A stretch of DNA of 58,913 nucleotides, filler included. It is 3 parts of 3 records of this genome, joined end to end, with 100 filler letters (N's around TTAATTAATTAA, not from the genome) between each part and the next. Parts side by side here need not be neighbours in the genome. Positions count along the whole stretch, not along the records: positions 9,106 to 34,294 come from SRR20825006_1901; 2 more parts are not named here. One strand, given 5' to 3'. The notes under the pieces were generated by a model. The model was not told where the DNA came from. It ran no database searches and saw only the letters and a list, made by a program, of their open reading frames with translations. Positions 1 through 58,913 of this stretch are shown here, piece by piece. A program made the position numbers and the translations under genes. How positions within the stretch are numbered: the stretch's first letter is position 1; the number at the start of each line of letters is the position of its first letter.

Positions 1-94
1 CTGGATGGAATCAGACGACTCCAACCTCTCGGCAAAATGGCGCGGCGGCTTTTTCGCTCGGCGATACGATCGTATCGCCAGAATAGATAAAGAT

Positions 95-1807
<1,713 letters not shown>

Positions 1808-1834
1808 CTGTGATTTACAAAAACCGCGAGAAGC

Positions 1835-2359
1835 TCACTCGTCTGCCTCGATCGTCACGAGCAGCGCGCCGACCTCGACCGCCTGGCCGACCTCGACGGC
1901 GACCGTGCCGATCGTACCGGAGATATGCGCCTTGAGGTCGTTCTCCATCTTCATCGCCTCGACGATGAGGACGCACTCGCCCTCCTCGACGACGTCTCCG
2001 GGAGCGACGTTGATGGCGACGACCTTGCCAGCCATCGGGCTCTCGAGCTCGGGGCCGCCCGCCCCTCGTCCGCCGACACCCGCCACGCGCATGCGCTTCT
2101 GGCGCTCGTTGAGCACGTCTATGACGTGGCGCTCTGCGGCGATCTCGACGACCACGCCATCATCATTGTGGCGGACGCCGACGTCGTGCGCCTCTCCGTT
2201 GTAGATAAGATGCATGCGCCCCGCCTCGGGCTCATATGCATCGACCACGAAGGACTCGCCAGCCGGCGAGGTCACCTTGTAGCTGCCATCCTCGAGCGTC
2301 TCGACGGCGTACTGACGCTCGTCCTCTCCATCGACCACGAAATAATTGCTGGCCATCAC
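1835..2359 (-). CDS. Biotin carboxyl carrier protein of an acyl-CoA carboxylase
   Basis: SPMAGKV and EAMKMEN biotinylation motif; lies between the biotin carboxylase and the mutase. Confidence 0.92.
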   Translation of the reverse strand: MMASNYFVVDGEDERQYAVETLEDGSYKVTSPAGESFVVDAYEPEAGRMHLIYNGEAHDVGVRHNDDGVVVEIAAERHVIDVLNERQKRMRVAGVGGRGAGGPELESPMAGKVVAINVAPGDVVEEGECVLIVEAMKMENDLKAHISGTIGTVAVEVGQAVEVGALLVTIEADE

Positions 2360-2421
2360 TCACACCTTCCTGTCCGTTACTGCTTTTTAGAAGCGATCCT
2401 GTCTCGCGCTGCGGGTGGTTT

Positions 2422-3945
2422 TCACCACTCGCGGCGCTGCTCCAACCTGGCGAGCGTCTTCCAGCGACTGCGCGAGCCTTGCTGCTGCGCGTTGGCGGGA
2501 CCTTGCCCACCGCCGCCAGCGATAAGCGCCTCGTCGCGGCGATGCGCGGCGATCACGGCGGCGATCTCTGCTGGCACGCCGAGCTTCGGCGCGGGCGTCT
2601 CGCGATCACGCATCAGGTTGGGGATAAACTCGGTGTCATAGGACCCATCGAGGAACTCGGGCGCGGTGAGCACCTCCTCGTGGAAGGCGATGTTGGTGGT
2701 GATGCCGCCGACGACATACTCGCTCAGAGCGCGGCGCATGCGGCCGATCGCGTGGTCGCGATCCTCGCCCCACACGGTCAACTTCGCGATCATCGGGTCG
2801 TAGTGCACGGGCACCGTGGCGCCAGAGTAGACGCCCGAATCCACGCGGACGCCAGGACCGGTCGGCTCGCGCAGGAAGGGGATGTGGCCAGGGCTTGGCA
2901 TGAAGTTGTTGTCGGGGTCCTCGGCGTAGATGCGGCACTCGATGGAGTGACCGCGACGCTCGATGTCCTCTTGCTTCAAGGTCAGCTCTTCACCGAGCGC
3001 GATCTTGATCTGCCAGCGCACGAGGTCGAGCCCCGTGATCATCTCCGTGATCGGGTGCTCGACCTGCAGGCGCGTGTTCATCTCGAGGAAGTAGAAGTTC
3101 TGATCGACATCGATCAGGAACTCGACAGTGCCCGCGCCGACGTAGTTGACCGCCTTGGCTGCCTTGACGGCGACCTCGCCCATCGCCTGACGCACATCCT
3201 CGCGGAGCACGGGACAGGGGGTCTCCTCGGTGATCTTCTGGTGACGGCGTTGCACCGAGCACTCGCGCTCGAAGACGTGCACGACGTTGCCGTGCGAGTC
3301 AGCCAGCACCTGGAACTCGACGTGCTTCGGGTTGACGACGTATTTCTCGATATACACATCGCCGTCGCCAAAGGCGCTCAGAGCTTCGCGGCGTGCGCCT
3401 TCGAAGGCGGCGACGAAGTCCTCGGCGCGATCGACGCGACGCATCCCCTTGCCGCCACCGCCAGCGGCGGCCTTGACGAGCACGGGGAAGCCAGCCTTTT
3501 TGGCGAACTCGAGCGCCTCGGCGGGGTCCTCGATCGCATCGGGCGTTCCCGGCACGAGGGGGACGCCCGCGTCGCGCATCAGATCCCTTGCGTGGGTCTT
3601 GGAGCCCATGGACGTGATGGCGTAAGGCTTTGGCCCGATAAAGACCACGCCCGCGTCCTCGCAGGCCTGAGCGAAGGCGGCGTTCTCCGAGAGGAAGCCG
3701 TATCCGGGGTGAATCGCCTGCGCGCCGCTCTGTTTGGCGACCTCGAGGATCTTCTCGATGCGCAGGTAGGACTCGGCGGATGCCGCCGGTCCCACGCAAT
3801 ATGCCTCGTCCGCGTAGCGCACGTGCAGCGCCTCACGATCCGCCTCAGAATAAACCGCCACGCTCTTGATGCCGAACTCGCGAAGCGAGCGCATCACGCG
3901 AACGGCGATCTCGCCGCGGTTTGCCACGAGCACCTTCTCGAACAT
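2422..3945 (-). CDS. accC: Biotin carboxylase subunit (acetyl/propionyl-CoA carboxylase)
   Basis: KVLVANRGEIAVR, HPGYGFLSEN, GGGGKGMR, RECSVQRRHQK, EMNTRLQVEHP. Confidence 0.93.
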   Translation of the reverse strand: MFEKVLVANRGEIAVRVMRSLREFGIKSVAVYSEADREALHVRYADEAYCVGPAASAESYLRIEKILEVAKQSGAQAIHPGYGFLSENAAFAQACEDAGVVFIGPKPYAITSMGSKTHARDLMRDAGVPLVPGTPDAIEDPAEALEFAKKAGFPVLVKAAAGGGGKGMRRVDRAEDFVAAFEGARREALSAFGDGDVYIEKYVVNPKHVEFQVLADSHGNVVHVFERECSVQRRHQKITEETPCPVLREDVRQAMGEVAVKAAKAVNYVGAGTVEFLIDVDQNFYFLEMNTRLQVEHPITEMITGLDLVRWQIKIALGEELTLKQEDIERRGHSIECRIYAEDPDNNFMPSPGHIPFLREPTGPGVRVDSGVYSGATVPVHYDPMIAKLTVWGEDRDHAIGRMRRALSEYVVGGITTNIAFHEEVLTAPEFLDGSYDTEFIPNLMRDRETPAPKLGVPAEIAAVIAAHRRDEALIAGGGGQGPANAQQQGSRSRWKTLARLEQRREW

Positions 3946-3999
3946 AAACCGACTCCAGGCCCAGGTTAGGGAGTGTTTGCAACCAAGTTGTCGGAAAGG

Positions 4000-4029
4000 G
4001 TTCTAGCAAACCTCGCGCGGGGGTGGCAA
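4000..4029 (-). promoter_or_regulatory. Possible sigma70 promoter for the carboxylase-mutase operon
   Basis: TTGCCA-N18-TAGAAC on the minus strand, about 55 nt upstream of the accC ATG. Confidence 0.3.
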
Positions 4030-4078
4030 GCCCCCTGTAACATGCGGTCATGGAGCCATTTTCATCTCGCACCTGAAC

Positions 4079-5080
4079 TCACCCGAAGTGCATCGCCGAG
4101 ACGTGCGCGTTCATGACCACATCGCGGTAGGGCGTGGTGCCAGGATCATCGCCCGCGGCGCCAGCGATCACCATCAACGGGAGCAGGTGCTCCTCGCGCG
4201 GGTGAGACGCTCTGGCGGCGGGAGCCTTCTCCCACTCGACGAGCAACGTCTCGCGCCTGGAGACCTCGTCATCGACGAGGGCGGCGAGCCACTCGTCGAA
4301 CGCCTTGGAGTCATCGAGGGTCTTCTGGGCGGAGACGCCGCGACCGAGCAAGGCGCGCAGGTTGTGGTAGCTCATCCCGCTGCCGATGATAAAGACGCCC
4401 TCATCGCGCAGCGGCTCGAGCGCGCGCCCGATCTTGATATGCGTGAGCGGATCGAGCCCCTTGACCAGCGAGAGCTGGAAGGTGGGGATTCCGGCGTCGG
4501 GGTAGGCGAGCTTGAGGGGCACGAAGGTCCCGTGGTCGAAGCCGCGGGTGTCGTTGGCGTCGGTGGTGATGCCGACCTTCTCGAGCAGCTCCTGCACACG
4601 ATGCGCGACCTCGGGGGCGCCGGGCGCGGGCCACTGGATCTCGTAGGTCTCCTTGGGAAAGTTGTAGTAATCGTAATACATGGGGGGATTTGGCGAGGTC
4701 ATCACCGTGGGGACCGCCTCCTCCCAGTGCGCCGAGACGATCAGCAAGGCGCGCGGGCGCTCTGGTGAGAAGATGCTAAGCCCCTCCATATACTCGCGCA
4801 TCTTGTCCCACATGCCGGGACGCCCGAAGAGCTCATCATCCATAAAGGGCCAGGGTCCTCCGCCATGGGGCAGGAAGACGACGGGCATGCGATCTTTCTT
4901 TTCTGTGGTTTGTCGGGGCATTTTCTCGGCCTCCTCTGGTGCGCCCTTGGAAAGCTGAGCGCTGTTGCGATCACAAGCGGAGAGCAACGCGCTCGTGGCG
5001 ACCACGCCCGCGCCGCGCAGGAAAGTGCGTCGGCGAAGGAGCGTGTCGTGGAGTGACTTGTCTTGGTTCTCTTGGCTCAT
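4079..5080 (-). CDS. Class III extradiol ring-cleavage dioxygenase (LigB/DODA/YgiD family) with Tat signal and lipobox
   Basis: PHGGGP, SAHWE, RGFDHG, GSGMSYHNL, HPREEHL. Start moved to ATG 5080, which has a GAGAGG RBS. N-terminus reads RRRTFLRGAGVVATSALLSAC. Confidence 0.88.
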   Translation of the reverse strand: MSQENQDKSLHDTLLRRRTFLRGAGVVATSALLSACDRNSAQLSKGAPEEAEKMPRQTTEKKDRMPVVFLPHGGGPWPFMDDELFGRPGMWDKMREYMEGLSIFSPERPRALLIVSAHWEEAVPTVMTSPNPPMYYDYYNFPKETYEIQWPAPGAPEVAHRVQELLEKVGITTDANDTRGFDHGTFVPLKLAYPDAGIPTFQLSLVKGLDPLTHIKIGRALEPLRDEGVFIIGSGMSYHNLRALLGRGVSAQKTLDDSKAFDEWLAALVDDEVSRRETLLVEWEKAPAARASHPREEHLLPLMVIAGAAGDDPGTTPYRDVVMNAHVSAMHFG

Positions 5081-5232
5081 TGGCCTCTCGGTCGAAAGCA
5101 GTTTACCTGGCCAGGTTTCCACCAAGTGGATGGTGAGCACCAAAGCGCTTCGATACAAGTCATGCGGGTGAGGAGGGTCTGTTTCCAGAGAGGAAACGGG
5201 GTGAGAACAGGGGGTGTTTCTTATCTGGAAAC

Positions 5233-5268
5233 AAAAAAGCCTGGGTGGCGCGAAGCGCCATCCAGGCT
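5233..5268 (-). terminator. Rho-independent terminator
   Basis: Minus strand AGCCTGGATGGCGC-TTC-GCGCCACCCAGGC-TTTTTT, just downstream of the 5313-5618 gene. Confidence 0.85.
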
Positions 5269-5312
5269 GTGGATCCGTGACGGTGTGCGGGAATCCCGCG
5301 ACATCACAGGGC

Positions 5313-5618
5313 TCAGTTTGTAATCGAGTCCTTGAGTGCGCGGATCTCGTCCATCAACGTCTCATCGAGTTGATCGGCGCTAAAAAGATCGAGCAAATAG
5401 CTCTCGAGAAGAGCGAGCCTTGCGCGAAGCTCCTTGTCCGCGCCGAGCGCGAACTTGAGCTCGTGAGTATCTTCCTCGGAAAGCCCGTGCAGCATACGCA
5501 GCACCTTCTCCTCCTCTGGGGTCAGCACACCCAAATCGTGTCCTTGACGCACCGTCTCCGTGGCGGTGGTCGTGGTGACAGACGTGGATGTCTGGCGCTT
5601 GTTGTCGTGACTGCTCAA
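5313..5618 (-). CDS. Small hypothetical protein with a sigma70 region 4.1-like segment
   Basis: TTG start with GGGAGG RBS and its own terminator. LTPEEEKVLRMLHGL resembles Rpo[16 protein letters not shown]. Confidence 0.7.
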   Translation of the reverse strand: MSSHDNKRQTSTSVTTTTATETVRQGHDLGVLTPEEEKVLRMLHGLSEEDTHELKFALGADKELRARLALLESYLLDLFSADQLDETLMDEIRALKDSITN

Positions 5619-5962
5619 GATAAGCCTCCCATCTCGCTCAGAAGCACCGTTTCAAGGTTTATGACCGGGTGCGATCACCGCCTTGTCTCATATACACGTA
5701 CGGAGAAGGCGGAGAAGACGATCTGTTCGAATCGCCGACGAACACTACTTTTCAGGACCGCATCATCTGGTCGAGCTACATATTGCTCCACCAGTGACGT
5801 CGGCCACAACATCGTCGGCTGATTTTGGTTATAGTGCCCCGGGTCCGGGCTGGCAAATTTTTCCGCCCGAAACTCGGAGTCTCTTTTGCGGTCGTGTCCC
5901 AGCACGTCCACTTCTACCGTATCATCGGCATGATCCTCGATCTCTGCGGCGAAAGTACCATA

Positions 5963-6601
5963 TCAGCGATCGTCTGGCGATCGTTTTCTCCACCACCCCC
6001 ACCCGATCCACGCCGCCATGATCACGAAGATCACCAGGAACGCCATCCTCGTATACCCTTCCACGAAGCCAACGATCCGATCTAAATTGTACCCAAAGGC
6101 CATACCTAATAGCAACAACCCCGCATTCCACAAGGTCGCCGAGAGCGCCGCGTAGAAGAGCACCTTTGGCGTCGACAACCTCGCCATCCCCGCAGCGAGG
6201 AAGAACACACCGCGGAATGCGGGGATAAAGCGGTTCAAGACGATATAGATCGCCCCATGGCGCTCGAACTTCTCTGTGACACGATCGATCTTTCGAGCGA
6301 TCTCCTCCTTCCTGAGCCAACGATGCAAGAACGTCTGGCGCTCACTCTTTAGCGACAGCCAACGCCCCACCATCAGATCGAAAAACGCGCCGATCACCGA
6401 TCCCAACACCAGCACCGACAACACCGCCCACAGCGGCCAGCCCGCCAGCGGGATAAGCATCGCGCCTGCAAGCGTCACCGTGTCACCTGGGAACGGGGGG
6501 AGCACATACTCGATCCCGGCGCTCGCCCCCAAAATAAGCAATCCCAGCCAGATGGGCAGCCCTGTCATCCACCCGATCGCCCTGTTGACCTCTGCGAGCA
6601 C
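5963..6601 (-). CDS. DedA family membrane protein
   Basis: IEYVLPPFPGDTV, FERHG..IVLNRFIPAFR..AG, hydrophobic helices. Confidence 0.9.
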   Translation of the reverse strand: MLAEVNRAIGWMTGLPIWLGLLILGASAGIEYVLPPFPGDTVTLAGAMLIPLAGWPLWAVLSVLVLGSVIGAFFDLMVGRWLSLKSERQTFLHRWLRKEEIARKIDRVTEKFERHGAIYIVLNRFIPAFRGVFFLAAGMARLSTPKVLFYAALSATLWNAGLLLLGMAFGYNLDRIVGFVEGYTRMAFLVIFVIMAAWIGWGWWRKRSPDDR

Positions 6602-6754
6602 GCCTTGCCTTTTTGCATTGGAAAATCATCGCGGTGTGACACGCCGCTGACTGCAAATGTTGGCGCGACACAGCGCCAGCGCAAGCGCGGGCGCGCTCGA
6701 TGCATCGAGCGCGCCCTCTTTATCACCGCCACACCATGGCTATGGGACACAGTT

Positions 6755-7417
6755 CTAGCTGAAGCAATCCGCCACGTGCGGGCTCTCGCCGCCGATATAC
6801 TCGAGCTGAAACCGAGTGAGACTACGCGCGACCTGCACCGCGCCGACCGCCGCGCCTATATAAATCAACGCCTCGATCCCATTGAGCATCGCGTAGAGAC
6901 CGAAGCCGACGACCTCCAATGCCTCCTCGCCGGTCGCGCGGCTGATCAGCCCCTGCCCGATCCAACACGCCCACCAGAGGTTGAGCCAGGTGTGATCTGC
7001 CGCCTCGCGCTCGGGCGCGACCTTCTCCCAGACCTCTTTCATGATCTGGTACGGCTTGACCAGGTTGAGGAAGGGGATGAAAAAGCTACCCGGAGCCCAC
7101 CCCGGCGAGCTCTCGATCGGGATCCCGAACACCTCGGGGAGGTTGGCGTAGGCTCGGTAAGCCCACATGCACCACGCGATCACGGCGACCAACAAGCACC
7201 CGAGGAGCCCGAGGCCCGACGCGACCATCGCCAACCCCAGCACCATCAAGATCGCTTCGTTGCCCGACTCCATAATGCCGGACGAAGAGACCACCGTGAG
7301 CATGTTGGTCGTGGCGTAACAAATCGCCGTGGCGATCACAGCGCCCATCGCGACCTTCGAGCGCAAATCGAGCGACTCCAAACGTGAATCGTGCACCTTC
7401 CCTCCTTTGTTCATCAC
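6755..7417 (-). CDS. DUF4328 family membrane protein
   Basis: W..RAYANL...SPGWAPGSFFIPFLNLVKPYQIMKEVW and LWWACW pattern, about 4 TM helices. Confidence 0.8.
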   Translation of the reverse strand: MMNKGGKVHDSRLESLDLRSKVAMGAVIATAICYATTNMLTVVSSSGIMESGNEAILMVLGLAMVASGLGLLGCLLVAVIAWCMWAYRAYANLPEVFGIPIESSPGWAPGSFFIPFLNLVKPYQIMKEVWEKVAPEREAADHTWLNLWWACWIGQGLISRATGEEALEVVGFGLYAMLNGIEALIYIGAAVGAVQVARSLTRFQLEYIGGESPHVADCFS

Positions 7418-7560
7418 AAGAGCTTCTTATCGAAGAATGCCACACCTTATCACCGCAACTAGACATCCTACCAGCCCGCATTTACTCAAGATTCGCTACA
7501 AGATATTCACAAACTCCTTCGTCGCGGCACTTGGCGGCGAGGAGATGCGTGGTTAGAACA

Positions 7561-8955
7561 ATGCGAGGTATGCGTTATCAACCACCATTGCAGGAGACCT
7601 CCTTGGACATCAACGCGATCATCGACGACCTGCTCACCCGCTATCACGAACACCTCGACACCCGCGCGATCCTGATCGCCGAGAACGCGATAAAGGATGC
7701 GCCAGCGCTCCTCTCGCAGCATCTGCCCGAGGGCAAGTGGCTCGTCGGCGTCGACGAGCACACCTGGGAAGCGGCCGGAAAAGACTTCACCGACGCGCTC
7801 ACACAGGCAGGGATCGCCTGGGAGCGCTATGACATCGCCGATCGCCCGGGGCACGGGCACCCCGTGTGCGACGACGTCTCGATCGCGGCGCTCTCCGAGC
7901 ACCTCGCGGCCGGTGACTACGCCGCCGCGGTGGCCGTCGGCAGCGGCACGATCAATGATATCGTCAAGTACGCCGCCACCGAGCAAGACCTGCTCGCCGC
8001 ATGCGTGGGCACCGCGCCGAGCATGAACGGATACACCTCCAAGATCGCCGCGATCCTCTCCGACGGCGTCAAGACCACCAACCCTTGCCAGGCGCCGGTT
8101 GTCGTGATCGCGGACCTTGATGTGATGGCGACCTCGCCAGCGCGCATGATCGCGAGCGGCCTGGGCGATCTGATCAGCAAGCCGGTCTCGAACGCCGACT
8201 GGCAGCTCTCCGCAGAGCTCAACGGGACCTTCCACTCGGCCGAAGCGATGGAGGTTATCGAGACAGGATCGGCGATGCTCGATGGCGTCGCGCCAAAACT
8301 CCAGAAAGGGGATCGCGACGCGATGGCGGGCTTGCTCGGCTCGCTCATGTTGAGCGGCCTGGCGATGAGCATCGCCGGCTCCTCGAGCCCTGCTTCCGGC
8401 GGCGAGCATTTGATCAGTCACTTTATCGACATGACGGCGCATGCCTTCGATGAGCCGTATGACTTCCACGGCTGCCAGGTTGGCGTGGGCACCCTGACCA
8501 CGGCGCACTTCTACGAGCAGCTCGCCAAGATGGACCCGGACTCCATCGATGTGGACGCGCGCATCGACGCGCTCTCCTCGTGGGAGGATTATGACGCGAT
8601 GCTCGCGGAGCGCTTTGGCAAGCTGCATGGCCCCGTCAGGAAGCACGCAGAGAAGGCCTACCCGACAAGCGAGGAGATGCGCGCGCGCCTCACGCTCCTC
8701 AAACAAAACTGGTCCACCATCCTCGAGCGCGTCCAGCGCACGCTTCGCACCAAGGACAGCATCGAGGAGGAGCTTCGCCAAGCCGATGCCCCCGTGCGCT
8801 TCGTGGACCTGAACGTCGCGCGCGATCGCGCACGCCGCGCCATCGCGCACTCCAAGGATATCCGCAATCGCTACACGATCCTCCACCTGGCGTGGGAGCT
8901 CGGCACCCTCGACACATGGACCGATCAGGCGCTGGAGTTGCTCTACGACGCGTGA
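7561..8955 (+). CDS. sn-glycerol-1-phosphate dehydrogenase (EgsA/AraM family)
   Basis: GSGTINDIVKY, TAPSMNGYTS, SGLGDLISK, SSPASGGEHLISH, HGCQVGVG, RNRYTIL. Start is ATG 7561 or 7570. Confidence 0.85.
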   Translation: MRGMRYQPPLQETSLDINAIIDDLLTRYHEHLDTRAILIAENAIKDAPALLSQHLPEGKWLVGVDEHTWEAAGKDFTDALTQAGIAWERYDIADRPGHGHPVCDDVSIAALSEHLAAGDYAAAVAVGSGTINDIVKYAATEQDLLAACVGTAPSMNGYTSKIAAILSDGVKTTNPCQAPVVVIADLDVMATSPARMIASGLGDLISKPVSNADWQLSAELNGTFHSAEAMEVIETGSAMLDGVAPKLQKGDRDAMAGLLGSLMLSGLAMSIAGSSSPASGGEHLISHFIDMTAHAFDEPYDFHGCQVGVGTLTTAHFYEQLAKMDPDSIDVDARIDALSSWEDYDAMLAERFGKLHGPVRKHAEKAYPTSEEMRARLTLLKQNWSTILERVQRTLRTKDSIEEELRQADAPVRFVDLNVARDRARRAIAHSKDIRNRYTILHLAWELGTLDTWTDQALELLYDA

Positions 8956-9005
8956 CGCGTTGGCGTGAACTCGATGAAAAGCAAAGAGGCGGTGATTTCT
9001 CTCGA

Positions 9006-9105
9006 NNNNNNNNNNNNNNNNNNNNNNNNNNNNNNNNNNNNNNNNNNNNTTAATTAATTAANNNNNNNNNNNNNNNNNNNNNNNNNNNNNNNNNNNNNNN
9101 NNNNN
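9006..9105. other. Artificial contig spacer (N44-TTAATTAATTAA-N44)
   Basis: N runs flank a linker with stops in all six frames; gene content and codon style change across it. Confidence 0.98.
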
Positions 9106-9107
9106 TC

Positions 9108-9296
9108 AGGCGGACTTGTCCAATATGCGGGGCGCTGATCGTAAGCGTGGGCATGCCCAGAGGAGGGTGGGTCCATTTTGAGGGCGGCAAAGGCCTGACA
9201 CGTATTAAACATCCGTGCCTGCATCTTGGTGAAGGCCTGAGCAGGCGGCGCGACGAAGACACGCCAGACCTTTTTGAGGCGAGGCTGCCATTTTGA
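9108..9296 (+). CDS. Partial (5'-truncated) hypothetical protein with CxxC...HxC putative Zn site
   Basis: Not in the ORF track. Manual translation: RRTCPICGALIVSVGMPRGGWVHFEGGKGLTRIKHPCLHLGEGLSRRRDEDTPDLFEARLPF*. Confidence 0.6.
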   Translation, partial: RRTCPICGALIVSVGMPRGGWVHFEGGKGLTRIKHPCLHLGEGLSRRRDEDTPDLFEARLPF

Positions 9297-9382
9297 AATG
9301 TCACTGATGAAGCTTGCGAAAAGTTGGCTCCAATCCCACATCTAGTATCTAGAAGCAAACCAAACACCATATGGAGGATAGT

Positions 9383-9631
9383 ATGGCGGTAAATCGTAAA
9401 GGAACTTCGACCAAGGTTGCCTCGCTTGCAGCAGACACCCTTTTCAAACCTGGCTCTTCACAGATCGCCCGCAAGCTTGCTGGTTCGGCGTTGTCTCAGT
9501 CAAAGACCAATCGGCAAACCGGAGCGGAAATGGAGGACCTCGCGTCAAAGGTACTTCGCAGCGATCGCTATTCTGAAAAGACAAAGACACTTGCCGCTTC
9601 GGTGTTGTCCCAGTCGAACAAGAAGCGCTGA
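9383..9631 (+). CDS. Small basic protein made of two tandem helical repeats
   Basis: GGAGGA RBS before ATG 9383. Repeats: TSTKVASLAADTL...ARKLAGSALSQS and TGAEMEDLASKVL...TKTLAASVLSQS. Confidence 0.8.
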   Translation: MAVNRKGTSTKVASLAADTLFKPGSSQIARKLAGSALSQSKTNRQTGAEMEDLASKVLRSDRYSEKTKTLAASVLSQSNKKR

Positions 9632-9740
9632 CTGTAGACAGTATAACAGTGGTTTCGGGCTCAAGCGCTACAGGCCGTGTCTCACGTAGGTAGCGCTTTG
9701 GGTAAATCATGAACAAACATTAAACATTTGAGTTGAGCAG

Positions 9741-10682
9741 ATGCGGGCATTCATTTCTTATTCCCATAACGACAAGGCCGCGCTTGATCGGCTGCACGTC
9801 CACCTCAAGAACCTTACAAGGGAAGGGCGTATTGAGACCTGGTATGATCGCAACATCTTGGCTGGTGGCGAACTGGACGCTGAGATTGAACGGGAACTGG
9901 AGGCTTCCGACCTGTTCCTGCTCCTGGTGAGCCCCGACTTCATCGCATCCGACTACTGTGTCGAGCGCGAAATGAGACGCGCGCTTGAACGCCACGCCGC
10001 AGGGACCGCCCGTGTAGTGCCGATCATCGTGGAGGAATGCGATTGGAAAGCGATGAGGGAGTTGCGCCAACTGAAGGCCGCGCCGACTGACGGCAAGGCG
10101 ATCAGCGCATGGGCCAATCCAAACACCGCTTACCTAAATGTCGTGCAGGAGCTTCGACGCATCATCGAAGCTGAAGCTGTACCTGCAGCTGCGGCGGAGG
10201 TAGCCCATGAGCCGTCGGCCACACGCCCCTCGATGGCACGCTACCGAGCAAAGCGGCAGTTCGACCAAATCGACAAGGGTGATTTCCGCGATGCTGCCTT
10301 CGCCACCTTCAAGGATTACTTCCGACGAGCGATCATCGAAATGGACTCAATCGATGGATTGCGCGGACGTTTCGTTGACAGAAGTGCGACCTCTTTTGGG
10401 GCAACGGTTGTCAACAGCGGCCATCGAAATGGTACGGCCCACATCTCGGTGCACTGCCGTAGCTCGCAGGTCGCCCTGGGCGATATTTACTACTCGTTCA
10501 GCGAAAACGCCGGTGACAACACAGCAAACGGCGGTTTCAACATTTCGGCCGATGATTACGAGCAATTCCTGATTCAAACCATGAACGTCTTCGGTAGAAC
10601 TGATGAACGACTGACTCCAGAGCGAGCGGCTGAGGTGCTCTGGAATGAGTTCATTGGTAACGCAGGTATCAGCTATGACTGA
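9741..10682 (+). CDS. TIR domain protein (N-terminal TIR plus uncharacterised C-terminal domain)
   Basis: AFISYSHND, WYDRNILAG, LLVSPDFIASDYCVEREM (catalytic Glu region), VVPIIV. Confidence 0.92.
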   Translation: MRAFISYSHNDKAALDRLHVHLKNLTREGRIETWYDRNILAGGELDAEIERELEASDLFLLLVSPDFIASDYCVEREMRRALERHAAGTARVVPIIVEECDWKAMRELRQLKAAPTDGKAISAWANPNTAYLNVVQELRRIIEAEAVPAAAAEVAHEPSATRPSMARYRAKRQFDQIDKGDFRDAAFATFKDYFRRAIIEMDSIDGLRGRFVDRSATSFGATVVNSGHRNGTAHISVHCRSSQVALGDIYYSFSENAGDNTANGGFNISADDYEQFLIQTMNVFGRTDERLTPERAAEVLWNEFIGNAGISYD

Positions 10683-10839
10683 GCGTGTTCATTTCCGCTG
10701 CAACAATTGTGGGCACCGCTTCGAAGTCGAAGTGCTTGATGAGTACGAACGTCGCGAGGCCCGCCGTGAAAAGCGGCCGACTAGCGCGGTGCATTGTCCC
10801 GAATGTTATCGAACCGATATCCGGAGGGGTTGGGAATGA
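10675..10839 (+). CDS. Small zinc-ribbon protein (FmdB-like CxxC...CxxC)
   Basis: FRCNNCGHRFE...HCPEC. ATG 10675 overlaps the TIR stop (ATGACTGA). Confidence 0.75.
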   Translation: MTERVHFRCNNCGHRFEVEVLDEYERREARREKRPTSAVHCPECYRTDIRRGWE

Positions 10840-10861
10840 AGGCTCGTGAGGGAGACCACAT

Positions 10862-11383
10862 ATGCGAAGCACTTTGAACGCAAAATCAGCCGCTCTCGCC
10901 GAGGAGCCGAAAGGTACGCTGTTTCTCCTCAAGAGGTACGGCCATCAGCCGATCTATGGCATTAAGCTTTCCGAACCATTGAATCAGCCCAACGACAAAC
11001 CGACGGTTCTGCTATTGAACCCTGACTTTGGGCGTGAAGGCGAAGCCAATTGGCATCGGATATTCCAGTGGGAAGCGGACGAGTGGTGTATCTCCTTTGG
11101 AACCGACTGGATATTGCAGCCTGATTTCGCGGCTTCTTCGCTGTCTGAGATGAACGATCCGCAGCAAGAGGCATGTCTGACGATCGGGCCCCAGGGCATT
11201 CACTTCCGTGCGGCACCTGGCGACGGATTCCGGGTCTCCTATCGCCACTTCATCCATGTCGAAACCCTAGATCCGGTGAAGGATCTCGGAAATGCCGCCT
11301 TCCACCTCAACTCGTACCGAATCTTCTTGAACCGAGAGGATTGGGATAATGGGCGCCCCCCGATCTTTCAGCACGGCGTCTAG
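10862..11383 (+). CDS. Hypothetical protein (173 aa)
   Basis: GAGGGAG RBS, co-oriented 22 nt after the Zn ribbon gene, no recognisable motif. Confidence 0.7.
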   Translation: MRSTLNAKSAALAEEPKGTLFLLKRYGHQPIYGIKLSEPLNQPNDKPTVLLLNPDFGREGEANWHRIFQWEADEWCISFGTDWILQPDFAASSLSEMNDPQQEACLTIGPQGIHFRAAPGDGFRVSYRHFIHVETLDPVKDLGNAAFHLNSYRIFLNREDWDNGRPPIFQHGV

Positions 11384-11522
11384 GCGACAGCAACTTCTCC
11401 TTCGAAGCCAGGAACAGATACTTGCTGTGTCATAGGGTGATCGTTACGCCATGTGTGTCCGAACGTTTCACCGATATCACTGCACTCAAGACGTCGCTAA
11501 TCTGCTTTCAATGCGTCAACGT

Positions 11523-12515
11523 TCAATGGCTTCGTTCACCCGGCAGATAGAACTCCGTAATCCCGCGCTTCCCCTCAACCCGCCCGAGCTGGACGATCAC
11601 ATCGATGGACTTGCGGATATATTCCCGCACCTCGGCGAATGTTAGCGGCGTCCCTGCCTGCAGCACCATAATCGCCAGCCGGTCGATGGCGAGTTCCGCG
11701 GTTTCGGCGTGGATGGTGGAAACCGATCCACCATGACCGGTGTTGATGGCTTCGAGATAGGTCAGGGCCTCGGCCCCGCGCAGCTCGCCGACGATGATCC
11801 GATCGGGTCGCATACGGAGGGAGGCTTGAAGGAGAGCATTGGCGCTGCGTTGCGAACCGGCACCGCGGTCGGCCAGGAGGGCGACGGTGTTCGGCTGGCC
11901 GGGGAAGAGCTCGAAGGCGTCTTCGATGGTGATCAACCGCTCGTGCTCGCTCACATGGGTCAGGAGATGGCGGGCGAAGGTTGTTTTGCCGGTCGAGGTG
12001 CCGCCACTGATCAGGACGTTAAGCCGTGCCTCGACCAGGGTCTGTAGGGCAGCTTCGAGGTTCTCTTCGGCGAGACTGGAAATGTTCTTCATCTTCTCGG
12101 CTCGGAGCGCGTCGAGCGAGACGGCCTTGCCGAAGAGATAGGCAGGAGCGTAGTCCCGGACGCTGCCCGAGGCGAAGAGACGGATGGTGATCGAGGCCCC
12201 GCGGTCGATGGCGGGCGGCACGGCGACCTGGACCCGAAGCGGGCGGCCCGCGTATTCTACTTTGCCGGAGACGAGCGGGTTCTTTTCAGAGACGCGGGCC
12301 TTGGCGTCGCCGACGATGGTCTGGGCCATGTTGAGCGCAGTCGTTCGGTCCACGGTCTGGCCTTCGTGGCGCATGGTGGCGTCGCCCGCGGCCTCGAGCC
12401 AGACCTTGCCATCTGGATTGATCGCGATCTCGACCACGTCGTCACGCCTTAGAAGGTCACGGAACGGGTCGAGATAACGCTCGAGATAGGAGGTTGGGCT
12501 TTCTGAATGGCTCAA
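11523..12515 (-). CDS. virB11: T4SS ATPase VirB11
   Basis: ISGGTSTGKTT, TIEDAFEL, LRMRPDRIIVGELRG, NTGHGGSVSTIHA. Confidence 0.95.
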   Translation of the reverse strand: MSHSESPTSYLERYLDPFRDLLRRDDVVEIAINPDGKVWLEAAGDATMRHEGQTVDRTTALNMAQTIVGDAKARVSEKNPLVSGKVEYAGRPLRVQVAVPPAIDRGASITIRLFASGSVRDYAPAYLFGKAVSLDALRAEKMKNISSLAEENLEAALQTLVEARLNVLISGGTSTGKTTFARHLLTHVSEHERLITIEDAFELFPGQPNTVALLADRGAGSQRSANALLQASLRMRPDRIIVGELRGAEALTYLEAINTGHGGSVSTIHAETAELAIDRLAIMVLQAGTPLTFAEVREYIRKSIDVIVQLGRVEGKRGITEFYLPGERSH

Positions 12516-13936
12516 TAAATCACCACATCCCGGTCCACGAGCACGGTGACCGAGGCCCCTTGATCGACATAGATCGTCGGTGCGATCGAGACCTGGTCGG
12601 CGATGACTGAGCCGACGGCGTCCTGAAGGTCGCTGCCGACATCGCCCAGAACGATGCTGGTGGTTTCGTTGTTGGTACTCTCCGCCGCCACGGCCGGCGC
12701 CGCCCCGATCACGGAAATCAGTGCCGCTCCGCCGAAGCGCTCGGCGAACTTGGTGTCGACGAGACCGGTGAGGCCAGAGCGGCCGAGCTGATCCCCGCCC
12801 ACGGCGGCGATTTCCATCGAGGTGCCGTCCGGCGTCAGGACGCGGGTCCAGAGGATCAGGATACGCTTCTGATGCATCTCGATGCCCGAGCGGTATTGGC
12901 CAAAAAGGCGGGAACCCCGGGGGATCAGGATCCGGTCCCCGGAAAATGCCGGAACCGGTTCGGAGACCACCGCGACGACCGAGCCAGGCAGATCGCTGTT
13001 GATGGCGGTCTGGAGCGCGGCCTGAATGACCGAGCCTTGGGTCAGCGTGCGCTCGGGATGGGTGAGGCGGGCGGCCTCCTGCACCTCAAGTGGCCGCGCG
13101 CTCTGCAGAAACTGTTCATTGCCCGAGAGGACCGGCCCCCCGGTGCCAGCGGCCGCCGGATCGGCCACCGCCGCGCCACTTTGGCCACCACGCGGACCGT
13201 CGGCATAGACCACTGCGGGGGATTTGATCTGCGCGGTCAGAAGCTCCTCGGCGACCCGTTCGGCCTCGCGCTGGCGCTGTTCCTCTTCCTGCCGGCGGCG
13301 TTCTTCGAGAAGGCGCTGATCCGCAATCAGCCCCTCGCGGTCCAGCTCTGCCTCAAGACCCTCGCGCTGCGCCCGTTCGGCATCGAGCATGGCCTGCAGA
13401 CCTTCGATGCGGGTCTCGGTCTGGCGCTGCAGGTTGGCAAGCTCGGTTTCTTTTGCGGCCAGCGTCGCTTCAAGCGCCGCCTTCTGTTCGTCGAAGGCTT
13501 CGCGCAGGTCCGCGACGGCGGACTGGATTTCCGAGTTGCGGGCGGCCTGGCTGGCGGCGAGGGCCTCGCGGAGCTTGGCGATCTCGGCCAGCACTTCGGC
13601 GCTCGGTTCCGGGACAGGGGCTGCGGGCACATCGAGCGCTTCCTCGACAGCGATCAGCGCGTCATTGACCCGTTGCTCTGTTTCGTCGGGTGGAAACTCA
13701 AGCCGCCCGCCGGTGCCGGGGCGGCGGTCCTGGAAGGTCTCGACATCGGAGGTTCCCAGCGCGCTGTCGCCCTCCTGCAGGCCGTTGGCCAGGAAATACG
13801 CGACCCCGGCGGCGCCAAGGGCGAGGGCAGCGGCGATCGCGCCAACCCCGAGGCTGTTGCCGCGGCGTTTGGATTTGCCGCGCTGGCTGAACTGGTCGAG
13901 ACGGTCCTGAAGATCGGGAGGGGTTTGATCGGCCAT
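12512..13936 (-). CDS. virB10: T4SS core protein VirB10/TrbI
   Basis: N-terminal TM, coiled coil, QGSVIQAALQTAINSDLPG, GRSGLTG.VD.KFAERFG. Confidence 0.95.
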   Translation of the reverse strand: MADQTPPDLQDRLDQFSQRGKSKRRGNSLGVGAIAAALALGAAGVAYFLANGLQEGDSALGTSDVETFQDRRPGTGGRLEFPPDETEQRVNDALIAVEEALDVPAAPVPEPSAEVLAEIAKLREALAASQAARNSEIQSAVADLREAFDEQKAALEATLAAKETELANLQRQTETRIEGLQAMLDAERAQREGLEAELDREGLIADQRLLEERRRQEEEQRQREAERVAEELLTAQIKSPAVVYADGPRGGQSGAAVADPAAAGTGGPVLSGNEQFLQSARPLEVQEAARLTHPERTLTQGSVIQAALQTAINSDLPGSVVAVVSEPVPAFSGDRILIPRGSRLFGQYRSGIEMHQKRILILWTRVLTPDGTSMEIAAVGGDQLGRSGLTGLVDTKFAERFGGAALISVIGAAPAVAAESTNNETTSIVLGDVGSDLQDAVGSVIADQVSIAPTIYVDQGASVTVLVDRDVVIY

Positions 13937-13938
13937 GG

Positions 13939-14673
13939 TCAGTTGCTCACATAGATGGCGCTCTCGTCGCGCCAGGCGCAGATCGCCTCATCGCCGATGC
14001 GCAGCGTCCAGTAGGTGTTTACCCCGAGCACGCGAACGGTGTTGCCTTGCTGGGTCCAGTTGACCGTGCGCTCACGGCCCTGGTCATCGGCCTTGAAGAG
14101 GGCGGGCTGACGGGCGTTCTCCGGGAAGACGAAATACGTATAGCGCCCGTCGTCGTAGATATGGCTGGGGCGGAAATCCCCTTCGCCCGAGACGCGGTAA
14201 TTGTAGTTGCGCGGGGCCTCAACGCCCTTGGGCTGGGTTGCACTCGCCGCGCGGCGCTCCTCGTCGGGGTAACGGAAGCGGACCTCGAAGAACATGCCGG
14301 TGCGGTTCGGGATCGAGCCTTCGCGCAGATGGAAGGAATAGGTGCGGCGGTTGGTGATCACCGTCATGTTGGTCGAGGCATTGGCCACATGCGGCTTGAT
14401 CGTCAGCACATTGCCAAGCTCGGGGATCGGATCGACCTGGAAGCTTTCGGTGTCGCCGACGATCACTGCTTCAAACCGCTCCCCCGCCCCGAAATGGATC
14501 GTCGTCGAATGCCGAAGATCCGTTTCGATCCGGTAGACCTGGTTCTCGTTATAGACGGCGGTGCGGATGCGGATGTCGAGCGACCCGCCTTGCGGCGTGG
14601 CCTCGGCGAGGGCGGCAATAGGAATGGTAAGCGCTAGGAGAAACGTGGTGAGGAGCGCGGGCAGGGATTTCAT
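13939..14673 (-). CDS. virB9: T4SS core protein VirB9/TrbG
   Basis: Signal peptide, DIRIRTAVY, TNMTVITNRRTY, YDDGRYTYF. Confidence 0.95.
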   Translation of the reverse strand: MKSLPALLTTFLLALTIPIAALAEATPQGGSLDIRIRTAVYNENQVYRIETDLRHSTTIHFGAGERFEAVIVGDTESFQVDPIPELGNVLTIKPHVANASTNMTVITNRRTYSFHLREGSIPNRTGMFFEVRFRYPDEERRAASATQPKGVEAPRNYNYRVSGEGDFRPSHIYDDGRYTYFVFPENARQPALFKADDQGRERTVNWTQQGNTVRVLGVNTYWTLRIGDEAICAWRDESAIYVSN

Positions 14674-14678
14674 GGGGG

Positions 14679-15359
14679 TCAGTTCTCCAGGGTCTCGGCG
14701 TCGACGCGGTAGGAGGTCACCACGAAGCCCAAGGGGTTGGCCCAGACATCCTGAAGGCGCTGGCGGGTTTCGGGTTGGAAGTCGTAACTGAGCGTGGCGA
14801 CGTAAGACCGGGTCACGGTGCGGGTGTCGCGCGGCCGGCGCAGCGTGCGGGTGAAGCGGACCTGGGCCACGCCGCGCTCGATCTGGTTCACGGACTTGAT
14901 GACCACCTCGATCTTGGCGTCGCGCCCATAGACGGTGATCGGGTAGTCCTCATTGGTAGAGGACCAGAGATCGCGCAATGTGCGGGAAGCATCACCGTCG
15001 GAGCGGTCGAGGACCGAGTTGATGCGTTGCTCGCCATCGGTCAGGTCATAGGTTTCGCGGTCATCGACATAGGCCACCAGATTAGCCTGGATGATCGCAT
15101 CGCTTTCCGAGAGCGTCAGGGCCTGGACGGCGGCGACCCGGTCCATCTCGCCGGTCTCCTTGTCGACCACGACCACAAAAGTCTCGGTCGTCTTGAGCGG
15201 AAAGAGGCTCGCACCCGCGACCATTCCTGCCACGCCGACCAACACGCCCGCAGCCGCGACGAACCAAGCGAAACGCTCGCGCCGTCTTGGCCCGTAGATG
15301 AAATCCGCCTCGAAAGCGTCGCGGTCAGGCGCGGAGGAACTGGTCACAAGCTTCTTCAA
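14679..15359 (-). CDS. virB8: T4SS protein VirB8
   Basis: TM followed by LFPLK..VVVVDKETG, YVDDRETY, NPLGFVVTSYRVD. Confidence 0.95.
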   Translation of the reverse strand: MKKLVTSSSAPDRDAFEADFIYGPRRRERFAWFVAAAGVLVGVAGMVAGASLFPLKTTETFVVVVDKETGEMDRVAAVQALTLSESDAIIQANLVAYVDDRETYDLTDGEQRINSVLDRSDGDASRTLRDLWSSTNEDYPITVYGRDAKIEVVIKSVNQIERGVAQVRFTRTLRRPRDTRTVTRSYVATLSYDFQPETRQRLQDVWANPLGFVVTSYRVDAETLEN

Positions 15360-15376
15360 AGTCGTCGTCTTTCACA

Positions 15377-16390
15377 TCAGGGTTTGCGGAAGGCCTTGGC
15401 GGCGGAGAGAAGCGCGCCGGGGCTTTGCCGGATCAATTCGCCGGTCTTCACCACGCCCGCATTGGCCATCTGGTTCAGCTCATGCGGGGACTTGCCGGTG
15501 ACGAGGCGCGCGGTCGCGCCGGTGCCATACTGGCGCGTGTTCACGAAGCCCTGCCGCGCGAGCCCGGTCAGGCCCACGGCATTCGAGGCAATGCCGACAA
15601 CACCGGTGAGGTTGGAGGCGATGTAGGGGACTGAGGCCATGATCCCGGCGCTGAGGATCAGAATGACGAGGAAGGGCAGGATGAGGCTGACGGTCTCGAC
15701 ATCGCCCGGATCGGCCGAGGCGTCCCCGATCACTTCGGCGATCGCAACGATGATGCCCGCGGCCCCGGCGGCCGCGACCGGCATGAGCGCATAGCCGATG
15801 GTGGCGCGGGTCCAGGCCTCGAAGAGGGACTGGGTCGGCTTGAAGAGCGAGGTCACGATCATGAAGGGGGCGATGACGATCATCAGCGCGAAGACGATCC
15901 GGGCGAAGGCGATGATCCCGGCGGTGACGGCGGCGAAGACGGCGGAAAGGACGAAGAAGATGGCACCCAGGACCGCGCCGAAGACCCAGCCCGCGCGGTC
16001 GCCGATCGTGTCGCCATAGGCGGTGATGCGAGCGACCATGTTGTCGAGGCTCTCATAGACCCCGGCCTCGTCGCCCGACCCGGTGAGCGCCAGGATCGAG
16101 GCGCCGACGGAGTCAGGAACGCGCGTGACGATGTCATAGATGACGCTGAAATTGTCCCAGCTCTGCGCGAAGATCCCCACGAGCGCGATCTTCATGCCGA
16201 AGGCAAAGCCGGTGCCGAAGGACAGGGGGCGGAGTTGCATCACCGCGTTGATCCCGAGGAGCACGACAAGGAGCGCGGCCCCGGCGGAGATCACATCGCC
16301 GACAGCACCTGCCGAAGAGACAAACCCGTCCTGCGCCACGGTATCCACCGCGGCGTCGACCTGGCTCAGGATGTCGCGAATGACCCCCAT
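15377..16390 (-). CDS. virB6: T4SS inner membrane protein VirB6/TrbL
   Basis: Polytopic membrane protein, APFMI...LFKPTQSLFEAW, position before virB8. Confidence 0.92.
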   Translation of the reverse strand: MGVIRDILSQVDAAVDTVAQDGFVSSAGAVGDVISAGAALLVVLLGINAVMQLRPLSFGTGFAFGMKIALVGIFAQSWDNFSVIYDIVTRVPDSVGASILALTGSGDEAGVYESLDNMVARITAYGDTIGDRAGWVFGAVLGAIFFVLSAVFAAVTAGIIAFARIVFALMIVIAPFMIVTSLFKPTQSLFEAWTRATIGYALMPVAAAGAAGIIVAIAEVIGDASADPGDVETVSLILPFLVILILSAGIMASVPYIASNLTGVVGIASNAVGLTGLARQGFVNTRQYGTGATARLVTGKSPHELNQMANAGVVKTGELIRQSPGALLSAAKAFRKP

Positions 16391-16825
16391 CTACTCCGCA
16401 CAGGCCTCCACAACTTGCGCCTCGAGCGCGTCGGCCTGCGCGTAGAGATCGAGCACCTTGAATGGCAGGCGTGGGTTGTCCGAGGTCTGGAACCGGGGCA
16501 GGGCGGTGAGCGCCTGATCCCAGGTGAAGTCGCCCAGCAGGCAGGTGCAGGTTTCCGAGGCGAGGGCTTCTTCAGCAACAAGGATGCGCAGGATCGCGCG
16601 GTAGCCGTTCCGCAGGTAAGCGGTCTCGGCGAGATCCACCGGGGGTTTGGGGACGCGGCACGCATCCTCTTCATCCCGTGCGATCTCCATCGAGGTGAAG
16701 GGCCGATCCTGACCTGATGCCGCGTCAGGCAAGACAAGGAGGCCGAGCGGCAGGGCAAGCGAAAGGCTCAGAAGTCCGGCTTCCTTCAGGGTGAAGCGGC
16801 TCGGGGTAAGCTTGGAGGTCCTCAT
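16391..16825 (-). CDS. Exported Cys-containing hypothetical protein within the virB operon
   Basis: Signal-peptide-like N-terminus, 4 Cys, overlaps the virB5 stop and abuts virB6. Confidence 0.75.
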   Translation of the reverse strand: MRTSKLTPSRFTLKEAGLLSLSLALPLGLLVLPDAASGQDRPFTSMEIARDEEDACRVPKPPVDLAETAYLRNGYRAILRILVAEEALASETCTCLLGDFTWDQALTALPRFQTSDNPRLPFKVLDLYAQADALEAQVVEACAE

Positions 16826-17589
16826 GGATCCACCGCCATTGAGCGGAATTTGCGCTCGTCCGCGAGGGTCGCGGCATCGACGACGCCAAGCTGGCCGGCA
16901 CTGACGCCTTGGGCTGCTTCGAGGCGCCAGATCTGGGTTAGAATGATGCCGAGCTCGGCGGTGACGCGGGTGTTGAGATCGACGGCGGCCTTCAGCCCGT
17001 CCTGATCGTCGATGAGCCCGACCATGGTCTCGAGCCGTTCGAGGCTTTGCCCTGCCTCTTCGTGGCTCGCCTCGGCTGCGACGGAGAGCATGGCGCTTGC
17101 CCCGGCCGAGGTGGCGATGCGGTTGTCGGCAGGCTGATCGGAGCCCGAGAGCGTGCTCAGTCGTCCCGAGGTGAAGCCGCTGCCCGACAGAACCCGTTCG
17201 ACCGAGGCCGAGAGTTCTGCGCCTGGATTGAACCCGCTCAGGAAATCGCCGCTGGCCAGTGACTGCGCGGTATTGAGGGGGGCCACCAGCTTGCCACGCA
17301 GCGCGCGGAATTCTTCGACAGTGGCGAAGAGTTCTCCGAGCCCGCTGCCCTCAATCAGTGAAGTCAATTGCGCCTCGAGGTTCGTCAGTTGCGACAACTG
17401 GGTTTCTAGTTCCAGCCGCATGGTGGCGAGCTGCTGCATCTGGACGTTCAGGTCCTCGGCCATGTGCTCGAGCTGTGCCACGAGCTGACCAAGCTGTGAT
17501 CCATCAAAGGTCGGCACGCCCTGCGCCGCTGCGGGCGAGGCAAACCCGAGTGTGGTGACTGCGGCCACGGTCAGGAGAAAATGTCTCAT
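16822..17589 (-). CDS. virB5: T4SS minor pilin VirB5
   Basis: Signal peptide then QGVPTFD; helical; LKAAVDLNTRVTAE. Confidence 0.9.
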   Translation of the reverse strand: MRHFLLTVAAVTTLGFASPAAAQGVPTFDGSQLGQLVAQLEHMAEDLNVQMQQLATMRLELETQLSQLTNLEAQLTSLIEGSGLGELFATVEEFRALRGKLVAPLNTAQSLASGDFLSGFNPGAELSASVERVLSGSGFTSGRLSTLSGSDQPADNRIATSAGASAMLSVAAEASHEEAGQSLERLETMVGLIDDQDGLKAAVDLNTRVTAELGIILTQIWRLEAAQGVSAGQLGVVDAATLADERKFRSMAVDP

Positions 17590-18698
17590 TCGGGAACTCC
17601 CATCTGCATGAAGTCGCGCTCGGCCAGCCGGTCGGCGACGAGGTGCTGCGCGTAAGCCGCCTCGCGCTGCTGGTTTGCCGCCATCAGCCGGACGCGAAGG
17701 TTGAGGATGCGACCGATCTCGGCTTTGGCATAGGTGTTGAGCTCCCAGGCCGCTTTGGCATTGGGTTGCGCGTCGATCTGCAGGATGATGGCACGCAAGC
17801 GGTTGATCACCTGTTCGGTGGTGGCCGAGCTGTCGGCGGCGTAATAGACGCCCGCCTCGGAGATGCTGGCATATTCGGCGAGCGCAAAGTCCGAGGGCGA
17901 GAGCGTGCCGAGCGCGTCGGCACCACCAACCACGGCGAGGTATTCGTTGTAGAATTTCGAGATGTTGCGCACGTAGCCTTGGGTCTCGGCAAAGGGTGGC
18001 ACCCCGCCGTATTCGATGACCCGGCCCGGCCCCGCGTTATAGGCCGCGAGCGCATGGGGGATGTTGCCGAAGCGATTGAGTTGGGTCGTGATATAGCGCG
18101 CGCCGCCGCGGAGGTTGTCTTTTACGTCATAGCGGTCGACTCCAAGATCGGAGGCGGTGCCGGGCATGAGCTGGGTCAAGCCATAGGCGCCGACCGGGCT
18201 TTCGGCAGAGACGTTGAAGCGGCTCTCCTGCTTGATCAGGGCCTGGAAGAGGCAGCGCCACTGGGTGGCAGAAAGACCCGCGCGGGCCACACCGGGTGTG
18301 CCAGCGAACTCACCCGCGACCTCGACGATCATCATCTCGACCGTCTCGCGGCCTTCGCCGAAAAAGCGGCTGTTCATCGGGCTGGGATCGGTATTGGGAT
18401 AGACCGCTGCCACTCCGAAATCCGCGTTGCCATCGAGCGCGCGGATATCGAAGCCGGGCCCGGTGATGGCTGCGGTCATCTTCTCGAGGACGCGCAGCTG
18501 GTCGGCCTGCACATCGGCCAGCGTGGACTCGGTGTGGTCCTTGTCCTGCTGGACGCCCAGATCTTCGGCGAGAGCTGTCACCCGTGCAATGGCGCGCCCG
18601 ATCGCGGAATTATCCTGCGTCGGTACGCTCTGGGCATGCGCGGGCAGGGCGCTGAGGCCAAGGCTGAGCCCGGCGGATATGATCGCGACGCGGCTCAT
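17586..18698 (-). CDS. Lytic transglycosylase (SLT) domain inserted in a VirB5-like protein
   Basis: SLT motifs QESRFN, GAYGLTQLMPGTA, ALAAYNAGPG, PPFAETQGYV. The flanks align by eye with the adjacent VirB5. Confidence 0.88.
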   Translation of the reverse strand: MSRVAIISAGLSLGLSALPAHAQSVPTQDNSAIGRAIARVTALAEDLGVQQDKDHTESTLADVQADQLRVLEKMTAAITGPGFDIRALDGNADFGVAAVYPNTDPSPMNSRFFGEGRETVEMMIVEVAGEFAGTPGVARAGLSATQWRCLFQALIKQESRFNVSAESPVGAYGLTQLMPGTASDLGVDRYDVKDNLRGGARYITTQLNRFGNIPHALAAYNAGPGRVIEYGGVPPFAETQGYVRNISKFYNEYLAVVGGADALGTLSPSDFALAEYASISEAGVYYAADSSATTEQVINRLRAIILQIDAQPNAKAAWELNTYAKAEIGRILNLRVRLMAANQQREAAYAQHLVADRLAERDFMQMGVPE

Positions 18699-18904
18699 TC
18701 CGGACGGGGCAGGGACTCGAAGGTGCAGTCCGGCTTGGCCGTTGCGTGAGCCGGTGCGCCCATGGTCGAGACCGAAAACGCGGATCGCGTTACTTGCGGC
18801 TCACCATTGCGTCCGAAGCAGGGCGAGGTTTTCTCGGTGTATGTCTCGCAAGCCGACAGCAGGCTCGCGGCGGCGCAAAGCGCGAGGAGAGGTTTCGAAC
18901 TCAT
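18695..18904 (-). CDS. Small lipoprotein (VirB7-like or accessory)
   Basis: MSSKPLLALCAAASLLSAC lipobox; ATGA overlaps with both neighbours. Confidence 0.75.
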   Translation of the reverse strand: MSSKPLLALCAAASLLSACETYTEKTSPCFGRNGEPQVTRSAFSVSTMGAPAHATAKPDCTFESLPRPE

Positions 18905-21294
18905 ATCACATGTCTCCAAAAATCGGGATTGGCGCGCCAATCGGCGGGCACGCGGGCTTCGCCGGTGGCACCGCCGCCAAGGATGGGAAGGAGGTCGCCA
19001 AGTGCAGAGAGGTCGGCATCGACGAAGACACTGTCGCCCGCCGAGCGGATAAGCGCGATGCGCTGGCCGATGGTCGGCTGCACGAGAAGGGCAGCCTCCT
19101 TGGCGTTCACGCGGAGAAAATCGTAATCGGAGACGGTGGCGCGATCGTTCGGGAAGAGGATCTGGGTCGGGACTGTTTCGACGATGGTCTTGCCGACGCG
19201 GCTGTTCCGCAGCTGGCTCGGATATTGCGTCATCATGATCACGACGCAGTTCATCTTGCGCAGCGTCACCAGCCAGTTTTCCAGCCGCGCCCCGAAGTAG
19301 GGATCGTCCAAGAGCTTCCAGGCCTCGTCGAGCACGATGATGGTGGGGCGGCGGTCTTCGACCACGCGTTCGATCTGGCGGAAAATGTAGGAGAGCACCG
19401 CCATCCGCTCGGTGGTCATGTCGAGGATCTCGGTCATGTCAAACCCGACGATGTCGCCTGTGAGCTTGAGGCCCGCGCCGCGCTCGGACTCGTCGAAAAC
19501 CCATCCGTAACGTCCACCCGGCGCCCATTCGGCGACGCGGGACTGCAGCTCGCCATCATCATCGAGCGACTGAAACAGCGTCTCGAAACTGACAAAGCGC
19601 TGCAGCGCCGCGCCCGCATCGGCGTTCTGGCCGACCGCACTCTGGATATGGCGGGATTGCTCGCCGGTGAGTGTGCCATTGCGCGTGAGGAGTGTCGCCA
19701 GCCAGTCCGAAAGCCAGGCACGGCCGCGCTCGTCTGTCTCGGTGGCGAGCGGATTCAGCCCTGTCGGTACGCCCGCGCGGATCTCGTTGTAGCGCCCGCC
19801 CAAGGCGCGAACCGCCATTTCGAGGCCGCGATCCTTGTCGAAGAAAAAGAGCCGCGCGCCGACCCGCTGCGCTTGGGCTGCGAGGAAAGCGGTGGTCAGC
19901 GTCTTGCCCGTGCCGGTGCGACCGAGCACAAGCGTATGGCCGACCGTTGGTTCCTTGCCGGGGCCGCCCGCCTCGTGGAAATTGAACCGATAGCCCGAGG
20001 TGCCGACCGTGGGCAGGGCCGAAATGGTCTGACCCCAAGGCGACTGATCCGGCCCGCGCCCTTCGACGCTGCCGTGAAGTGCCGCGAAATCCGCGAAGTT
20101 GATCGAGGAAATCGGCGTCTTGCGGGCGCGGTAGCCGAAGTTGCCGGGAGATTGTGCGAAGTAGGTGGCTTTAAGCGCCATGTTCTCGCGCACGATCACC
20201 GACATGATCTCTTGGCCAACGCGTTTGATCTGGGCGGCGGCGCGTTCGAGCGTGTCGCGGTCCGGGGCGTAGACGGCGATGGAGAGGTGATGATCGCCAA
20301 AGGCGATGCGGCCCGCTTCCTGGTCATCGGCGGCCTGGCCCAGTTGTTCGCGCAGAGAGACGGCGGCATCGTCGGAGGCATGCATCTGACGGATGATGCG
20401 CTGGATGCGTTCGGCCATGATGTTGTTCGGGATCGGACTGAAGGAGTTCGTCAGCACGATATCCAGCGGCAGGTCGAGCGCGTCGAGGAGTGTGACGTCG
20501 GTGAGTGCGGGGTAGGACTTCATCGAAAAGAGAGCGCCGTATTTGACCCGACCGGTCACGGCATCGGTCAGGGTGACAACTTCGCCATCAAAGGTCGCGC
20601 GGCAATTGCTCAAGGTATGCGAGAGGGGCAGGGCGCTATGCCCGAAGGCGATGGGGGAGAAGCTGCCCGCGTTCAGGGTATTGAGATAGCCCAGCCATTC
20701 ACCACCGGACTTCGTGAGTCTGACTGGGTTGGCCGACGCAAGCGCCACCTCGAAAAAGCCCATGACCTCGTTCAGCTCCTGCAGGCGTGTCGCGCGGTCC
20801 TTGACCCAGGCCCTGCGGGCCAGCGCGCGCAGGAGCGGAATACGGGCCGAGATGTCAGGCCGCCGAATCACGCTGAGATAAAGTTGGCGTTTGGCGGGGC
20901 GCAGGTCTTTGACATGGGCCTGCCAGCGCGTGTCGATCGCGGCGGCGAAGCTGTCTCCCTCGATAGGGCGCATCCCGAGATCCTGCGGGACTGAGATCCG
21001 GTGGATGTAGAAACCAAAGGCATTACCGGTCTGGGCGACGATGGCTGCGACCGCGCGTTTGAGCGCATCGAGCCGGGCGTCCTCAGTGGTCATCGGGTTA
21101 AGCCCGTCGAGGCGCAGGGTCGCCATCAGATCGCCCTCGCGCAGGACCATGACATCGTCATCGGCGAGAGCAAAATACGGCAGGTGTTCGGCGAGATAGC
21201 TCTCCCGCGCGAACTCCCCGCCGCCAGCCTGAAGGAGTGCCGTTCCGTGAGTGGAAAGTGTGCCTGCATCAAGCGCCAAAGCTGTCGCCTCCAT
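18901..21294 (-). CDS. virB4: T4SS ATPase VirB4
   Basis: GHTLVLGRTGTGKT, FFDKDRG, IVLDEAWKLL, TLRKMN. Start uncertain (21294 or 21279). Confidence 0.96.
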   Translation of the reverse strand: MEATALALDAGTLSTHGTALLQAGGGEFARESYLAEHLPYFALADDDVMVLREGDLMATLRLDGLNPMTTEDARLDALKRAVAAIVAQTGNAFGFYIHRISVPQDLGMRPIEGDSFAAAIDTRWQAHVKDLRPAKRQLYLSVIRRPDISARIPLLRALARRAWVKDRATRLQELNEVMGFFEVALASANPVRLTKSGGEWLGYLNTLNAGSFSPIAFGHSALPLSHTLSNCRATFDGEVVTLTDAVTGRVKYGALFSMKSYPALTDVTLLDALDLPLDIVLTNSFSPIPNNIMAERIQRIIRQMHASDDAAVSLREQLGQAADDQEAGRIAFGDHHLSIAVYAPDRDTLERAAAQIKRVGQEIMSVIVRENMALKATYFAQSPGNFGYRARKTPISSINFADFAALHGSVEGRGPDQSPWGQTISALPTVGTSGYRFNFHEAGGPGKEPTVGHTLVLGRTGTGKTLTTAFLAAQAQRVGARLFFFDKDRGLEMAVRALGGRYNEIRAGVPTGLNPLATETDERGRAWLSDWLATLLTRNGTLTGEQSRHIQSAVGQNADAGAALQRFVSFETLFQSLDDDGELQSRVAEWAPGGRYGWVFDESERGAGLKLTGDIVGFDMTEILDMTTERMAVLSYIFRQIERVVEDRRPTIIVLDEAWKLLDDPYFGARLENWLVTLRKMNCVVIMMTQYPSQLRNSRVGKTIVETVPTQILFPNDRATVSDYDFLRVNAKEAALLVQPTIGQRIALIRSAGDSVFVDADLSALGDLLPILGGGATGEARVPADWRANPDFWRHVI

Positions 21295-21547
21295 GCAGGG
21301 CCCGGTTCTTCGTCGGGCGCACCGATCCATAGGAGACGCGCAGCACCTCGAAGAAATGCGGCTCGCGGTCGGCGACGAACCAGAGGATCGGATAGGCGAC
21401 GAGGCCGATCAGGAAGAAGGCCATGGACTTGGTCCAGATGAACGGCAGAACGACCCCGGTCGCCAGCACCACGAGGTATCCGACAGGGAGGCCCAGATAC
21501 TTGGGCGGTCGGGCGAGGCCCAGAAATAGGGGGGATCGTTCTGCCAA
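21269..21547 (-). CDS. virB3: T4SS protein VirB3
   Basis: PLFLGLARPPKYLGLP, two TM segments, REPHFF. Confidence 0.92.
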   Translation of the reverse strand: MAERSPLFLGLARPPKYLGLPVGYLVVLATGVVLPFIWTKSMAFFLIGLVAYPILWFVADREPHFFEVLRVSYGSVRPTKNRALHGGDSFGA

Positions 21548-21562
21548 CTCTATTCTCCAACC

Positions 21563-21844
21563 TCAGGAGAAGCCGTCGACAATGGTGCCGGCCGAGAAGA
21601 TCAGCACGATCCCGATGATGACCGAGGCGAACCAGCCCCAGTTGAGCCTTCCCATCATACACATGAAGCCGGTGCCAATGACCGCGAGCGTCGCGACCGC
21701 GATCCCGATCGGACCGGTGAGAGCGGCCTCGACGGTTTCCAGCATGGTCTGGATCGGCGACAAGTCTTGCGCGAAAGCGGGTGCCGAGAGAATCGTCAAG
21801 GTTGTAGCGGTGGGCAAAAGGCGGCTGAGGCGATGTCGAAGCAT
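21563..21844 (-). CDS. virB2: T4SS major pilin VirB2/TrbC
   Basis: PAFAQ cleavage site, two hydrophobic helices, GRLNW. Confidence 0.92.
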   Translation of the reverse strand: MLRHRLSRLLPTATTLTILSAPAFAQDLSPIQTMLETVEAALTGPIGIAVATLAVIGTGFMCMMGRLNWGWFASVIIGIVLIFSAGTIVDGFS

Positions 21845-21859
21845 GCGAAGTTCCTTTAA

Positions 21860-22558
21860 TTACTGAAAATCAATGAGGACCGGTGCGCGCTCTGGCAGGC
21901 TGGTCGCGAGGCGGAAGCTTGGCTTGTTCGTAGGCGTCCCCGCCAGCCGAGACTGTATCCGGTGAATGCGCGCAATGTAGGCACGCGTCTCGGAGAAGGG
22001 TGGGACGCCCGCGTATTGGATCACGCGGTGAGGACCGGCATTGTAGGCCGCGAGCGCAAGGTCGATGTCCTTGAACGTGGCGAGTTGAGCGAGGAGATAG
22101 CGCGCCGCGCCGTCGAGGTTCTGGGAGGGATCGCGCGGATCGACGCTGAGAGCACGGGCGGTATCCGGCATCAGTTGGCCGAGACCATAGGCGCCCTTGG
22201 GGCTTACGGCGGTCGGGTTGTAGCTGCTTTCAGCTTCGACCAGTGCGCGGAACAGGACCTGCCAATCATCCGGGCCCAGACCAACCTGCCGCAGGGCGCG
22301 ATTGCCCTCGTGGCGATCTGCGGTGGCCAGGATCAAATTGAGGATCTCTGTGCGCCCCGAAGTCGGTGTAGCCTCCTGAGGTGGAAATGAAACCACGGGT
22401 TCAGCGCCGTCGTTCAGCCCTGCCCAGGCGGGTTTTTCGCCGTGGAAGGTCCAACCTGACGTCCGAACAGTGCCATCGCGCGCAAAAGCGATGACGTCAG
22501 CCGCACTCCTCGAGGGTGATGCTGTAGTCAGGGCCAAAGCACAGATTGCGCCCGTCAC
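21860..22558 (-). CDS. virB1: Lytic transglycosylase VirB1
   Basis: AESSYNP, GAYGLGQLMP, ALAAYNAGP, PPFSETRAY. GTG 22558 gives a signal-like N-terminus; start uncertain. Confidence 0.85.
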   Translation of the reverse strand: MTGAICALALTTASPSRSAADVIAFARDGTVRTSGWTFHGEKPAWAGLNDGAEPVVSFPPQEATPTSGRTEILNLILATADRHEGNRALRQVGLGPDDWQVLFRALVEAESSYNPTAVSPKGAYGLGQLMPDTARALSVDPRDPSQNLDGAARYLLAQLATFKDIDLALAAYNAGPHRVIQYAGVPPFSETRAYIARIHRIQSRLAGTPTNKPSFRLATSLPERAPVLIDFQ

Positions 22559-22811
22559 CGAACTCGAGATGATGTTTAAAGAGCCCCGGCCAGATGTTGA
22601 AATACCGCGGCTCGGGCCCGTGCGGGGTAATTCTCGTGGAGACGAGAATGGCTTCCGGCTCGCCGATCCGCAGGTAGATGCACTGGTAGCGCGGCTTGCC
22701 ATCGTCCGTGAACCCCACGAGTTCATACCGGCAGCGGAATGCAACGCCCTTCTCAAAAAGGTCTTTTACACCATCGATGGTGATCAAAATTTGGTTGCGC
22801 GCTATCGGCAT
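22497..22811 (-). CDS. Hypothetical protein heading the virB operon
   Basis: GGGGAGAG RBS, protein-like composition, overlaps the virB1 start region. Confidence 0.65.
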   Translation of the reverse strand: MPIARNQILITIDGVKDLFEKGVAFRCRYELVGFTDDGKPRYQCIYLRIGEPEAILVSTRITPHGPEPRYFNIWPGLFKHHLEFGDGRNLCFGPDYSITLEECG

Positions 22812-22905
22812 GTTCGGACTCTCCCCATGAGAGCCCTTCTACTTCACGACACTAAGGCCATAAAGTCATATGGAGTCAATACGACATATTGCAGATAAAT
22901 ACAAA

Positions 22906-22938
22906 TTGCGCGATAGTTCGCGCAACTTTCGCGCGAAA
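22906..22938. promoter_or_regulatory. Tandem palindromes in the divergent virB promoter region
   Basis: TTGCGCGA-TAGT-TCGCGCAA (22906-22925) and TTTCGCGCGAAA (22927-22938). Confidence 0.5.
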
Positions 22939-22955
22939 CAAGGCTGGTGAGCGAC

Positions 22956-23534
22956 ATGAAGCGACAGGCGATGGCTGCGGTGATGGGTGTGATGGCGGCG
23001 TTCGGCACCCCTGAGAAGGCGCGGGCCTATGATATCGACTGCGCCATCATGCTTTGCATGGCGGGTGGTTTCCCGCCAAGCGCGGTCTGCGCACGGGCCT
23101 ATCGCACCATGATCCGCCGCATCACGCCCTGGCCGAGCCTGCCGCCCTTCGGGGTCTGCACCTTTGCCCATGTGCCGGTCGAGCTGGGCGGGCCCGGCGG
23201 GGAGGGTGAGCTCGACACCAACCTGCCGGAATACGAATGGCTGAACCGGACCCATGTGATCTGGTTCACTGGAAGCTCATATGACACCAATGAGGATGGG
23301 CGTGTGTGGAACTGGTCCGTGAAATCGTGCGATCGGGAGAACCGAACCTGCACCTATCTCCAGCGCGCGCGACGAGAAAGCCGGTCATGGCCTGACAGTT
23401 TCGTCTCTCAAAGTGGCCAAGTGATCGAGTTGCCCACGAGGCGACGCTCAGGTGAATTCTCTCTTCGCAGCATCATGGTCGAATACGGCGACTATGAGGG
23501 CAACATGGGCCACTCGGAGTGGTTTGCTTATTGA
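22956..23534 (+). CDS. Secreted Cys-rich protein, possibly TrbM/KikA-like
   Basis: Signal peptide ending ARA, then DCAIMLCMAGGFPPSAVC; divergent from the virB operon. Confidence 0.65.
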   Translation: MKRQAMAAVMGVMAAFGTPEKARAYDIDCAIMLCMAGGFPPSAVCARAYRTMIRRITPWPSLPPFGVCTFAHVPVELGGPGGEGELDTNLPEYEWLNRTHVIWFTGSSYDTNEDGRVWNWSVKSCDRENRTCTYLQRARRESRSWPDSFVSQSGQVIELPTRRRSGEFSLRSIMVEYGDYEGNMGHSEWFAY

Positions 23535-23728
23535 TCGCTCTCATCAGGATCGCTGAGGGAAAAAGGGCGGATGTAAATGGCCGACGGGTCATATTGGTCA
23601 GGGTCAAAATGCCAGAGACGGCTGGTGGTGCCATCGTTCCAACGGTAGTCCGTGAAGACGTGGGTTTCGACTTGCTTTGAGAGGAAATAGCCTTCCTGAA
23701 AGGGCCTTCCGATCTTCTTTTTACCCAT
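23528..23728 (-). CDS. Small hypothetical protein
   Basis: 66-aa ORF converging on the previous gene; no motif. Confidence 0.4.
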   Translation of the reverse strand: MGKKKIGRPFQEGYFLSKQVETHVFTDYRWNDGTTSRLWHFDPDQYDPSAIYIRPFSLSDPDESDQ

Positions 23729-24269
23729 AAAAATACTGCTTACAAATAAAATGTGCGCATGAGCGCGCAGGGGTATGATAAAAGGCCTATATAGCGCTCT
23801 GTGAACAAGAGGGTCGGGTCACCCTCCAAGAATTTTGTGATACGTTCCAATAAATTAATGGATGAAGCGAACTTTGCGTTCTCCTCCTTGCCATATGAAT
23901 TCGACTCATGTTGGACAGATTAGTAAGTTCGTCATGACTAAGAAAACGCGCGTCTCAGCTCCTGCATGTTCAATACAAACACAGTTGCTCAATTTGACGA
24001 CTGTGGAATGGACATTATGCGCGACATGCAGTCACGCTAAATATATGTTACAATTGCAGATTATTCTCTGTGCTGTCCGCGCGGCTAAGGCGCACGAGTC
24101 CGGATGTGATTCACGAGCATCGCGCGTCTTATCAAGACGGGGTAGACCCGCGCTGGCGGGCATCCATAGAGCCACTTCTTAGTGGTTAATATGAACGAAA
24201 TGTCGTCTCGTTCCGCTTTGTCTAACTGTCCTGTTGTTGGCATAAAACATGCATGTAGGGGGCATTCTT

Positions 24270-25094
24270 TTAGTGCGACATGAACACTGGCACTTTGGCG
24301 GTGCGGATTACATGGTGGGTGACACCGCCGAACAGATCCTGCGAAAACTTGCTGTGCTCGTATGCGCCCATCACGATCAGCTGTGCGCCGATTTCAGAAG
24401 CCGTAGTTTCGATGATCTCCGCGATTTTTCGTCCCGATCGGGGACGCAGGATGTGTTCCGCCTGTATGCCGTGGCGTTCGAGGTGGGTCACGATATCGGT
24501 GCCTGTGGGCATCTCGTGAAGCACATCGCCGACGGTCAGGATCGAGACCTTCTTCGGTGCATCTTCGAGCACGGTCATGGCGTCGCTCAGCGCACGCGCG
24601 GAGGCCCGTTTGCCGTCCCATGCGACCAGCACATGATTGGCCAGCCCTTCTGAGATATAGTCATCGGGCACCACAAGTACGGGGCGACCGCTTTGCAGCG
24701 CCATCACATCCGGGCTGACGGCCCGGTATTCATCCGTGGGAAGTTTCGGAGGATAGCCGGTTACGATGAAGTCGAAATTCCGGGCGATCTCTGCCAGAGA
24801 AAGTTTGCCGATGACCTCGGGCATGAGAAAACGGGCGCGATTTTCGATCCCGGCGGCTTCCACTTCCTGCTGAAACAACTCCCGCGAGCCCTCGATTTTT
24901 GCGGCTCTCACCGTCTTGAGCTTGTCGTGGAGGTCTTCGGTCAGACCCAGCACCTGATCGAAATAGGACGACGGTCCGCCATAAATGCCGGTCAGCCATG
25001 CTTCATGGCGTTTTGCAACTTTCACGGCGTGACGAAGGCTATGGGGAAATCCCGCGCTTCCAGTGTGGGCGAGAAGGATGTTTTTAATGGTCAC
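24270..25094 (-). CDS. Universal stress protein (tandem USP domains)
   Basis: IKNILLA, SGRPVLVVP, VAWDGKRASARAL, LIVMGAYEHS, GGVT..VPVFMSH. GTG start with GAGGA RBS. Confidence 0.92.
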   Translation of the reverse strand: MTIKNILLAHTGSAGFPHSLRHAVKVAKRHEAWLTGIYGGPSSYFDQVLGLTEDLHDKLKTVRAAKIEGSRELFQQEVEAAGIENRARFLMPEVIGKLSLAEIARNFDFIVTGYPPKLPTDEYRAVSPDVMALQSGRPVLVVPDDYISEGLANHVLVAWDGKRASARALSDAMTVLEDAPKKVSILTVGDVLHEMPTGTDIVTHLERHGIQAEHILRPRSGRKIAEIIETTASEIGAQLIVMGAYEHSKFSQDLFGGVTHHVIRTAKVPVFMSH

Positions 25095-25152
25095 GATGTC
25101 CTCACAGTCCGAAAATGATTTCCGAAACCTTAGACGACATAATCTTAGAGGT

Positions 25153-26127
25153 CTATGATTTTGTGGTTTCCCGTCCGAAATTCGCAAACGTATTGCGGAT
25201 TTCCGAGATCAGTTCGGTTTGCGGCGCGGAGAAGACCATTTTCTTGTCATGGATCAGGAACAGAGGGATGGCGATGTCGATTTCCGGTGTCTGCACGATG
25301 CGAAGCCCGTCTTTTTCCGGGTTGGCGGGCACGGCGCTCTGAAACACAAAGCCGACACCGATATCTGCGCGAATGGCGCTCAGGATCGGTTCAGGATGCC
25401 CGAATTCCAGGACGCTGTTTGTGCGGACAACGCCCGCGGTGCGCAGGGCCTCGTCAATGAGTTCGCGGGCGATCTGTCCCTTGCGGGGGGTGACGAACGG
25501 CAGGGAGGCGAGGTCCGACAGGCTTGCGACATTTCCGGCGAAGCTGCTGTTCAGGGCCGCAACAAGGAAGAGGGGTTCTTTCCAGAGCAATTCGATTTCA
25601 AGCCGCGATGTGTCCTGGTTAGGGTCAATCAGGGCGACGCCAAAATCGCAGTCGCCGGAGAGAACGGCCTCGGTGGCGAGGCGGGGGCTGGACATCGACA
25701 TGCAGACCTTGCTGGTCGGATACTCCTTGTGAAACCGGATAATGATATCTGGAAGTTTATATGTTCCGACGACCATTGTGGCTGCGATCTTGGTTTCTCC
25801 AAGGATACCCTGACGGATATCCTCCAGATCAAGAAACATCTCCGTGCTGCGTTGCATGACCTCGGTTGCCCAGGAATAGACCCGTTCGCCGGCTTGGGTC
25901 AGTTCGATATTGCGCCCGGCCTTGCGCACAAGTTGCGTTCCGAGACTTTCTTCGAGGCTGCGCAGGTGCGCCGTAACAGCCGGCTGGGCAATGTTTAGAT
26001 GTTCGGCGGTCCTTGTCACGCTGGAATATTTGGCAACGATGCAAAATACATTGAGTTTATGCAACGTCAGGTTTCTGGAATGCAGAAACTCCTGTGGCAG
26101 AGGGACATGTTTCGGCTGTTGTGTCAT
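25153..26127 (-). CDS. LysR family transcriptional regulator
   Basis: SSVTRTAEHLNIAQPAVTAHLRSLEESLG, LTQAGE; divergent from the ABC operon. Confidence 0.94.
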   Translation of the reverse strand: MTQQPKHVPLPQEFLHSRNLTLHKLNVFCIVAKYSSVTRTAEHLNIAQPAVTAHLRSLEESLGTQLVRKAGRNIELTQAGERVYSWATEVMQRSTEMFLDLEDIRQGILGETKIAATMVVGTYKLPDIIIRFHKEYPTSKVCMSMSSPRLATEAVLSGDCDFGVALIDPNQDTSRLEIELLWKEPLFLVAALNSSFAGNVASLSDLASLPFVTPRKGQIARELIDEALRTAGVVRTNSVLEFGHPEPILSAIRADIGVGFVFQSAVPANPEKDGLRIVQTPEIDIAIPLFLIHDKKMVFSAPQTELISEIRNTFANFGRETTKS

Positions 26128-26673
26128 GGCTTCGGTCCGGTTTCAGGTTTCAGTCGGTATTGGCAGGCCGAGATGTCCCGGCAGGGGAACGATTTTGCGA
26201 AGGTTATTCGCGAACACGCGTCGGGCGCGTGTTCGCGGGCGGTGTCGGTGATGGCTTGGCGGGCGGTCGATGTTTCCAAGGGAATATCCGTTCTCCCGTA
26301 TGGGTGGGGGTGTCATGGATGTCGTACTATGAGAACTCTAATTCATAATCTATCTCATATGTATTTTTGTGAAGTTGATATTAGACAAAATATCGCCCGA
26401 TCCCAAAGATACGGGCAGCAAAACAAACAAGACGACAAAATGACGCGTCCGGTTGGCGCCGCACAACGATCTTGCCAAAGGCTTGCGACAGGGAGGATGG
26501 CAAGGAGGGCATCGCCTCTGTCAGGTGATACGGACGACACATGACGCCTGTCGGGATGAATGCAGACATTCGCCCGGGATTGTCAGGCATGACATTATTT
26601 TGGGTCCCGCTCTGAAACGATCGCACATGAAGATGCGACGAGGGCAGGGGCATGGCTTGGGGAGGAAGCCGCC

Positions 26674-27660
26674 ATGACTGCACATCAAAAAACGAGGCTC
26701 TCGTTGAACCAGGAACAAATGGTGCTTGCCATTTCCGGGGCGCTTTTCGTGATTTTCTCGCTGACACTCGACAGCTTCTTTCAGGTGTCGAATCTCGTGT
26801 CGCTTTTACAGAATGTTTCGATGCTGGGTATTCTGGCCATTGGCATGGCCGGGGTCGTCATCGGACGGGGCATAGACCTGACGATGGTTGCGGTCATGGT
26901 GTTTTCCACCGGATGGTCCTTTGTCCTTTTTACCGGCGGGATGCAGATCGAACTGGCGTTGCTGTTGGGGCTGTTGCTGGCGCTGGCCATTGGGACGGTC
27001 ACCGGCATCCTCGTGGCCTATGTCGAAATCCCGGATATCTTCGCCACGCTCGCCATGGCCACCGTCATTACCGGGCTCGGGCGTTTCGCGCTGGTGCCGA
27101 GCGACAATATTTTCATCAGCGGCGATGTTGGCTGGCTGGCCTCGCTTGGGACGGGGAGCGTCGCGGCGTTGCCGATGCCCGTCGTGCTGTTCCTGGTCGT
27201 CGCCTGTGCCGCTTTCGTCGGGCTGCGCCTGACGCGCTACGGGGCGTTCGTCTATGCGATCGGCGACAACCCGATGGCGTCGCGCAACAGCGGTATCCCG
27301 ATCCGCCCCATCAAGGTCCTGATGTACAGCAGTTCGGCGTTCATCGCCTTCTGTGCTGGTCTGATCATGGCGATGACGGTGTCCTCCGTGAACACCAAAC
27401 TGGCCAGTTCGACGATGATCTACGACATCATTCTGGTGGTCGTGATCGGGGGGATCGGTTTGGCCGGGGGCAAGGGCAGCGTACGCAATGTTCTTTCAGG
27501 CACGCTTTTGATCGGATTGCTGCTGAACGGCATGACGATCATGAACATCAGCTATTCCGCGCAGAACATCATCAAGAGCCTCATTCTGTTGTTGGCGATC
27601 ATTGTCGACTCGGTGCTCAACCCCAGAGATGAACAGACCTCTCAACAGGGGGATATCTGA
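26674..27660 (+). CDS. Sugar-type (CUT2) ABC transporter permease
   Basis: VIGRGIDLT, FATLAM, TRYG..VYAIGDN, VVIGG.GLAGGKGS. Confidence 0.93.
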   Translation: MTAHQKTRLSLNQEQMVLAISGALFVIFSLTLDSFFQVSNLVSLLQNVSMLGILAIGMAGVVIGRGIDLTMVAVMVFSTGWSFVLFTGGMQIELALLLGLLLALAIGTVTGILVAYVEIPDIFATLAMATVITGLGRFALVPSDNIFISGDVGWLASLGTGSVAALPMPVVLFLVVACAAFVGLRLTRYGAFVYAIGDNPMASRNSGIPIRPIKVLMYSSSAFIAFCAGLIMAMTVSSVNTKLASSTMIYDIILVVVIGGIGLAGGKGSVRNVLSGTLLIGLLLNGMTIMNISYSAQNIIKSLILLLAIIVDSVLNPRDEQTSQQGDI

Positions 27661-27732
27661 GGCGCTTACAGGCCAAAACAACACCCAACAATAATCGAAA
27701 AAAAGCACAACAAGTCTCATGGGAGGAGAAAC

Positions 27733-28758
27733 ATGAAACTGTCCAGATTGACAAAGGCGCTCGGTGTCACAGCCGTTCTGTGCGCGACCCTAGGGGTTTC
27801 CATGCCAGCGATGGCGGAGCGCCCGAACGACGGCCTGATCTTTGACTATCACAAGGCATTGGAAGGCAAAAAGGTCGCTTTCGTTCCGATCACGATGGGG
27901 TTCGACCTGACACAGGGCTGGATGGCGGCCGTTGAACGGGATGCAGAGCGGCTCGGGTATGAGCTGACGATCCGCGATCCCAACTGGAATGTCGATGCCG
28001 GGGCCCAGGCCATCGAACAGCTCATCAACGAAAAGCCCGATGTGTTGATCGTCCACAACAACGATATGCAGGCCTATGCCAAGCTCATTCGCCGGGCGAT
28101 GGATGCGGGCATCAATGTGATCCAGATGAACCTGAAGACCCCGGTCAACTCCGACGCCTTCGTCGGCGGGGACTGGTACGATGTCGGGGTGAAAACGGCG
28201 CAGGAGGCCGCCCGGATGTGCGGCAAGGGAACCTCGGGCAAGGTCGCCGTGGTGCAGGGGCCGGTCACGGCGCCGCCGAACCAGTTGGGCGTTGCAGGCG
28301 TCGAGGATGCCCTGTCGGAGTACCCGGATATCGAGATCGTTTCCAATCAGGCCGCCGACTGGGACGCGTCCAAGGCGCGCTCGATCGCCTCGACCATTCT
28401 CAAACAACATGGCGATCTCTGCGCCTTCATCGGCTTGTGGGACAATATGGATGTCGGCATCGCGGCGGCCATTCGCGAAGCCGGGCTGACGGAGCAGGTC
28501 AAACTGATTTCAACAGGCGGCGGCAATCAGCAATTCGGCTGTACGAACCTCGAGAGCGGCGCGTTTGCGTCCTATGTCAAGGTGGACACCCGCGATCAGG
28601 CGAATCAACTGGCTGAAACCATCCAGATCCTGTTGCAGACCCGGCCCGAACCGGGATCGCAGCCCTTCGGTCTTTATACGGAAAACAAGATCCTGACACC
28701 GGACACGGTGGGCCCCGCATCCTGCTGGACGCTGGACGGGATCAAGGCGGGCGACTGA
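27733..28758 (+). CDS. Sugar-type ABC transporter periplasmic binding protein (RbsB-like)
   Basis: Signal peptide, GGAGG RBS, EQLINEKPDVLIV, QAADWDASKA. Confidence 0.92.
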   Translation: MKLSRLTKALGVTAVLCATLGVSMPAMAERPNDGLIFDYHKALEGKKVAFVPITMGFDLTQGWMAAVERDAERLGYELTIRDPNWNVDAGAQAIEQLINEKPDVLIVHNNDMQAYAKLIRRAMDAGINVIQMNLKTPVNSDAFVGGDWYDVGVKTAQEAARMCGKGTSGKVAVVQGPVTAPPNQLGVAGVEDALSEYPDIEIVSNQAADWDASKARSIASTILKQHGDLCAFIGLWDNMDVGIAAAIREAGLTEQVKLISTGGGNQQFGCTNLESGAFASYVKVDTRDQANQLAETIQILLQTRPEPGSQPFGLYTENKILTPDTVGPASCWTLDGIKAGD

Positions 28759-28819
28759 GCCCCCGGACGCGGTCGTATGCCTGTGTGCTGCGGCCGCGCA
28801 TATCTTCGGAGTAAGTTGA

Positions 28820-30967
28820 ATGAGCGTAAACGAAACGTATCAGCGCTGGCGGTATCGCTATGTCCCGGATCATCTGCTTGGCGAAATTCTGGCCAAGAAC
28901 TGGGTCGACAACGCGATCCCGGTGCTTTTCCTGGTCCTCGCCATCGCCGTGTTTTCCACGATCATACCGGGGTTCTTCACCATCGGGAGCCTGTCGACGA
29001 TTGCCCGTGTTCTGGGGGAATACATGTTCATCTGCATCGGCATGACGCTGGTGCTCAAGGCCGGGGGAATCGACCTGAGTGTCGGGTCTAATTTCGCCCT
29101 GTGCAATTTCGCCGGGCTCTATCTGGTGAATGCGCTCGGCATGCCGCTGATTGTCGTCATCCCTGCGGTCCTGCTGCTCGGCGGGCTCGTCGGGATGTTG
29201 AACGGGCTGCTTATCGGCTACATGCGTCTGCGCGCGTTTTTGACCACATTGGTGACGCTCATCCTGCTGCGCGCCATCGTGGAACTTTTGTCGCTGAACT
29301 ACGGGGTCCAGGCTTCCTATTCCGACACGGCGGTGCCGGCATGGGATTATCTGGGGCTGGCCAGTGTCATGGGGGTGCCGGTCTCGCTTGTATTTGCCAC
29401 CATTGTCGCGGTGATGATCCATATCCTGATGACGCGCATGCGCTTCGGCTGGCATTTGAGTGCGGTCGGTGGCTCGCGCCGCTCGGCCTATAATGTGGGT
29501 CTGCCGGTCAAGCGGATCGTGGCGCAGACCTATGTGATGTCCGGCGTTCTGACGGCGGCGGGGGCGCTGTTCTATGCCTCGCGCCTCGGCAGCATAGGCG
29601 GCTCTGTCGGTGTCGGACTCGAAATTGTGATCCTGACGGCGGCGGTGCTCGGCGGCAACAGCCTTGGCGGTGGCCGTGGGTCTGTGGCCAAGGCCATTAT
29701 CGGCACGGTGATCGTCGTGCTGGTGACCAATGCGCTGGTGCGGCTCGGGCTGCGCACCGGGACAAGCGAACTCGTTTTGGGGCTGATTCTTCTGGCCGCC
29801 GTGGCGATCGACGTCAAATGGGTCAAGAACCGGCTCAAGATCCTGAACCGGGCCTATGTGTCCCCGACCTATTTCGCGCTTCCGCCCTGTCCCGAAACGG
29901 TGGAAGGCTCGTCGTCGGTTTACGAGGTCAACGACAGGTTGTCGTCGGCGGAGGCAATCGGTCTGGGCGAGCTCGACGGGCCGGAAGACATTATTCTCGA
30001 TGAAGACGACAACCTCTATTGCGGCAGCCGTCATGGCGATGTGATCCGGTTCTTTGCCCCGGATTACAAACGGCACGAGGTCTATGTCCATATCGGGGGG
30101 CAGCCGCTTGGCATGGCGTTCAATCGGGATCAGGAGCTTGTGGTCTGTGTCGGGGGAATGGGGCTTTACAAAGTCACCAAGGACCGCAAGCCGGTCAAAC
30201 TTTCGGACGAAACCAACCGCTCGCTGTTCTCGGTGATCGACGATTCCCGTATGCGGCTCGCCGACGATCTCGACATCGCGCCGGACGGTCGGATTTTCTT
30301 TTCCGAAGCCACCATCCGCTACGAGATTCACGACTGGATTCTCGATGCGCTGGAATCGCGCGGCAATGGTCGGATCATCTGCTACGACCCGCACGACGGC
30401 TCGTCCCGGACCGTTCTGTCGAACCTTCAGTTCCCGAATGGCATCACGATGGTTGGCGACGATGAATCCTTCCTCTTTGCCGAAACCTGGGGCTGTCGGA
30501 TCAGTCGCTATTGGTACGCGGGCCCGCGCAAGGGGCAGACCGAAGTCGTGATCCCGGATCTGCCGGGCTACCCGGACAATATCAACCGTGCCTCGGACGG
30601 GTCCTTCTGGTGTGCCGTCATCGGCATGCGGTCGCCGACATTCGATCTCGCTCAGCGGATGCCACAGTTCCGGCGGCGCATGGTCTACCGCGTGGCGGCG
30701 GACGAATGGATGTATCCAAACATGAATGCGGGCTGTCTGTTCAAGTTCAGCCTGGAGGGCGAAATCCTTGATGTGCTGTGGGATCGCGACGGGGTCAAGC
30801 ACCCCTCGATCACCTCAATGCGCGAACACAAGGGCAGGCTCTATCTCGGGGGGCTCTTCAACGACCGGATCGGGGTTTACGACCTTCCGGGTGCGGACCC
30901 CGAGTGGACGGGCATCAAACATTACTGGGGAGACAAGCAAGACAAGGGAGACAAAACCGATGAGTAA
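28820..30967 (+). CDS. ABC permease fused to a strictosidine-synthase-like/SMP-30 six-bladed propeller
   Basis: N-terminal about 330 aa permease (GGIDLSVGS, VLGGNSLGGGRGS); C-terminal GPEDI, LADDLDI, FPNGI, PGYPDNI. Confidence 0.92.
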   Translation: MSVNETYQRWRYRYVPDHLLGEILAKNWVDNAIPVLFLVLAIAVFSTIIPGFFTIGSLSTIARVLGEYMFICIGMTLVLKAGGIDLSVGSNFALCNFAGLYLVNALGMPLIVVIPAVLLLGGLVGMLNGLLIGYMRLRAFLTTLVTLILLRAIVELLSLNYGVQASYSDTAVPAWDYLGLASVMGVPVSLVFATIVAVMIHILMTRMRFGWHLSAVGGSRRSAYNVGLPVKRIVAQTYVMSGVLTAAGALFYASRLGSIGGSVGVGLEIVILTAAVLGGNSLGGGRGSVAKAIIGTVIVVLVTNALVRLGLRTGTSELVLGLILLAAVAIDVKWVKNRLKILNRAYVSPTYFALPPCPETVEGSSSVYEVNDRLSSAEAIGLGELDGPEDIILDEDDNLYCGSRHGDVIRFFAPDYKRHEVYVHIGGQPLGMAFNRDQELVVCVGGMGLYKVTKDRKPVKLSDETNRSLFSVIDDSRMRLADDLDIAPDGRIFFSEATIRYEIHDWILDALESRGNGRIICYDPHDGSSRTVLSNLQFPNGITMVGDDESFLFAETWGCRISRYWYAGPRKGQTEVVIPDLPGYPDNINRASDGSFWCAVIGMRSPTFDLAQRMPQFRRRMVYRVAADEWMYPNMNAGCLFKFSLEGEILDVLWDRDGVKHPSITSMREHKGRLYLGGLFNDRIGVYDLPGADPEWTGIKHYWGDKQDKGDKTDE

Positions 30968-32039
30968 CATTTTCTCCCGGACACTGGACCGATTTCGGGG
31001 CAGCGGCAGCGCGGCCACCACATTGCCCCCGATGGACGGGGCGCTGCGACCGAACACGCGGATCGACGAGGCAGAGGCGCTTGCTTCTCTGGAAGCCCCA
31101 GACAACATCCTGTCCACCCCTGATGGCATCTTGCTGTCGAGTCGTGAGCGGTTGCTGCGTCTGACGCCGGAGGGCGGAACCGATGTGATCTGGAGCGCGT
31201 CCAGCGACATCACATGCCTTGCAAGCGACGACAGCGGAGCTTTGGCGGTGGGGCTCGACGAGGGTCGGGTGCTCATTCGCGGTGGTCGTCATGACGGCTG
31301 GGAGGGGACGCAATTGAACGGCATGCCGATCGTCGCCCCGTCCGCCGCCGTTTTCACCGACCCGGACACACTCCTTTTGTGCCTGGCAAGTCAGGACAAC
31401 CGGATGGGCGACTGGAAGCTCGACCTGATGACGAAACGGGCTAGCGGCTCTGTCTGGAAACTCGATCTCGCGGCTGGCGCAGCAACCTGCCTGTGCCGGG
31501 ATCTGGCGTTCCCCTACGGGATCGTGGCGGCCGAGGAGAACAGTGTCATCGTGTCGGAAAGCTGGCGCCATCAAGTGTTGCGGATCGGCGCGGACGGGCG
31601 GACCAAGGTCATGCTCGCGGAGCTTCCCGGGTATCCGGGGCGTCTGGTGCGGGACGCGGAGGGAGAGGGCCTGTGGCTCACTCTCTTTGCACCGCGGACG
31701 CAGTTGATCGAATTCGTTCTGCGCGAGGACGAATACCGACAGCGCATGATCGCGACCATCGAGCCGGAATACTGGATCGCGCCGTCACTGCATGCTCCGA
31801 CCTCTTATCTGGAACCGTTGCAAGGCGGCAGTCTCAAGCAACTCGGAGAACTCAAACCATGGGCGCCGTCACGCTCGCTCGGCATCGTGCTGCGTCTGGA
31901 CCCGGCGGGCCATGCAAAAGAGAGCCTGCATTCCCGCGCAAACGGGGTGCGCCACGGCGTGACCAGTTGTCTGCCGTCCCGTGACGGCCTGCTCATGACG
32001 TCCAAGGGCGGCGATGTTGTCGTCCGTGCGAAACTATAG
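30960..32039 (+). CDS. Stand-alone strictosidine-synthase-like propeller, degenerate active site
   Basis: ATG 30960 overlaps the upstream stop; LAFPYGI, VSESWRH, ELPGYPGRL. Confidence 0.85.
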   Translation: MSNIFSRTLDRFRGSGSAATTLPPMDGALRPNTRIDEAEALASLEAPDNILSTPDGILLSSRERLLRLTPEGGTDVIWSASSDITCLASDDSGALAVGLDEGRVLIRGGRHDGWEGTQLNGMPIVAPSAAVFTDPDTLLLCLASQDNRMGDWKLDLMTKRASGSVWKLDLAAGAATCLCRDLAFPYGIVAAEENSVIVSESWRHQVLRIGADGRTKVMLAELPGYPGRLVRDAEGEGLWLTLFAPRTQLIEFVLREDEYRQRMIATIEPEYWIAPSLHAPTSYLEPLQGGSLKQLGELKPWAPSRSLGIVLRLDPAGHAKESLHSRANGVRHGVTSCLPSRDGLLMTSKGGDVVVRAKL

Positions 32040-33551
32040 GTGACCACCATGCAGATATCACCACTTATCGAAATGCGATCCGTGACCAAGGAATATCGAG
32101 GTATTCCCGCGATCCGGAACGTGGATTTCAAGCTTCTTCCCGGAGAAGTGCATGCGCTGCTGGGCGAGAATGGCGCCGGTAAATCGACGCTGACCAAGAT
32201 CATGGCGGGCGTCACCCAGGCGACGGCGGGCGAAATGCGGCTCGACGACAAGGCGGTGTCCTTTGCGACACCCGGAGAGGCGCTGGCCGAAGGCGTGGCG
32301 ATGGTGTTTCAGGAAACCAGCCTCGTCCCCAGCATGACGGTTGCGCAAAATCTTTTTCTCGGGGAGGAAAAGCTCTTCAACCGGCTGCGCGGGATTTACA
32401 TCGCGGCGCAGCAATTCATGCAGTCGCTGAACTTTCAGGTCGATCCCTGGGCCGATGTGGCGACCCTGGGCGCAGCCAAGAAACAGATGGTGGAGATTGC
32501 CCGCGCCGTCCGGCAAAAGGCCCGCGTCATCATTTTCGACGAACCCACCGCGACGCTGACGCCCGAGGAAAAACGGCATTTCTTTGCGCTGGTCCGCGAT
32601 CTCAAGGCGCGCGGGGTGGCGGTGATCTTCATCACCCATGCGCTCGAAGAGGCGCTGAGCATTGCCGACCGGATCTCGGTCTTGCGTGATGGTGAGCTGG
32701 TGATCAGCGACGATGCGGACCGGTTCGACCGCGATATGATCGTTCAGGCGATGGTGGGGCGCAGCCTGTCCGACGAGCTTTACCACAGCCATGGCGAGGA
32801 CAAGATCCGTCCCCCCGGCCACAAGGTTCTGTCCGTTCAGAACCTGTCGATGTCGAAGATCGTCAAGAACAATTCGTTCTCGGTCTATGGCGGGCAGGTC
32901 ACCGGCATCTTCGGCCTGATCGGATCGGGGCGCAGCGAAACCGCAAAGGTCGTCTGCGGCATCTATAAACGCGATTTCTTTCACGGCGGCGAGGTGAGGC
33001 TTGAGAACAAGCCGGTTCGCTACCGCACGCCCCGGCCCGCGGTGATGGACGGGATCGTTTATGTCACCGAGGACCGCAAGATAGAAGGATTTTATGAAAG
33101 CATGTCGATAGCAGAGAATATCCATCGGGCGGCCCAGGCGGCCAATGTAAGCCCGGGCCTCTTCGTGAGCTATGCCGAGATGAAGGCTATGGCGGCGGAC
33201 TGGAGCGACAAGCTCAACATCAGGGCCATCGATTCCGATGCGAGCGTCATCGAACTGTCCGGCGGCAATCAGCAGAAAGTGGTGATCGCACGGGCGCTTG
33301 TCCAAAAGCCGAAAGTCGTGTTTTTCGATGAGCCGACGCGGGGCGTCGATGTCGGGGCGATTTCGGAGATTCACCAGCTGATCAACGATCTGGCCGAACA
33401 GGGCATCGCGATTGTGGTGATCTCGTCTTACCTGCCTGAAATCCTGAACCTGTCGGACCGTATTCTGGTGTCGCGGGGCGGGCGCATCGTCGAGGAGTTC
33501 ACCCCGGAAGAAGCCACAGAGGAACGCATCATGTATGCGGCGGTGCACTGA
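32040..33551 (+). CDS. Sugar ABC transporter ATP-binding protein (two NBDs)
   Basis: GENGAGKSTL, IFDEPT, LSGGNQQKV, DEPTRGVDVG. Confidence 0.96.
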   Translation: MTTMQISPLIEMRSVTKEYRGIPAIRNVDFKLLPGEVHALLGENGAGKSTLTKIMAGVTQATAGEMRLDDKAVSFATPGEALAEGVAMVFQETSLVPSMTVAQNLFLGEEKLFNRLRGIYIAAQQFMQSLNFQVDPWADVATLGAAKKQMVEIARAVRQKARVIIFDEPTATLTPEEKRHFFALVRDLKARGVAVIFITHALEEALSIADRISVLRDGELVISDDADRFDRDMIVQAMVGRSLSDELYHSHGEDKIRPPGHKVLSVQNLSMSKIVKNNSFSVYGGQVTGIFGLIGSGRSETAKVVCGIYKRDFFHGGEVRLENKPVRYRTPRPAVMDGIVYVTEDRKIEGFYESMSIAENIHRAAQAANVSPGLFVSYAEMKAMAADWSDKLNIRAIDSDASVIELSGGNQQKVVIARALVQKPKVVFFDEPTRGVDVGAISEIHQLINDLAEQGIAIVVISSYLPEILNLSDRILVSRGGRIVEEFTPEEATEERIMYAAVH

Positions 33552-34294
33552 TGGCGTTCGGGTTCGGGACACATCCCCCCGCAGGCGGGCGCATCTGTGT
33601 TGTCGGGGCCGGGTTCATGGGCTGCGTGATCGCGACGCTTTATGCGCGACACGGCTATGAGGTCGTGCTCTGCGACAGCCAAACCGCCATGCTCGACAGC
33701 TATGCCGAGCGCGCGCGGCCCATTGCCGCGACACTGGCCGACGACACTTTGACGGTCGAGGCCATTCTGGGCCGTGTGAGCACCGAGGCGTCTCTCAAGA
33801 CGGCGGTGGCCGGTGTCTTCATGGTGCATGAGGTCGTTCAGGAGGTGTTGGAGACCAAGCAGGCGGTGTTCGAAGAGCTGGATCGCCTGTGTCCGCCGGA
33901 TGTGGTTTTGGCGACAAACACCTCGTCGTTCCTGATCTCGGATATCGCGGCTGGGATGTCGCGGCGGGAGCGGATGGTGGGAATTCATTACATCACGCCA
34001 GCGCATATCATTCCGGTGATCGAGATCATCCACAGCGCGTTCACGCCGCCGGAACTGGTCGCATGGGGCCGTGCTTTCGTCCAGAGCATCGACCATGTCG
34101 GCGTGGCCTGCCCGGAGCGGCCCGGTTTTCTCATCAACAAGATCCAGTTTGCCATGCTGACGGAAATTTACCGCCTGATGGACGAAGGCCTGGCCAGCCG
34201 AGACGATATCGACGCGGCGGTGCGCTTGAGCCTGGGGCCGCGCCTCGCCCTTTGGGGGCCGCTTCTGACCGAGGATCTGATCGTCTCGAAAAAG
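33551..34294 (+). CDS. 3-hydroxyacyl-CoA dehydrogenase family protein (3'-truncated by contig end)
   Basis: VVGAGFMG, EVVQEVLETKQ, LATNTSS, PGFLINKIQ, DIDAAV. Confidence 0.88.
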
Positions 34295-34394
34295 NNNNNN
34301 NNNNNNNNNNNNNNNNNNNNNNNNNNNNNNNNNNNNNNTTAATTAATTAANNNNNNNNNNNNNNNNNNNNNNNNNNNNNNNNNNNNNNNNNNNN
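34295..34394. other. Artificial contig spacer (N44-TTAATTAATTAA-N44)
   Basis: Same linker as 9006-9105; genes are truncated on both sides. Confidence 0.98.
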
Positions 34395-35017
34395 TCGCGG
34401 CTGTCGATCAGCCAGCGATAGGCCTGCAACAAAACGGCCGGACCGAGATAACGATCACCATTCCACCAATAGGACGGGCAGGAAGTTGAGCAGCAAGCGC
34501 ACAGAATGCATTCATAAAGCCCGTCGAGCTTGACGCGATCTTCGTGGCTCTGCTTCCATTCCTTCGCAGGTGGTGGCGAAACCGTCTTCAGCCAAGGTTC
34601 AATCGAACGATGCTGGGCGTAAAAGTTACTCAGATCAGGTACCAGATCCTTCACCACCGGCATATGCGGCAGAGGATAAATCTTTACCGCACCATTGATC
34701 TCATCCATACCCTTGGTGCAGGCCAGCGTGTTGGTGCCGTCGATATTCATCGCACAGGAACCGCAAATGCCTTCACGACAGGAACGACGCAGCGTCAATG
34801 TCGGGTCGATATTGTTCTTGATGTACAACAGTGCATCGAGAACCATCGGCCCGCAATCATCCATATCGATGAAATAGGTGTCGATGCTGGGGTTTTCACC
34901 GGCATCGGGATTCCAGCGGTAAACTTTGAACTCGCGAAGATTGGACGCGCCTTCCGTCTTCGGCCAGGTTTTGCCCGTCTTGATCTTCGAGTTCTTGGGA
35001 AGCGTGAATTCAACCAT
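34395..35017 (-). CDS. sdhB: Succinate dehydrogenase Fe-S subunit (3'-truncated)
   Basis: [29 protein letters not shown]. Confidence 0.97.
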
Positions 35018-35033
35018 TTCCTGTTCCTCTCGA

Positions 35034-36872
35034 TCAGTAGACGCGCGCCTTGGGGGCGATCTTCTTGATGTCGATACCGTCTGCGATCAGATCCTGATGC
35101 ACCGGACGATAGTCAAGTTTCACCTCTCCGGTATCGCTGATCCATGACAGTGTATGCTTACGCCAGTTTTCATCATCACGGCCAGAGAACGGACCTTCTG
35201 CATAGTCTTCCCGTGCATGGGCACCGCGACTTTCCTTCCGGGCTTCCGCGCCGACAACCGTGGTCGCGGCACATGCCATCAGGTTATACAGCTCCAGCGT
35301 TTCAACAAGATCGGAGTTCCAGATCATCGAGCGATCGGTCACCTTCACGTCCGGCAACTCGTCCCAGATATCGGCGATACGCTTGCAACCCTGCTCAAGT
35401 GTTTCCTGCGTCCGGAACACAGCGGCGTCTTCCTGCATGGCACGCTGCATCTTGTCGCGCAACACAGCCGTCGGCTGAGAGCCGCTGGCGTTGCGGATGC
35501 GATCAAAACGCTCCATGATCTTGTCGCAGGCGGCCGTATTGAGCGCCGGGATCGGGCTTTCACGATCAATCACCTGACCGGCGCGGATGGCCGCAGCACG
35601 GCCAAAGACCACAAGGTCAATCAGTGAGTTGGAACCGAGACGGTTGGCGCCGTGAACAGAGGCACAGCCGGCCTCACCCACAGCCATCAGACCGGGCGCA
35701 ACACGCTCGGGATTGTCACTGTCCGCGTTCAGAACCTCACCCCAATAGTTGGTCGGAATCCCGCCCATATTGTAGTGAACCGTCGGCAGAACCGGAATCG
35801 GCTCACGGGTCACATCAACACCGGCAAAGATGCGCGCACTTTCCGAAATACCCGGAAGGCGCTCTGCCAGAACGGCAGGATCGAGATGGTCAAGATGCAG
35901 GAAAATGTGATCCTTGTTCTTGCCAACGCCGCGACCGTCGCGAATTTCCATCGTCATGCAGCGCGAAACCACATCGCGTGACGCCAGATCCTTGGCCGAT
36001 GGCGCATAACGCTCCATGAAGCGCTCGCCCTCGGAGTTGACCAGGTACCCCCCCTCACCACGGGCGCCCTCGGTAATCAGACAACCTGCACCGTAAATGC
36101 CGGTCGGGTGGAACTGCACGAATTCCATATCCTGAAGCGGAAGGCCGGCACGTGCGATCATGCCAGCACCGTCGCCAGTGCAGGTATGTGCCGAGGTTGC
36201 GGAGAAGAAGGCGCGGCCATAACCACCGGTCGCCAGAACCACCATCTTGGCGGTAAAGCGGTGGATCGTGCCGTCATCAAGGTTCCAGGCCACAACACCC
36301 GTGCAAACACCGTCATCATCCATGATCAGATCGAGCGCGAAATACTCGATGAAGAATTCGGCGTTGTTCTTCAGCGACTGTCCGTAAAGCGTATGCAGGA
36401 TGGCGTGACCGGTGCGGTCTGCGGCAGCACAGGTGCGCTGCACCGGCGGGCCGTCGCCATAATTCTGCATGTGACCGCCGAAGGGGCGCTGATAAATCTT
36501 GCCCTCTTCGTTACGCGAAAACGGAACGCCGTAATGCTCAAGCTCATAAACCGCCTGCGGCGCTTCCATGGCGAGATACTGCATGGCATCAACATCGCCG
36601 AGCCAGTCGGAACCTTTGACCGTATCATAAAGATGCCATTGCCAGCAGTCAGGCGTCATATTCTGCAGCGAGGCAGCAATGCCGCCCTGCGCGGCGACGG
36701 TGTGCGAACGGGTCGGAAAAACCTTGGTAATGCAGGCCGTCTTGAAGCCCTGCTCGGCCATGCCAAGCGTGGCGCGCAGGCCGGAACCGCCAGCGCCGAC
36801 AACAATCACATCATAGGCGTGGTCAACATACTCGTAGGCCTTGCCGTTCTGTTCAGTGGAAGAAAGTGCCAT
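35034..36872 (-). CDS. sdhA: Succinate dehydrogenase flavoprotein subunit
   Basis: [33 protein letters not shown]. Confidence 0.98.
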
Positions 36873-36879
36873 GTGCTCG

Positions 36880-37260
36880 TTACCCCACAAACGCAATCTT
36901 CAGGATGGCGAACAGACAGAGTCCGCCCATCAGGACTGCAAAAAATGTATTGGCCATCAAAGCGGCAAGCTTCAAAGGCTCGTTGTGAATATAGTCATCG
37001 ATGATTTCCTGCATACCGATACGCATGTGGATCAATCCGGCAATGATCATCAGGCCCATCAGGACAGCAACGAACGGATTGGCCAGCGAGCCAACAACCT
37101 GTTCGTAGGATGCGCCTGCATTGGCGATGACAAAGATGATGAAGAAAAGGAAAAGCGGTACGAGAGCAACAGCGGTCAGCCGCTGAACCCAGAAATGCTC
37201 GGTTCCCCCTTTTGCGGAACCAAGACCGCGAACCTTTTTAAGCGGTGTGCGCATATCCAT
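36880..37260 (-). CDS. sdhD: Succinate dehydrogenase hydrophobic anchor
   Basis: [30 protein letters not shown]. Confidence 0.95.
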
Positions 37261-37271
37261 TGTGCTCTCTC

Positions 37272-37661
37272 CTAAACCAGAAGGCCGATGATCCACAGGA
37301 CCACCGTTACAGCCACGGACACAAAGGGAAGCGCGATCGCCACCTTGGTGGTGAATTCCTTGCCGAGACCATGCCCGAAATCCCAGAAAAAGTGGCGAAT
37401 GCCACCGATCAGATGATGGACAAGCGCCCAAGTGTAGCCGAACAGAATCAAAATTCCGAGCCACGAACCAAAGAACCAGTTGACGCAGTCAAAGGCATCC
37501 TTGCCCATCGCTGCCGAAATCAGCCAGGCGGCGAGCAGGATCGTGCCGAAATACATCGCAGCGCCGGTGATCCGGTGGATGATCGACATCGCCATGGTCG
37601 GTATGAATTTATAAACTTGAAGATGCGGCGACAGGGGCCGGTTGCTGGTCGGGTTGGCCAT
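37272..37661 (-). CDS. sdhC: Succinate dehydrogenase cytochrome b556 subunit
   Basis: RPLSPHLQVY, SIIHRITG, GGIRHFFWD. Confidence 0.96.
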   Translation of the reverse strand: MANPTSNRPLSPHLQVYKFIPTMAMSIIHRITGAAMYFGTILLAAWLISAAMGKDAFDCVNWFFGSWLGILILFGYTWALVHHLIGGIRHFFWDFGHGLGKEFTTKVAIALPFVSVAVTVVLWIIGLLV

Positions 37662-37749
37662 CAAAACCTCGCAGTGTTTCAAAAGGCGCTTTTGAATGCT
37701 CTCACCCAGACTGAACAACGCAGTCGGGGCGGCGCCGATGCTCCCTGTG

Positions 37750-37778
37750 GTTTAATCGCCACAAGCCCGCACGACAAG
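37750..37778 (-). promoter_or_regulatory. Putative sigma70 promoter of sdhCDAB
   Basis: CTTGTC-N17-TTAAAC, similar to the alphaproteobacterial CTTGAC-N17-CTATAT consensus. Confidence 0.5.
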
Positions 37779-37807
37779 CCCATTCGCCGCCGCAAGCCAA
37801 TTTAATC

Positions 37808-37895
37808 GGTTTGACGAAAGTCAGTAGCGCCGGCTCAATCCCGAAAACCGCTGTTCTGGAGGGGAGATCGGCCATGAACAGCTTGAGTTTCGTTA
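37808..37895 (-). ncRNA. Candidate small RNA with an anti-Shine-Dalgarno loop
   Basis: Stem GCUGUUC/GAACAGC encloses CCGAUCUCCCCUCC; outer CUCAA/UUGAG pairing; distal UGAC-UUUC-GUCA hairpin. Ends are approximate. Confidence 0.4.
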
Positions 37896-37910
37896 AGTTT
37901 CAACAACTTA

Positions 37911-37932
37911 ACATGATTTTAAAAGTCATGTT
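37911..37932. promoter_or_regulatory. Putative RirA iron-responsive operator (IRO box)
   Basis: ACATGATTTTAAAAGTCATGT palindrome contains AT-rich TGA-N9-TCA (37914-37928). Confidence 0.55.
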
Positions 37933-37960
37933 TAAGCTGAAGCAAATCAACCTGCGCAGA

Positions 37961-38602
37961 TCAAACGAATCGCCAGACGGTTGTTTTCTTGACCTCGGAA
38001 TCTTCCAGAACACGGGTCACCGGCACCTCGTATTCAGCCACATTCACCAGCCGGTCTTTCGGACAGTAGGCGCGGCCCGGATCGCCGACCAGCACTATCG
38101 CACCTGCCCTATCCAGTTGTTCAAACCAGGGAACCAGAGCAGCGGCCCATTCGGCATCATAGAACACATCACCGGCCAGAAGCACATCACAATCAGGGGT
38201 GTTGTTCATGAGATTGTCGCCGATAAAACCGACGGTAACATCGTTCAATTCTGCGTTGAGGCTTACCGCCGAACCCGACCAGTGATCGATATCAGCAGCC
38301 ATCACCGACGCGGCACCGGACTTTGCTGCTGCGACGGCAACCAGGCCGGAGCCGGTGGCAAAGTCGATGACACGCTTGCCCGCCACACTTTCGGGATGAT
38401 CCAGCACATAGCGCGCAAGCCCCTGCCCGCCAGCCCAGGCAAAAGCCCAGTATGGCGGCGGCAAGCCGATATCCTGCAGTTCTTCCTCGGTCTTCATCCA
38501 GAGATCGTGAACCTCACTGGCCAGCCGCAACCGGATTTCCGGTACATGCGGCGGCGCAAGGATATCGGTGTTTTCAAGGATGAAGCGCTTGCGGTCGTTC
38601 AT
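37961..38602 (-). CDS. Class I SAM-dependent protein methyltransferase (METTL20/ETFBKMT-like)
   Basis: PPPYWAFAWAGGQGLARY, DFATGSGL, GDVFY, GDPGR. Confidence 0.9.
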   Translation of the reverse strand: MNDRKRFILENTDILAPPHVPEIRLRLASEVHDLWMKTEEELQDIGLPPPYWAFAWAGGQGLARYVLDHPESVAGKRVIDFATGSGLVAVAAAKSGAASVMAADIDHWSGSAVSLNAELNDVTVGFIGDNLMNNTPDCDVLLAGDVFYDAEWAAALVPWFEQLDRAGAIVLVGDPGRAYCPKDRLVNVAEYEVPVTRVLEDSEVKKTTVWRFV

Positions 38603-38614
38603 CAGATGCAGGAA

Positions 38615-38848
38615 TTACTCTTTTTCAACGCCCGGCCAGCGCGTCGTCGCCAGAATCCAAAGTCCGATGATGTTGCCGAGCGGTACAAAACACAGCAGAA
38701 CCCAAAACCCGGAAAAACCCATACGACGCAGAATTTTGGCCACCGGCCAGCCGAAGATAACCCACCAGATGAGAAGGGCTATGGCGATTTGCCAGATCCC
38801 CCACTGGGCCATCATCCAGAAACCACCGGCATGATCATATCCATTCAT
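38615..38848 (-). CDS. Small membrane protein
   Basis: GGAGGA RBS; KILRRMGFSGFW..VPLGNIIGLWILA..WP. Confidence 0.75.
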   Translation of the reverse strand: MNGYDHAGGFWMMAQWGIWQIAIALLIWWVIFGWPVAKILRRMGFSGFWVLLCFVPLGNIIGLWILATTRWPGVEKE

Positions 38849-38879
38849 CACCAATCCTCCGATTAGGTTATCAGGCACG

Positions 38880-39314
38880 CTATTCCGACATTGGCGGATT
38901 GTCGAGGCCACCCATACGGCAGACTTCCAGCCATTCGTCTTCCTTCACCGGCTGAACCGAAAGCCGCATGGACGTGACCAGCGCCATATCGGCAAGCGCG
39001 GGATTGGCCTTCACGTCCTTCAGTGTCACCGGCTTCGGCATCGCCTCAACGGAACGGATATCGACACATTCCCAGCGCGGATCGTCGGTGGTGCTGTCGT
39101 GGTGCGCCAACGCGCAGACCTCGCAGATACCGACGACTTCCAACCCTTCATTGGAGTGATAAAAGAAGCCTTTGTCACCGATCTTCATGGCCCGCATGTT
39201 GTTGCGCGCCTGATAGTTGCGCACACCGTCCCATTCTTCACCAGCCTTGCCTTTGGCTATCAGCATTTCCCAGGAAAATTTGAACGGTTCGGATTTGAAC
39301 AACCAGTACGCCAT
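38880..39314 (-). CDS. EVE domain protein
   Basis: MAYWLFKSEP, WDGVRNYQARN, FFYHS, RLSVQPV. Confidence 0.95.
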   Translation of the reverse strand: MAYWLFKSEPFKFSWEMLIAKGKAGEEWDGVRNYQARNNMRAMKIGDKGFFYHSNEGLEVVGICEVCALAHHDSTTDDPRWECVDIRSVEAMPKPVTLKDVKANPALADMALVTSMRLSVQPVKEDEWLEVCRMGGLDNPPMSE

Positions 39315-39318
39315 AGGC

Positions 39319-39612
39319 TCAGGCCTCCGGATTATTGTAGAGCCACTTGAACGGCTTGACCTCAACACTTTCGAATAGCCCGGCCTTTCCATAAGGATCT
39401 TCGGCAGCAATCGCCTCAGCCGCCGCCTGATCATCGGCTTCAATCAACAGCATCGAACCGCAGGGTTTTTCTTCTGCATCCAGAAACGGACCAGCAATCT
39501 TCAGCGTACCGGCATCATTCAAACCATCGACCCATTCCAGATGGCGTGGTCGGGTTTCCATCCGCACGTCCAGATGATCGGGCTTGTCCTTGCACAAGAC
39601 TGCAAACAGCAT
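39319..39612 (-). CDS. YciI family protein
   Basis: R..TRPRHL, AGPFL, EDPY. Confidence 0.92.
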   Translation of the reverse strand: MLFAVLCKDKPDHLDVRMETRPRHLEWVDGLNDAGTLKIAGPFLDAEEKPCGSMLLIEADDQAAAEAIAAEDPYGKAGLFESVEVKPFKWLYNNPEA

Positions 39613-39627
39613 TTCGGGCTCTCCTCT

Positions 39628-40614
39628 CTATTCAGTGGTAATCGGGCGCGTCATCAATTCATCAAGGGCATCAGCTATACCAAGTTTGCCGTCAAGAACA
39701 CGCGCAACCGCATTTGAAACCGGCATCTGGACACCGTTCTGAGCCGCCAGTTCATTGGCAACAGAAGCACTGTAAACACCTTCAACCAGCGCAGAATTGA
39801 CGCCGTCGAAATTCCGTTTGGCCAGCGCTACGCCGTAACGGAAATTGCGCGACTGACGTGACGAACCGGTCAGCACCAGATCACCGAGGCCCGAAAGCCC
39901 GCGCACGGTGTCAGCCTCTCCTCCCATCGCGACCGCCAACCGGGACATTTCGGCCAACCCGCGTGCGATCAGTGCCGCACGGGCGCTTTCGCCCAGTTCG
40001 GCCCCTTCCACAATACCGCAGGCAATAGCCAGCACGTTTTTCAAAGCGCCACCGATCTGTACACCGACGGGATCTCCGGAGGCATAAATGCGGAATGAGC
40101 GGCCAGACAGGATTTTTGCCGTATCACGCGCCAGTTCCCTATCGCGGAAGGCAAGTGCCATGGCAATCGGCTTACCCCGCGCCAGATCAATGGCAAAGCC
40201 CGGACCGGAAAGCGCTCCGGCATGATGATGCGGCAATGTCTCGTTCAAAACATCGGTGATCAGGCGCCCGGTCGAACGCTCGATGCCCTTTGCCGCCGAG
40301 ATGATGACAGCATCCGGATTGAGATACGGCGCATAATAGAGCGACGCCGCCCGCTGAGCCTGAGCGGGAACCGCCAGAACAACCGTATCGGCGGTTTGAA
40401 GCACGGCGGGATCCATCGTAAAATTAAGCGCTTTGGGCAGGGTGATGCCTGGCAGTGCCTTCGGATGCTCGCGGGTCTCACCAAGAATTTCCATCAGCAC
40501 GGCGTTGCGCCCCAGAAGGGTCACCGCGTCTTCGCCCTCAAGCGCGAAAACCGCAGCCAGTGCCGTGCCGAACGCCCCCGAACCGATCACCACCGTCTTT
40601 TTGACGTCATTCAT
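39628..40614 (-). CDS. gpsA: NAD(P)H-dependent glycerol-3-phosphate dehydrogenase
   Basis: [39 protein letters not shown]. Confidence 0.95.
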
Positions 40615-41711
40615 GCTTTTGCACCTTTCTTTCCGCTGCCGATCAAGGCTGTCGCGGATGGATCCAGCGGCCAGCGAGAGCGCACCGGCATTGCCATATC
40701 GTCAGGGGGTAGCCCGGCGGCGGCGCGCTCCAGTGCTGCCCAGGCGATCATCACGGCATTATCCGTGCAAAGCCGAACAGGTGGCGCGACAAAGGAAAAG
40801 CCCTCACGGGCACAAAGCGCTGTCAGCATCTGCCGGATTGCGCCGTTGGCTGCCACGCCGCCCGCCACGACAAGCGCAGGCATATCCCCCCCGCGCGACA
40901 ATCCTTCGGCCTGAAAACGCTTCAGTGAACGGCGAATGCGATCTTCCAGCGTATCGGCGACGGCCTTTTGAAACGCAGCACAAATATCGGCAACATCTTT
41001 TTCGGAAAGCGGCGCCAAGGATTGTGCTGCCTGCCGCACAGCGGTTTTTAGACCCGAAAAGGAAAAATCAAGGCGCGCTTCACCTTTCAGCGGTCGCGGC
41101 AGCGAAATGCGTTTCTCATCACCATCGCGTGCCGCTGCCTCCACCTTCGGTCCGCCTGGATAGCCCAAACCCAAAAGTTTTGCCGTCTTGTCAAAGGCTT
41201 CGCCCAGCGCATCGTCAATCGTGGTGCCCCAGCGCTCATATTGCCCGACGCCTTTGACCAGGACAATCTGGGTATGCCCGCCAGACACCAGCAGCATCAG
41301 ATAGGGGAAAGAAACACCGTCAGTCAGCCGCGCAGTCAGCGCATGGCCTTCCAGATGGTTGATGCCGTAAAACGGCTTTTTCGCCGCATAGGCAACCGCT
41401 TTGCCGGTCATCGCGCCGACGATCAGTCCGCCGATCAGCCCCGGCCCGACGGTTGCGGCAACGCCATCAAGCTGTCGCGGCGTAACTTCGGCCTTTTGCA
41501 GTGCTTCGGCCAGCAACCTGTCCATCGCCTCGACATGAGCGCGTGCGGCAATTTCGGGAACCACACCACCAAAAGCCGCATGTTCTTCGAGCTGGCTCAA
41601 AACAACATCGGCGATAATCTCGCCGCTACCATCGGAATTGCGCGCGACAATGGCGACCGCCGTTTCATCACAGCTTGATTCCAGCCCAAGAAAAAGTGTC
41701 TTTTTGTTCAT
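40611..41711 (-). CDS. tsaD: tRNA N6-adenosine threonylcarbamoyltransferase
   Basis: [41 protein letters not shown]. Confidence 0.97.
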
Positions 41712-41783
41712 CGGTTCTGACGATCATTTGCGGCCAGCCGCAATCGGGTTTAGGAAGCTTGCGGTAGCAATGGTGAAAGCAGG

Positions 41784-42713
41784 ATGCAAACGAAACCTTA
41801 CAGGATCGGGACACGCGGCAGCCCGCTGGCGCTGGCCCAAGCTTATGAAGCGCGAGACCGGCTGATGCAAGCCCACTCTCTGCCGCAGGAAATGTTCGAG
41901 GTTGTGGTTCTTTCCACAAAAGGCGACCGGATTACCGACCGCCCGCTTTCGGCCATCGGCGGCAAGGGCCTGTTTACCGAGGAACTCGAAGCGCAACTTT
42001 TATCCGGCGAACTCAATTTCGCGGTACATTCGTCGAAGGACATGCCGACCGTATTACCCGACGGCCTAACTCTTTCGACGTTCTTGCCGCGCGCCGATCC
42101 GCGTGATGCCTTTATCGGCGGAAAAGTGAAAAAACTGGCCGATCTGCCGGATGGTGCGGTCGTCGGCTCGTCATCGCTCAGACGTCAGGCACTGATTCGC
42201 CGCTTGCGGCCCGATATCGAGGTCGTGATGTTTCGCGGCTCGGTGCAGACCCGCCTCAAGAAGCTCAAAGAAGGACAGGTGGACGGAACGTTTCTGGCCA
42301 ATGCCGGGCTTTTGCGGCTCGGTATGGGCGAAGTGGCAACGGAAGTGCTCAGCGTGCGCGATTTTCTGCCCGCTCCCGCGCAAGGTGCGATCTGTATCGA
42401 GCAACGTGCGGACGACACCCGAATCAGTGAACTTCTGGCGCCGATCAATGATCGCGATACCGTTGATGCCGTGGCTTGCGAACGCGCCTTTCTGGCCGCA
42501 CTTGATGGCTCCTGCCGAACGCCGATTGCAGCCTATGCCCGTTGCTTTAATGAACGGCTTTCCTTTTCCGGCATGATTTTAACCCCGGATGGCAAAAAAG
42601 CGTTCGATATCGCCACCGACGGTATGCGGACCGAGGCAGCGAAGCTTGGCAAATGGGCCGGCGATAAATTGCGTGAGCGGGCAGGTTCCGGCTTTTTCGA
42701 AGACTGGTCGTAA
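41784..42713 (+). CDS. hemC: Hydroxymethylbilane synthase
   Basis: [37 protein letters not shown]. Confidence 0.97.
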
Positions 42714-42723
42714 AGGAAATGCG

Positions 42724-43452
42724 ATGCGTGTTCTGGTGACCCGGCCGCAGGCAAAAGCGCTCAATACCTGCGCACGCCTGCGGGAAATGGGTCACCAGCC
42801 TTTAAACCTGCCACTTTTCCAGCCGGTCCATTTTGCCGAAACCCGGCGCGACGTGCTGCGGCGAAATGATTGGTCCGCCCTGGCGGTCACGAGTGCCGAA
42901 GCACTGCACGGTCTCGATGCCGACCAGGACACGCCGGGCATGAAAGACCGGCCCGTCTTCGCCGTTGGAAAAAGCACATCAAGCGTTGCGCGTGCGGCTG
43001 GTTTCACTCATGTGATAACCGGAGAAGGCGATGGGCAATCACTGGCCCAAACCATTGCGGCCCAATGGTCGCAGACCAACAGGAGGCCGCTTCTGTATCT
43101 TGCAGGCAGCCCAAGGGCACCGGCCTTCGAACGCACGCTGTCAAACTGCGGGATCAGTTTTGAAGCGGTAACCGTCTACGCCATGCAGCCGGTTCTACAC
43201 AACCGGACAGAGATCGAAGCGCTGATAGAAAACCAACCGCCGCACGCCATCCTGTTTTACTCCCGTGCCAGCACGGAGCGCTTTTTCGCCACGGATGCAT
43301 TGCGCAATATTGTCGCCGGAAACAAGCCACCGCAGCTTTTGTGTATCAGCAAGAATGCATCAGAACCGATTCCGCCGGAACTTTCCGGTTTTGTTACCAT
43401 TGCCCACAGGCCGGAAGAGAAAAGTCTGCTCGCGCTTCTGGCCAAAACATAG
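42724..43452 (+). CDS. hemD: Uroporphyrinogen-III synthase
   Basis: MRVLVTRP, VTSAEA, FAVGKST, FYSR; follows hemC. Confidence 0.92.
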   Translation: MRVLVTRPQAKALNTCARLREMGHQPLNLPLFQPVHFAETRRDVLRRNDWSALAVTSAEALHGLDADQDTPGMKDRPVFAVGKSTSSVARAAGFTHVITGEGDGQSLAQTIAAQWSQTNRRPLLYLAGSPRAPAFERTLSNCGISFEAVTVYAMQPVLHNRTEIEALIENQPPHAILFYSRASTERFFATDALRNIVAGNKPPQLLCISKNASEPIPPELSGFVTIAHRPEEKSLLALLAKT

Positions 43453-43563
43453 GCGTTCTGCGCAATATCACCGCCCGGTTGAAGAGCCTGCCCGAACAAA
43501 ACCCTTTTCTAAAAGCACTCTGCCCTCTAACTTATGCCGTAGGAAAGTGCACAAGAGGTACCA

Positions 43564-45009
43564 ATGGTTTCCGACACGCCGTCACAGCCGACCCCAAAAA
43601 AGAACCCCGAAGACGACAGCCAGAAGACAACGGCTGAAATCGCCGGGCAGGAAAATTCTGAAGCAACGGGTGGTCCGGCGGCCCCGAAGGAAAACGACGA
43701 CGCTGTAAAAACGGCCATGGCCGATGTCGCCGCCGCCATAAAGCGCCACGAAGAACATGGCAGCAAACCTTCTGATACGGACGACCTGTCAGCGGAACAC
43801 GAAGCGGATCAAGATTTAGATAAAGATGAAAGCGCTGATGCCGCCTCTGACGAAAATTCACCACAGGAGCCAACCGAAGACCCCGAAAAAGCAACAGAAG
43901 TACCGCCACCGGAAGAACGGGCCGAGGCGGCATCAGAGCCTCAAAAAGGTAAAACAGGCTTCGTCGGGCTTCTGGCTGCCGGTGTCACCGGCGGTGTAGT
44001 TGTACTTGCAGGCGGTTTTGCGCTGCTATCTTTCGGCCTTTTAGGCGGTGCCTCGACCGGCAATCTCGAAAGCCGTTTTGAAAGCGGTATGAGCGAACTT
44101 CGCCAGCAGATTAATGGCATGGCTTCAGGTTCCAGTCAGGCCGCCAGCGCCAGTGCCGCTGCGGTCTCGAAGCTTCAGGAAGAAGTCGCCGCACTTCAGC
44201 AGAAACTTCAAAGTGTGAGTGAGACAGCCAGCAAGGCAGCAGCCCTGCCCTCGGCCAATGGAACGAGCGCTTCCACAGACTTGCAGCAAACCGTTTCCGA
44301 CCTGCAAAAACAGGTTTCCAGTCTGCAATCCTCATTACAGTCTGACACGAGCGCGGTTCAGTCTCTGCAATCAAGCCTGTCGGGTGTGCAAAGCAGCCTG
44401 TCATCGCAGGCAGACCAGCTCAACCGGCAGATTTCCGCGCTGGAAAAGAAAGTGGATCAGCCCGGCAAGGATCTTGCTGTCGCACGCGCGATTGCCGCTG
44501 CGGGCCTCAGTTCTGCGATTGATCGCGGTGGAAGTTTTTCAAGTGAACTCAAAACCTATCGCCAGATCGCCCCGGATGACGCCAGCCTTCAGCAACTGGA
44601 CGCCATGGCCCAAAATGGCATTCCAACCCGCGAGCAGTTGACGGATCAGTTCAGTGGACTTGCTGACACAATCATCCGCGCCTCCACTCAGCCTGCCGCA
44701 GATGAAGGCGTCGTCAAGCGTCTTTTCAACAGTGCCAAAGGGCTGATCAGCGTCCGTCCGGTTGGCGATGTGGAAGGCGATACGACACCGGCCATCGTTG
44801 CCCGGATTGAAAACGATCTGAAAACCGGCCAACTGCAAAAGGCAGCGGATGAATGGGCTAATTTGCCGGATGCCGCCAAACAGGTATCAGCCGATTTTGA
44901 AAAGGCTCTGAACGCTCGCATAACGGCTGACACATTGATCGCCAGCACGTTGCAGCAAGCGATCGGCAGCATGACCGGCAGCACCAGCCAGCCTGCTCAG
45001 GCCAACTAG
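43564..45009 (+). CDS. COG4223 / mitofilin-domain membrane protein (alphaproteobacterial Mic60)
   Basis: Acidic N-terminus, one TM, long coiled coil, C-terminal AIDRGGSF..EL, GIPT, LISVRP; located between hemD and hemY. Confidence 0.85.
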   Translation: MVSDTPSQPTPKKNPEDDSQKTTAEIAGQENSEATGGPAAPKENDDAVKTAMADVAAAIKRHEEHGSKPSDTDDLSAEHEADQDLDKDESADAASDENSPQEPTEDPEKATEVPPPEERAEAASEPQKGKTGFVGLLAAGVTGGVVVLAGGFALLSFGLLGGASTGNLESRFESGMSELRQQINGMASGSSQAASASAAAVSKLQEEVAALQQKLQSVSETASKAAALPSANGTSASTDLQQTVSDLQKQVSSLQSSLQSDTSAVQSLQSSLSGVQSSLSSQADQLNRQISALEKKVDQPGKDLAVARAIAAAGLSSAIDRGGSFSSELKTYRQIAPDDASLQQLDAMAQNGIPTREQLTDQFSGLADTIIRASTQPAADEGVVKRLFNSAKGLISVRPVGDVEGDTTPAIVARIENDLKTGQLQKAADEWANLPDAAKQVSADFEKALNARITADTLIASTLQQAIGSMTGSTSQPAQAN

Positions 45010-45023
45010 GAAAGGGCCGCAAC

Positions 45024-46820
45024 ATGCTTAAACTGCTTGTTTTCGCGATCATCGTTCTGGCTTTTGGCTTGGGCTTTTCCTGGTTTGCAGACCGTCCCGG
45101 CGAACTCTCCCTGCAATGGCAGGGTCAGTTGTTCCAGACCCCGCTGACAACCGCGCTCGCTCTGCTGATCGCCCTGATTGTCGCTGTTATGATCGTCTGG
45201 TGGCTGATCAGCGCCATCTGGACTTCGCCCAACAGTGCGCGCCGCTATTTCCGCGCCCGCAAGCGTGACCGTGGTTATCAGGCCATTTCGACGGGATTGA
45301 TCGCCGCAGGTTCCGGCAATGTCATCATGGCGCGCAAGATGAGCACACGCGCCCATGCACTGCTGCGTGCCGACCAGGAACCGCTGATCCACGTTCTCGA
45401 TGCACAGGTTGCCCTGATCGCAGGCAATCACGATGAAGCGCGCAAGCTTTTTGAAATGATGTCGGAAGACCCGGAAACCGAGGAACTGGGGCTGCGGGGA
45501 CTTTATCTTGAAGCAAGGCGTCTTGGCGCCGATGAAGCCGCCCGGCAATATGCCGAACGCGCTGCCGACAAGGCGCCTTACCTGGCTTGGGCGGCACAGG
45601 CAACGCTGGAAACGCGCTCGCGGCAGGGGCGTTGGGATGACGCCATCCGGCTTCTGGACCAGCAACGCGCTGCAAAAGTGACGGACAAGCAGAACTCCGC
45701 ACGCCTGAAGGCCGTGCTGCTGACGGCGCGGGCGGAAAACAAACTTGAAACCGATCCGAAAGCAGCTGCCGCCGATGCCCTCCAGGCGCTCAAGCTCCGC
45801 GATGATTTTCAGCCTGATGCCATCATTGCCGCCAAGGCTTATCTTGCCCAGGGGAATGTGCGCAAATCCGCAGGCGTTCTGGAAATGGTCTGGAAGAAAG
45901 AGCCACACCCGCAGATCGGTGCACTTTATGTCCGGGCCCGCGGCGGCGATACCGCCGTTGACCGGCTTAAGCGCGCTGAAAAACTGGAAGCACTCAAGCC
46001 CAACAACCCGGTTTCATTGTTGGTTGTCGCCCGTGCCGCACTCGATGCCCGCGAATTTTCCAAAGCGCGCCAGAAGGCTGAAGCAACGGCCCGAATGGCC
46101 CCGCATGAAAGCGCCTTCCTGCTGCTTGCCGATATCGAAGAGTTTGAGAACGGCGATCAGGGCCGTGTTCGTCACTGGATGGCGCAGGCGCTCAAAGCCG
46201 AACGTGATCCGACATGGGTCGCAGACGGGCTGGTTTCGGAATACTGGCGGCCATTTTCCCCAACAACCGGCAAAATCGATGCGTTTGAGTGGAAGATCCC
46301 TTACGGCGAAATCGAAGGTCCGGTGGAAGAAGGTTCAGCAAGCCGCCTTGATGCGGCCCTGAAAAGCCTTCCGCCAATAGGCGGCATGAGACATGAAGAC
46401 GCCAATGATGATGCGGACTTGAAACCCCGTGTTTCTGACAATCAGCAAAAGACAGCGGCAGTTGTCGAACATGATGGTGGAAACGTCCCCCCATCTGCAT
46501 CCGCCCCCGATGCTTTGGCAGATAAGGCGGATCAGACACCGGATGAAATTGAAGTAACCGCCGCGCCGGCGCCCGACCATGGCACAAAGCCAGTGACGGG
46601 TAAGATTGAAAGCACACAGGATAAAACGGCTGCACCGGCTGATCTGCCTGAAAAGGCCGAAGATGCCAAAGAGGCCGAGCCGCCTCGTTTCGAGCAGACA
46701 GAGGAAGAAAAGCGCGAAGACCCGATACTTTCTCCTTTCGGCGGTCGCTCGCCCGATGATCCCGGCGTCACCGATCATGATGAGGGGAAACCTGAGCGGA
46801 AGAAGCACCGCTTCTTTTGA
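45024..46820 (+). CDS. hemY: HemY_N/TPR membrane protein (alphaproteobacterial HemY/Orf52)
   Basis: Two N-terminal TMs, WFADRPG, TPR-like helices, PDDPG near the C-terminus. Confidence 0.88.
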   Translation: MLKLLVFAIIVLAFGLGFSWFADRPGELSLQWQGQLFQTPLTTALALLIALIVAVMIVWWLISAIWTSPNSARRYFRARKRDRGYQAISTGLIAAGSGNVIMARKMSTRAHALLRADQEPLIHVLDAQVALIAGNHDEARKLFEMMSEDPETEELGLRGLYLEARRLGADEAARQYAERAADKAPYLAWAAQATLETRSRQGRWDDAIRLLDQQRAAKVTDKQNSARLKAVLLTARAENKLETDPKAAAADALQALKLRDDFQPDAIIAAKAYLAQGNVRKSAGVLEMVWKKEPHPQIGALYVRARGGDTAVDRLKRAEKLEALKPNNPVSLLVVARAALDAREFSKARQKAEATARMAPHESAFLLLADIEEFENGDQGRVRHWMAQALKAERDPTWVADGLVSEYWRPFSPTTGKIDAFEWKIPYGEIEGPVEEGSASRLDAALKSLPPIGGMRHEDANDDADLKPRVSDNQQKTAAVVEHDGGNVPPSASAPDALADKADQTPDEIEVTAAPAPDHGTKPVTGKIESTQDKTAAPADLPEKAEDAKEAEPPRFEQTEEEKREDPILSPFGGRSPDDPGVTDHDEGKPERKKHRFF

Positions 46821-46938
46821 TAAGCGCCTTGACTATTGCCAATTGGTCATTTGACCGGTCTGATATTTTTCATCTATTTCCTGATGAGACGAAACGCCCA
46901 TATCACTTTTTCTTACCGCGCCAGACACGGAAACAATC

Positions 46939-47433
46939 ATGTTTGAAAAGATCAGCCGGTTTCTGCAGGACATTGGAACCGAAAACACCCAGAAAGACCA
47001 GAGACCGGATGATGCGCGAGTCGCCGTTGTGGCGCTCTGCTATCAGGTTATGGAAGCCGACGGCGTCGTCAGCGAGAGTGAACAGCATCGACTGAAAGAT
47101 CTTCTGGAAGAAAAATACGGTTTGCACGGCGGAAAGCTCGACGAGCTTATTACGGCAGGTGAGACGGCTGGCAGCGAAGCCGTTGACTTTTATCGCTTCA
47201 CGTCTGACGTCAAACGTCACCTCGATGAACAACAGCGCGTCAGGCTGATCGGCCTTTTGTGGGATATCGCATATGCCGATGGCAACCGGAATGAAATGGA
47301 AGACAATGTTGTGTGGCGGATTGCCGAACTGATTGGTGTTTCGGGCCGTGAGCGGGTTCTCGAACGGCAGGCAGCACGTGATCGCGCGCAATTCCCCGAT
47401 GAAGGAGAGACCGGTGACGGCGCAAGTCAGTAA
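46939..47433 (+). CDS. TerB family protein
   Basis: VMEADG.VSESE, DFYRFTS, IAYADG..E. Confidence 0.85.
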   Translation: MFEKISRFLQDIGTENTQKDQRPDDARVAVVALCYQVMEADGVVSESEQHRLKDLLEEKYGLHGGKLDELITAGETAGSEAVDFYRFTSDVKRHLDEQQRVRLIGLLWDIAYADGNRNEMEDNVVWRIAELIGVSGRERVLERQAARDRAQFPDEGETGDGASQ

Positions 47434-48127
47434 CCACAGATTGCCTATGCTGATCGTGCTTCATCAGGAGCGGTCCACCCCCGGTCGGGTCGGTCAGATC
47501 TTGATGCAAAAGGGGTTCGCGCTCGATATCCGGCGCCCGGCACTTGGGCAGAAACTGCCCGATACGCTAGCAGGTCACAGTGGTGCCGTGATCTTCGGTG
47601 GTCCCATGAGCGCCAATGACAACGAAGATTTTGTTCGCCGCGAGATCGACTGGGTTGATATTCCTTTGAAGGAAAACCGGCCGTTTCTGGGCATCTGTCT
47701 CGGCGCACAAATACTGGCACGGCATCTGGGCGCCAAAGTTTACAGCAACAGGGATGGGTCTGTCGAAATTGGCTGGTACCCGGTCCGGCCAACCCGCAAT
47801 GGCCGCCTGATGCTGAAATGGCCATCCATGGTGTATCAATTCCACCGTGAGGGCTTTGAACTGCCGCATGGTGCAGACCTGCTGGCCGAAGGTGACCTCT
47901 ACCCCAACCAGGCTTTCCGCTATGGCAAACATGCTTTTGGTGTTCAGTTCCATGCAGAACTGACACGAATGATGATGCAGAGCTGGATCGTGCGCGGAGC
48001 CGAACGCTTCACATTGCCAAAAGCACAACCGGGACATTTACATCTGGAAGGCCGGATGCTGCACGACAGGGCCCTGAAAGCCTGGCTCGACAGCTTTCTC
48101 GATCACGTGTTTGCCGAGGTCGGTTGA
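47414..48127 (+). CDS. Class I glutamine amidotransferase-like protein
   Basis: FGGPMSAND, LGICLGAQ, GVQFHAE; GTG start with AAGGAG RBS. Confidence 0.92.
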   Translation: MTAQVSNHRLPMLIVLHQERSTPGRVGQILMQKGFALDIRRPALGQKLPDTLAGHSGAVIFGGPMSANDNEDFVRREIDWVDIPLKENRPFLGICLGAQILARHLGAKVYSNRDGSVEIGWYPVRPTRNGRLMLKWPSMVYQFHREGFELPHGADLLAEGDLYPNQAFRYGKHAFGVQFHAELTRMMMQSWIVRGAERFTLPKAQPGHLHLEGRMLHDRALKAWLDSFLDHVFAEVG

Positions 48128-48144
48128 AGGTGGAGTTGGCCGCC

Positions 48145-49392
48145 TCAACGGCCCTGCAGGTGCTCCGGCGCTTCCAGATTGTCGATTGTTCTGAGTTTTG
48201 TGAACTTTGCAGCCCAGATTCCGGCGACAAACAGTGAACCTATTCCACCGAAGACGACGGCAGGCACGGCGCCGGTGACCGAGGCCATGGAACCCGCGCG
48301 AAACTCGCCAAGCTCATTCGAAGCACCGACGAATACCATATTCACCGCATTGACACGCCCGCGCACTTCATCCGGCGTCCAGAGCGCGATGAGCGTTTCG
48401 CGCACATAAACCGAAACCATATCCGCACCGCCCATTACCACGAGCGCAGCAATCGAAAGCCAGACCGTTTGCGAAAGGCCGAAGACAATGGTCGCAACGC
48501 CGAACAACGCGACGCCGGCAAACATCATCAATCCTGCATGACGGCGAATTGGCAATGTTGCCAGCAACACGGCGACAACAATGGCACCGATACCGGGTGC
48601 GGCACGCAGAAAACCCAACCCCCAAGGCCCCAGATCCAGAATATCACGCGCGAAAATGGGCATGAGTGCCACAGCGCCACCCAAGAGCACGACAAAGAGA
48701 TCAAGCGAAATCGCGCCCAGAACCACTTTTTCAGAGGCGATAAAGCGAAAGCCGGCCAGGATGGTTTCCTTTGTAACAGCACTGCCCGCACCGCGCTGCG
48801 GTGGTTTTCCGATCATCAAAATCATAACAGCAGCAACGGCGAAGAAGACCAGGGCTGTAGAATAGGCCACCGATGCACCGAGGCCATAGAGCAGCCCACC
48901 GGTCACCGGCCCGACAATCGAGGCTATCTGCCATGAGGAAGAATTCCACGCAATCGCATTTGCAAGATCATTTTGCGGCACCAGATTGGGCGCAAGTGAC
49001 TGAAGCGCAGGACCGGCAAAAGCGCGCTCCGTGCCGAAAACGACCAGCAGCGCAAAAATTGGCCACGGTGAGAAGATATCAAGCTCGGTAATCAGCAACA
49101 GTCCGGCTGCACAGCCGGTACTGACGGCAAAGCAGATCGCGGCAATTATTCGCCGGTTATAGCGGTCGGCCACCGTGCCGGTCACAAGCGTTAGCAACAG
49201 GGATGGTAGAAACTGGAAAAGACCGATCAACCCCAGATAAAGTGCGCTTCCGGTTTCGTCATAAATCTGCCAGCCTACAGAAACCGAGATGATCTGGATC
49301 GCGAATGTCGCAAGCAACCGGGAAATGAAATAACGCGTATAAGCAACATGACGGAAAGCAGCAAAACGCGCCCCGGATGAAGAAGCCAGCAT
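48145..49392 (-). CDS. MFS transporter (MFS_3-like)
   Basis: GTVADRYNRR, ISLDLFVVLLGG, RGRVNAVN, about 12 TMs. Confidence 0.92.
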   Translation of the reverse strand: MLASSSGARFAAFRHVAYTRYFISRLLATFAIQIISVSVGWQIYDETGSALYLGLIGLFQFLPSLLLTLVTGTVADRYNRRIIAAICFAVSTGCAAGLLLITELDIFSPWPIFALLVVFGTERAFAGPALQSLAPNLVPQNDLANAIAWNSSSWQIASIVGPVTGGLLYGLGASVAYSTALVFFAVAAVMILMIGKPPQRGAGSAVTKETILAGFRFIASEKVVLGAISLDLFVVLLGGAVALMPIFARDILDLGPWGLGFLRAAPGIGAIVVAVLLATLPIRRHAGLMMFAGVALFGVATIVFGLSQTVWLSIAALVVMGGADMVSVYVRETLIALWTPDEVRGRVNAVNMVFVGASNELGEFRAGSMASVTGAVPAVVFGGIGSLFVAGIWAAKFTKLRTIDNLEAPEHLQGR

Positions 49393-49476
49393 TGAGACAG
49401 ATCTTTACGAATGAAATGATGGAAACAAATAAGCAGGAACCAGCCGCACAAACCGTGCAACGGGACACTTCCTCCC

Positions 49477-49505
49477 CTTGCCCGTTTAGACGTCAATGTC
49501 TAAAT
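49477..49505 (+). promoter_or_regulatory. Putative sigma70 promoter of yggT overlapped by a palindrome
   Basis: CTTGCC-N17-CTAAAT; TTTAGAC-N6-GTCTAAA at 49485-49504. Confidence 0.5.
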
Positions 49506-49534
49506 GGTTGTCAAGCAAAACAGGAGACCGCTTA

Positions 49535-49825
49535 ATGTATGCGCTATTCAAGACGATCGATCTCGTGCTCAACCTCTACACTTGGATCGTAATCGCCAGC
49601 GCCATTCTGTCATGGCTATATGCGTTCAACATCGTCAATCCTTCCAACGGGATCGTCAACGCCATCGGGCGCGGACTCTATAGTCTGACGGAGCCGGTTT
49701 ATCGCCCGATCCGCAACATCATGCCTAATCTCGGTGGCATTGATATATCACCGATCATTGTGTTGGTCGCGATCTACTTCATTCGTGCGCTGATGTGGAC
49801 GACCCTCTGGCCAATGCTTCAGTAA
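49535..49825 (+). CDS. yggT: YggT family membrane protein
   Basis: [31 protein letters not shown]. Confidence 0.93.
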
Positions 49826-49924
49826 CGCATCCGTCAGAAGGGCGTTTCCCAATAGATGCTTTTCACATCTATCTGCTCTTCAGGTCTGCGCCTGCGACCG
49901 CAGCAGAACTGATGCCCTGAATTA

Positions 49925-50380
49925 TCAGGGCTGCTTCTGCTTCAGCGTATCGCGAATTTCCAGAAGGACATCCAGCTCGCTTGGGCCAGCTGGTTGCGCT
50001 GGTGCGTTTGCTTCTTCCTCTTCCTTCTTGCGCTCCGCAGCCAAGCGCACGCGGTTGACGCCCTTAACCAGCAGGAACACCACAAAGGCGATGATGAGAA
50101 AGTTGATTACCGAAGTTAGAAACGCGCCATAAGCAAAAATGGCGGCTTCACCTTCACGGGCAACATCAAGCCCGACGCCGGGTTCCACTGCGCCGCTCAT
50201 GACCAAATACATATCCGAGAAATCGATCCCGCCAACCACCAGTCCGATGATCGGGTCGATGATATCGGAAACCAGCGAGCGAACGATGGCTGTAAAAGCC
50301 GCGCCGACAATAATGCCGACAGCCAGATCAATCACATTGCCCCTGGCAATAAAGTTTCGAAATTCCTTCAGCATATACAT
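49925..50380 (-). CDS. mscL: Large-conductance mechanosensitive channel
   Basis: [39 protein letters not shown]. Confidence 0.96.
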
Positions 50381-50550
50381 TCCCTCAAATGCAGGTCCTA
50401 CAGACAGCCGCCGCCGCCGATATCAGCACCTGAAACCAGGTAAAATTTAAACAATCGGTTTTGCTTTGATCGGCACAGACAACGTCGGGGCCGGAGCATT
50501 TTCACGATACTGCATTGAACAACGGTTTCAACACCCCTTTGCGCGAGCGC

Positions 50551-50575
50551 AAAAAGGAGGCTCAAGCCGCCTTTT
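50551..50575 (-). terminator. Probable terminator downstream of ppx
   Basis: Minus strand AAAAGGCGGCTTGAGCCTCCTTTTT. Confidence 0.45.
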
Positions 50576-50612
50576 AAAAGAAAAACATCCGAGAAATATA
50601 AACTTTCAGTAA

Positions 50613-52133
50613 TTAAACATGTGCAATCGCAAGGTTCTTGCCGGTCAGCTTGGCCAACTGCTGCACACGTCCCTCGACACGCTCACCAACGAAATCGGCG
50701 TATTTTTCCGGCACGACGAGTTCCAGGTCGACATCCTTGTCCTTTCCCGGCAGGAAATCGAGCGCGCCGACGATACCCGGCATTGAAGCTGAAAACAGGT
50801 AAGCCACACGCAACAAGCCACCGAGCAGCTTGGCGCGATCCAGCAGCTGCGGTGAAGCAATCGAAGCAAGGTTGTCGGTGTGATGATCATCGCGCAGCCC
50901 CTCAAACCGGTAATAGTTTGACAGCGCAATGAACACACGGCCCGGATGAGAAATGCCAACCAGCGAAGAATGAGCAATGACATTCAAAGACTGGCTGCCA
51001 CGAAAATCAGGATGCGCCCGCCAGCTGATATCCGCCAGAAGACAGGCGGCTTGACGATACCGCGCTTCTTCCGGTGTTTCCTCCACACCGAAACGGCGAA
51101 ACATCATGCCGGTCCAGGCTGCAATCTCATTGGCATGACGCGGAGAGCGGGCTCTTAGAATTGCCAGCTGGCGTGCAGCGACAAGAAGCGGATCCTGTTG
51201 CTGCTCCTCTGCGGGCAGGAGAGAGTATAAAAGCCCTTCACGCACCCCCTGCGCAGAAAACGAAATGGCTTTCGGTTCCATCACGCTCAGAACTTCGCGC
51301 AGCGCAATCGCGCCAAAGGGCAGCAACATGCGGCGGTTTTTGGAAACAGCCTGCCAGGCGTCATCTTTCTGGTCTTCGTCGTCACAGATTTTGTCGAGAA
51401 AGGCCATCAGCACATCAAAGGGCAATTCATAGCCCTGCATCATCGTCAGTGGATAGCCGGTCATTTCCATGTGCAGGCGGGCAATGTTACGCCATGTTCC
51501 ACCGACCGCATAAAACATCCGGTCCTTCCCCTTTTCGAGAAAGGAAACCTTCTTGACCTGCTTTTTGGCGAAAGAACGTGCCTTGGAAAGCGACCCTTCG
51601 GACAGCTCGGACAGGCGAATACCACCGAGCGGCAGAGTGATGCCATCACCGTGAGTCTTGTCCTTGATGTCAATGAGTTCAAGAGAGCCACCGCCCAGAT
51701 CCCCGGCAATACCATCGGGTTCATAAAAGCCGCTGATAATGCCGTAGGCTGAGTAAAGCGCTTCTTCCTTGCCGGTCAGAACCCTGATCTCGGTTGAAAG
51801 AATTTGGGTTGCCGCCTCGATAAAGGCCGGCCCGTTGGACGCTTCACGTGCAGCCGCTGTTGCCAGCACGTGCATTGTACCTGCCCGCGCCTGATCGGAA
51901 AGCGCCTTGAAACGCTTCAACGATCTGAGGGCCCGCTCAACACCATCCTCGTCCATCTTGCCGGTAGCAGCAATGCCGCGCCCAAGACCGCAAAGAACTT
52001 TTTCGTTGAAAAGAACTGTCGGTGCACGCGACAGCCCTTCATAAATGACGATCCGAACCGAATTCGACCCGATATCGACCACGGAGACAGGGGAAATCCC
52101 CGGAAGGCGCCCCTGTGCTTCTGATTCGACCAT
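50613..52133 (-). CDS. ppx: Exopolyphosphatase (Ppx/GppA)
   Basis: VDIGSNSVR, ATAAAREASN, DLGGGSLEL, GVREG. Confidence 0.95.
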   Translation of the reverse strand: MVESEAQGRLPGISPVSVVDIGSNSVRIVIYEGLSRAPTVLFNEKVLCGLGRGIAATGKMDEDGVERALRSLKRFKALSDQARAGTMHVLATAAAREASNGPAFIEAATQILSTEIRVLTGKEEALYSAYGIISGFYEPDGIAGDLGGGSLELIDIKDKTHGDGITLPLGGIRLSELSEGSLSKARSFAKKQVKKVSFLEKGKDRMFYAVGGTWRNIARLHMEMTGYPLTMMQGYELPFDVLMAFLDKICDDEDQKDDAWQAVSKNRRMLLPFGAIALREVLSVMEPKAISFSAQGVREGLLYSLLPAEEQQQDPLLVAARQLAILRARSPRHANEIAAWTGMMFRRFGVEETPEEARYRQAACLLADISWRAHPDFRGSQSLNVIAHSSLVGISHPGRVFIALSNYYRFEGLRDDHHTDNLASIASPQLLDRAKLLGGLLRVAYLFSASMPGIVGALDFLPGKDKDVDLELVVPEKYADFVGERVEGRVQQLAKLTGKNLAIAHV

Positions 52134-52148
52134 TTAGTCCCGGCTTGC

Positions 52149-54332
52149 TCAGTTGTGGCCGGACATGCGCCCGGCGATCAATTTTGGCGCACTCGATTTC
52201 AGGGCTTCACCGCGACCGGAAAGGCTCGGGTTCGTCATGAAATACTCCTGCGCGTTGAACGGCTCCTCACCCTCGCGCGGCTCGATCCGCCGCGAGGTTC
52301 CGTCGGGAAGTATCTCGTAGCTCTGCTGGTTGTCAATGATGTTGCCAAGCATGATCTGTGAAAGAACCTGCTCATGAACAGTCGGATTGGTCACCGGAAC
52401 AACCGTTTCCACACGCCGGTCAAGGTTACGCGGCATCAGGTCGGCAGAACCGAGATAGACATGGGCGTTTTCTGATGGCAGGCCGTGCCCATTGCCAAAG
52501 CAGTAAATACGGCTGTGTTCGAGAAAGCGGCCAACGATCGATTTCACGCGGATATTGTCCGAAAGTCCCGGCACCTGAGGGCGAAGGCAGCAGATCCCGC
52601 GCACGACAAGATCGACAATGACCCCTTCACGGCTGGCACGATATAGCGCATCGATGATCTTCGGGTCCACGAGCGAATTCATCTTCATCCAGATTGCGCC
52701 GGGCAACCCGTTTCTGACGTGTTCTATTTCTTCTTCAATGTGCTGGAGAATACGCGGTCGCATCGTTTTCGGTGAAACGGCAAGTTTCATGTTCTCTTCA
52801 AGCTCACCATAGCCGGTGATGTAATTGAACACTTCCGCAACATCGTGACCGATCTTGGGATCACAGGTGAAGTAGGAAAGGTCGGTATAAATCTTTGCCG
52901 TGATCGGGTGATAATTACCTGTACCGATGTGGCAATAGGTTCTCAGATTACCATCCTCACGGCGCACCACCATGGAAAGCTTGGCATGGGTTTTCAGCTC
53001 GATAAAGCCAAAGACCACCTGCACACCGGCGCGCTCAAGATCGCGTGCCCAGCGGATATTGGCTTCCTCGTCAAAGCGGGCCTTCAGTTCAACCAGCGCG
53101 GTGACCGACTTGCCGGCTTCTGCCGCATCGATCAGCGCACGCACGATCGGGCTGTCATTGGACGTGCGGTAGAGTGTCTGCTTGATCGCCAGAACATTGG
53201 GATCGCGTGCGGCCTGAATCAGAAACTGAACGACGGCGTCAAAGGATTCATACGGGTGATGAACCACGAAATCCTTCTCGCGAATGGCGGCAAAGCTGTC
53301 GCCGACATGCTCACGTACACGCTCGGGAAACCGCGGATTGTACGGCTTGAACAGCAGATCCGGACGCGGTGCCTTGGTAATTTCCGAAAGCGTGTTGAGC
53401 GCCAGAAGCCCCGGAAGCACAGACACACGATCTTCCGGAACACCGAGTTCGCGAATCACGAACTGGCGCATTGACGCAGGCATTTCAGAGTCGGTTTCAA
53501 TGCGGATCACCGAACCGCGGCGACGCTGTTTCAACGCAGTCTCGAAGTAGCGAACGAGGTCTTCGGCTTCTTCTTCCAATTCAATATCGCTGTCGCGGAT
53601 GATACGGAATGTACCCGAACCCTGCACCTCATACCCCGGATAGAGCCGGTGAATGAACAGACCGATCACATCTTCCATAGTTATGTAGCGAATACTGCCG
53701 TCGAGGTCTGGCAGGCGCACGAAGCGGTTGAGAGAGGGCGGCAGGCGCAAAAGGGCATTCATCGGTGCGCGGCCATGACGGCTGACAAGCTGCAACCCCA
53801 TTGAAAAGCCGAGATTGGGGATAAACGGAAAAGGATGGGCCGGGTCGATGGAAAGCGGCGTCAGAACCGGGAAAATACGTTGCTCGAATTCATGCGTCAG
53901 CCACACCCGGTCTTCTTCGGAAAGAACCGAAGAGCGAACGATCAGGATGCCTTCATTCGCCATATACTGCTGCAAAACGGCCAGAGCTGCCTGCTGTTCC
54001 ATCTGCAGATTGTCGATCTCGCGCAGGATTTCGGCAAGCTGTTCGGCAGGTGTCTTGCCATCAGCCGACATCATGGTCACACCCTGACGCACCTGACCTT
54101 CCAGACCGGCTACACGCACCATGAAGAATTCATCAAGATTGGCGGCAGATATAGAGAGAAAGCGAACGCGTTCAAGCAACGGATGCGCCGGATTCAGAGT
54201 TTCTTCAAGGACGCGACGATTGAACTGAAGCCATGAAAACTCACGATTGATGAACCGTTGCGGGCTGTTGATCAGATCTTCCGCCCCGTTCATTTCCTCA
54301 ATGGCCGGCGTACCAGTCGACAGGTCTTCCAT
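52149..54332 (-). CDS. ppk: Polyphosphate kinase 1
   Basis: [38 protein letters not shown]. Confidence 0.97.
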
Positions 54333-54624
54333 GATTTAACGCATCCCTCTTATAAACACCGCTGTACTTATTTGAATCCAGAACACCGAAAAGTCGAACC
54401 TACTGAAATTATGACAATAAAACCCAATTGAAATAACCAGACTGCAACATAGCGTATTCTGACCGGCACGATTATCCCAAAAGACGAACTGCCTGATGTC
54501 GGCCTATCTTAAATTCGCAACGAAACTGTGACATAGCAACCAAGTTGCGCAGTCCGGCACAGCAAACAAGAAAATTCCGAAAATTGCAGCGCCGGTCATT
54601 TCAGTAAAACCGGCATTTCGGAAA

Positions 54625-55314
54625 TCACACCTGACGCTGGAGAACCTCAGCCGCAAGCGCACGGGTGATGCGGCGACCACGGGCAAGCGCCAACGCATCA
54701 ACAGCCTCAACGATGCCGCGGGCAGCCTCAAGCGAACGCTCCATCCGTGTCACGATATAGCGAACAACCCGGTCGTCGACGTCCAGCTGTCTGTCAGCAA
54801 ACAACTTGAATACGAGTTGCTCCAGCAGTTCGTCATCCGGTGCGCCAATCTCGACAACGGTCGCAGCGGCAAGTCTTGATTTCAGATCAGCAAGCTCCAC
54901 CCCCCATTGCCCCGCAAGACTGCGCGCTGTGATCAGGAGGGTGCCATTATTCTGCCGCACATGATTGATCAGATGAAACAGCGCTGTTTCATCGAAACCA
55001 TCCCTGTCCGCGTCTTCGAACAGAAAAGCAGAACCGGGATGCGCTGTGGTCTTGCCGGAGCGGATTGCTGCCGTCACATCACCAGCCGCACTTAAGCTTT
55101 TCCAGACACCGGCAATATGACTTTTTCCGGCGCCGGGCGGCCCGACAAGCAGAACGACCGGTGCAGGCCAGTCCGGCCAGCGATCAATGAGTTCCACCGC
55201 AGGCGCAACCGAAGCCGAGATCAGAAGATCTTCCCGGCTGCTGGCCTGACCATATCCCAGTTCAAGCGGCAACTGCATTGCCGCACGTTGTTTGTCATCA
55301 GCCTCTGCTGCCAC
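54625..55314 (-). CDS. hdaA: DnaA regulatory inactivator HdaA
   Basis: QLPL clamp-binding motif, GPPGAGKSH, LFHLIN, DLKSRL, RMERS; start approximate. Confidence 0.9.
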   Translation of the reverse strand: MAAEADDKQRAAMQLPLELGYGQASSREDLLISASVAPAVELIDRWPDWPAPVVLLVGPPGAGKSHIAGVWKSLSAAGDVTAAIRSGKTTAHPGSAFLFEDADRDGFDETALFHLINHVRQNNGTLLITARSLAGQWGVELADLKSRLAAATVVEIGAPDDELLEQLVFKLFADRQLDVDDRVVRYIVTRMERSLEAARGIVEAVDALALARGRRITRALAAEVLQRQV

Positions 55315-56437
55315 CGGACAATCCCGCATCTTTTTCCGAAGGTTCGGCGCCATCCCTTTCGCCATCCCAATAGAGTTCGCTGTTCAGATAACGGTCAATC
55401 GCAAAACGCACAAGCACACCAACCGCGGCAGAAACCGGCACCGCCACCAGAAGCCCGACAAAACCGAATAAAACGCCAAATGCAAACAGGGCGAACATCA
55501 GCCAGACCGGGTGCAATTGCACGCTGGAGCCAACCAGCTTCGGCTGCAGCACGTTACCTTCGAGGAACTGGCCGAAGAGATAGATCCCGAGAATAAGCGC
55601 GATCATCCAGTAATCCGGCCAGAACTGATAGATCGCCACTGCCATCGAAAGGACCAGCCCCGAGGTTGACCCCAGATAGGGAATGAAGCTGACAAAGCCT
55701 GCATAAAGGCCGATCAGCGCACCGAAATTCAAGCCGGCCAGTGACAGTGAAACTGAATAGTAGATGCCGAGAATAATGCAAAGCGATCCCTGACCGCGGA
55801 CAAAACCTGAAATCACTTTATTGATTTCATTGGTCAGATAACGCACATCATCGACCTGGCGCCGTGGAATCCAGCTGTCGATCTTGGTGACCATCCGGTC
55901 CCAGTCCAGCAACAGATAAAACGCGATAACCGGAGCCAGAACGACGAAGGACACGACATTGACCACCGCCATGGACGAACTCCAGATCCCGCCAAACAGC
56001 GATGAAGCGATGGAGGCGCCGCCAGACAGCATCTTGCCGACATTCTGACCGAGTTCGGCAAGCTGGCCGTTGGCCCAGTCTGTCAGTTTGGAGAGCTGGG
56101 TCGTTTGCACATAATGCTCAAGCTCTGCCATGTATTTCGGCAATTGCTCGACGACCTGTGATGCCTGGGTAATGACCACCGGAATGAGGATCAGTAGAAC
56201 CACAATCACAAAAACAAAAAAGGCGAACATGATCGTCGTTGTTGCCCAGAGCCGGTTGAAACCAACTCTTTCCAGCCAGTCGGCGACAGGATCAAGGAAA
56301 TAGGCGAGCGCCATCCCCGCAACGAACGGCAACAGGATACTGCGAAAGACATACAGAAACAGAGCGACAAATGCCGCAAACAGCAGCCAGAAAATCAACT
56401 GTCGTTTTAAACCGGCACTGGTAACACGCTCTGGCAT
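55298..56437 (-). CDS. AI-2E family transporter (PerM-like)
   Basis: ILLPFV..LAYFLDP, FVRGQ, FIPYLG, LEGNVLQPKLVG..LHP. Confidence 0.92.
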   Translation of the reverse strand: MPERVTSAGLKRQLIFWLLFAAFVALFLYVFRSILLPFVAGMALAYFLDPVADWLERVGFNRLWATTTIMFAFFVFVIVVLLILIPVVITQASQVVEQLPKYMAELEHYVQTTQLSKLTDWANGQLAELGQNVGKMLSGGASIASSLFGGIWSSSMAVVNVVSFVVLAPVIAFYLLLDWDRMVTKIDSWIPRRQVDDVRYLTNEINKVISGFVRGQGSLCIILGIYYSVSLSLAGLNFGALIGLYAGFVSFIPYLGSTSGLVLSMAVAIYQFWPDYWMIALILGIYLFGQFLEGNVLQPKLVGSSVQLHPVWLMFALFAFGVLFGFVGLLVAVPVSAAVGVLVRFAIDRYLNSELYWDGERDGAEPSEKDAGLSGGSRG

Positions 56438-56740
56438 GAAAATCTCCTGAAACACCCTCATGCCGCTTATAGCGACAATGTCTCTCACCTTCTATCATAA
56501 CTTCGCAGCCGTGTATGGCTTCAGACATTTATGCCTGGAAGACTGTGGAAACAGTTGAAAACCCCGCCTGACGACTGAGAAAACCTGAAGCGTCCCGCCA
56601 CTTTTAAGAACTCCGGCAGCGACTGACAACCAATCCTACATATAACTGTCAATATCAGCTCGGCGTTTCAGCCCCTGCTCTTGAAACAAGCCCCCCGTCA
56701 TGCAATGCCGTTTCAAGGATATGGATGAGGAAGTGCGCCC

Positions 56741-57814
56741 ATGAGCGAGACCCGAAAGAACGGACTGACCTACAGTGACGCAGGTGTCGACATTGACGCC
56801 GGAAACCTTCTGGTCGAGAAGATAAAACCAGCTGTTAAGTCCACGCGGCGCCCCGGTGCGGACAGCGAAATCGGTGGCTTCGGCGGTCTCTTCGATCTGA
56901 AAGCGGCGGGCTTTTCCGATCCCGTTCTGGTTGCCGCCAATGATGGCGTTGGCACCAAGCTCAAAATCGCCATCGAGGCGGGCAAACACGACACGGTCGG
57001 CATCGACCTGGTCGCCATGTGTGTCAATGATCTGGTGGTTCAAGGTGCTGAACCGCTGTTCTTCCTTGATTACTTTGCTACCGGCAACCTCGATCCCGAT
57101 CAGGGGGCCGATATCGTCGAAGGCATAGCCGAAGGCTGCCGCCAGGCCGGATGCGCCCTTATCGGTGGAGAAACGGCTGAAATGCCGGGCATGTATGCAA
57201 AGGGGGACTATGACCTTGCAGGCTTTGCCGTAGGCGCTGCCGAACGCGGCACTCTGCTACCGGCAGCCGATCTCGCCGAAGGCGATGTGCTTTTCGCCCT
57301 CGCCTCTTCCGGTGTGCATTCCAATGGCTTTTCACTGGTGCGCCGGGTGGCGGAACTGAACGACATGGGCTGGCAGGCTGCTGCGCCGTTCGCACCGGGA
57401 AAAACCTTCGGCGAGGCCCTGCTGGAGCCTACGAAGATTTATGTGAAACCACTGCTGGCCGCCATCCGCGAAACCGGCGCAATCAAGGCACTTGCCCACA
57501 TCACCGGCGGCGGTTTTCCCGAAAACATTCCGCGCGTACTGCCGAAACACCTCTCCGCTGCCATTGAGCTTGAAACGCTTGTCATTCCGCCGGTCTTCTC
57601 CTGGCTGGCACGCGCAGGCGGCATTGCACCGGCAGAAATGCTGCGCACGTTCAACTGCGGCGTTGGCATGATCGGCGTCTGCGCCGAAGACAAGCTTGAC
57701 GATGTGCTTTCCGTCTTGAGGCGCGAAGGAGAAACCGCCTACCGGCTCGGCCATATTATACCGCGTGAGGGTGACATGGAAGGCACGGTCTACAGAGGCA
57801 TGATCAACCTATGA
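56741..57814 (+). CDS. purM: Phosphoribosylformylglycinamidine cyclo-ligase
   Basis: [40 protein letters not shown]. Confidence 0.97.
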
Positions 57815-58464
57815 CCGCAAAGAAACGTGTTGCCGTTTTTATTTCGGGTAGTGGCTCGAACATGATGCGGCTCGCAGAAGCCTGCGATGAACCGGATTTT
57901 CCTGCCGAGATTGTCGCCGTTCTTTCCGACAAGCCGGAAGCGGCCGGACTTGAAAAAGCGTCTGCACGCGGCATCAAAACGCTGGCCTTTCCCCGCAAAA
58001 ACTATGGCAGCAAGCAGACGCATGAGGCCGCTATGCTGGCGGCACTGGCGGAGATAAAGCCCGACTTCATTTGCCTTGCAGGTTTCATGCGGCTTTTATC
58101 CGCTGATTTCATCCGCGCACATGAGGGCCGGATCATCAATATCCATCCCTCTCTTCTGCCCCTGTTTCCCGGTCTTGATACCCATCAGCGCGCAATTAAT
58201 GCCGGCATGAAGCTGGCGGGCTGCACCGTGCATTTCGTTACCGAGGGCATGGATGAAGGCCCGATCATCGGTCAGGCGGCTGTACCGGTTCTCAATGGAG
58301 ACGTCGCCGATTCCCTTGCCGCCCGCATCCTCACCGTTGAGCATCAGCTTTATCCGCTGGCCTTGAGACGTCTGGCTGCCGGTGATGTCTGGATGGAAGC
58401 TGGAAAAGCTGTTTTCACCTCTGCGCCTTCATCTGCGCCAACGGACAGCCTGCTTTTTGTCTGA
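57811..58464 (+). CDS. purN: Phosphoribosylglycinamide formyltransferase
   Basis: [33 protein letters not shown]. Confidence 0.97.
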
Positions 58465-58502
58465 CCGGACTTCAGTCACGGAAAAAGATACGCTCCAGAA
58501 CG

Positions 58503-58535
58503 AAAAAACCCGGCGGAACGCTCCCACCGGGTTTT
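58503..58535. terminator. Bidirectional rho-independent terminator between purN and rpoD
   Basis: AAAAAACCCGGCGG-AACGCTC-CCACCGGGTTTT. Confidence 0.85.
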
Positions 58536-58561
58536 CTAATTCTTGAATTTCCAAAGCCTGC

Positions 58562-58913
58562 TCAGCTATCCAGGAACGAGCGCAGCTTGCGGCTGCGGCT
58601 TGGGTGCTTGAGCTTACGCAGAGCCTTTGCTTCGATCTGACGAATACGTTCACGGGTCACCGAAAACTGTTGGCCAACCTCTTCCAGCGTATGGTCGGTG
58701 TTCATGCCGATGCCGAAACGCATTCTGAGAACACGCTCTTCACGCGGGGTCAGCGAAGCCAGAACGCGTGTTGTCGTTTCACGCAGGTTCGCCTGAATGG
58801 CCGCATCGATCGGCAGAAGCGCATTCTTGTCCTCGATGAAATCACCGAGATGAGAATCTTCCTCGTCGCCAACCGGCGTTTCAAGCGAGATTGGCTCCTT
58901 GGCAATTTTCAGA
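58562..58913 (-). CDS. rpoD: RNA polymerase sigma factor RpoD, C-terminal part (runs off the window)
   Basis: Not in the ORF track. Manual translation: [27 protein letters not shown]...[63 protein letters not shown]. Confidence 0.97.

What the first reader, a model, noticed from the sequence alone, without database searches (positions are those of the whole stretch)
17586..18698. VirB5 paralog carrying an inserted lytic transglycosylase: a possible enzyme-armed pilus tip
Seen: the operon already has a stand-alone VirB1 (21860-22558), yet this second SLT gene sits directly before virB5 and its non-SLT parts match VirB5. Mature N-termini are QSVPTQD and QGVPTFD. The C-terminus QVINRLRAIILQIDAQPNAKAAWELNTYAKAEIGRILNLRVRLMAA...LAERDFMQMGV aligns without gaps to VirB5 QSLERLETMVGLIDDQDGLKAAVDLNTRVTAELGIILTQIWRLEAA...ADERKFRSMAV. 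The SLT catalytic ES motif (QESRFN) is intact. Known: VirB5 is the pilus-tip minor pilin. Inference: a muramidase displayed on the tip could open recipient peptidoglycan or act as a contact-dependent weapon, a role hidden by a generic 'lytic transglycosylase' annotation.
Basis: partly seen in the sequence, partly recalled or inferred. Interest (0 to 1): 0.78.

Follow-up and report, generated by a model that had tools for sequence, protein, structure and literature searches.

The report
VirB5 paralog carrying a lytic transglycosylase
A conjugation-machine operon of marine Rhodobacterales encodes a second copy of the pilus-cap protein VirB5 whose middle part has been replaced by a cell-wall-cutting enzyme, a conserved design that papers have listed only as a second VirB1-type enzyme and that could help show how these machines get through peptidoglycan.

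Summary
The ORF at 17586-18698 (minus strand, 370 aa) has a Sec signal peptide, a VirB5-like N-terminal helix, an intact SLT lytic-transglycosylase domain, and two VirB5-like C-terminal helices. Profile comparison with the neighbouring VirB5 family gives 99.3% probability, E 3.6e-20.

The SLT domain is the sister clade of the operon's own VirB1, which points to a single origin. The gene lay between virB4 and virB5 in 22 of 22 genome loci that carry it, all Rhodobacterales. It is also on a Dinoroseobacter shibae plasmid typed as conjugative.

All parts are under purifying selection (dN/dS 0.03-0.08). All 11 residues conserved in its N-flank are the same residues that VirB5 conserves. One paper lists such a gene as a second VirB1-like enzyme. 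I found no paper that notes the VirB5 flanks.

Best reading: an active enzyme held on a VirB5 scaffold, so that it sits with VirB5 on the T4SS stalk or pilus cap. Where it acts is not shown. It could be the donor wall, the recipient wall or both.

Verdict: a new variant of a known kind, of moderately high interest.

The parts
17586..18698 (-). whole gene of the VirB5-SLT chimera (370 aa plus stop codon)
18633..18698 (-). Sec signal peptide, residues 1-22, ending AHA before Q23
   Evidence: read; the same layout is seen in VirB5 and in TrwJ
18426..18632 (-). VirB5-like N-flank, residues 23-91: mature N-terminus QSVPTQD and long helix 30-78
   Evidence: BLASTP E 4e-10; AF2 helix; 11 of 11 conserved positions shared with VirB5
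18357..18425 (-). linker, residues 92-114, low model confidence but with conserved Y100, P107, F113, G114
17931..18356 (-). VirB1-derived SLT lytic-transglycosylase domain, residues 115-256
   Evidence: 48% identity to the operon's VirB1 over 135 aa, E 1e-38; Pfam SLT E 5.9e-20; pLDDT above 90; Foldseek matches to Slt/LtgA
18225..18227 (-). codon of the catalytic Glu158, in the QES motif
   Evidence: invariant in 49 of 49 sequences
17589..17930 (-). VirB5-like C-flank, residues 257-370: two long helices 268-310 and 314-365 with the KAAxxLNT...E...RL.AA motif
   Evidence: BLASTP E 7e-9; hhalign; 10 of 18 conserved positions shared with VirB5
17586..17589 (-). ATGA overlap of the chimera stop codon and the virB5 start codon
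18695..18698 (-). ATGA overlap of the lipoprotein-gene stop codon and the chimera start codon
16822..17589 (-). canonical virB5 (255 aa)
   Evidence: Pfam PF07996 E 8.6e-16, above the cut-off; profile hit to TrwJ 7o3v E 2.1e-6
21860..22558 (-). stand-alone virB1 (SLT); the ORF is open up to 22756
18695..18904 (-). small lipoprotein gene (lipobox LLSAC), a VirB7 candidate
18901..21330 (-). virB4
15377..16390 (-). virB6 (TrbL/VirB6 family), the expected docking base of VirB5-type proteins
   Evidence: Mace 2022 passages
11523..15359 (-). virB8, virB9, virB10 and virB11

Best explanation
The gene encodes a periplasm-exported hybrid built from two parts of the same T4SS operon.

The scaffold is a duplicated VirB5. 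It keeps the signal peptide, the mature N-terminus, the long helix 1 and the two long C-terminal helices. The region that lies between helix 1 and the last two helices in VirB5 has been replaced by a copy of the SLT domain of VirB1.

Shown here: the homology of each part, an intact active-site motif, purifying selection on every part, fixed placement and overlapping stop/start codons with virB5, and a single origin of the SLT domain.

Inferred: because it keeps exactly the residues that VirB5 keeps, it joins or substitutes for VirB5 subunits in the cap that sits on the VirB6 platform. Pilus growth pushes that cap outward. The cap therefore carries an active lytic transglycosylase that cleaves whatever glycan strands it meets.

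I take the anchoring of the enzyme on the stalk or pilus cap as the core mechanism. Conditional on that, my odds are about 60:40 that the main substrate is the donor's own sacculus during stalk or pilus outgrowth rather than the recipient's wall after contact. This would be a division of labour with VirB1, which serves assembly of the outer-membrane core.
For: Homology of the flanks to VirB5:
- BLASTP E 4e-10 and 7e-9.
- hhalign probability 99.3%, E 3.6e-20, over the whole VirB5 profile.
- Flank-only HMMs found only chimeras and VirB5s, 51 of 7849 ORFs.
- The family profile touches TrwJ (7o3v) at its N-terminus, E 0.055. The neighbouring VirB5 profile hits TrwJ at E 2.1e-6 with the same AQG(V/I)P.FDG start.
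- PF07996 is above its cut-off in 3 of 11 full-length cluster representatives. It is precomputed together with SLT in 11 of the 120 listed homologs.

Structure: the AF2 model has mean pLDDT 79. It shows helix 30-78, SLT 120-256 (pLDDT above 90), and helices 268-310 and 314-365. TraC is described as three bundled helices plus a globular appendage (passage, PMC2653234).

Retention of VirB5-specific residues:
- N-flank: 11 of 11 positions conserved at 90% or more are the same conserved residue in VirB5. Slid-register controls give 0-3.
- C-flank: 10 of 18. Controls give 0-2.

Selection, from 22 unsaturated pairs: dN/dS is 0.067 (N-flank), 0.083 (linker), 0.029 (SLT) and 0.066 (C-flank). VirB5 gives 0.019-0.028. 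The VirB1 SLT domain gives 0.09.

Enzyme:
- E158-S159 and the AAYNAGPG motif are invariant.
- Foldseek probability is 1.00 to Slt/LtgA structures.

Origin: the 26 chimera SLT domains form one clade (100/94). It is sister to the VirB1 clade of the same operons (27 rows, 97/80). The joint clade has support 99/88.

Synteny:
- 22 of 73 genome loci carry it.
- 22 of 22 have virB4 upstream and virB5 directly downstream.
- 20 of 22 also have virB1. The other two are cut at a contig end.
- ATGA overlaps lie on both sides of the gene.

Context from papers:
- The VirB5 pentamer sits on VirB6, its N-terminal part projects out, and pilus growth pushes it out (passages of PMC9259494).
- VirB5 interacts with VirB1* in Agrobacterium (passage, PMC2653234).
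Against: - No result here shows co-assembly with VirB5 or VirB6, or any localisation.
- In this protein the Pfam VirB5 match is below the cut-off (15.2 vs 24.7 bits).
- The flanks of the AF2 model are only moderately confident (block means 62-84; N-terminus and linker 44-54).
- The VirB5 model was poor (pLDDT 54). The mapping of the insertion onto the appendage therefore rests on sequence alignment, predicted secondary structure and a description of TraC in a paper.
- Foldseek of the whole model returned SLT folds and no VirB5 structure among the listed matches.
- An SLT domain of about 140 aa on each of five subunits may not fit the cap or pass the outer-membrane channel. This is my inference, and no geometry was computed.
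- If VirB1 already clears the wall for the core complex, a stalk-mounted enzyme may find no donor peptidoglycan to cut.
- Two related operons (L032, L033) go straight from virB4 to virB5 without it, so the machine can exist without it.
Confidence: 0.55

Rival explanations
1. The chimera is displayed on the extracellular pilus tip, and its enzyme opens the recipient's peptidoglycan after the tip has crossed the recipient outer membrane. This helps to build the mating channel.
For: - It keeps the VirB5 N-terminal part, which projects from the pentamer like a pore-former (passages of PMC9259494).
- VirB5 is placed at the pilus tip, and a 2025 review lists 'cell wall-piercing device' as an open hypothesis for it (PMC12624023, section 10 read in full).
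- Both VirB1 and the chimera are kept active and under purifying selection, which argues for non-redundant jobs.
- Donor wall inside the core complex may already have been cleared by VirB1.
Against: - There are no localisation data.
- Nothing shows that a T4SS tip reaches the recipient periplasm.
- The bulk of the SLT domain may hinder export through the outer-membrane complex (inference).
- Chimera-less relatives exist.
Confidence: 0.22
2. It is a VirB1-type assembly enzyme that uses VirB5-derived helices only as an address tag. It docks transiently on VirB6 or VirB5 in the donor periplasm, cuts the donor wall, and is not built into the stalk or pilus.
For: - The SLT domain is sister to VirB1.
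- Lasek et al. 2018 read the homolog on Paracoccus yeei pYEE5 as fulfilling the VirB1 role (table and passage, PMC6209633).
- VirB1-type enzymes are known to bind machine parts (passages of PMC12624023).
Against: - An address tag would not need the complete VirB5 layout.
- All 11 conserved N-flank positions, including the mature N-terminus, match VirB5.
- The flanks are nearly as constrained as the enzyme.
Confidence: 0.18
3. It is a contact-dependent antibacterial weapon: a muramidase effector carried on the tip to kill neighbouring cells.
For: A review does liken the VirB5 tip to the PAAR/VgrG spike.
Against: - No immunity-gene candidate was found. The upstream lipoprotein gene is present in 23 of 23 chimera loci and also in the chimera-less L032. 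The downstream gene is virB5.
- The closest relative of the enzyme is the housekeeping VirB1 of the same operon.
- It sits in operons of plasmids typed as conjugative or mobilizable.
Confidence: 0.03

Closest known systems
VirB5 / TraC / TrwJ (Pfam PF07996, minor pilin and stalk cap of P-type T4SS)
   Same: - Sec signal peptide.
- Mature N-terminus Q-x-V-P-x-x-D.
- Long helix 1 and two long C-terminal helices.
- The C-terminal KAAxxLNT...E...RL.AA motif.
- Gene position between virB4 and virB6.
   Different: - The region between helix 1 and the last two helices is replaced by a linker plus a 140-aa SLT enzyme domain. In VirB5 this region is about residues 84-148, three short predicted helices (low confidence).
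- The Pfam score is below the cut-off in this member.
- It always co-exists with a normal VirB5.
VirB1 (T4SS-associated family-1 lytic transglycosylase, Pfam PF01464)
   Same: - SLT fold with the catalytic Glu-Ser and AYNAG motifs.
- 48% identical to the operon's own VirB1.
- The two SLT domains form sister clades.
   Different: - The domain is embedded inside a VirB5 scaffold rather than free-standing.
- It is a second copy that does not sit at the head of the operon.
- Its SLT domain is under tighter constraint than that of VirB1 (dN/dS 0.03 vs 0.09).
The 'two lytic murein transglycosylases' of the Paracoccus yeei pYEE5 T4SS (Lasek et al. 2018, PMC6209633)
   Same: By gene order and size it appears to be the same kind of gene: 377 aa, between VirB4 and VirB5-like (table seen). 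I did not align that protein.
   Different: In the passages I saw, the paper treats it as a VirB1 substitute and does not mention VirB5-like flanks.
FlgJ of the flagellar rod (recalled, not tested here)
   Same: It works in a similar way. A cap or scaffold protein of an outward-growing axial structure is fused to a peptidoglycan hydrolase, so the enzyme acts exactly where the structure must cross the wall.
   Different: - The folds are unrelated.
- The hydrolase is a terminal fusion, not an insertion.
- The hydrolase class is different.
- No sequence comparison was made.
T6SS spike proteins with peptidoglycan-degrading extensions, such as the 'evolved' VgrG-3 of Vibrio cholerae (recalled). A review likens the VirB5 tip to PAAR/VgrG (PMC12624023).
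   Same: If the tip-display reading is right, both are enzyme domains carried on the piercing tip of a secretion machine.
   Different: - Those systems have a cognate immunity gene and act as toxins.
- Here no immunity candidate was found, and the enzyme derives from an assembly factor.
Second SLT gene between virB4 and virB5 in Rhizobiaceae plasmids (Agrobacterium pAtK224b, Sinorhizobium, Rhizobium; family A3)
   Same: - Same operon slot.
- Signal peptide followed by A-x-VPV-x-D.
- SLT domain.
- hhalign to the chimera family covers 1-291 vs 1-339, E 5.7e-58.
- Its SLT domain is placed next to the chimera clade.
   Different: - The VirB5 signal is weak: only the N-terminal motif matches (E 2.7e-4, probability 41%).
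- PF07996 is found in 0 of 35 members.
- The flank HMMs do not hit it.
- The tree placement has SH-aLRT support of only 43.
- It has four conserved cysteines and a different C-terminus.

Membership tests
VirB5 / TraC / TrwJ (PF07996) | Pfam PF07996 match above the gathering score | tested here: not met
   P0001 scores 15.2 bits against a 24.7 cut-off, E 0.029, residues 287-348. The match is above the cut-off in 3 of 11 full-length representatives of the family.
VirB5 / TraC / TrwJ (PF07996) | Homology to bona fide VirB5 over both ends of the protein | tested here: met
   hhalign probability 99.3%, E 3.6e-20, template columns 7-261 of 261. Flank-only HMMs hit VirB5 in every locus that has one.
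VirB5 / TraC / TrwJ (PF07996) | Sec signal peptide and the conserved mature N-terminus | tested here: met
   AHA|QSVPTQD. A22, Q23, G24, V25, P26 and D29 are conserved at 90% or more and are identical to VirB5 conservation. TrwJ has AQGIPVFDG.
VirB5 / TraC / TrwJ (PF07996) | Three-helix bundle | tested here: inconclusive
   AF2 gives three long helices (30-78, 268-310, 314-365) at pLDDT of about 62-84. Foldseek returned SLT folds and no VirB5 structure among the listed matches. The VirB5 control model was too poor to compare.
VirB5 / TraC / TrwJ (PF07996) | Globular helical appendage between helix 1 and the last helices | tested here: not met
   That region is occupied by a linker plus the SLT domain, residues 92-256.
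VirB5 / TraC / TrwJ (PF07996) | Pentamer on VirB6 and location at the pilus tip | not testable with these tools
   This needs a structure or a localisation experiment.
Family-1 lytic transglycosylase (SLT, PF01464) | Pfam SLT match above the cut-off, and the SLT fold | tested here: met
   71.4 bits against a 21.3 cut-off. PDB profile hits to Slt, Slt70 and LtgA reach E 1e-19. Foldseek probability is 1.00. pLDDT is above 90.
Family-1 lytic transglycosylase (SLT, PF01464) | Catalytic Glu-Ser and the downstream GLxQ and AYNAG motifs | tested here: met
   E158, S159, G173, Q176 and A218-P224 are invariant in 49 of 49 sequences. That these are the defining motifs is recalled knowledge.
Family-1 lytic transglycosylase (SLT, PF01464) | Enzymatic release of 1,6-anhydro-muropeptides | not testable with these tools
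   This needs a biochemical assay.
VirB1 (T4SS assembly transglycosylase) | Free-standing SLT protein encoded at the head of the virB operon | tested here: not met
   That role is filled by the separate gene at 21860-22558. The chimera lies between virB4 and virB5 in 22 of 22 loci.
T4SS-delivered antibacterial effector | Adjacent cognate immunity gene | tested here: not met
   The neighbours are a lipoprotein gene, which is also present in the chimera-less L032, and virB5. A secretion-signal domain was not searched for specifically. Pfam showed only SLT and a weak VirB5 match.

The most novel reading that the evidence does not exclude
The chimera is a genuine subunit of the pilus-tip pentamer. 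Some T4SS pili would then carry a peptidoglycan-cutting enzyme at their tip. After the VirB5 N-terminal parts breach the recipient outer membrane, the enzyme would cut the recipient's wall to open the path for DNA. This would be the first direct molecular support for the idea that VirB5 is a cell-wall-piercing device.
Probability: 0.2. Interest if true: 0.85.

Novelty: new variant of a known kind. Interest (0 to 1): 0.64.

Why it matters
What VirB5 does at the far end of a conjugative pilus is an open question. So is how a T4SS gets through peptidoglycan beyond the hole made by VirB1. A 2025 review lists 'pore' against 'cell wall-piercing device' for VirB5 as unresolved (PMC12624023).

Here nature has fused the two parts. 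A natural VirB5-VirB1 hybrid argues that a wall-cutting activity is useful exactly where VirB5 sits. It also fits the reported VirB1*-VirB5 contact in Agrobacterium (passage).

The gene is common:
- 271 of 72,556 plasmid records match at least 80% of the protein.
- 22 of the 73 genome loci examined carry it.
- It is present on a Dinoroseobacter shibae 126-kb plasmid. Transfer of the 191-kb and 126-kb sister plasmids of another D. shibae strain has been shown experimentally (PMC4886583, title and passages).

Deletion, catalytic-mutant and localisation tests are therefore feasible in a harmless marine system.

It also corrects annotation. Databases and one paper treat the gene as a plain second VirB1.

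Tried and rejected
1. Immunity or inhibitor role for the upstream lipoprotein. Rejected. A lipobox ORF lies between virB4 and the chimera in 23 of 23 chimera loci, but also between virB4 and virB5 in the chimera-less L032. L033 could not be judged because my interval there was void. It is more likely the VirB7 equivalent.

2. Chromosomal island. I first read the housekeeping genes in the window as chromosomal context. This is rejected. The window is a concatenation of contigs, with N44-linker-N44 spacers at 9006-9105 and 34295-34394. The T4SS piece is 9106-34294.

3. Foldseek of the whole chimera model against the PDB. All listed matches were SLT-type folds and none was a VirB5 structure. The helical flanks are not visible this way.

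4. AF2 model of the neighbouring VirB5, meant to map the insertion site. Mean pLDDT was 54, too poor for a fold search. I used only its secondary structure, with caution.

5. Complex prediction of the chimera with two VirB5 copies.

6. dN/dS over all 103 pairs gave 0.26-0.61 with dS of about 1.1. I discarded this as saturated and repeated it on 22 pairs with dS of 0.03-0.7.

7. Whether the Rhizobiaceae second SLT belongs to the family. Inconclusive.

8. Literature. Nine full-text searches found no paper describing a VirB5-SLT fusion.
- Two T4SS reviews do not mention one in the passages found (PMC12857230; PMC12624023).
- Two roseobacter conjugation papers contain 'transglycosylase' zero times.
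- Subscription journals are not covered by the library.

9. Not checked:
- The metagenome and viral contig collections, which were closed.
- The supplements of PMC11481893 (Table S7, a survey of Roseobacteraceae T4SSs).
- Longer or shorter forms of the protein.
Full report
**What is at the coordinates**

The minus-strand ORF 17586-18698 encodes 370 aa. It lies inside a complete P-type T4SS operon, all on the minus strand:
- virB1 (SLT) at 21860-22558/22756
- virB2 at 21563-21844
- virB3 at 21269-21547
- virB4 at 18901-21330
- a 69-aa lipoprotein gene at 18695-18904
- the gene in question
- virB5 at 16822-17589
- a 144-aa ORF at 16391-16825
- virB6, virB8, virB9, virB10 and virB11 down to 11523

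The stop codon of the lipoprotein gene overlaps the start of the chimera in ATGA. The stop of the chimera overlaps the start of virB5 in the same way.

**Check of the observation**

- Pfam finds SLT at residues 147-231 (E 5.9e-20). It finds a sub-threshold VirB5-family match at 287-348 (PF07996, 15.2 bits against a 24.7 cut-off).
- BLASTP against the neighbouring VirB5 gives two separate alignments. The N-part (7-91) has 36% identity and E 4e-10. The C-part (232-368) has 34% identity and E 7e-9.
- The SLT part is 48% identical to the operon's own VirB1 over 135 residues, E 1e-38.

I tested in three ways whether the flank similarity exceeds chance.
- A profile of 49 family members (A1) against a profile of 30 neighbouring VirB5 proteins (A2) gives hhalign probability 99.3% and E 3.6e-20. 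It covers the whole VirB5 profile, and the SLT domain is looped out.
- I built HMMs from the N-flank (residues 22-85) and the C-flank (262-368) alone and searched all 7849 ORFs of the 75 loci then held. The union of hits was 51 ORFs: 25 SLT-bearing chimeras and 26 VirB5 genes, and nothing else. The hits include the VirB5 of two operons that lack a chimera.
- All 11 chimera N-flank positions conserved at 90% or more carry the same residue that is conserved at 90% or more at the aligned VirB5 position (A22, Q23, G24, V25, P26, D29, D46, Q50, Q67, L68, L71). Sliding the register by 1-8 positions gives 0-3 matches. In the C-flank the count is 10 of 18, against 0-2 in slid controls.

The neighbour is a real VirB5. 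It scores PF07996 E 8.6e-16, above the cut-off. Its profile hits the solved R388 VirB5, TrwJ, at E 2.1e-6 with the same AQG(V/I)P.FDG start.

**Anatomy**

An AlphaFold2 model built on the 49-sequence alignment has mean pLDDT 79. It shows:
- a signal peptide
- a long helix at 30-78
- a poorly defined linker
- a very confident SLT domain at 120-256 (pLDDT above 90)
- two long helices at 268-310 and 314-365 (pLDDT about 75-84)

A Foldseek search of the whole model listed only lytic-transglycosylase-type folds (Slt, LtgA, Slt70, MltF; probability 1.00). It does not see the helical part.

The model of the neighbouring VirB5 was poor (pLDDT 54). Its predicted secondary structure has the same outer elements (helix 30-81, then helices 153-194 and 200-250) with three short helices in between.

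A paper passage describes TraC as three bundled helices with a globular appendage (PMC2653234).

On sequence alignment and secondary structure, the chimera therefore keeps the bundle and has an enzyme where VirB5 has its middle region. That this region is the crystallographic appendage is my inference.

**The enzyme looks active**

Q157-E158-S159, G173, Q176 and A218-P224 are invariant in 49 of 49 sequences. That these are the catalytic and substrate-binding motifs of family-1 enzymes is recalled knowledge.

**Distribution and synteny**

- tblastn against 72,556 plasmid records found 1294 records with some match, mostly to SLT alone. In 271 records at least 80% of the protein is covered. The best is Paracoccus albus p3 at 96.8%.
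- The operon region itself matches 49 plasmids at DNA level: Sulfitobacter, Phaeobacter, Ruegeria, Dinoroseobacter and others.
- A scan of one genome per species returned 73 distinct loci.
- 22 of the 73 carry a full-length chimera, all in Rhodobacterales.
- 22 of those 22 have virB4 upstream and virB5 immediately downstream.
- 20 of the 22 also have a separate virB1. The other two contigs end at virB4.
- This holds across two different downstream gene orders, with virB6 either before virB8 or after virB11.
- Two related operons, L032 and L033, go from virB4 straight to virB5.
- At 50% identity clustering, about 13 full-length representatives exist among 1.84 billion proteins.
- A D. shibae 126-kb plasmid typed as conjugative has the ortholog: 44% identity, E 1e-93.

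**Origin**

I built a maximum-likelihood tree of 87 SLT domains. The six Rhizobiaceae rows had been dropped by a coverage filter.
- The 26 chimera domains form one clade (support 100/94).
- That clade is sister to the clade of VirB1 domains from the same operon family (27 rows, 97/80).
- The two together are set apart from sphingomonad and erythrobacter VirB1s and from other SLTs (99/88).

The simplest history is one duplication of the operon's virB1 SLT domain into a duplicated virB5, followed by co-divergence with the operon. A 92-nt direct repeat, 75% identical, between the two SLT regions is still visible in the DNA (D1).

**Selection**

On 22 unsaturated pairs (dS 0.03-0.7), dN/dS is 0.067 for the N-flank, 0.083 for the linker, 0.029 for SLT and 0.066 for the C-flank. 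VirB5 itself gives 0.019-0.028.

The VirB1 SLT domain in the same operons gives 0.09, with Glu-Ser kept in 22 of 22.

An earlier run on 103 mostly saturated pairs gave higher, unreliable values. The pairs are not independent.

The flanks are functional parts and not decaying remnants, and both enzymes are maintained.

**How it most likely works**

Passages of Mace et al. 2022 (PMC9259494) report the following.
- A VirB5 pentamer is mounted on a VirB6 pentamer to form the periplasmic stalk.
- The N-terminal part of VirB5 projects out like that of pore-forming proteins.

The chimera keeps precisely the VirB5-conserved residues, most completely in the N-terminal part. It is also co-transcribed with VirB5 and probably translationally coupled to it.

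I therefore infer that it occupies VirB5-type positions in that cap, alone or mixed with VirB5. This would place an active lytic transglycosylase on the leading end of the stalk or pilus.

This resembles the flagellar FlgJ principle, in which a rod cap is fused to a muramidase (recalled). It also fits the reported VirB1*-VirB5 contact (passage).

Which wall it cuts is open. The donor sacculus is the one it is certain to meet. If VirB1 has already cleared the space for the core complex, however, the recipient wall becomes the more interesting target. [quoted passage not shown]

No tool result bears on localisation.

A weapon role is unlikely. No immunity candidate was found, and the upstream lipoprotein gene also occurs in a chimera-less operon.

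**Comparison with what is known**

- The protein is homologous to VirB5, but this member fails the Pfam threshold and lacks VirB5's own middle region.
- It is a bona fide SLT-family enzyme.
- It is not VirB1 in the operon sense.
- Nine full-text searches and the passages found in two recent T4SS reviews gave no description of a VirB5-SLT fusion.
- Pfam's precomputed labels already show both domains on 11 of the 120 listed homologs. The architecture is therefore latent in databases but uninterpreted.

**A possibly related family in Rhizobiaceae plasmids**

This family occupies the same slot in Agrobacterium, Sinorhizobium and Rhizobium plasmids. It has the A-x-VPV-x-D start, and its SLT domain groups next to the chimera clade.

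The VirB5 signal is weak:
- probability 41% and E 2.7e-4, for the N-terminal motif only
- PF07996 in 0 of 35 members
- no flank-HMM hit
- branch support of 43

I leave its membership open.

**Caveat on context**

The window is a concatenation of contigs, with spacers at 9006-9105 and 34295-34394. The T4SS piece is 9106-34294. The housekeeping genes elsewhere in the window say nothing about its replicon. No relaxase or coupling protein lies on that piece among ORFs of 150 aa or more.

**Verdict**

The functional half (tip display, action on recipients, weapon) is untested.
- This is a new variant of a known kind. It is common, conserved and experimentally tractable, and it bears on an open question about T4SS tips.

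Noticed in passing
window 9006-9105 and 34295-34394: Two artificial spacers (44 N, TTAATTAATTAA, 44 N) show that the window is a concatenation of three contigs. The T4SS contig is 9106-34294. ORFs that touch the spacers, such as 33551-34342, are partly artificial.
   Followed up: yes
window 18695-18904 (-): A 69-aa lipoprotein gene (lipobox LLSAC, with a second Cys about 10 residues later) lies between virB4 and the chimera. An equivalent ORF is present in 23 of 23 chimera loci and in the chimera-less L032. No gene lies between virB6 and virB8, so this is the likely VirB7 equivalent, in an unusual position.
   Followed up: partly
window 16391-16825 (-): A 144-aa ORF with a signal-peptide-like start and several cysteines lies between virB5 and virB6. 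This is the slot where IncN and IncW plasmids carry the entry-exclusion gene (recalled). It has no Pfam or NCBIfam match.
   Followed up: no
window 9741-10682 (+): A TIR-domain protein is encoded next to virB11. The same neighbour (a TIR protein, then an SMC-family ATPase) flanks the operon on Paracoccus albus plasmid p3 (L001). This may be a defence cargo.
   Followed up: no
L018 4065-5729: A single 554-aa ORF joins the chimera's N-flank and SLT domain (up to about residue 272) in frame to a whole VirB5. It lies in an operon that lacks virB4 and has a truncated virB8. It looks like a deletion product in a decaying locus.
   Followed up: partly
L007-L012, L016, L017, L019, L024-L026, L029: In one lineage of these operons virB6 has moved to the end, after virB11, while the virB4-chimera-virB5 block is unchanged.
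   Followed up: no
L076 4138-5226 (D. shibae pDFL36-03): The annotated start of the ortholog falls at the conserved VPTxD motif, so the signal peptide appears to be missing from the annotated protein. This is probably a start-codon miscall.
   Followed up: no
L002 6701-7792, L020, L022; alignment A3: The Rhizobiaceae second SLT protein (about 362 aa) has four invariant cysteines (C62, C114, C330, C345) and an acidic, Cys-containing C-terminus unlike VirB5. Its own operon's VirB1 is only distantly related to it.
   Followed up: partly
window 17973-18064 and 21977-22068: A 92-nt direct repeat, 75% identical, links the SLT region of the chimera and that of virB1. It is a DNA-level trace of the domain duplication.
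   Followed up: partly
window 21860-22756 (-): The virB1 reading frame is open for 66 codons upstream of the likely start at 22558. Relatives are annotated even shorter (558 nt in L001), so the true start is uncertain.
   Followed up: no
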